From Candidatus Iainarchaeum sp. (GTDB lineage: Archaea > Iainarchaeota > Iainarchaeia > Iainarchaeales > CSSED10-239), in contig JAQVTI010000005.1 in assembly GCA_028700115.1 (NCBI GenBank), positions 1 to 32,000 on the forward strand: DNA of 32,000 nucleotides, given 5' to 3'. Position 1 is the first letter of the stretch, and each line of letters begins with the position of its first letter. The notes below the pieces were generated by a model. That model worked only from the letters and a program-made list of their open reading frames with translations. It was not told the origin of the DNA and searched no databases. Below, piece by piece: positions 1 to 32,000 of the stretch. Position numbers and translations under genes: made by a program.

Positions 1-3000
1 AGAAGTAATAATTCTAACTTTTCCTTTAACTTTTCCTTTATATCCAATTTGTCCTTTTATTTCTTGAACTTTTGTTTCTTGTTTTTCTAAAGCTAAATTT
101 AATTTATCTAATGTTTTATTTATATCCCCTGTATATAATTTTCCTTGATAATAAACAAATCCTTTTTCTCTTTGTTTTATTTTTTTTAACATTAAAGATT
201 TATTTTTAACATCTCCATTAAATATATCATCTGGAAGAACAAATCTATATTTTCCTTCTAAATAAGGATATTTTGTTTCTATAAAATTTTTAAATAAAGG
301 TTCTAAACTTTCATTATATTCTTGTGTTTTTTCTCTTAATTTTAATGCTCTTTGTTTAATCTTTTTTGGAGCTTTAAGATATAGTTCATCTGAAAAAACA
401 AGTAAAAAATCAACATGTGTCCAATAATTACTATGATTTTCTAAAACAAATTTATATTCTTTAACTGAAGTAATAAATTTATTATGTTTAAGATATTCTT
501 TCAAATTAAAATATATTTTTTCAAAATTATCCATTAAATCATTTGCTTTACTATAATCTTCATTAATTTGTTTTTCTATATATTTAAAAGCAGTAAATAA
601 TTCTTTTTGATTATAATAAGAATCCACTAAATCTATGCCATTATAGATTAAACAATTATATTTTAAAGGATAACCAATTGCTTTTATATATTTAAAATAA
701 TGTGTAAACATTTTATTACATGCATAAACTCTAGATAAAGAATATTCTCTAGAATGTTCTTTATGTAATTGTATTTTATATTCTGATTCAGGAAGTTCTA
801 AATTGTCTTTTTTAAGAATAGTTTTTAATTTATTATAAGGATAAGCTTTTCCTTTATAAAAAATATAACCATTTTCTTTTCTATTCTTTATAACATATAG
901 TTCTTTTTTTGTAAAAGCTCTTTTAAATAAAATTAAAGCTTCAGAAGGTAAAATATAATCTACATATTCTTTATATTTTTTAAATTTATTATTAATTAAA
1001 TTTCTAAATATAATATCTACATTATTAATATAATTTTGAGTTTTTTCTCTATATTCTAAAGAAATTTTCTTAAATTTATTATCAACTCCAGAAATATTAG
1101 GAGAAACATAAAATACAGACATATAATTTAAAAAACGCCAAGTATTATCTAAAAATTCTTTTAATTCTTTTAAAGTTTTTATATTTTTTTCTAATTTAAA
1201 ATAAGCTTTTACTTTATCCCAATATTTATCATGCAATCTACTAATATTTGAAATATATTTCTTATCAGATTTATATTTATCAATTATATTTTCATAAATC
1301 TTATTTATAGAATTAAAATCATACCAGTAACTATTTGAATTATCTTTATTAATATAAATAAAATTATCTAATGAAAAATCCACAATGTATTTATCAGAAA
1401 CTTTATAATTACCCATATATTCTAAATAATTAAAAAATAAAGTTCTTTCTCTAGTATATAATTTAGTTAATTTTATTTGTTCAATTTTAGAATCAATTAC
1501 AATATTATCTTTTTTTAAAACTTTATTTAAATCTTTTAAATCATATAATTTACAATTATATAAAAAACTACCATTTTTTTTTCTATTTTCTATAGTTTTA
1601 ATCTCTTTTTTAGTTAAATTTCTATTTTCTAATAAATATACTTCTTCTGGTAAAATATGATATGCTAAATGTTTTAAATTAGAAAATTCATTTTCAAAAA
1701 AATCAACAAAAACAGAACCTATATCATTTACAAGATATTGTGTATTTTTTCTTATCTTCAAACATTTAGATTTATATTTTTGTGGGATTTCTTTAATTTC
1801 TGGAACTACATAAGTTACAGCCATAGGACCATAAAAATTAACTGCAGTTTCATAATATTTTTTTAATTCTTTAATATTTTTAATTTTCTTTTCTTTTTTT
1901 AAATAAGGTAATAATTTATTCCAAAATTTATAAAATTCTTTTTCAATCCATTCAAAATAGTCTTTTTTAGAATTATATTTATTAACAATACTTTTATTAA
2001 TTTCAATTAATTGTTTTTTATTATAATAACTAGAAATTAAATCAGAATTAGGATAAAACAAATAAACTAGATTTTCTACATTCTTACCAGTATACTTTTT
2101 ATTAATTTTGTAATTAGAATCACACCATAAACTACAATAAAAAATAGAATGCTCTCTTGTAAATGTTTTTTCTAATTTAATTATATTATTAAAACAGATT
2201 TTATTTTCATAAATTTCACAGTTATTTCTTTTATCAAGTATATCATTAGATTTTGTAATATTTTCTATGATTTCTAAAAATCTATAATTATTATTTTTTA
2301 CTTTATTATACAACTTATTTTGAACAGTAGGAAATAATTGATCTGTATTTGTTCTTAATTTTAAAGCTTTTTCACACAATTCATTATTTTTCATATCTCC
2401 TAATATAAAATTAATAATAAATCCAGAAAATAATAAAATCACAAACTTTTTATTAAAAACTAATTTTGAATTTTTTAATAATTTATTATAATTAAATTTA
2501 TATTCATCTAATAATTTATCTAATTCTAACTTATCTAATAAATTAAAACTTTCTTTCATCAATTTAATATTATTTTTAATAGTATATCCTTTTACAACTC
2601 CATTTTTATAATCTCCAAATGTATTATTTATATCTTTTCTATTCCATTTCAATATATTTTCACAAATATTTAAATAAGAAAATAACCAAATATCATACAT
2701 AAATATAGGAGTTTCTCTAGTAAATTCTAATTCAAATTCAATTTTATTTTCTGAAACATCTTTTTCTTTTTTAATTTTAATTTTGTTTTTCAAAGTTGTA
2801 ATTGGTCTTGATTGTGTAATATAAATTTTATTTTTTTCAATTGCCCATTCAATATCACAAGGAAAACTATAATGATCTTCAATCTTTTTAATAATTTTAG
2901 ATAAATCAATAATTTCTTTATCAGAAAGAACTTGACTTTCACTTACTTTTTGATCTAATTTTTCCCATTTCGTTCCTTTTCTAAGACATTTATATAATGC

Positions 3001-3729
3001 TTTTTTTTGAATATTTACATTTTTATCTAAAATTTCAAATTTATCTTTTAAAACAACATAAGAATCAGGAGTTACTTGTCCAGAAACAATTGCTTCTCCA
3101 AGACCATATCCTGCTTCAATTATCATTTGATTATAATCTTCAGTTACAGGATGAACAGAAAAAGCAATTCCTGACTTTTCAGAATCTACCATTTTTTGAA
3201 TAACTACAGCAACTGAAACGTTCTTATTATGTAATTTCTTTTCAAATCTATAAAAAATAGCTCTAGGAGTAAATAAAGATGCAAAACATCTTTTTACATT
3301 TTCAATTAATCTTTTTTCATTAGTATTTAAAAAAGTATCAAGTTGACCTGCCCAAGCTGCACTTTTTGAATCTTCAGAAGTTGCAGATGATCTAACAGCA
3401 ACATGTTTAGTTTTAAGTTTTTTAAAAGAAGAAATTATTTCTTTAGAAATATCTTTTGGCATTTCTTTTAAATTAATAAGAGCTTGTATTTTTTCAGATG
3501 CCTTTTCAATTGTAGAAACATCTTTTATTTTTACAGTTTTTAAAATAGACTCAATTTCAATATTTAAATCAGTTTCTTCTAAAAATCTATTATAAGCAGA
3601 AGACAAAACAACAAATCCATTTGGAACAGAAATACCAGAAGAATACATTTCTCCTAAAGAAGCTCCTTTTCCACCAGCAATTTCTACTGAGTCTTTGTTT
3701 AAATCTTTAAAAAATTCAATAAATTTCAT
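1..3729 (-). CDS. PEP-utilising enzyme family protein. It has a PPDK_N-type ATP-grasp N-terminus, four tandem ~190-240 aa modules, and the beginning of a swivel phosphohistidine domain. It is truncated at the C-terminus by the window edge.
   Basis: This ORF is not in the supplied track because it has no stop codon in the window. My hand translation of the minus strand from the ATG at 3729-3727 stays open for all 1243 codons down to position 1. It contains PPDK_N hallmark motifs: MKFIEFFKDLNKDSVEIAGGKGASLGEM, VAVRSSATSEDS, GYGLGEAIVSGQVTPD and DIEWA...YITQSRPIT. The last residues, GQIGYKGKVKGKVRIITS, resemble the entry into the PEP-utiliser mobile (His) domain. Confidence 0.85.
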   Translation of the reverse strand, partial: MKFIEFFKDLNKDSVEIAGGKGASLGEMYSSGISVPNGFVVLSSAYNRFLEETDLNIEIESILKTVKIKDVSTIEKASEKIQALINLKEMPKDISKEIISSFKKLKTKHVAVRSSATSEDSKSAAWAGQLDTFLNTNEKRLIENVKRCFASLFTPRAIFYRFEKKLHNKNVSVAVVIQKMVDSEKSGIAFSVHPVTEDYNQMIIEAGYGLGEAIVSGQVTPDSYVVLKDKFEILDKNVNIQKKALYKCLRKGTKWEKLDQKVSESQVLSDKEIIDLSKIIKKIEDHYSFPCDIEWAIEKNKIYITQSRPITTLKNKIKIKKEKDVSENKIEFELEFTRETPIFMYDIWLFSYLNICENILKWNRKDINNTFGDYKNGVVKGYTIKNNIKLMKESFNLLDKLELDKLLDEYKFNYNKLLKNSKLVFNKKFVILLFSGFIINFILGDMKNNELCEKALKLRTNTDQLFPTVQNKLYNKVKNNNYRFLEIIENITKSNDILDKRNNCEIYENKICFNNIIKLEKTFTREHSIFYCSLWCDSNYKINKKYTGKNVENLVYLFYPNSDLISSYYNKKQLIEINKSIVNKYNSKKDYFEWIEKEFYKFWNKLLPYLKKEKKIKNIKELKKYYETAVNFYGPMAVTYVVPEIKEIPQKYKSKCLKIRKNTQYLVNDIGSVFVDFFENEFSNLKHLAYHILPEEVYLLENRNLTKKEIKTIENRKKNGSFLYNCKLYDLKDLNKVLKKDNIVIDSKIEQIKLTKLYTRERTLFFNYLEYMGNYKVSDKYIVDFSLDNFIYINKDNSNSYWYDFNSINKIYENIIDKYKSDKKYISNISRLHDKYWDKVKAYFKLEKNIKTLKELKEFLDNTWRFLNYMSVFYVSPNISGVDNKFKKISLEYREKTQNYINNVDIIFRNLINNKFKKYKEYVDYILPSEALILFKRAFTKKELYVIKNRKENGYIFYKGKAYPYNKLKTILKKDNLELPESEYKIQLHKEHSREYSLSRVYACNKMFTHYFKYIKAIGYPLKYNCLIYNGIDLVDSYYNQKELFTAFKYIEKQINEDYSKANDLMDNFEKIYFNLKEYLKHNKFITSVKEYKFVLENHSNYWTHVDFLLVFSDELYLKAPKKIKQRALKLREKTQEYNESLEPLFKNFIETKYPYLEGKYRFVLPDDIFNGDVKNKSLMLKKIKQREKGFVYYQGKLYTGDINKTLDKLNLALEKQETKVQEIKGQIGYKGKVKGKVRIITS

Positions 3730-3763
3730 ATAGATATATTATATATAATCTTTTTAAATAAAA

Positions 3764-4426
3764 CTATTTTCTTTCTAAAAAACATAAAAATCTTTTCTTA
3801 TAATTATTTGTACCATACTCAAGTCTTCTAATCTCTTCAATCTTAAAATCTTTAGAAAACAAACTAGTTATTTCTTTTTTAGACAAAGGATATGAATACA
3901 TATCAATTATTTCATTATAATAAATTTTTTTATTTTTAAAAGTCTCTTCAGATCTGTCAAAACAAAAAATTAAAATTTTAGAACCTTTTTTAGTTAGTTT
4001 ATTAAGGACTTTAAGATAATCTAATCTTTTTTCTGGAGAGATGTTATGAAAAAGCCCAGCATCTAATACAAAATCAAAAGGCTTTTTTGGCATCTTTTCA
4101 GAAAAGACATCTAAAGTCCTAAATTTAAGTTTATTTGAAACATATGTATTTTTTGCAATAGAAATAATTTTTGAAGAAATATCTACTCCTAAGACCTTAA
4201 AACCCTTTTTTACAAGAAAAAAAGAATAATACCCATTCCCACATCCAAGATCAATAGCTTTAGAAGGTTTAACCCACCCAGATTCAATAACCTCTTTAAA
4301 CCAAAAAGAGACTTTTGTTCTAATCCAAGGAAGTTTTTTTATATTTGTAGAAACATAAGAAGAATAAACTTTATTCCAATTGTTTTTATAATTTTTAAAA
4401 TTATTTATACTATTTTTAAAAATCAT
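3764..4426 (-). CDS. Class I SAM-dependent methyltransferase
   Basis: The protein has the motif I signature AIDLGCGNGYYSFFLVKKGFKVLGVDIS, followed by FDFVLDAGLFHNI and KKGSKILIF. The track ORF begins at a TTG (4459). The first ATG is at 4426 (MIFKNSINN...), which also avoids overlap with the upstream gene. The stop codon is TAG. Confidence 0.8.
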   Translation of the reverse strand: MIFKNSINNFKNYKNNWNKVYSSYVSTNIKKLPWIRTKVSFWFKEVIESGWVKPSKAIDLGCGNGYYSFFLVKKGFKVLGVDISSKIISIAKNTYVSNKLKFRTLDVFSEKMPKKPFDFVLDAGLFHNISPEKRLDYLKVLNKLTKKGSKILIFCFDRSEETFKNKKIYYNEIIDMYSYPLSKKEITSLFSKDFKIEEIRRLEYGTNNYKKRFLCFLERK

Positions 4427-4442
4427 AATAAACCTACAAAAT

Positions 4443-4895
4443 TTAATTATCAAAAACAATACTAGAAACTCTAGTAAATTTATCTGCTTCTTTTATTGAA
4501 TTTAAGACTATTAAATAATTTTTATAAGCATTTTTAAAATCATTTGTTTTTGTAAAAAGTTTATATTTTTTATTTTCATTTTCTAAAAAATAATTAAAAT
4601 ATGAATCTAATATTTTTGTTTTTGTTTGAAGATCTAAACAAGTTTGTTTAATATTTAACATTTTTTTTCTTAAAATAATTTTTTTAGAAGGATCATTTTC
4701 TATTAAATAAGTCTTAAGTTCATCTTTTCTTGTAAAGAAAAAATCTGATTTTAGAATATTTTCAAAAGCAGACAATATATCTTTTAAACTTTTATTTATC
4801 TCTTCAAATTCATCTTTTAAATCATTATATTCTTTAAACTTTTTTAGCTTTTCAAGTCTTTTTTTTTCTATTATACTCTTTATATATTTCTTCAT
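4443..4895 (-). CDS. Hypothetical protein of ~150 aa, Lys/Glu/Asn-rich and probably helical
   Basis: This is a long ORF in very AT-rich DNA, tightly packed and co-directional with the methyltransferase. The track start at 4904 is a GTG that lies inside an AGTGAT Shine-Dalgarno-like motif, and the ATG is at 4895 (MKKYIKSII...). I recognise no family. Confidence 0.5.
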   Translation of the reverse strand: MKKYIKSIIEKKRLEKLKKFKEYNDLKDEFEEINKSLKDILSAFENILKSDFFFTRKDELKTYLIENDPSKKIILRKKMLNIKQTCLDLQTKTKILDSYFNYFLENENKKYKLFTKTNDFKNAYKNYLIVLNSIKEADKFTRVSSIVFDN

Positions 4896-4989
4896 AAATA
4901 TCACTAATTAAAAAAATTTCAAAAATATTTTAAATATAATTGTAGAAAGAAAGATATATAAAATAAACTTTCTTAAAAAAAGTAATTAT

Positions 4990-5056
4990 TTAAAAAAATA
5001 AAAAAATAATAAATATTTAAAAAATAAAAAAAATATAAAAAAAATAAAAAAAAAGA
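4990..5056 (-). terminator. Run of oligo-T tracts (minus strand) immediately downstream of rps7
   Basis: The plus strand shows consecutive A7-A9 tracts (aaaaaaataaaaaaataat...aaaaaaaataaaaaaaaag), which read as T-tracts on the transcribed strand directly after the rps7 TAG. Oligo-T is the usual archaeal termination signal. However, background AT-richness makes such tracts common here. Confidence 0.35.
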
Positions 5057-5059
5057 ATC

Positions 5060-5659
5060 CTATCTAGATCCTTGTGCAATTCTTTCAATTTCATCTTTTC
5101 TTTTAACAGCATAACTTTTTTGATCATTTTTAGATGCAGCAATAAGTTCTTCTGCTAAAGAAATTGCCATATCTTTTCTAGTTTTATATGTGGCTTTAAA
5201 TGGTGCTAATGCTATATTTTTCAAAGCTTCATCAAGTCTTTTTATTGGTGCAATATCAACTGCTTGATTATAAGTTATTCCACCTCTTTGAAGTCTAATA
5301 ATGTCTTCTCTAGGTGCTGAATTTTCTATTGCAGATATAAAAACTTGCATAGGATTTTCTTTAGTAACTTTATTAATATGATCAAATGCTAAATCTACTG
5401 CTTTAATCATTTTTTCTTTTTTTCCACAAGCAAATTTACCTCTTAAAAACTTACCAGAAAGTTTTTTTTTCCCTTGCCCAGATCTCATCATTTTATTTAC
5501 AAGTCTTTCAACAACAGGAACTTTTGCTTTTTCAACAAGTGTACTTTTATTAGATCCATAGGTATGTGGAACTTCTTTTTCTTTAAAAGAAACATATTTT
5601 GCAATACCTAAATCTTTACTTACAACATCATTTGTAGTCCATTTTCCAAAAATTAACAT
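5060..5659 (-). CDS. rps7: 30S ribosomal protein S7 (uS7)
   Basis: The 199-aa product (...VERLVNKMMRSGQGKKKLSGKF...AIENSAPREDIIRLQRGGITYNQAVDIAPIKRLDEALKNI...) shows the typical archaeal/eukaryotic uS7 pattern. It follows rps12 as in the conserved str-type cluster. It has an ATG start and a TAG stop. Confidence 0.95.
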   Translation of the reverse strand: MLIFGKWTTNDVVSKDLGIAKYVSFKEKEVPHTYGSNKSTLVEKAKVPVVERLVNKMMRSGQGKKKLSGKFLRGKFACGKKEKMIKAVDLAFDHINKVTKENPMQVFISAIENSAPREDIIRLQRGGITYNQAVDIAPIKRLDEALKNIALAPFKATYKTRKDMAISLAEELIAASKNDQKSYAVKRKDEIERIAQGSR

Positions 5660-5709
5660 ATCTTATCACTCTTATAAATTTTATAAGATTTTCTAAAAAT
5701 TTAGAAAAT

Positions 5710-6135
5710 CTATCTTTTAACCTTTTCTTTTTTACCTGATCTAAGCATTTCTAAAGATTGACCATTTACTTTTACAACCTTATACTTAACACCCCAAAGA
5801 TCCCCAACAGGACCTCCTTTTCTTCCACCAATTCCTTCAACTGTAACTTGATCATGAATTTCTATAAATTTAATAGCTTTATCTTTTGGTGCAAGTGCAG
5901 TAAGTTCTTTTCCATTTTTAATTAACTTAACTCTAACACATTTTCTAATCCCAGAATTAGGCTGTCTTGCAGTAATTCCTTTTTTTTCTAAAACAATTCC
6001 TTTTGCTTGAGGAGCACCTCTTAAAAGTTCTTTCTTTTCTTTTACTTTTACACTTCTTTTATGTCTAGGATCTTTTTTATTCCATTTTTTTCTATCTTTA
6101 ATATTTTTTTTTGCTGCAAATTCTCCGTTTGCCAT
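5710..6135 (-). CDS. rps12: 30S ribosomal protein S12 (uS12)
   Basis: The product contains ...[46 protein letters not shown]...[29 protein letters not shown]. The track start (6144) is the GTG inside the SD-like AGGTGA. The ATG at 6135 ([10 protein letters not shown]) lies 5 nt downstream of that motif. Confidence 0.95.
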
Positions 6136-6140
6136 AATCT

Positions 6141-6146
6141 TCACCT
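6141..6146 (-). promoter_or_regulatory. Shine-Dalgarno-like AGGTGA upstream of rps12
   Basis: The minus strand reads attAAGGTGAagattATG. GGTGA is complementary to the conserved archaeal 16S 3' end (..AUCACCUCC). The same GTGA core recurs upstream of other genes in the window. Confidence 0.55.
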
Positions 6147-6164
6147 TAATTAACCATTTTACAA

Positions 6165-6659
6165 TTATTTCTTTTTAATTTTAACTAATTTTTTAAACAT
6201 TTCATCTTCTTGAATTGGTTTTTCATCTTCTTCTTTTTTTCTTATTTCTTTTAATTTTTTTACTTTTTCTTTTTCTATTTTTTTTTCTTCTTTTTTAGCT
6301 TTCTTTTCTGCTTTAATTTTTACTTTTGAATTTTCTTTAATAACTTCTTCTTTTGAATCAATAACATCCATAATTGAAGCTTGACCAAAATCAATAATTG
6401 CAAGAACAGAAACACTAAATGGTTTTCCACATACAGACCCAAGTTCATATCCATTCTCTGGATAAAATACCATTTTTATATTTAATAATTTTGCATAATA
6501 TTCTAATTGTTTTTTTTTAATATCTTTAATAGAAGAACTCACAACTATTAATTTTGGTTCTCCAACCAAACATTCTTTTATAGTTTCATTTATACCTAAA
6601 ACTATTTTCCCAGTATCAACTGTATTTCTTAATTGTGTATTAAATTTACTTAAATTCAT
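6165..6659 (-). CDS. rpl30e: 50S ribosomal protein L30e with a 64-aa Lys/Glu-rich C-terminal extension
   Basis: Residues 1-100 (..[16 protein letters not shown]...PKLIVVSS...[46 protein letters not shown]) match the L30e/L7Ae-fold L30e pattern. The gene sits in the canonical position after rpoA''. Residues 101-164 are a low-complexity KE-rich tail. Confidence 0.85.
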
Positions 6660-6692
6660 ATATATTCACTTATTTTATTTTTTAAATATTCC

Positions 6693-6760
6693 ATATTTTT
6701 TATTTAGTTTAATATTTTTTATTTAACTTAATATTTTTTATTTAATTTAATATTTTTTTT
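6693..6760. repeat. 19-bp tandem direct repeat, 3 full copies plus a partial fourth (atattttttatttaNNtta)
   Basis: On the plus strand the copies start at 6693, 6712, 6731 and 6750 (partial). They differ only at two adjacent positions (gt/ac/at). The array lies 34-100 bp upstream of the rpl30e ATG, inside the rpoA''-rpl30e spacer. Confidence 0.75.
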
Positions 6761-6948
6761 ATTTTAAATATATAATAAAATATATTCTTAAATAATCTTA
6801 AAAAGAAATATTATTTTTAAAAATAAATATATTATTATAAACTTTCTTAAAAACTATAAATAAATTATTTAAAAATATACAAAAAGAAAAAACTCTTTTG
6901 ATATATATAATATAGTCTAAGAACATTTATAAATATTTATTAAAAAAA

Positions 6949-8118
6949 TTATTCCTCTTTTTCAATTAATTTTTCTTGTTTTTTTATCATTTTCTTTAAA
7001 TGTTTAGGATCTAATGTTAATTTAATATTTCCTGTTCCTGAAGAAATTGGTTGACCAACAATCATATTTTCAGTTATCCCAGTTAATGGTTCTATTTCCC
7101 CATAAAATGAAGCATTTAAAATATGCTTTACAGTTTCTTCAAATGAAGCTCTAGCAAATGGAGAATTTTTATGCCCAGTAATTCCTGTTCTAACAATTCC
7201 TTTTACTTTCCCACTAGCACACATTAAATCTGCAAGAACATAAATATGTCTTTTATTTAAACTAATTCCATTTGCCTTAAAAGTATAATATAACTCTCTT
7301 ACAATTGATTCTCTTGCAGCTTCTATTCCTAAAACTTTATTAATTTCATTAATATCATTAGTAACAGTTCTATTTAAATCAATTTCTTCAAGTTTTAAAA
7401 TTTCAGAAAGATTACTTCCTTTTGTAACAATAACTTTTTCTCCATTTTCTTCAATAATTACTACTTTTTCAATTGATTTAATTCCAAATAATGGTATTTT
7501 TTCCCATTTTAATAAAGATTTTCTTATTTCATATAAAGATGTAGATTTATCAAAAACAAAATTAATTCCATTTTTATTTGGTGTAAATCTTTTAGATGCA
7601 TAAATATCATCAATTTTATCATACACTAAAGTCATAACTTCTTCTTTATTTAAATCTAATTCTAAAATTTTTTCATCATTTGAAATAAATGAAACAGTTC
7701 TATTTTCAAAATCTTCTTCAAAATGTCCAATATCCTTAACTTTTATATCTATTAAAGAATTTACAAATTTATTTATTTGTTTATCATTTTTAAAAAAATC
7801 TTTATTAAGATATATTTTCATTGATGGATATTTTGCATTAAGTCTACCATCAACAATTTCTATAACTCTTTGTATTCCTTGACCAACAGAAACTTCTAAA
7901 GATCCTGCATAGTGTTTTGTTCTTAATGTTAATTGAGTTCCAGGTTCTCCAATTGATTGAGCTGCAATTAGTCCAATTGCATCTCCTGGAGTTACTAAAG
8001 AATCATTATATCTATTTGTAACAATTTCAATTAATTTTTTTTTTTTAGAATCTGTAAATTTTTTTTTCACACAATAATTTTCAATTCTATCCAAAATAAT
8101 TTTTGGTAATTCTCTCAT
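6949..8118 (-). CDS. rpoA2: DNA-directed RNA polymerase subunit A''
   Basis: The 389-aa product contains ...PGDAIGLIAAQSIGEPGTQLTLRTKHYAG... and C-terminal ...RASFEETVKHILNASFYGEIEPLTGITENMIVGQPISSGTG. It corresponds to the C-terminal third of the largest RNAP subunit, as a separate gene in the usual archaeal manner. Confidence 0.96.
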   Translation of the reverse strand: MRELPKIILDRIENYCVKKKFTDSKKKKLIEIVTNRYNDSLVTPGDAIGLIAAQSIGEPGTQLTLRTKHYAGSLEVSVGQGIQRVIEIVDGRLNAKYPSMKIYLNKDFFKNDKQINKFVNSLIDIKVKDIGHFEEDFENRTVSFISNDEKILELDLNKEEVMTLVYDKIDDIYASKRFTPNKNGINFVFDKSTSLYEIRKSLLKWEKIPLFGIKSIEKVVIIEENGEKVIVTKGSNLSEILKLEEIDLNRTVTNDINEINKVLGIEAARESIVRELYYTFKANGISLNKRHIYVLADLMCASGKVKGIVRTGITGHKNSPFARASFEETVKHILNASFYGEIEPLTGITENMIVGQPISSGTGNIKLTLDPKHLKKMIKKQEKLIEKEE

Positions 8119-8165
8119 AATTTTTCACATTTTTTTTAACATTTTTTAAAAATTTTTTTAAAAAA

Positions 8166-10751
8166 CTATTCATGGAAAAAATTAATATTTTTTCCAAGAT
8201 ATGCTTTTTCTGGAGAAAGTCCATCATCACCATAAATATACTGTATATACTGTCCATCTGCTGTTTCTACAGATAATTTATCTGTTACAACTAAATCTTT
8301 TAAAGCATTTGAAAGTCTTCTATACAAATATCCAGAAACTTTTGTTGCAACACCTGTATCAATTTCACCTTGTCTTCCACCTATAGAATGTACAAAATAT
8401 TGTTTAGGATCTAACCCATCAAAAAAGTTAGATGTTACAAATCCATAATCCATAAGTGATTTTGTTCCAACAAGATTTGTACTTAAAAATCTATTTGAAA
8501 AACCTGCTTTTGGTCTTCCTGTTCTTACAGTTACAAGCCCCCAAAGTCCAACCATATTTACAATATTTGTAAGTCTTCCTCTAGATCCTCCAACACTTGC
8601 AAGCATAACAGAATGATTATTTGCAATTATTCTTTCATTAAAAATTTCATTAAACTTTAAATCTAAAATTTCATTAGAAACTTCATTTTTAGTTTCCCCA
8701 GCTGCAGAAATCATTTCAAGTTCAAATGTTTCTTCTAAATTTTTTCCAGATATTAATGGTAAAGTTTTATTTTCAAACTTTCTTATAATCCCATTTGTTT
8801 TTGCAACTAATTTTTTAACTTTTTCATCCATACTTTTTCTAAGTTTTTCTGGAGCATTATATTCATCTAAAGCAACAGTAAATCCTTTTTTAGAAAAAGT
8901 ATAAAAAACTAATTTACAAAGCTTATAATAAAATTCAACAAGTTTATCTTCAGGATAATGTCTAGAAATAACATCTATTAAATTTCTATGTTTTGTCATT
9001 TTTTCATCTAAAACTCCTGAAATTAATTTTCCTTTTTCAATTTTTAAAGAACAATCATATTTTTCTATATCTTTTTTTGTTATTTTTCCTTTAAGTTCTT
9101 TCAAAATAGTATATAACTTATTATTATATTCTATAGATAAATCTTTAGGAATAATTTGACTAACAATTAATTTACCAGAATACATTCCTTTTCCTCTATC
9201 TGAAGGAGGAAGTTCTTTTATACCAATTGAATATAACATTTCCATAGCTTCTTTTTTTGTAAAAATAGTATCTTTTTTTGTAAGTAAAAATGACCCAGAA
9301 ATTATGTCTTCTACAGGAGTAATCAATGGATTCCCATCTCTTAAACTAATTATATGTTTTTCAACCATCATTAAATTTTTTATTTCAGCAATAGAAGATT
9401 CACTTTGTGGGGCATGTATTTGCATTTCATCTCCATCAAAATCTGCATTATATGGAGCACATGCAATTGGATTTAATCTAAATGTTTTCCCTGGCAATAT
9501 TTTTACTTTGTGACCCATAATTGAAACTCTATGTAATGTAGGTTGTCTATTAAAAATAACTACATCACCATCTACAAGATTTCTTTTAACAATCATTCCT
9601 TCTTCAAGTGAATCTATAATATCTTTTTTAAATTCAGGAGATACAATTTTTCTTCTTCCATTTTTTGTAATTATATATTTTACCATATCTTTTTCTATAT
9701 ATTCTTTAATTTTTGGGAGATTCCAAAAAGTAATTTTTTCAGGAAAAGTTAATGTTTTTGCAACTTGTTCTGGAACTCCAAGTTCATCAATTGCAATTTC
9801 TGTAGAGGGAGTTATTGTAGATCTAGATGCAGAATTAACTCTTTTTCCAATTAAATTATATCTAAATCGTCCTTTTTTTCCTTGAAGTCTTTGAGCAAGA
9901 GTATTTAATGGTCTTCCAGATCTATGTTTTGCAGGTGGAACTCCTGCTGTATTATTATCAACATAAGTTGTTATATTATATTGTAAAAGATCCCATAAAT
10001 CTTCAACAATAATCTGTGGGGCTCCTGCATTAATATTTTCTAAAAGCCTATTATTTATTCTAACAATATTTAAAATCATATGTGTTAAATCACTTTCTGC
10101 AGTAATCACATTTTCTAAAGAAAGAGAAGGTCTTACAGTTACTGGAGGTACAGGAAGTGCACTTGAAATAAACCATTGTGGCTTTAGCTTATCAGAATAT
10201 CCAAATAAAAATAAATCATTATCTGGAACTTTTATAACCCAATCTAAAATTTCTGAAGCATACATTCTTTCTCCATCAAGATAAAAATTTGTAGGTTTAT
10301 CTAAAAGTAATTTAGGTTTTTCAAAACCACAATGTGGGCATTTTTTAATAGTTTTTATTCTTGTAATTAATTCCTTTACAGTTTTATCTATATCAAAAGA
10401 TTCTTTTAAAAAATCATTAATTTCTTCATCAGAAAGCATTATTCTTCCACAATCTTTACAAGTACATTGTAAAATAGAAAATATTTTTTCAGAAAATTTA
10501 GGGTGAATAACAGGTCTTACAAGTTCAATATGTCCAAAATGCCCAGGACAATCTTTCATAGTATGTCCACAAGTTTTACATCTAAGACCTGGAGAAATAA
10601 CTCCTAAATGAAGATCCATAACTCCTCTTTCAATAGGATATCCATCTTTATCATAAGTATCTGATCTAGATATTTCTACAGAAGACATTTTTCTAATAAT
10701 TTCTGGACTTAATATCCCAAATTCAATTGATTTAATTTTTTTAGTAGTCAT
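8166..10751 (-). CDS. rpoA1: DNA-directed RNA polymerase subunit A'
   Basis: The 861-aa product has the N-terminal zinc ribbon motifs (CKTCGHTMKDCPGHFGHIEL), the catalytic NADFDGDEM motif, and the FNRQPTLHRVSIMGH motif. Confidence 0.97.
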   Translation of the reverse strand: MTTKKIKSIEFGILSPEIIRKMSSVEISRSDTYDKDGYPIERGVMDLHLGVISPGLRCKTCGHTMKDCPGHFGHIELVRPVIHPKFSEKIFSILQCTCKDCGRIMLSDEEINDFLKESFDIDKTVKELITRIKTIKKCPHCGFEKPKLLLDKPTNFYLDGERMYASEILDWVIKVPDNDLFLFGYSDKLKPQWFISSALPVPPVTVRPSLSLENVITAESDLTHMILNIVRINNRLLENINAGAPQIIVEDLWDLLQYNITTYVDNNTAGVPPAKHRSGRPLNTLAQRLQGKKGRFRYNLIGKRVNSASRSTITPSTEIAIDELGVPEQVAKTLTFPEKITFWNLPKIKEYIEKDMVKYIITKNGRRKIVSPEFKKDIIDSLEEGMIVKRNLVDGDVVIFNRQPTLHRVSIMGHKVKILPGKTFRLNPIACAPYNADFDGDEMQIHAPQSESSIAEIKNLMMVEKHIISLRDGNPLITPVEDIISGSFLLTKKDTIFTKKEAMEMLYSIGIKELPPSDRGKGMYSGKLIVSQIIPKDLSIEYNNKLYTILKELKGKITKKDIEKYDCSLKIEKGKLISGVLDEKMTKHRNLIDVISRHYPEDKLVEFYYKLCKLVFYTFSKKGFTVALDEYNAPEKLRKSMDEKVKKLVAKTNGIIRKFENKTLPLISGKNLEETFELEMISAAGETKNEVSNEILDLKFNEIFNERIIANNHSVMLASVGGSRGRLTNIVNMVGLWGLVTVRTGRPKAGFSNRFLSTNLVGTKSLMDYGFVTSNFFDGLDPKQYFVHSIGGRQGEIDTGVATKVSGYLYRRLSNALKDLVVTDKLSVETADGQYIQYIYGDDGLSPEKAYLGKNINFFHE

Positions 10752-10822
10752 AATAAATACCTTTTTTCATATAAATTATATTTTTTTTAAGTTTTTAATT
10801 TAAAAATATTTTAAATAAAAAT

Positions 10823-12640
10823 TTATTCAATTTTATCTCCAATATTTAATTTTGGATAAACTCCTAAAGATTTAAGCTCATCTAAAAGTAATTTAAATCC
10901 ATAATTTATTTTTACTTTAGAAATATTACCACCATCACATATAGGGCAATATCTTCTATTTCTTATTTTATCATCAATTGCTAAAACACCACAATCATCA
11001 CAAACATAAACTTCTAATTCATCAGCATCATCCATCAACTTTTCATGTAAAAGCATAGCAGCACCATGTGAAACTAAAGCATCACCTTCCATTTCACCAA
11101 ATCTTAATCCCCCACCTTTTTCTTTACCTTCAGTAGGTTGTCTTGTAAGAAGTTGTATAGATCCTCCATCTCTTGCTTGAATTTTATTTGTAACTACATG
11201 ATATAATCTTTTAAAAGAAATTGGACCAACAAAAATAGGCATATCTATCTTTTCACCTGTGGTTCCATTATAAAATGTTTCTTTTCCATCTTCTCTAAAA
11301 CCATATTTTTTAAGAAGTTTAAAAATATAATCTTTATCTGCATAATATGCAGTACCATCTATTTCATCACCAAGTAAAGCTCCTGCTTTACCAGCAATTG
11401 TTTCAAAAAGATGACCTAATGTCATTCTTGAAGGAATAGAATGCGGATTCATAATAAAATCTGGTTTAATTCCAGAAGCAGTAAAAGGCATATCTGCTTC
11501 ATCAACAACAGCACCAATAACTCCTTTTTGCCCATGGTGAGATGAAAATTTATCCCCAATTTGAGGAATTAAAGTAGTTCTTACTTTAACTTTTGCAAGT
11601 TTAATTCCCCCAACTGTTTGAGAAACTAAAACTCTATCAATAAAACCATCTAAATGCTTTCTTGCAGTAACAGAAGATTCTCTTCTATCTTCAGAAACAA
11701 TTCCAAAATCAGAAATTTCTTCTACAAATCTTGGTGGAGAACTCATACCTATAATTACTCCTCCATTTGGAACATATGATTCTACATTTGCAAGACCATC
11801 TATTCCTAAAGAAACATATGCTTCTTCTCCTCTATAACCTAAAATATTTTCTGAAGGCACAATAAATTCATCTGCTTGCCCTGAAGGATATCTATTTTCT
11901 TGAGCAGAATAAGATCTATAATAAGATGATCTTCCTAATCCTCTTTCAATCGAACCTTTATTTAAAATCATTGCATCAAGCATATTATATCCTTCAAAAG
12001 GCATAATTGCAACAACACAATTTTGAATCATTGGTCTTTTATCAATTCCAAGCATTTTTTCAGTTCTAGTTGTAACTAATGGTTTTTGAGGATAATATAA
12101 AACATGCATTTCTGTATCAAATCTGTTTTTATAATTTATAGAAGGAAGCCCAACTGCTTGTTTAAAAATTTTAGCACCAAAAATAGCTTTTCCAGCCATA
12201 TTATGATTAATAAAAGGAATCATAGATGAAATTATACTAAAAATTGCAGTCCCTGAAATTTCTAAATGTGTATGATCCGGAGTAATATCTTTTTCATCAA
12301 TTGCAACTAATGCATTTTCTTCTTCTTCTGCATCAAGATATTCAATTATTCCTTTTTCAATTAAATCATTCCAATGTAATTTATTTTCTTTAACTTCTTG
12401 ATAAATTTCTTTTGTAAGTTTAGATTTCCCATTATCTAAAATAATTAAAGGTCTTTGAAGTCTTCCAGAATCTGTACTTAAATAAAGTTCATTTATATCT
12501 TTTATATAAGAAATATTTATTTGGGCATCAATTTCTCCTTTTCGTCTTTTTTTAATAAGATCATTTTTTAATTTTTCAGGATTATTACTAAAACCTATTA
12601 AACTTCCATTTATATAAACTTTACATTTATTTATTGCCAT
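10823..12640 (-). CDS. rpoB1: DNA-directed RNA polymerase subunit B' (C-terminal half of subunit B)
   Basis: The 605-aa product contains GDKFSSHHGQKGV, MNPHSIPSRMTLG, GGLRFGEME and a C-terminal Cys4 zinc motif (CDDCG...CPICDG). Confidence 0.97.
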   Translation of the reverse strand: MAINKCKVYINGSLIGFSNNPEKLKNDLIKKRRKGEIDAQINISYIKDINELYLSTDSGRLQRPLIILDNGKSKLTKEIYQEVKENKLHWNDLIEKGIIEYLDAEEEENALVAIDEKDITPDHTHLEISGTAIFSIISSMIPFINHNMAGKAIFGAKIFKQAVGLPSINYKNRFDTEMHVLYYPQKPLVTTRTEKMLGIDKRPMIQNCVVAIMPFEGYNMLDAMILNKGSIERGLGRSSYYRSYSAQENRYPSGQADEFIVPSENILGYRGEEAYVSLGIDGLANVESYVPNGGVIIGMSSPPRFVEEISDFGIVSEDRRESSVTARKHLDGFIDRVLVSQTVGGIKLAKVKVRTTLIPQIGDKFSSHHGQKGVIGAVVDEADMPFTASGIKPDFIMNPHSIPSRMTLGHLFETIAGKAGALLGDEIDGTAYYADKDYIFKLLKKYGFREDGKETFYNGTTGEKIDMPIFVGPISFKRLYHVVTNKIQARDGGSIQLLTRQPTEGKEKGGGLRFGEMEGDALVSHGAAMLLHEKLMDDADELEVYVCDDCGVLAIDDKIRNRRYCPICDGGNISKVKINYGFKLLLDELKSLGVYPKLNIGDKIE

Positions 12641-12677
12641 AATTATTACACATTTTTTTATTTTTATATATTATATT

Positions 12678-14135
12678 TTAAATATTAATTTCTTCAACAT
12701 CAATATTTTTTAAAACAACTTCATTAGAAACATCTGTAGTTACTCTTGCCATAAGAGATAAATTTTTAGAAAGTCCACAATTTGGCCCATCAGGAGTTTC
12801 TATAGGACAAAGTCTTCCCCAATGAGTTCCATGAACATCTCTTGCTTCATAAAGTTCTCTTTGAGAATCTAATGTAGATTTTACTTTTCTCATATTTGTA
12901 AGTGGAGCAACATAATTTACTCTATCTAAAAAAGCACAAACACCTGTAATTTGACCAATCCAAGTTCCTGTTGAAACAGCAAAATTAATTCTATCTGTAA
13001 TTGCATTAGGTCTAATTACAGTTGTTATATTTAATTTTCTATGTCTTGAAATAGTTCTATCTATTTGAAATTTTAAATCATTTATAAAATGTTTAAAAGA
13101 ATATCTAAATAAATTTTCCATAAGCTTCCCAGAAAGTTCTAATCTTTTATTAGAATAATGATCTTTATCTGCATCTGGTCTTAAATTATATGCTTTTTCT
13201 ATAATTTTTGTAGCCATTGTAATTAAATAATAAGCTTTTGCAGTTCTATCTTTTTTATCTTGACCAATATGAGGAAGTAAAAAAGAATCAATAACTTCTT
13301 GAGCTCTTCTAAGTCTATATGTTTGTGTTTGAGAAGGCGCTACAGCTTTTCCAATTTTATCTAATGCTTCTTGATTAGAAGTACATTCTATTTTATCAAG
13401 ATTTAATAAAATTTCATTTCTAATTATTTTTTCATCAGAAAAAAGTTCTATAATTTTATTTTCTTTTTCAATACCAAGTGCATTAATTAATTCTACTAAT
13501 GCTAATTTTCTTGGAGAAGATGGAAAAGTAACATATAAAAGTCCTTCTGTATTTCTTTCAATTTTAACTTTTCCTTTAAAAGCACCTTTTACAGAAATAA
13601 CTTGTGCTTTTATAACTCCTAAATCAGTCTCCCCAAGTAATATTCTATCTAATGCTAAAACTTCTTGTGTAATTAAAGATTTTTCAGAACCATTTACAAC
13701 AAAATATCCCCCAAAATCCATTGGGTCCTCTCCAAAATCAATAAGATCTTGATTTGAAAGTCCATGTAAATTACAATATTTTGATTTTACAATTATAGGA
13801 ATATCTCCTACATAAACTCTTTTTTCATCAATTTTCACATTTTTTCTAAAAAGTTCAATATCTAAATAAATAGACCCTGCATAAGTCATATTTCTTTGTC
13901 TTGCTTCCATTGGAGTTAATCTAACTCTTGCACTTCTATCTGCTTCATTTATTTCAGGTCTTGTTATTTCTACATTTGATAGTTTTATTAAAACATTATT
14001 ATTACATTCAATTTCAGAATATTCTTGAATAATTTCTGGAATTTTTTCATCAATAAACTGATCAAAAGATTTTATTCTTTGATATATTGGTCCATATTGT
14101 TTATAATAAGATTCAATTAATGCCCATTTGTCCAT
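12678..14135 (-). CDS. rpoB2: DNA-directed RNA polymerase subunit B'' (N-terminal half of subunit B)
   Basis: The 485-aa product contains ...GGYFVVNGSEKSLITQE..., DHYSNKRLELSGKLM and ARDVHGTHWGRLCPIETPDGPNCGLSKNL. It is in a different frame from B' (TAA stop, 37-nt gap), so this is a genuine gene split. Confidence 0.97.
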   Translation of the reverse strand: MDKWALIESYYKQYGPIYQRIKSFDQFIDEKIPEIIQEYSEIECNNNVLIKLSNVEITRPEINEADRSARVRLTPMEARQRNMTYAGSIYLDIELFRKNVKIDEKRVYVGDIPIIVKSKYCNLHGLSNQDLIDFGEDPMDFGGYFVVNGSEKSLITQEVLALDRILLGETDLGVIKAQVISVKGAFKGKVKIERNTEGLLYVTFPSSPRKLALVELINALGIEKENKIIELFSDEKIIRNEILLNLDKIECTSNQEALDKIGKAVAPSQTQTYRLRRAQEVIDSFLLPHIGQDKKDRTAKAYYLITMATKIIEKAYNLRPDADKDHYSNKRLELSGKLMENLFRYSFKHFINDLKFQIDRTISRHRKLNITTVIRPNAITDRINFAVSTGTWIGQITGVCAFLDRVNYVAPLTNMRKVKSTLDSQRELYEARDVHGTHWGRLCPIETPDGPNCGLSKNLSLMARVTTDVSNEVVLKNIDVEEINI

Positions 14136-14140
14136 TTAAA

Positions 14141-14149
14141 ATCACACCT
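14141..14149 (-). promoter_or_regulatory. Shine-Dalgarno-like AGGTGTGAT upstream of rpoB''
   Basis: The minus strand reads tttaAAGGTGTGATtttaaATG, with the motif ending 5 nt before the ATG at 14135. Confidence 0.5.
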
Positions 14150-14189
14150 TTAAAAATATAATTTAAAAAATAATTTAAAATTAATTTAA

Positions 14190-14588
14190 TTAATCTTTAA
14201 CTACTCTTCTATAATATAAAGTTTCCCCAACATTTGAATTTTTTCTTTTAATTTCGATTATATCTCCAACTTTAACTTCTAAATGCCTAATTGCTTTATC
14301 AGAAATAAATATAATAGGCATTCTTTCTGAAGATAAGTCTTTTTCTGAAAGTTTTAAAACTTCTTCTTGATCTAAAATCCTATGCTCTGGGATATAACTA
14401 TGAATAACTTGATCTTTTAATCTTCTTTCTCTTCTATTTTTCTTTTTATATGCTTTTTCTTTTGGTTCTTTTTTTTCTTTTGTTTTTGATTTAGAACTAG
14501 TTATATCTAAGATTTCAACATCTTTAATTTCTTCTTTTGAAAAAACTTTTTTAGATTTTGTTTCTTTTTTTACCAAAATAAACACCAT
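14190..14588 (-). CDS. rpoH: DNA-directed RNA polymerase subunit H (Rpb5 C-terminal-domain homologue) with a ~60-aa Lys-rich N-terminal extension
   Basis: The C-terminal 70 aa (IPEHRILDQEEVLKLSEKDLSSERMPIIFISDKAIRHLEVKVGDIIEIKRKNSNVGETLYYRRVV) match the RpoH pattern. The gene is first in the rpoH-B-A cluster. It starts at an ATG at 14588, and there is no internal Met before the conserved domain. Confidence 0.85.
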   Translation of the reverse strand: MVFILVKKETKSKKVFSKEEIKDVEILDITSSKSKTKEKKEPKEKAYKKKNRRERRLKDQVIHSYIPEHRILDQEEVLKLSEKDLSSERMPIIFISDKAIRHLEVKVGDIIEIKRKNSNVGETLYYRRVVKD

Positions 14589-15068
14589 TTTTATAATTTT
14601 TAATAAATTTCCATAATATAATTTTTAATTAAATTATTATTCAAAAAAACACCTTTGATCTTTAAATAAAGAAAAAAGATAAATGATTAGATTATTATTT
14701 TTATACTCTTTAATATTATTAAAAATAGTTATAAATATACTTTTTTTAAAAAATAGCACAAATAATGCCACAGATAAATAGAAAGATGATAATAAGAGCA
14801 TAAAGTAATATAAGAAACGAAAACTTTATAAACTGTTTGTTGTTTTCCTCTAAAAAATAAAAGAATAATTTAAAAACAAATTTTATTAATTATTATTAAT
14901 TAGATTATAATTTTTAAAAAATATAATTATTATTAAAATGCTATTTTTAATAATATAAATAATGTATATTATATAAATAAATTTTAAAATAATATTTATA
15001 ACAAAAATTATAACAAAATAATTATTAAAAATAAAAATTATTTAATTATAAAATATATAAAAAAATAT

Positions 15069-15136
15069 TTTTAAAAATAAATAAAAAAAAATTTTAAAAA
15101 TAAAGAAAATAATTTTTTTAAAAATAAAGAAAACAA
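15069..15136. repeat. Three degenerate tandem copies of ttttaaaaataaRgaaaaYaa upstream of the KaiC-like gene
   Basis: The copies lie at about 15069-15089, 15092-15112 and 15116-15136 on the plus strand. The last two are identical at 20 of 21 positions. The array ends ~55 bp before the ATG at 15192. This is a low-complexity context, so the significance is uncertain. Confidence 0.45.
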
Positions 15137-15191
15137 TTATAAATATAACTAATAATATATATATAATATAAAAATAATTGAGTTGAAAAAT

Positions 15192-15902
15192 ATGGAACGA
15201 GTACCAACAGGTGTAAAAGGTTTTGATGAACTTATACAAGGAGGAATCCCAAAAGGAGCTTCTGTTTTAGTTTCTGGAGGAGCAGGTTCTGGAAAAACAA
15301 TTTTTGCAACTACATTTATTTATGAAGGTGCAAGAAAATTTGGAGATCCAGGTCTTTTTGTAACAGTTGAAGGAAATTTAAAAAACATTGTATGGAATAT
15401 GGAAAATTTTGGATGGGATATTAAATCTTTAGAACAAAAAAATTTAATGAAAATATATAGAATGCATATTGACCCTAGAAAACCTGTTGAACCACAAATA
15501 GACAAAGAATTAGATATTATTACTTCTATGGTAAAAGATATTGGTGCAACAAGACTAACAATAGATTCAACAACATCTTTTGGGGCATGGATGTCTGATC
15601 AAGGAAAATTAAGAAATTTATTATTTAGATTTGTAGATTCTTTAAAAGATTTAAATTGTACAACTATGCTTACAGCAGAAACAAAAGGTGGAGCAAGAGA
15701 TTTTAGTGCATATGGTGTTGAAGAATTTGTAGTTGATGGAATTTTTGCAATGTATTTTATTCCACCAAATAGATCTATTTTTATAAGAAAATTAAGAGGT
15801 ACAAAACATTCTCAAAGCGTTCATCCTTGTGAAATTACAGAACATGGATTAGATATAAAACCTAAAGATGAAGTTATGTGGAGTGCAATTAAACAATATT
15901 AG
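15192..15902 (+). CDS. Single-domain KaiC-like / RecA-superfamily ATPase
   Basis: The product begins MERVPTGVKGFDELIQGGIPKGASVLVSGGAGSGKTIFATTFIYEG, which includes the Walker A motif. It also contains ATRLTIDSTT (Walker B-like) and ...FIRKLRGTKHSQSVHPCEITEHGLDI, a typical archaeal KaiC-type (COG0467-like) pattern. The track start at 15183 is a TTG, and the ATG is at 15192. This is the only plus-strand gene. Confidence 0.85.
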   Translation: MERVPTGVKGFDELIQGGIPKGASVLVSGGAGSGKTIFATTFIYEGARKFGDPGLFVTVEGNLKNIVWNMENFGWDIKSLEQKNLMKIYRMHIDPRKPVEPQIDKELDIITSMVKDIGATRLTIDSTTSFGAWMSDQGKLRNLLFRFVDSLKDLNCTTMLTAETKGGARDFSAYGVEEFVVDGIFAMYFIPPNRSIFIRKLRGTKHSQSVHPCEITEHGLDIKPKDEVMWSAIKQY

Positions 15903-15973
15903 ATTTTTTTAAAATTTTCTAAAAAAATCTTTTTTTTTATTTTATAATTTATTTAAATAATTATATTAAAAAA

Positions 15974-17722
15974 CTAATTATTTTGTAAATCAAAAATACG
16001 ATTTATCTCTTCTGAAGTTGTTGTTTGAAAACAAGTCTTATCAGTTCTAAATTTAATAAACCTTGGAAATCTTAAAGCAAGACCAGTTTTTTTAATATTA
16101 CTATAACAACAAGTATGTAAATTACTAAAAGTAATATCATCAAAATTAATTTCAACAATTATTTTTGGCAAAACATAATAATCTGGTTCTATATTTGTAC
16201 ATATATTTATAGGCTTATAAGAAAGTTTATCTTTTTCAAAAATATTACAAAGATATTTAAGAATATCATCACTAAGTCCAGATCCAAGTTTTGCGATAGT
16301 TTTATATTTTTCATCAAAAGAATCATAAATACCCATTAATAATGCCCCAACTTTATTTTCAGATCTTTTTCCTTGTCCTAAAAATACTCCTAATATAACC
16401 GCATCTATTGTATCTAAAGAATTATTATAATAAGATTTTTTAAATTTAATCCAATTAAAACCACGAGAACCAGCTTTATATGAAGAATCTAAATCTTTTG
16501 CAATTATACCTTCAAATCCATTTTCAATTCTATTATTAAAAAAATCTTCTAATTCTTTCACATTTTTTGTAATAATTATTTCTGTGGGTTTAATAATTTC
16601 AGAAATATTAAAATATTTTTCAATAATTTTTCTTCTTTCTAAATTTGATAAAGAAAAAGTTTCTTTATCTTTAAAATAAATAATATCAAAAACCTTTAAA
16701 TGTAAAGGAAGTTTTTTAGATTTTTCAAAAATATCATATTTTCTTTTTCTTTGCATAGTTATTTGAAAAGGTAAATATCTATTATTAATATAATCATATG
16801 CAATTGCTTCACAATCAATTATAAAATCAAAATTAATTTTTTTAATTTCTTCAACAATATCTGGAAACATATTACTCATTTCTTCTTGATTTCTTGAAAA
16901 AATTTTAATTACTTGCCCAAATTTATGAATTTGTTGCCTAAAACCATCAATTTTAGAATCAACTATAAATTCTTTATTTTCAGGTCCAGAAAGCCTTTTT
17001 ACAATTTCTGAAAAATTCTTTGCTCTTTCACAAAGTGCAGACTTAAAGGGCACAAATTTTTCTAAAGATAAATTTTCTAAAAATAAAATTCCTTTTTCTT
17101 TAATAATTTTAGATAAATATCCAAGATCTGAAATTATCTCATATTTTATAGAAATTATTTCTCTAGATTTTTTTTGATCTATAGAATCATCTAAAAAAGA
17201 AAGTGCATCAATTATTGTAGAATCCCCAAAACCAAGTCTAAAAGAAATAGGAAATCTTATAATATATTTTGCTGAAATTTTATCTAGGTTAAAAAGAATT
17301 GATTCAAAAATTTGTAATTTTTTAAAAATCGCATTTTTTCCATCAATATTAGATATCTTTTCTAAAGCTAAATAAACATCTAAAAATTCAAGTTCTTTTG
17401 AAAAAAGAGTTTTTTGAAAAACTTTAGATTCTAAAGAAGTAATAACAATTCCTAAATCTCCTTTTTTATTAAGTTCTTTTTTCACAGCAACAGTTGTTTG
17501 TCCAAGATATTTTGCAATTAAATTAATTAATGTTTTTGGACCTATATTTATTTCTTTTCCTTTATAAATAGGACCAATTGTCCCTTGTAAAAAATAAACT
17601 AATTTAGAAAGTTCTTCAGAATTAACTTTTAAAAAAATTTCTTTTAAAATACTTGCAATTTCTAATCTTGAAGAAGTTTTTTCAATTTTTTCAAAATATA
17701 AACAAATCTCTTTAAATTTCAT
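15974..17722 (-). CDS. lig: ATP-dependent DNA ligase
   Basis: The 582-aa product has the adenylation motif I (VDSKIDGFRQQIHK), followed by FIIDCEAIAYD, EGIIAKDLDSSYKAGSRGFNWIKFK and ALRFPRFIKFRTDK (motif VI). Confidence 0.95.
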   Translation of the reverse strand: MKFKEICLYFEKIEKTSSRLEIASILKEIFLKVNSEELSKLVYFLQGTIGPIYKGKEINIGPKTLINLIAKYLGQTTVAVKKELNKKGDLGIVITSLESKVFQKTLFSKELEFLDVYLALEKISNIDGKNAIFKKLQIFESILFNLDKISAKYIIRFPISFRLGFGDSTIIDALSFLDDSIDQKKSREIISIKYEIISDLGYLSKIIKEKGILFLENLSLEKFVPFKSALCERAKNFSEIVKRLSGPENKEFIVDSKIDGFRQQIHKFGQVIKIFSRNQEEMSNMFPDIVEEIKKINFDFIIDCEAIAYDYINNRYLPFQITMQRKRKYDIFEKSKKLPLHLKVFDIIYFKDKETFSLSNLERRKIIEKYFNISEIIKPTEIIITKNVKELEDFFNNRIENGFEGIIAKDLDSSYKAGSRGFNWIKFKKSYYNNSLDTIDAVILGVFLGQGKRSENKVGALLMGIYDSFDEKYKTIAKLGSGLSDDILKYLCNIFEKDKLSYKPINICTNIEPDYYVLPKIIVEINFDDITFSNLHTCCYSNIKKTGLALRFPRFIKFRTDKTCFQTTTSEEINRIFDLQNN

Positions 17723-17798
17723 AAAAATATAATAATAGAAAAAGCTTAAAAAACAAATGAATATAAAAAATAAAGATAAATATATATGTAATCAAAAA

Positions 17799-19262
17799 CT
17801 AATATGATTTTCCTATATATACAATACAATTTGCCTTTTTACCACAAACAACACAAGTATCATTTTCATCAGGATTTTCATCAAAATCCATTCTAATTCC
17901 TCTAATATCTGCTCCTTTTGTATCAAATTTAATTTTATCTGCACATTCTTTTCCATCTTCTATTGAGCAAAATGGAACTCTAATTATTTTATTTTCTTTA
18001 TCTAAAATTTCTAAAAGATCATTATAATTATCAACAGTTACAATTTTTTCAGAAAATTCTAAATCTGCTTGCTTTTTTAAATTATTTGTAAATTCTAATG
18101 AAATTTTTTTAATTTCATCATAAATATCTGCAATATAAATCTTAATTTTTTCATTAAAATCTCTTCTAAAAACAGTTATTGTCCCTTGAAAAATATCTTT
18201 TGGTCCAATTTCTATTCTTAAAGGAACTCCTTTCATTTCATAATATGAGAATCTTTCTTTTGGGGTTTTTTCTTTATCATCATCAATTTTTACTCTATAT
18301 CCAATTTTATCTAAATTTTCTGCAATATCTAAACACATTTCTTCAATTTTTTGATTATCTGCATCACTAAAATATAATGGTAAAATAATTATTTGTATAG
18401 GTGCAAGCTCAAAAGGGAGTCTCAAACCATTACAATCTCCATGAACACCAATCATACCACCATAAATTCTAGAAATTGCAGGACCATAACATGTCCCAAA
18501 TGCAAATTTTTCTTTTTCATCTCTATCTTTAAATTTAACATTAAATGTTTCTGTAAATTTTGTTCCTAAAAGATGAGTTGAAGGAAGTTGTAAAATTTTA
18601 CCATTTGGTAAAATAACATCTGCTGCATAAGTATTTATTGCACCAGGAAATTTATCCCATTGTGGTCTTTTAAAAAAAATAAATGGTATTCCAAAAGTAT
18701 CATGAAGCATTTCTTCAGTAATTTGCATATCTTCTAAAACTTGTTCTTCTGCATCTTCTAAAGTTTCAAAAATATTATGAGATTCATACCAATAAAATTC
18801 TCTACCTCTTATAAATGGTTTAGTTGCTTTTGATTCATATCTGAAAACATTTGCTCTTTGATAAGTTTTTAATGGTAAATCTTTATAACTTTTAAGCCAA
18901 TAACTAAACATATAATAAAATGCAGTTTCAGAAGTTGGTCTTAAAGCATATTTATTTTCAAAATTTTCATTACCATGTTGTGTAACCCAAAAAACTTCTG
19001 GAGAAAAACCTTCTACATGTTCTGATTCTTTTAAAAAATTTTCTTCAGGTATTAATGTTGGAAGAATTAATTGTTGATGTCCTGTTTCATTAAATTTATC
19101 TTCATAAACTCTAAACATATAGCTAATTGAAAAAACAGACCATGGTCTAAAAACTACTAATCCTTTAATATTATATCTTATATCTGCAAGTTCTGCTTTA
19201 TAGATAATATCATTAAACCATTCATTAAAGTCTTCTATTTTATATTTTTCTTCACTAACCAT
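17799..19262 (-). CDS. proS: Prolyl-tRNA synthetase (archaeal/eukaryotic type)
   Basis: The product contains ...GLVVFRPWS..., LRPTSETAFYYMF, the class II motifs FRYESKATKPFIRGREFYWYESH and TCYGPAISRIYGGMIGVHGD, and a C-terminal Cys motif ending ...IGKSY. The track start (19271) is a GTG inside a TGTGA SD-like motif. The ATG is at 19262 (MVSEEKYK). Confidence 0.95.
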   Translation of the reverse strand: MVSEEKYKIEDFNEWFNDIIYKAELADIRYNIKGLVVFRPWSVFSISYMFRVYEDKFNETGHQQLILPTLIPEENFLKESEHVEGFSPEVFWVTQHGNENFENKYALRPTSETAFYYMFSYWLKSYKDLPLKTYQRANVFRYESKATKPFIRGREFYWYESHNIFETLEDAEEQVLEDMQITEEMLHDTFGIPFIFFKRPQWDKFPGAINTYAADVILPNGKILQLPSTHLLGTKFTETFNVKFKDRDEKEKFAFGTCYGPAISRIYGGMIGVHGDCNGLRLPFELAPIQIIILPLYFSDADNQKIEEMCLDIAENLDKIGYRVKIDDDKEKTPKERFSYYEMKGVPLRIEIGPKDIFQGTITVFRRDFNEKIKIYIADIYDEIKKISLEFTNNLKKQADLEFSEKIVTVDNYNDLLEILDKENKIIRVPFCSIEDGKECADKIKFDTKGADIRGIRMDFDENPDENDTCVVCGKKANCIVYIGKSY

Positions 19263-19459
19263 ATATTTCACATATTTTAATTTAATATTTTTTAGGATTT
19301 ATTTAGATTTATTAGAAAATATATATTTTTAAATAAATAATTTAAAAAATTATTAAATATTAAAATAAATCTAAATTAATATATAAACTAATTTTAAATA
19401 TATATATAGTTTATATATATTATATAAATATATAAAACACAATTTAAATATATCTAAAT

Positions 19460-20323
19460 TTATTTTATATAATATTCTCTTAAAACATCATTTAAAACTT
19501 TAGTTCTAGCAAAAATATCTTTTAAATTATTAGAAACTAATATATTTAATTCTTTTCTTTCATTTTTCATTTTTTTTAAATTTATATTAAAATTATTTAT
19601 ATTATTATTAATTTCTTCAATTTTAGAATTTAATTCTGAAATAATTCTATATTTTATTTTTTGTTGATATTTGTTTTCTTCACTAGAAATTGAATCAAGA
19701 GATCTAGAAAAATAATATTCTTTTTTTGCTTCTTCTTTTAATTTTATTTTTTTAAGATTTTGTTGATTTATAAATTCAGTGATATTTTTTTTATTAAAAT
19801 GATTAATATATTCTATATGTTTATATAATTTATTAAGATTAGAACTATTTTCTAAATATAATTTTAAATTTAAATTAAACATTTTTAAAATTATTTTTTC
19901 ACTAGTATTCAATTTACCTGATTTTGAAAAATAACCATATATTTCTTTAAAGAAAGAATATACCTCTGTATTAGATTTGAAAATTGAATTGCTTTCTGGA
20001 ATTTTAGGCAAAGACGAAAATTTATATTTATCTTTAATATATTTTAAAAAATCTAGTGAATTTTTTGAATTATAATTAAATAATTCTAAATTATGAATAG
20101 ATGCATTTCTAAGATCTGCTTTATAATAATTTCCAAATCTAGATTCTTTTACATTTAAATAGTTATAAAAATTTATATTCTTATATTCTTCAAATTTATT
20201 TTTAAAAAAAGAAATTTTTGGTTTTAAATATTCAGAAGTTTTTTTAAACCTAATTTTTAATTGATTCTTATTTTTTTCAGAGTTAGATTTTTTATTATTT
20301 TTATTTGAATTATTTTTAATCAT
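19460..20323 (-). CDS. Hypothetical Asn/Lys-rich protein (287 aa)
   Basis: This is a long ORF with no recognisable family. The first 23 codons of the track ORF (up to 20392) overlap the tRNA-Pro gene and read through its GC-rich sequence, so I start the gene at the ATG at 20323 (MIKNNSNKNNKK...). The C-terminal third looks coiled-coil-like. Confidence 0.55.
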   Translation of the reverse strand: MIKNNSNKNNKKSNSEKNKNQLKIRFKKTSEYLKPKISFFKNKFEEYKNINFYNYLNVKESRFGNYYKADLRNASIHNLELFNYNSKNSLDFLKYIKDKYKFSSLPKIPESNSIFKSNTEVYSFFKEIYGYFSKSGKLNTSEKIILKMFNLNLKLYLENSSNLNKLYKHIEYINHFNKKNITEFINQQNLKKIKLKEEAKKEYYFSRSLDSISSEENKYQQKIKYRIISELNSKIEEINNNINNFNINLKKMKNERKELNILVSNNLKDIFARTKVLNDVLREYYIK

Positions 20324-20352
20324 AAAAATCAAATTATTAAAGATAATATAAA

Positions 20353-20427
20353 TGGGACCACCCCGATTTGAACGGGGGTCGAAAGCTCCCAAAGCTCACA
20401 TGCTAGACCAGGCTACACCATGGCCCC
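20353..20427 (-). tRNA. tRNA-Pro (anticodon UGG), 75 nt, no encoded CCA
   Basis: This is the only GC-rich island in the region. The minus strand folds as a cloverleaf: GGGGCCA TG GTGT AGCCTGGTCTA GCAT G TGAGC TTTGGGA GCTTT CGAC CCCCG TTCAAAT CGGGG TGGTCCC A. The acceptor stem has 7 bp (one G-U). The T-arm is 5 bp with a canonical TTCAAAT loop. The anticodon loop is T-T-TGG-G-A. Confidence 0.9.
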
Positions 20428-20593
20428 TTTTAAGATTTATATTATATTTTTAAAATATGATATATATCTATATAATATAGAAACAATATGTTTATAAATA
20501 AATTTTTTTAAAAAAAATAATGTTTTAGAAATAAATCCTAATAAAATATGATTTTTTACAATAAATTATATTTATATCTATATTAAATATATT

Positions 20594-21706
20594 TTATTTA
20601 TTCCAAAGATCCCAATATTTATTAAAATAATTAATATACTCTTTTGTAATATTTTCGTCATAAATAAAAATTATACTTTCATCATTATTTGAAATTCCAT
20701 TATTAGACAAATTCATAGAACCAGTCATAACAAAAGAATTATCAAAAATACAAAATTTATTATGCATACTTTCTGGATTTTTATCTTTTATTGTAAATAT
20801 ATTTTTATCAATTAATCTATCAAATTCTGAATAATTATCAATAGTTCTACTTTCTAAAATAAACCTTGAAGGAATTTCCTTAGAAGAAATAATATCTGTA
20901 ACTTCATCAATTGTAAAACTAAAAAACATACAATCAATAGAATTAGCAACTTCTAATTTTTCTAAAAAATGAGAATAACAATCTTCTTCTGGACAAAAAT
21001 AGGTTTCTATATTCCCAAATTGATTTATATAATAATTATTTTTTAGATCTAAACTAAAATTACCATCAAAAAAAGAATCTATTTTTTTCTTAAAAAACAA
21101 TGCTAATTCTTTATCTTCTAAAATTAAAATATTATTATTATTTTTATATACCCCATTTAATGTAAAATTCATAGAACCAATAAATATTTTTTTATTATCA
21201 AAAACACAAAATTTATTATGCATATAAGAAGAACTAGATGGATTAGATATTACAAAAATATTATTTGCTTTTAAATCCCCAATTTTAGAAGTTTTTGTAG
21301 AAGATCTTAAATAATCAGTCACAATTCTTACTTCTAAACCTTCTTTTTTTTTATCAATTAAAGAAGATGAAACTGCATCTAAACTAATATCATAAATCGC
21401 ACAATCAATACTTTCTTTTGAAGAATTAATTAAATTAATTAATTCAACTTCACAATTATCTTCTGGACAAAAATAAACTTCGCTATCAATTATTCTATCT
21501 TTAGACCCATAAACAATTTTATTTTTTAAATCCCCATAAATAATAGATGGTTTTTCTTTAATATTATTAATATCTATATTTATTAAATAATCTGAATTTA
21601 AATCAACTTTAGATAAATCTGTATTTTCTTCTCCAAAAAAAGAAATAATAATTAATAAAACTACAAAAAGTATTAAAATCCAAGTAATTATTTTCCCAAA
21701 ATTCAT
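20594..21706 (-). CDS. Phospholipase D / Nuc-like superfamily protein with two HKD motifs and an N-terminal membrane anchor
   Basis: Two HxK(x4)D-type motifs are present: HNKFCVFDNKKIFIGSMNFT and HNKFCIFDNSFVMTGSMNLS. Each is preceded by a similar YFCPE(D/E)(N/D)C...SIDC segment, indicating an internal duplication. The N-terminus IITWILILFVVLLIIISFF is a hydrophobic helix. Confidence 0.85.
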   Translation of the reverse strand: MNFGKIITWILILFVVLLIIISFFGEENTDLSKVDLNSDYLINIDINNIKEKPSIIYGDLKNKIVYGSKDRIIDSEVYFCPEDNCEVELINLINSSKESIDCAIYDISLDAVSSSLIDKKKEGLEVRIVTDYLRSSTKTSKIGDLKANNIFVISNPSSSSYMHNKFCVFDNKKIFIGSMNFTLNGVYKNNNNILILEDKELALFFKKKIDSFFDGNFSLDLKNNYYINQFGNIETYFCPEEDCYSHFLEKLEVANSIDCMFFSFTIDEVTDIISSKEIPSRFILESRTIDNYSEFDRLIDKNIFTIKDKNPESMHNKFCIFDNSFVMTGSMNLSNNGISNNDESIIFIYDENITKEYINYFNKYWDLWNK

Positions 21707-21787
21707 AATTTATCACATAAATATATTATTTTTTAAATAAAAATTTTATAAATAAAAAATTTAAAAAAAAAGAGCTAATTAGAAAAA

Positions 21788-24472
21788 TTAAATAAATTTT
21801 CCACAAAAAAGATCTTTTCCCCCACCTTTTATTTTTTTAGAAACTTTATTTTCTAAATCTGAAATAATTTCAGAAATTTCAATTTGTGATTTAGGTCCTT
21901 TCCATATAAATACATTTAAATTATTATTATATATTGCAATAGTCTTATCTTGTGATTTAGAAATATCCTTTAATTTTTTAAAAATTTTTAAAATTTCTGA
22001 ACTATCTAAATTAAATTTTGCAATTATTTTTTTATCTAAAGTAGAAATTATACTTTTTGTTTCATAATCTGCAATTTTATGTTCTAATTTTTCAATATTT
22101 TTTCTTTGTTCTTTCCACTCTTTAAAAAACACATTAACTGTTTTAAATAATTCTACAGAAGAAACTGACAAAATTTCACTAGTTTTATCTAAAATATTTT
22201 CTTTTTCTCTAATATATCTTAAAGCAGATTTATATGTTGTAAAAATAATCCTGACAACACCATCTTGAACTGAATTTCTTTTAATAATCTTAAAAACACC
22301 AACTTTAGATGTATTATTTAAATGAAGACCAGCACAAGCTTGAACATCAATACCTAAAATTTCAATAATTCTAAGAGAATTCCCTGGAATTGCACCACCT
22401 TGATATAATCTAAATCCATATTTTTTTTCAGCTAGATCTTTATCTAATGTAAAAATATTTATATCAATTGAATCAAATATCCAATTATTAACTAATTCTT
22501 CAATTTGTATAATTTCACTATCTGTGATAGCTTTATAATGAGTAATATCTAAATGTGCTTGGTTTATATCTTTATAAGCCCCAGCTTGCCAAATATGATT
22601 TCCTAAAATTTGTTTACAAGCTGCATTTAATAAATGAGTCCCAGTATGTTGAGATCTAAGTTGCCTTTGTCTATCTACATCTACTAAAAGAACTACTGCT
22701 TGTCCAACATTTAATGTTTTTTGAAAATTATCTAAAATATGTAAAATCTTACCTTCAAAATTATAAACTTCTAAAACATCAAAAGACCCATTAATAGTCC
22801 CTTTATCAAAAGACTGCCCTCCTCCTTCTGGATAAAAAACAGTTTGATCTAAAATAACCAAATTTTTAGATGCATATATGATTTTTGAAACACATTCTGT
22901 TTTATCTTCATAATATATTTTTTTTGTATTTGAAAGCATTTTAATAATTTCTACATTTTCTTTTTCTAAAAGTTTTTCAATTTTATTATTTTCTTTTATT
23001 TTTTCAGTTTCATTACTTTGAGATATTAATTCAAAATAATTAGATGGTATTTTAATTTCTTTTTTTAATTTTAAAGAAGTTTGAATTATTTGTTCTTTAG
23101 TTATTCCATCACTTTTATAAAACATAACCATATCTTTTAAAGAAATATCTTTTCCTGAAGAAAAAAATAATTCTAATTTTTGTTTTGCTTTTATTTGATT
23201 TTCTAAATATTTTTTTCGTTCTTCTTCTAAAATATCACATGCTGATTTATATCCTTTAATAATTGTAGGATCAAATTCTTTTAAAGAATCTATATGAATT
23301 TTAAAAATCTGATTTAAATCTAAATCAAAAGAATATTTTCTTTGCATATCAAATATCCTTCTAGCTAAAATTCTAAGATTATATCCCCCTCCAGAATTAC
23401 TTGGTAAAAGTCCATCTGTACAAGTATATAAAAGTGTTTTAGTATGATCTGCAATTGCATATAATGCAAAAATAGGATCTAAAATTTCAAATAATTCTTT
23501 TTTTGAATATCCTAAATTTTCTGCAATTTTTTCTTGTTCTTTTTCTAAATTTTTTACTTCATCTATATTTAATTTAGATGAATCTTTATAAAAAGCTAAA
23601 AGTAATTTTTTATCAAAATTAATTTTTGTTTTCTTTTTTAAATAATCTAATACTTCTTTAAAAGTAATATCATAACTAGTAGGAGTTCCATTTGTATACC
23701 AAACAAGTCTTTCATAACCTGCACCCATATCTATAACAGGTCTTTCTAATTTTTTATGAGTTCCATTTTTTAAATCTTGAAACTCCATAAAAACACAGTT
23801 TCCTAATTCCACTCCATTTGCAAAATATTCCATTGAAGGCCCAAAATAACCTCCACCTTCCCAAACATCTTCTTTAAAGATTAAGTCTTTTTCTTTAACT
23901 CCAATAACTTTAGTTAAATATTCAAAATCAAGACTAATTGCTTCTTCTTTAAAATATGGTTTTTTTGGATCTGTATTAAATGCATGTTGCCCAAACATAA
24001 CAAATGTTGTATAATGTGTTCCAGTAACTCCTACATTTGAAACATCTCCAAATCAAATAGAAGTCTGTGGGACAATTAAAGGATCTGCTGGAGGTTTAAC
24101 TTCTCCATTTACAACATATGGTTGAAAATCTATAATTGAGGCATTTGTAAAATACAAATCACTTCTCCATCTAGGTATAACTGGATATCTTGGAATTGAA
24201 GTATGTCCATTTTTTTCAAAGAACTTTTCTATTTTTTTCCAACATTCAGTATAACTATATTCTTTTGTTTTTTTACCTAAAAAAGAAACACCCATACAAG
24301 AAGAATCAGAACAAATTTCTTTAGAAGAATCAAGTGTCCAAAATGGATCTCCACAATTTTTACAAATTTTTCTTTCATATCCTAATTTAGTAAGAGCCTT
24401 AACTTGATAATGTTCCTTCCAGTTTTTTTCAAACATAGGTCTAACTTGCTTTTTAAGTAAAGTTTCTGCCAT
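21788..24472 (-). CDS. alaS: Alanyl-tRNA synthetase, one reading frame interrupted by a single in-frame TGA (codon 140)
   Basis: Track ORFs 24053..24481 and 21788..23998 are in the same frame. Conserved AlaRS sequence (FGDVSNVGVTGTHYTTFV) continues through the 54 nt between them. The downstream part carries the editing motifs HTGTHLL and CAGLH and the C-terminal GGGK motif. The ATG is at 24472 (MAETLLKK). The track start at 24481 is a GTG. Confidence 0.85.
24053..24055 (-). other. In-frame TGA within alaS, at the position of the conserved active-site Arg
   Basis: The minus strand reads GTC CCA CAG ACT TCT ATT TGA TTT GGA GAT GTT TCA AAT GTA GGA, which translates as V P Q T S I * F G D V S N V G. 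By my recall of the family, this aligns to Q-x-[CS]-[IV]-R-...-D-[IL]-x-N-V-G. Confidence 0.8.
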
Positions 24473-24617
24473 AATTTCCACATTTATAAATATATAAATA
24501 TATTTTAAAATATATAATATATATAAAGAAGTATTTGTTTTTAAACTTTATTAATTTATAAAAAAATAAAAATAAATATAAAAATAGAAATATTAAAAAA
24601 TATAAATTTTAAAAAAA

Positions 24618-32000: not shown

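What the first reader, a model, noticed from the sequence alone, without database searches (positions are those of the whole stretch)
23999..24055. Essential alaS interrupted by a single in-frame TGA exactly at the invariant active-site arginine
Track ORFs 24053..24481 and 21788..23998 are the two parts of one archaeal-type AlaRS, and they share a frame (54 nt between them). Across the junction the minus strand reads V P Q T S I [TGA] F G D V S N V G V T G T H Y T T F V M F G Q H A F N.

The 18 codons after the TGA precede the first ATG of the downstream ORF yet are still AlaRS core sequence. From my memory of the family pattern this is Q-x-[CS]-[IV]-R ... D-[IL]-x-N-V-G-x-T-x-R-H-x-T-F-F-E-M. 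So this is not a clean two-gene split of the kind reported for Nanoarchaeum alaS. The TGA falls where the family has the catalytic Arg of the class II core (Arg69 in E. coli numbering, from memory).

The other ~890 codons are intact, including the editing-site motifs HTGTHLL and CAGLH and the C-terminal GGG motif. In DNA this AT-rich, that argues against an old pseudogene. AGA (the prevailing Arg codon here) to TGA is one substitution.

The possible explanations are:
- an assembly or sequencing error, or a minor population allele
- a very recent nonsense mutation
- translational read-through (near-cognate decoding of UGA by Arg, Trp or Cys tRNAs is documented in other systems)
- a non-standard meaning of TGA in this lineage

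One caveat: adjacent conserved positions also deviate (Thr for the Arg of R-H, Val for the Glu of F-E-M). Rapid divergence and incipient decay therefore cannot be separated from sequence alone.
Basis: partly seen in the sequence, partly recalled or inferred. Interest (0 to 1): 0.75.

Follow-up and report, generated by a model that had tools for sequence, protein, structure and literature searches.

The report
One-base stop codon discrepancy in alaS
The stop codon inside this archaeon's essential alanyl-tRNA synthetase gene is a single A-to-T difference, and a 99.98%-identical public assembly of the same organism has a normal arginine codon and an intact gene there, so it is an assembly error or transient variant and not a new genetic code.

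Summary
The alaS gene (minus strand, 24472..21788) has one in-frame TGA at 24055..24053. That column is Arg in 119 of 119 homologues.

The exotic readings are not supported. A public MAG contig of the same population (GCA_028691725.1, JAQUYT010000016.1) matches the window over 10,263 bp with two mismatches and no gaps. One mismatch is this base. That contig reads AGA (Arg) and encodes an intact 894-aa AlaRS. Two further contigs of the same population are 100% identical to the window over 11,061 bp and 3,036 bp.

Apart from this base, the window's alaS is identical to the intact allele, so there is no decay.

No other in-frame TGA occurs in about 9,800 window codons, or at any conserved position in about 86,000 clade codons. 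TGA is a genuine stop in relatives. No tRNA(UCA) or SECIS-like element was found.

About 5.7% of all possible single-base changes in this AT-rich window would create a stop codon. The most likely cause is a consensus or assembly error, or a non-fixed nonsense variant. Only read mapping can tell these apart. Interest is low.

The parts
21788..24472 (-). alaS, an archaeal-type alanyl-tRNA synthetase of 894 codons plus a TAA stop. It is complete apart from one in-frame TGA.
   Evidence: Translation. Pfam tRNA-synt_2c at 273.8 bits plus tRNA_SAD. Full-length relatives at 63-83% identity. The start and end match the intact gene call in L137, 10379-13063.
24053..24055 (-). In-frame TGA at the invariant motif-2 Arg codon. 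The variant base is 24055 (T on the coding strand, A on the + strand).
   Evidence: The column is Arg in 119/119 homologues. Five relatives have AGA or AGG. The same-strain contig L137 has AGA, differing only at this base.
23999..24052 (-). Eighteen sense codons of AlaRS core (FGDVSNVGVTGTHYTTFV) between the TGA and the first downstream ATG. No in-frame ATG, GTG or TTG lies among them.
   Evidence: The sequence is conserved in all clade relatives, so a two-gene split would lose core residues.
21745..21745 (.). The only other difference between the window and L137. It is intergenic (A in the window versus G in L137 on the minus strand) and lies 8 bases from the end of the L137 contig.
24618..25931 (-). 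hisS (HisRS, 437 aa). Its exact sequence was the key that retrieved the same-strain contig L137.
26148..26417 (-). HU-family DNA-binding protein (89 aa). Its exact sequence also retrieved L137.
20594..21706 (-). PLD-like protein (370 aa). Its exact sequence retrieved Logan contig L138, which is 100% identical to window 20382..23417.

Best explanation
The window carries a normal, essential, single-copy-type archaeal alaS from a DPANN archaeon labelled 'Candidatus ainarchaeum sp.' (Iainarchaeota, Forterrea-like clade). In this particular assembly, one base (24055) reads T instead of A on the coding strand. That turns the AGA codon of the invariant motif-2 arginine into TGA. The organism's functional allele is AGA, as found in a near-identical public MAG of the same population. 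The TGA is therefore either a consensus or assembly base error, or a non-fixed nonsense variant that the assembler happened to follow. I put the error at roughly 0.55 and the variant at roughly 0.35. No special decoding mechanism is involved. Shown here: the base difference, the intact sister allele, the lack of any other lesion, and the lack of any other sense TGA. Inferred: that the TGA allele is not the majority functional state of the population.
For: (1) L137 (GCA_028691725.1, JAQUYT010000016.1) aligns to window 32000..21738 over 10,263 bp with 2 mismatches and 0 gaps. One mismatch is 24055, where L137 reads ATT AGA TTT and encodes an intact 894-aa AlaRS, MDD3178245.1. (2) L139, from the same MAG, is 100% identical to window 8817..19877. 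L138 (Logan SRR22315503) is 100% identical to window 20382..23417. So 22.7 kb is cross-checked with only 2 differences, which means the same clonal population. (3) The truncated 139-, 142- and 736-aa products are not on record in any assembly or protein collection. (4) There is no other in-frame TGA in 9,810 window codons, while TGG is used 60 times. (5) Across 154 long ORFs and 86,042 codons from the window plus 20 clade loci, the alaS TGA is the only TGA aligned to a real residue (R in 16/16 hits). TGA is the true stop of rpoB'' in 8 of those loci. (6) 5.7% of all possible single-base substitutions in the window create an in-frame stop, so a random base error doing this is unremarkable. (7) No SECIS or other RNA family was found in 19000-27000 apart from tRNA-Pro. 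The only tRNA in the window is Pro(TGG).
Against: No reads were available, so an error cannot be separated from a genuine allele. The other roughly 20 genes in the window show no frameshift or stop, so the assembly is generally accurate and a base error has low prior probability per site. NCBI's annotation of a second MAG contig (54,401 bp, PHN22 locus tags), which shares identical HU, PLD and ligase proteins and is probably the window's source, has only a 273-aa C-terminal AlaRS fragment as a protein. That is consistent with the TGA really being in that deposited assembly. None of about 23 genes of this strain ends in TGA. The clade base rate of TGA stops is only about 6%, so this is weak evidence (P about 0.25).
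Confidence: 0.9

Rival explanations
1. This is a genuine, very recent nonsense mutation that dominates the sampled population. On this reading alaS is a nascent pseudogene, and the cell is dying or depends on another source of Ala-tRNA.
For: The TGA is in a deposited-quality contig with no other obvious errors. NCBI annotation of the probable source contig lacks an intact AlaRS. A neighbouring gene (Methyltransf_33) is frameshifted in relative L001 and deleted here, so gene loss does occur in this clade.
Against: AlaRS is essential, and loss of the motif-2 Arg together with truncation at residue 139 would be lethal. A sister assembly, identical elsewhere, has AGA. There is no second lesion in 2,685 nt. 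All 119 homologues, including every clade relative, keep an intact single gene.
Confidence: 0.05
2. The TGA is real and tolerated because UGA is leaky in this organism. A near-cognate tRNA-Arg (first-position mismatch) inserts Arg at some frequency and restores wild-type AlaRS.
For: UGA is the leakiest stop codon, and Arg is one of the amino acids inserted at UGA by near-cognate decoding in yeast (my own knowledge, not tested here). The codon sits exactly at an Arg column. No gene of this strain is seen to end in TGA.
Against: No stimulatory element or RNA family was found. The same strain has AGA in another assembly. Low-level read-through of an essential synthetase would be strongly deleterious. 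There is no other example in 86,000 clade codons.
Confidence: 0.03
3. TGA has changed meaning in this species, for example by codon capture to Arg. AGA and TGA would then be a synonymous polymorphism.
For: There are 0 TGA stops in about 23 genes of this strain and 0 of 15 in the closest relative L001. Both have unusually high TAG use (15 of 35 stops), against 8/65 TAG and 4/65 TGA in more distant relatives. The single sense TGA falls on an Arg column.
Against: There is only one instance in 9,810 codons, against 319 AGA. No tRNA(UCA) lies in the window. Relatives at about 69% AlaRS identity use TGA as a true stop. Zero TGA stops out of 38 is not significant at a 6% base rate. No UGA reassignment in DPANN archaea surfaced in the one literature search run, which returned only work on CPR bacteria.
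Confidence: 0.01
4. This is a deliberately split two-gene AlaRS, as reported for Nanoarchaeum equitans, or a selenocysteine codon.
For: Two ORFs lie in one frame.
Against: Eighteen conserved core codons lie between the TGA and the first possible start, and none of them is ATG, GTG or TTG. The catalytic Arg itself would be missing. All relatives have one gene. The column is Arg, never Cys or Sec. No SECIS-like hit was found.
Confidence: 0.005

Closest known systems
Internal-stop 'pseudogenes' in metagenome-assembled genomes caused by consensus errors or strain-level variants
   Same: A single base substitution relative to an otherwise identical assembly of the same population. An essential gene is hit, there is no second lesion, and the gene caller splits the gene or drops it.
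   Different: Nothing distinguishes this case, apart from the coincidence that the hit codon encodes the invariant motif-2 arginine.
Archaeal-type class II alanyl-tRNA synthetase (for example the P. horikoshii 2zze and A. fulgidus 2ztg/3wqy structure sequences)
   Same: Same domain order (catalytic core, tRNA recognition, editing domain with HxxxH/CxxxH, C-terminal GGG). E-values of 6.6e-71 to 5.8e-69 to the three archaeal structure sequences over the N-terminal 290 aa.
   Different: The clade has G-T-H instead of G-R-H and F-V-M instead of F-E-M after motif 2. This is lineage-typical and not decay.
UGA reassignment in reduced, AT-rich genomes (code 4 Mycoplasma UGA=Trp; code 25 Gracilibacteria/SR1 UGA=Gly)
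   Same: An AT-rich, reduced, probably symbiotic genome, with no TGA gene ends seen in the small sample available.
   Different: Those codes show many sense TGAs per gene at Trp or Gly columns. Here there is one TGA in about 9,800 codons, at an Arg column, it is absent from the sister assembly, and TGA terminates genes in relatives.
Split alaS of Nanoarchaeum equitans
   Same: An AlaRS in a DPANN archaeon appears as two ORFs.
   Different: Here the ORFs are in frame and separated by a single stop inside the catalytic core, with no start codon for the second piece. This is not a clean domain-boundary split. The comparison rests on my own knowledge of N. equitans and was not tested here.

Membership tests
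Archaeal-type AlaRS (class II) | Pfam tRNA-synt_2c core above the gathering score, plus the tRNA_SAD editing-domain module | tested here: met
   273.8 bits (cut-off 30.3) over residues 83-600, continuous across the TGA. tRNA_SAD scores 48.8 bits.
Archaeal-type AlaRS (class II) | Invariant motif-2 arginine (Q-x-[CS]-[ILV]-R) | tested here: not met
   The window has TGA at this codon. Homologues have Arg in 119/119. The same-strain contig L137 has AGA, so the feature is met in the sister allele.
Archaeal-type AlaRS (class II) | Editing-site HxxxH and CxxxH motifs and the C-terminal GGG motif | tested here: met
   HTGTHLL, CAGLH and KGGGK are present in the translation.
Lineage with UGA reassigned to a sense codon | Recurrent in-frame TGA at conserved columns in many genes | tested here: not met
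   There is 1 TGA in 9,810 window codons. It is the only TGA aligned to a residue in 154 long ORFs and 86,042 codons across the clade.
Lineage with UGA reassigned to a sense codon | TGA not used to end genes | tested here: inconclusive
   0 of about 23 genes in this strain and 0 of 15 in L001 end in TGA. The clade base rate is only about 6%, and relatives end rpoB'' with TGA.
Lineage with UGA reassigned to a sense codon | The sense TGA is stable in near-identical genomes | tested here: not met
   The 99.98%-identical contig L137 has AGA.
Lineage with UGA reassigned to a sense codon | A tRNA with a UCA anticodon and an altered release factor | not testable with these tools
   Only tRNA-Pro(TGG) lies in the window. 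aRF1 and the rest of the genome are not available.
Selenocysteine recoding | A SECIS element, and a Cys/Sec column in homologues | tested here: not met
   No Rfam hit at E<=1 in 19000-27000 other than tRNA. The column is Arg in 119/119.
Split-gene AlaRS (N. equitans type) | Two independently initiated ORFs that together contain all core residues | tested here: not met
   Eighteen core codons plus the Arg lie outside any initiable ORF, with no in-frame ATG, GTG or TTG.
Decaying pseudogene | Additional lesions, or substitutions at conserved sites | tested here: not met
   The gene is identical to the intact allele at 2,684 of 2,685 nt. The 'deviant' residues are clade-typical.

The most novel reading that the evidence does not exclude
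In this one ainarchaeum species, UGA has stopped acting as an efficient stop codon. It can be decoded as arginine, either by near-cognate tRNA-Arg or through an early codon-capture stage. AGA and TGA at the catalytic Arg of AlaRS would then be a tolerated polymorphism between two otherwise identical populations. The absence of TGA gene ends and the TAG-rich stop usage in this strain and its closest relative do not exclude this reading.
Probability: 0.03. Interest if true: 0.85.

Novelty: not a real feature. Interest (0 to 1): 0.07.

Why it matters
If the TGA were a stable, decoded codon, it would be the first UGA-to-Arg reading and the first stop-codon reassignment in DPANN archaea. The evidence points the other way. 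The same organism, assembled independently, has a plain AGA and an intact gene. The practical lesson is about method. An in-frame stop in an essential gene of a MAG should first be checked against sister assemblies and reads. Exact-protein look-ups of neighbouring genes are a quick way to find those sister assemblies. The case also shows that residues deviating from a family pattern recalled from memory can be normal for the clade.

Tried and rejected
1. Stop-codon census as evidence for recoding. The window has 0 TGA gene ends (13 TAA, 7 TAG). Relatives show that TGA stops are rare anyway (about 6%), so this was rejected as decisive evidence.

2. Scans of GTDB genomes and JGI metagenomes with AlaRS.

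3. The first Codetta-like all-ORF comparison was swamped by antisense frames of conserved genes. It was redone with ORFs of at least 250 codons.

4. Exact look-ups of the truncated products of 736, 139 and 142 aa found nothing on record.

5. An Rfam scan for SECIS or recoding elements found only tRNA-Pro.

6. Mapping to E. coli/A. aeolicus Arg69 with phmmer placed the 3-residue archaeal/bacterial indel before the motif rather than after it. The equivalence therefore rests on the Q-x-C/S-[ILV]-R motif and my own knowledge.

7. A literature search for AlaRS Arg69 returned a GlyRS Arg69, which is not relevant.

8. A literature search for UGA recoding in DPANN returned only CPR bacteria.

9. Split-gene, +1 frameshift and reinitiation readings were rejected from the sequence. 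Homology continues in frame 0, and there is no in-frame start codon.

Full report
OBSERVATION. On the minus strand the window encodes an archaeal-type alanyl-tRNA synthetase from 24472 to 21788. This is 894 sense positions plus a TAA stop. A single TGA at 24055..24053 interrupts it...V P Q T S I * F G D V S N V G V T G T H Y T T F V M F G Q H A F N.... Mechanical ORF listing gives two same-frame ORFs, 24053..24481 and 21788..23998. Between the TGA and the first ATG lie 18 sense codons, and none of them is ATG, GTG or TTG. Pfam's AlaRS core model aligns as one continuous stretch (residues 83-600, 273.8 bits) across the stop, followed by tRNA_SAD.

IS IT THE INVARIANT ARG? A search of 5.8 billion protein clusters returned full-length (about 890 aa) AlaRS relatives at 83% identity and below, named Candidatus ainarchaeum / Diapherotrites / Iainarchaeum. 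In an alignment of the 120 best hits, the TGA column is Arg in 119 of 119 sequences that cover it. The archaeal AlaRS crystal-structure sequences 2zze, 2ztg and 3wqy also have Arg there, in Q-P-[SC]-I-R. Equivalence to bacterial Arg69 is very likely from the shared Q-x-C-[LV]-R motif. phmmer put the indel on the other side, so I treat that numbering as knowledge-based and not shown here.

CONTEXT. The window is about 22% GC and archaeal. Its genes, in window order along the + strand, are:
- a protein of at least 1,246 aa with a PPDK_N domain (it runs off the window's left end);
- a methyltransferase;
- ribosomal proteins S7, S12 and L30e/L7Ae;
- rpoA'' and rpoA';
- rpoB' and rpoB'';
- rpoH;
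- a KaiC-like ATPase (the only gene on the + strand);
- ATP-dependent DNA ligase and ProRS;
- tRNA-Pro;
- a PLD-like protein, alaS, hisS and HU;
- an 1,804-aa protein with no Pfam match.
Gene order is conserved in relatives L001-L009. The clade includes the complete genome of Ca. Forterrea multitransposorum (69% AlaRS identity).

IS TGA SPECIAL IN THIS GENOME? None of the roughly 20 real genes in the window ends in TGA (13 TAA, 7 TAG). alaS holds the only in-frame TGA in 9,810 coding codons, and TGG occurs 60 times. That excludes a Mycoplasma-type code. The missing TGA stops looked suggestive at first. However, relatives L005, L007 and L009 (about 68% AlaRS identity) end rpoB'' with TGA, and TGA makes up only about 6% of stops in the clade. 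Zero out of about 20 is therefore expected roughly a quarter of the time. I then ran a homology-based check on the window plus 20 clade loci, covering 154 ORFs of at least 250 codons (86,042 codons). The alaS TGA was the only TGA aligned to a real amino acid (R in 16 of 16 spanning hits). All other spanned TGAs were the rpoB'' stop or lay upstream of start codons. Relatives encode the Arg with AGA (L001, L002, L007) or AGG (L005, L009), so TGA is one A-to-T change from AGA. No RNA family other than tRNA-Pro was detected around the gene at E<=1.

THE DECISIVE COMPARISON. Scans of GTDB genomes and JGI metagenomes found no same-species contig. Exact-sequence look-ups of neighbouring proteins did.
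- The window's HU and HisRS proteins occur on NCBI MAG contig JAQUYT010000016.1 (GCA_028691725.1, 13,113 bp; L137). It aligns to window 32000..21738 over 10,263 bp with 2 mismatches and no gaps.
- The first mismatch is window base 24055. L137 reads TCT ATT AGA TTT and encodes an intact 894-aa AlaRS (MDD3178245.1), identical to the window's protein except for R at the stop.
- The second mismatch (21745) is intergenic and lies 8 bases from the end of the L137 contig.
- A second contig of that MAG (L139) is 100% identical to window 8817..19877.
- A Logan contig from run SRR22315503 (L138) is 100% identical to window 20382..23417 but ends 636 bp short of the codon.
In total, 22.7 kb of the window is cross-checked by other assemblies of the same clonal population. 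The only internal difference is the base that creates the stop.

The truncated products of 139, 142 and 736 aa are not recorded in any assembly or protein collection. The exact-sequence look-up also showed a second NCBI MAG with a 54,401-bp contig (PHN22 locus tags) carrying identical HU, PLD and ligase proteins. Between PLD and HU its only AlaRS-like protein is a 273-aa 'hypothetical protein' equal to the C-terminus of this AlaRS. I infer, without DNA proof, that this contig is the window's source, and that its annotators also could not call an intact alaS.

INTERPRETATION. The organism's alaS is a normal gene with AGA at the motif-2 arginine. The TGA is a one-base peculiarity of this assembly. 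The two assemblies are otherwise identical, and a truncation at residue 139 that also removes the catalytic Arg would be lethal. A fixed natural allele is therefore very unlikely. A random base error is not improbable as a source: 5.7% of all possible single-base substitutions in this AT-rich window create an in-frame stop, and AGA-to-TGA accounts for 5.8% of those. First-stage readers also select for exactly such anomalies. What I cannot separate without reads is a pure consensus error from a real minority nonsense variant that the assembler followed. I give these together 0.9.

Rivals, with my confidence in each:
- A real dominant nonsense allele or nascent pseudogene: 0.05.
- Tolerated read-through with near-cognate Arg insertion: 0.03.
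- Species-level reassignment of TGA: 0.01.
- A split gene or selenocysteine: below 0.01.
The last two are contradicted directly by the sequence and the alignments.

RESIDUAL ODDITY. The window's strain and its closest relative L001 together show 15 TAG, 20 TAA and 0 TGA gene ends. Relatives L002, L005, L007 and L009 show 8 TAG and 4 TGA among 65. This TAG enrichment in a 22-25% GC genome is unexplained. It is the only observation that keeps the exotic reading alive at a few per cent.

COMPARISON WITH KNOWN SYSTEMS. The gene is a member of archaeal-type AlaRS by every tested feature except the Arg codon itself, which the sister allele restores. It does not meet the tested criteria for a UGA-reassigned lineage, for Sec recoding, for an N. 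equitans-type split alaS, or for a decaying pseudogene (see the membership table). The single literature search run found UGA reassignment only in CPR bacteria and none in DPANN archaea.

VERDICT. The biological interpretation is downgraded to a single-base assembly-level discrepancy or transient variant. It is not a real recoding feature, and interest is low.

Noticed in passing
window gene ends overall; L001: Stop-codon usage in this strain and its closest relative is unusually TAG-rich for a 22-25% GC genome. Together they have 15 TAG, 20 TAA and 0 TGA gene ends. Relatives L002, L005, L007 and L009 have 8 TAG and 4 TGA among 65. The TAG excess looks significant, but the lack of TGA does not.
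   Followed up: partly
L005:21805-21834, L007:21220-21249, L009:21664-21693 (also L010, L056, L062, L083, L087); window 12630-12690: In eight clade loci, rpoB'' ends in TGA and rpoB' starts 6 nt later in the same frame (conserved ...TTG TGA ARA nTT ATG...). Read-through would therefore give a fused RpoB. In the window and in L001 the junction is not in frame (window: TAA stop and a 37-nt spacer; L001: a 34-nt spacer).
   Followed up: partly
window 24482-24617; L001:8754-9906: Relatives carry a 312-aa Methyltransf_33 gene between hisS and alaS. It is absent from the window, where only about 140 bp separates the two genes. In L001 it is split across two reading frames (tblastn residues 3-186 in frame 3 and 170-310 in frame 2), which means a frameshifted pseudogene or an assembly error.
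   Followed up: partly
window 21788-22609 (approximately the C-terminal 273 codons of alaS): NCBI lists a 273-aa 'hypothetical protein PHN22_02230' (MDD3975962.1) on a 54,401-bp contig. It equals the C-terminus of this AlaRS but starts with M where the gene has Ile. It looks like an annotation by-product of the disrupted gene on the probable source contig.
   Followed up: partly
window 26148-26417 (-): A bacterial-type HU DNA-binding protein (PF00216, E=2e-29) occurs in this archaeon. It is conserved at the same position in all clade relatives.
   Followed up: no
window 26566-31980 (-) and 1-3738 (-): There are two very large ORFs. One is an 1,804-aa protein (1,836 aa in L137) with no Pfam match. 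It sits next to proteins of more than 2,100 aa in relatives that have a faint CarboxypepD_reg hit. The other is a protein of at least 1,246 aa whose N-terminus is a PPDK_N (pyruvate phosphate dikinase/PEP-utilising) domain. The remaining roughly 900 aa have no match.
   Followed up: no
window 20353-20427 (-) versus ORF 19460-20392 (-): The mechanical 310-aa ORF (TTG start, no Pfam hit) overlaps tRNA-Pro(TGG) by 40 nt, so its true start is probably further downstream. This stretch (19878-20381) is also the one part of the mid-window not covered by any sister contig.
   Followed up: no
window 21745: This is the second and only other difference from the sister MAG contig (A here, G there, on the minus strand). 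It is intergenic and lies 8 nt from the end of that contig, so it is probably a contig-end error in L137.
   Followed up: yes
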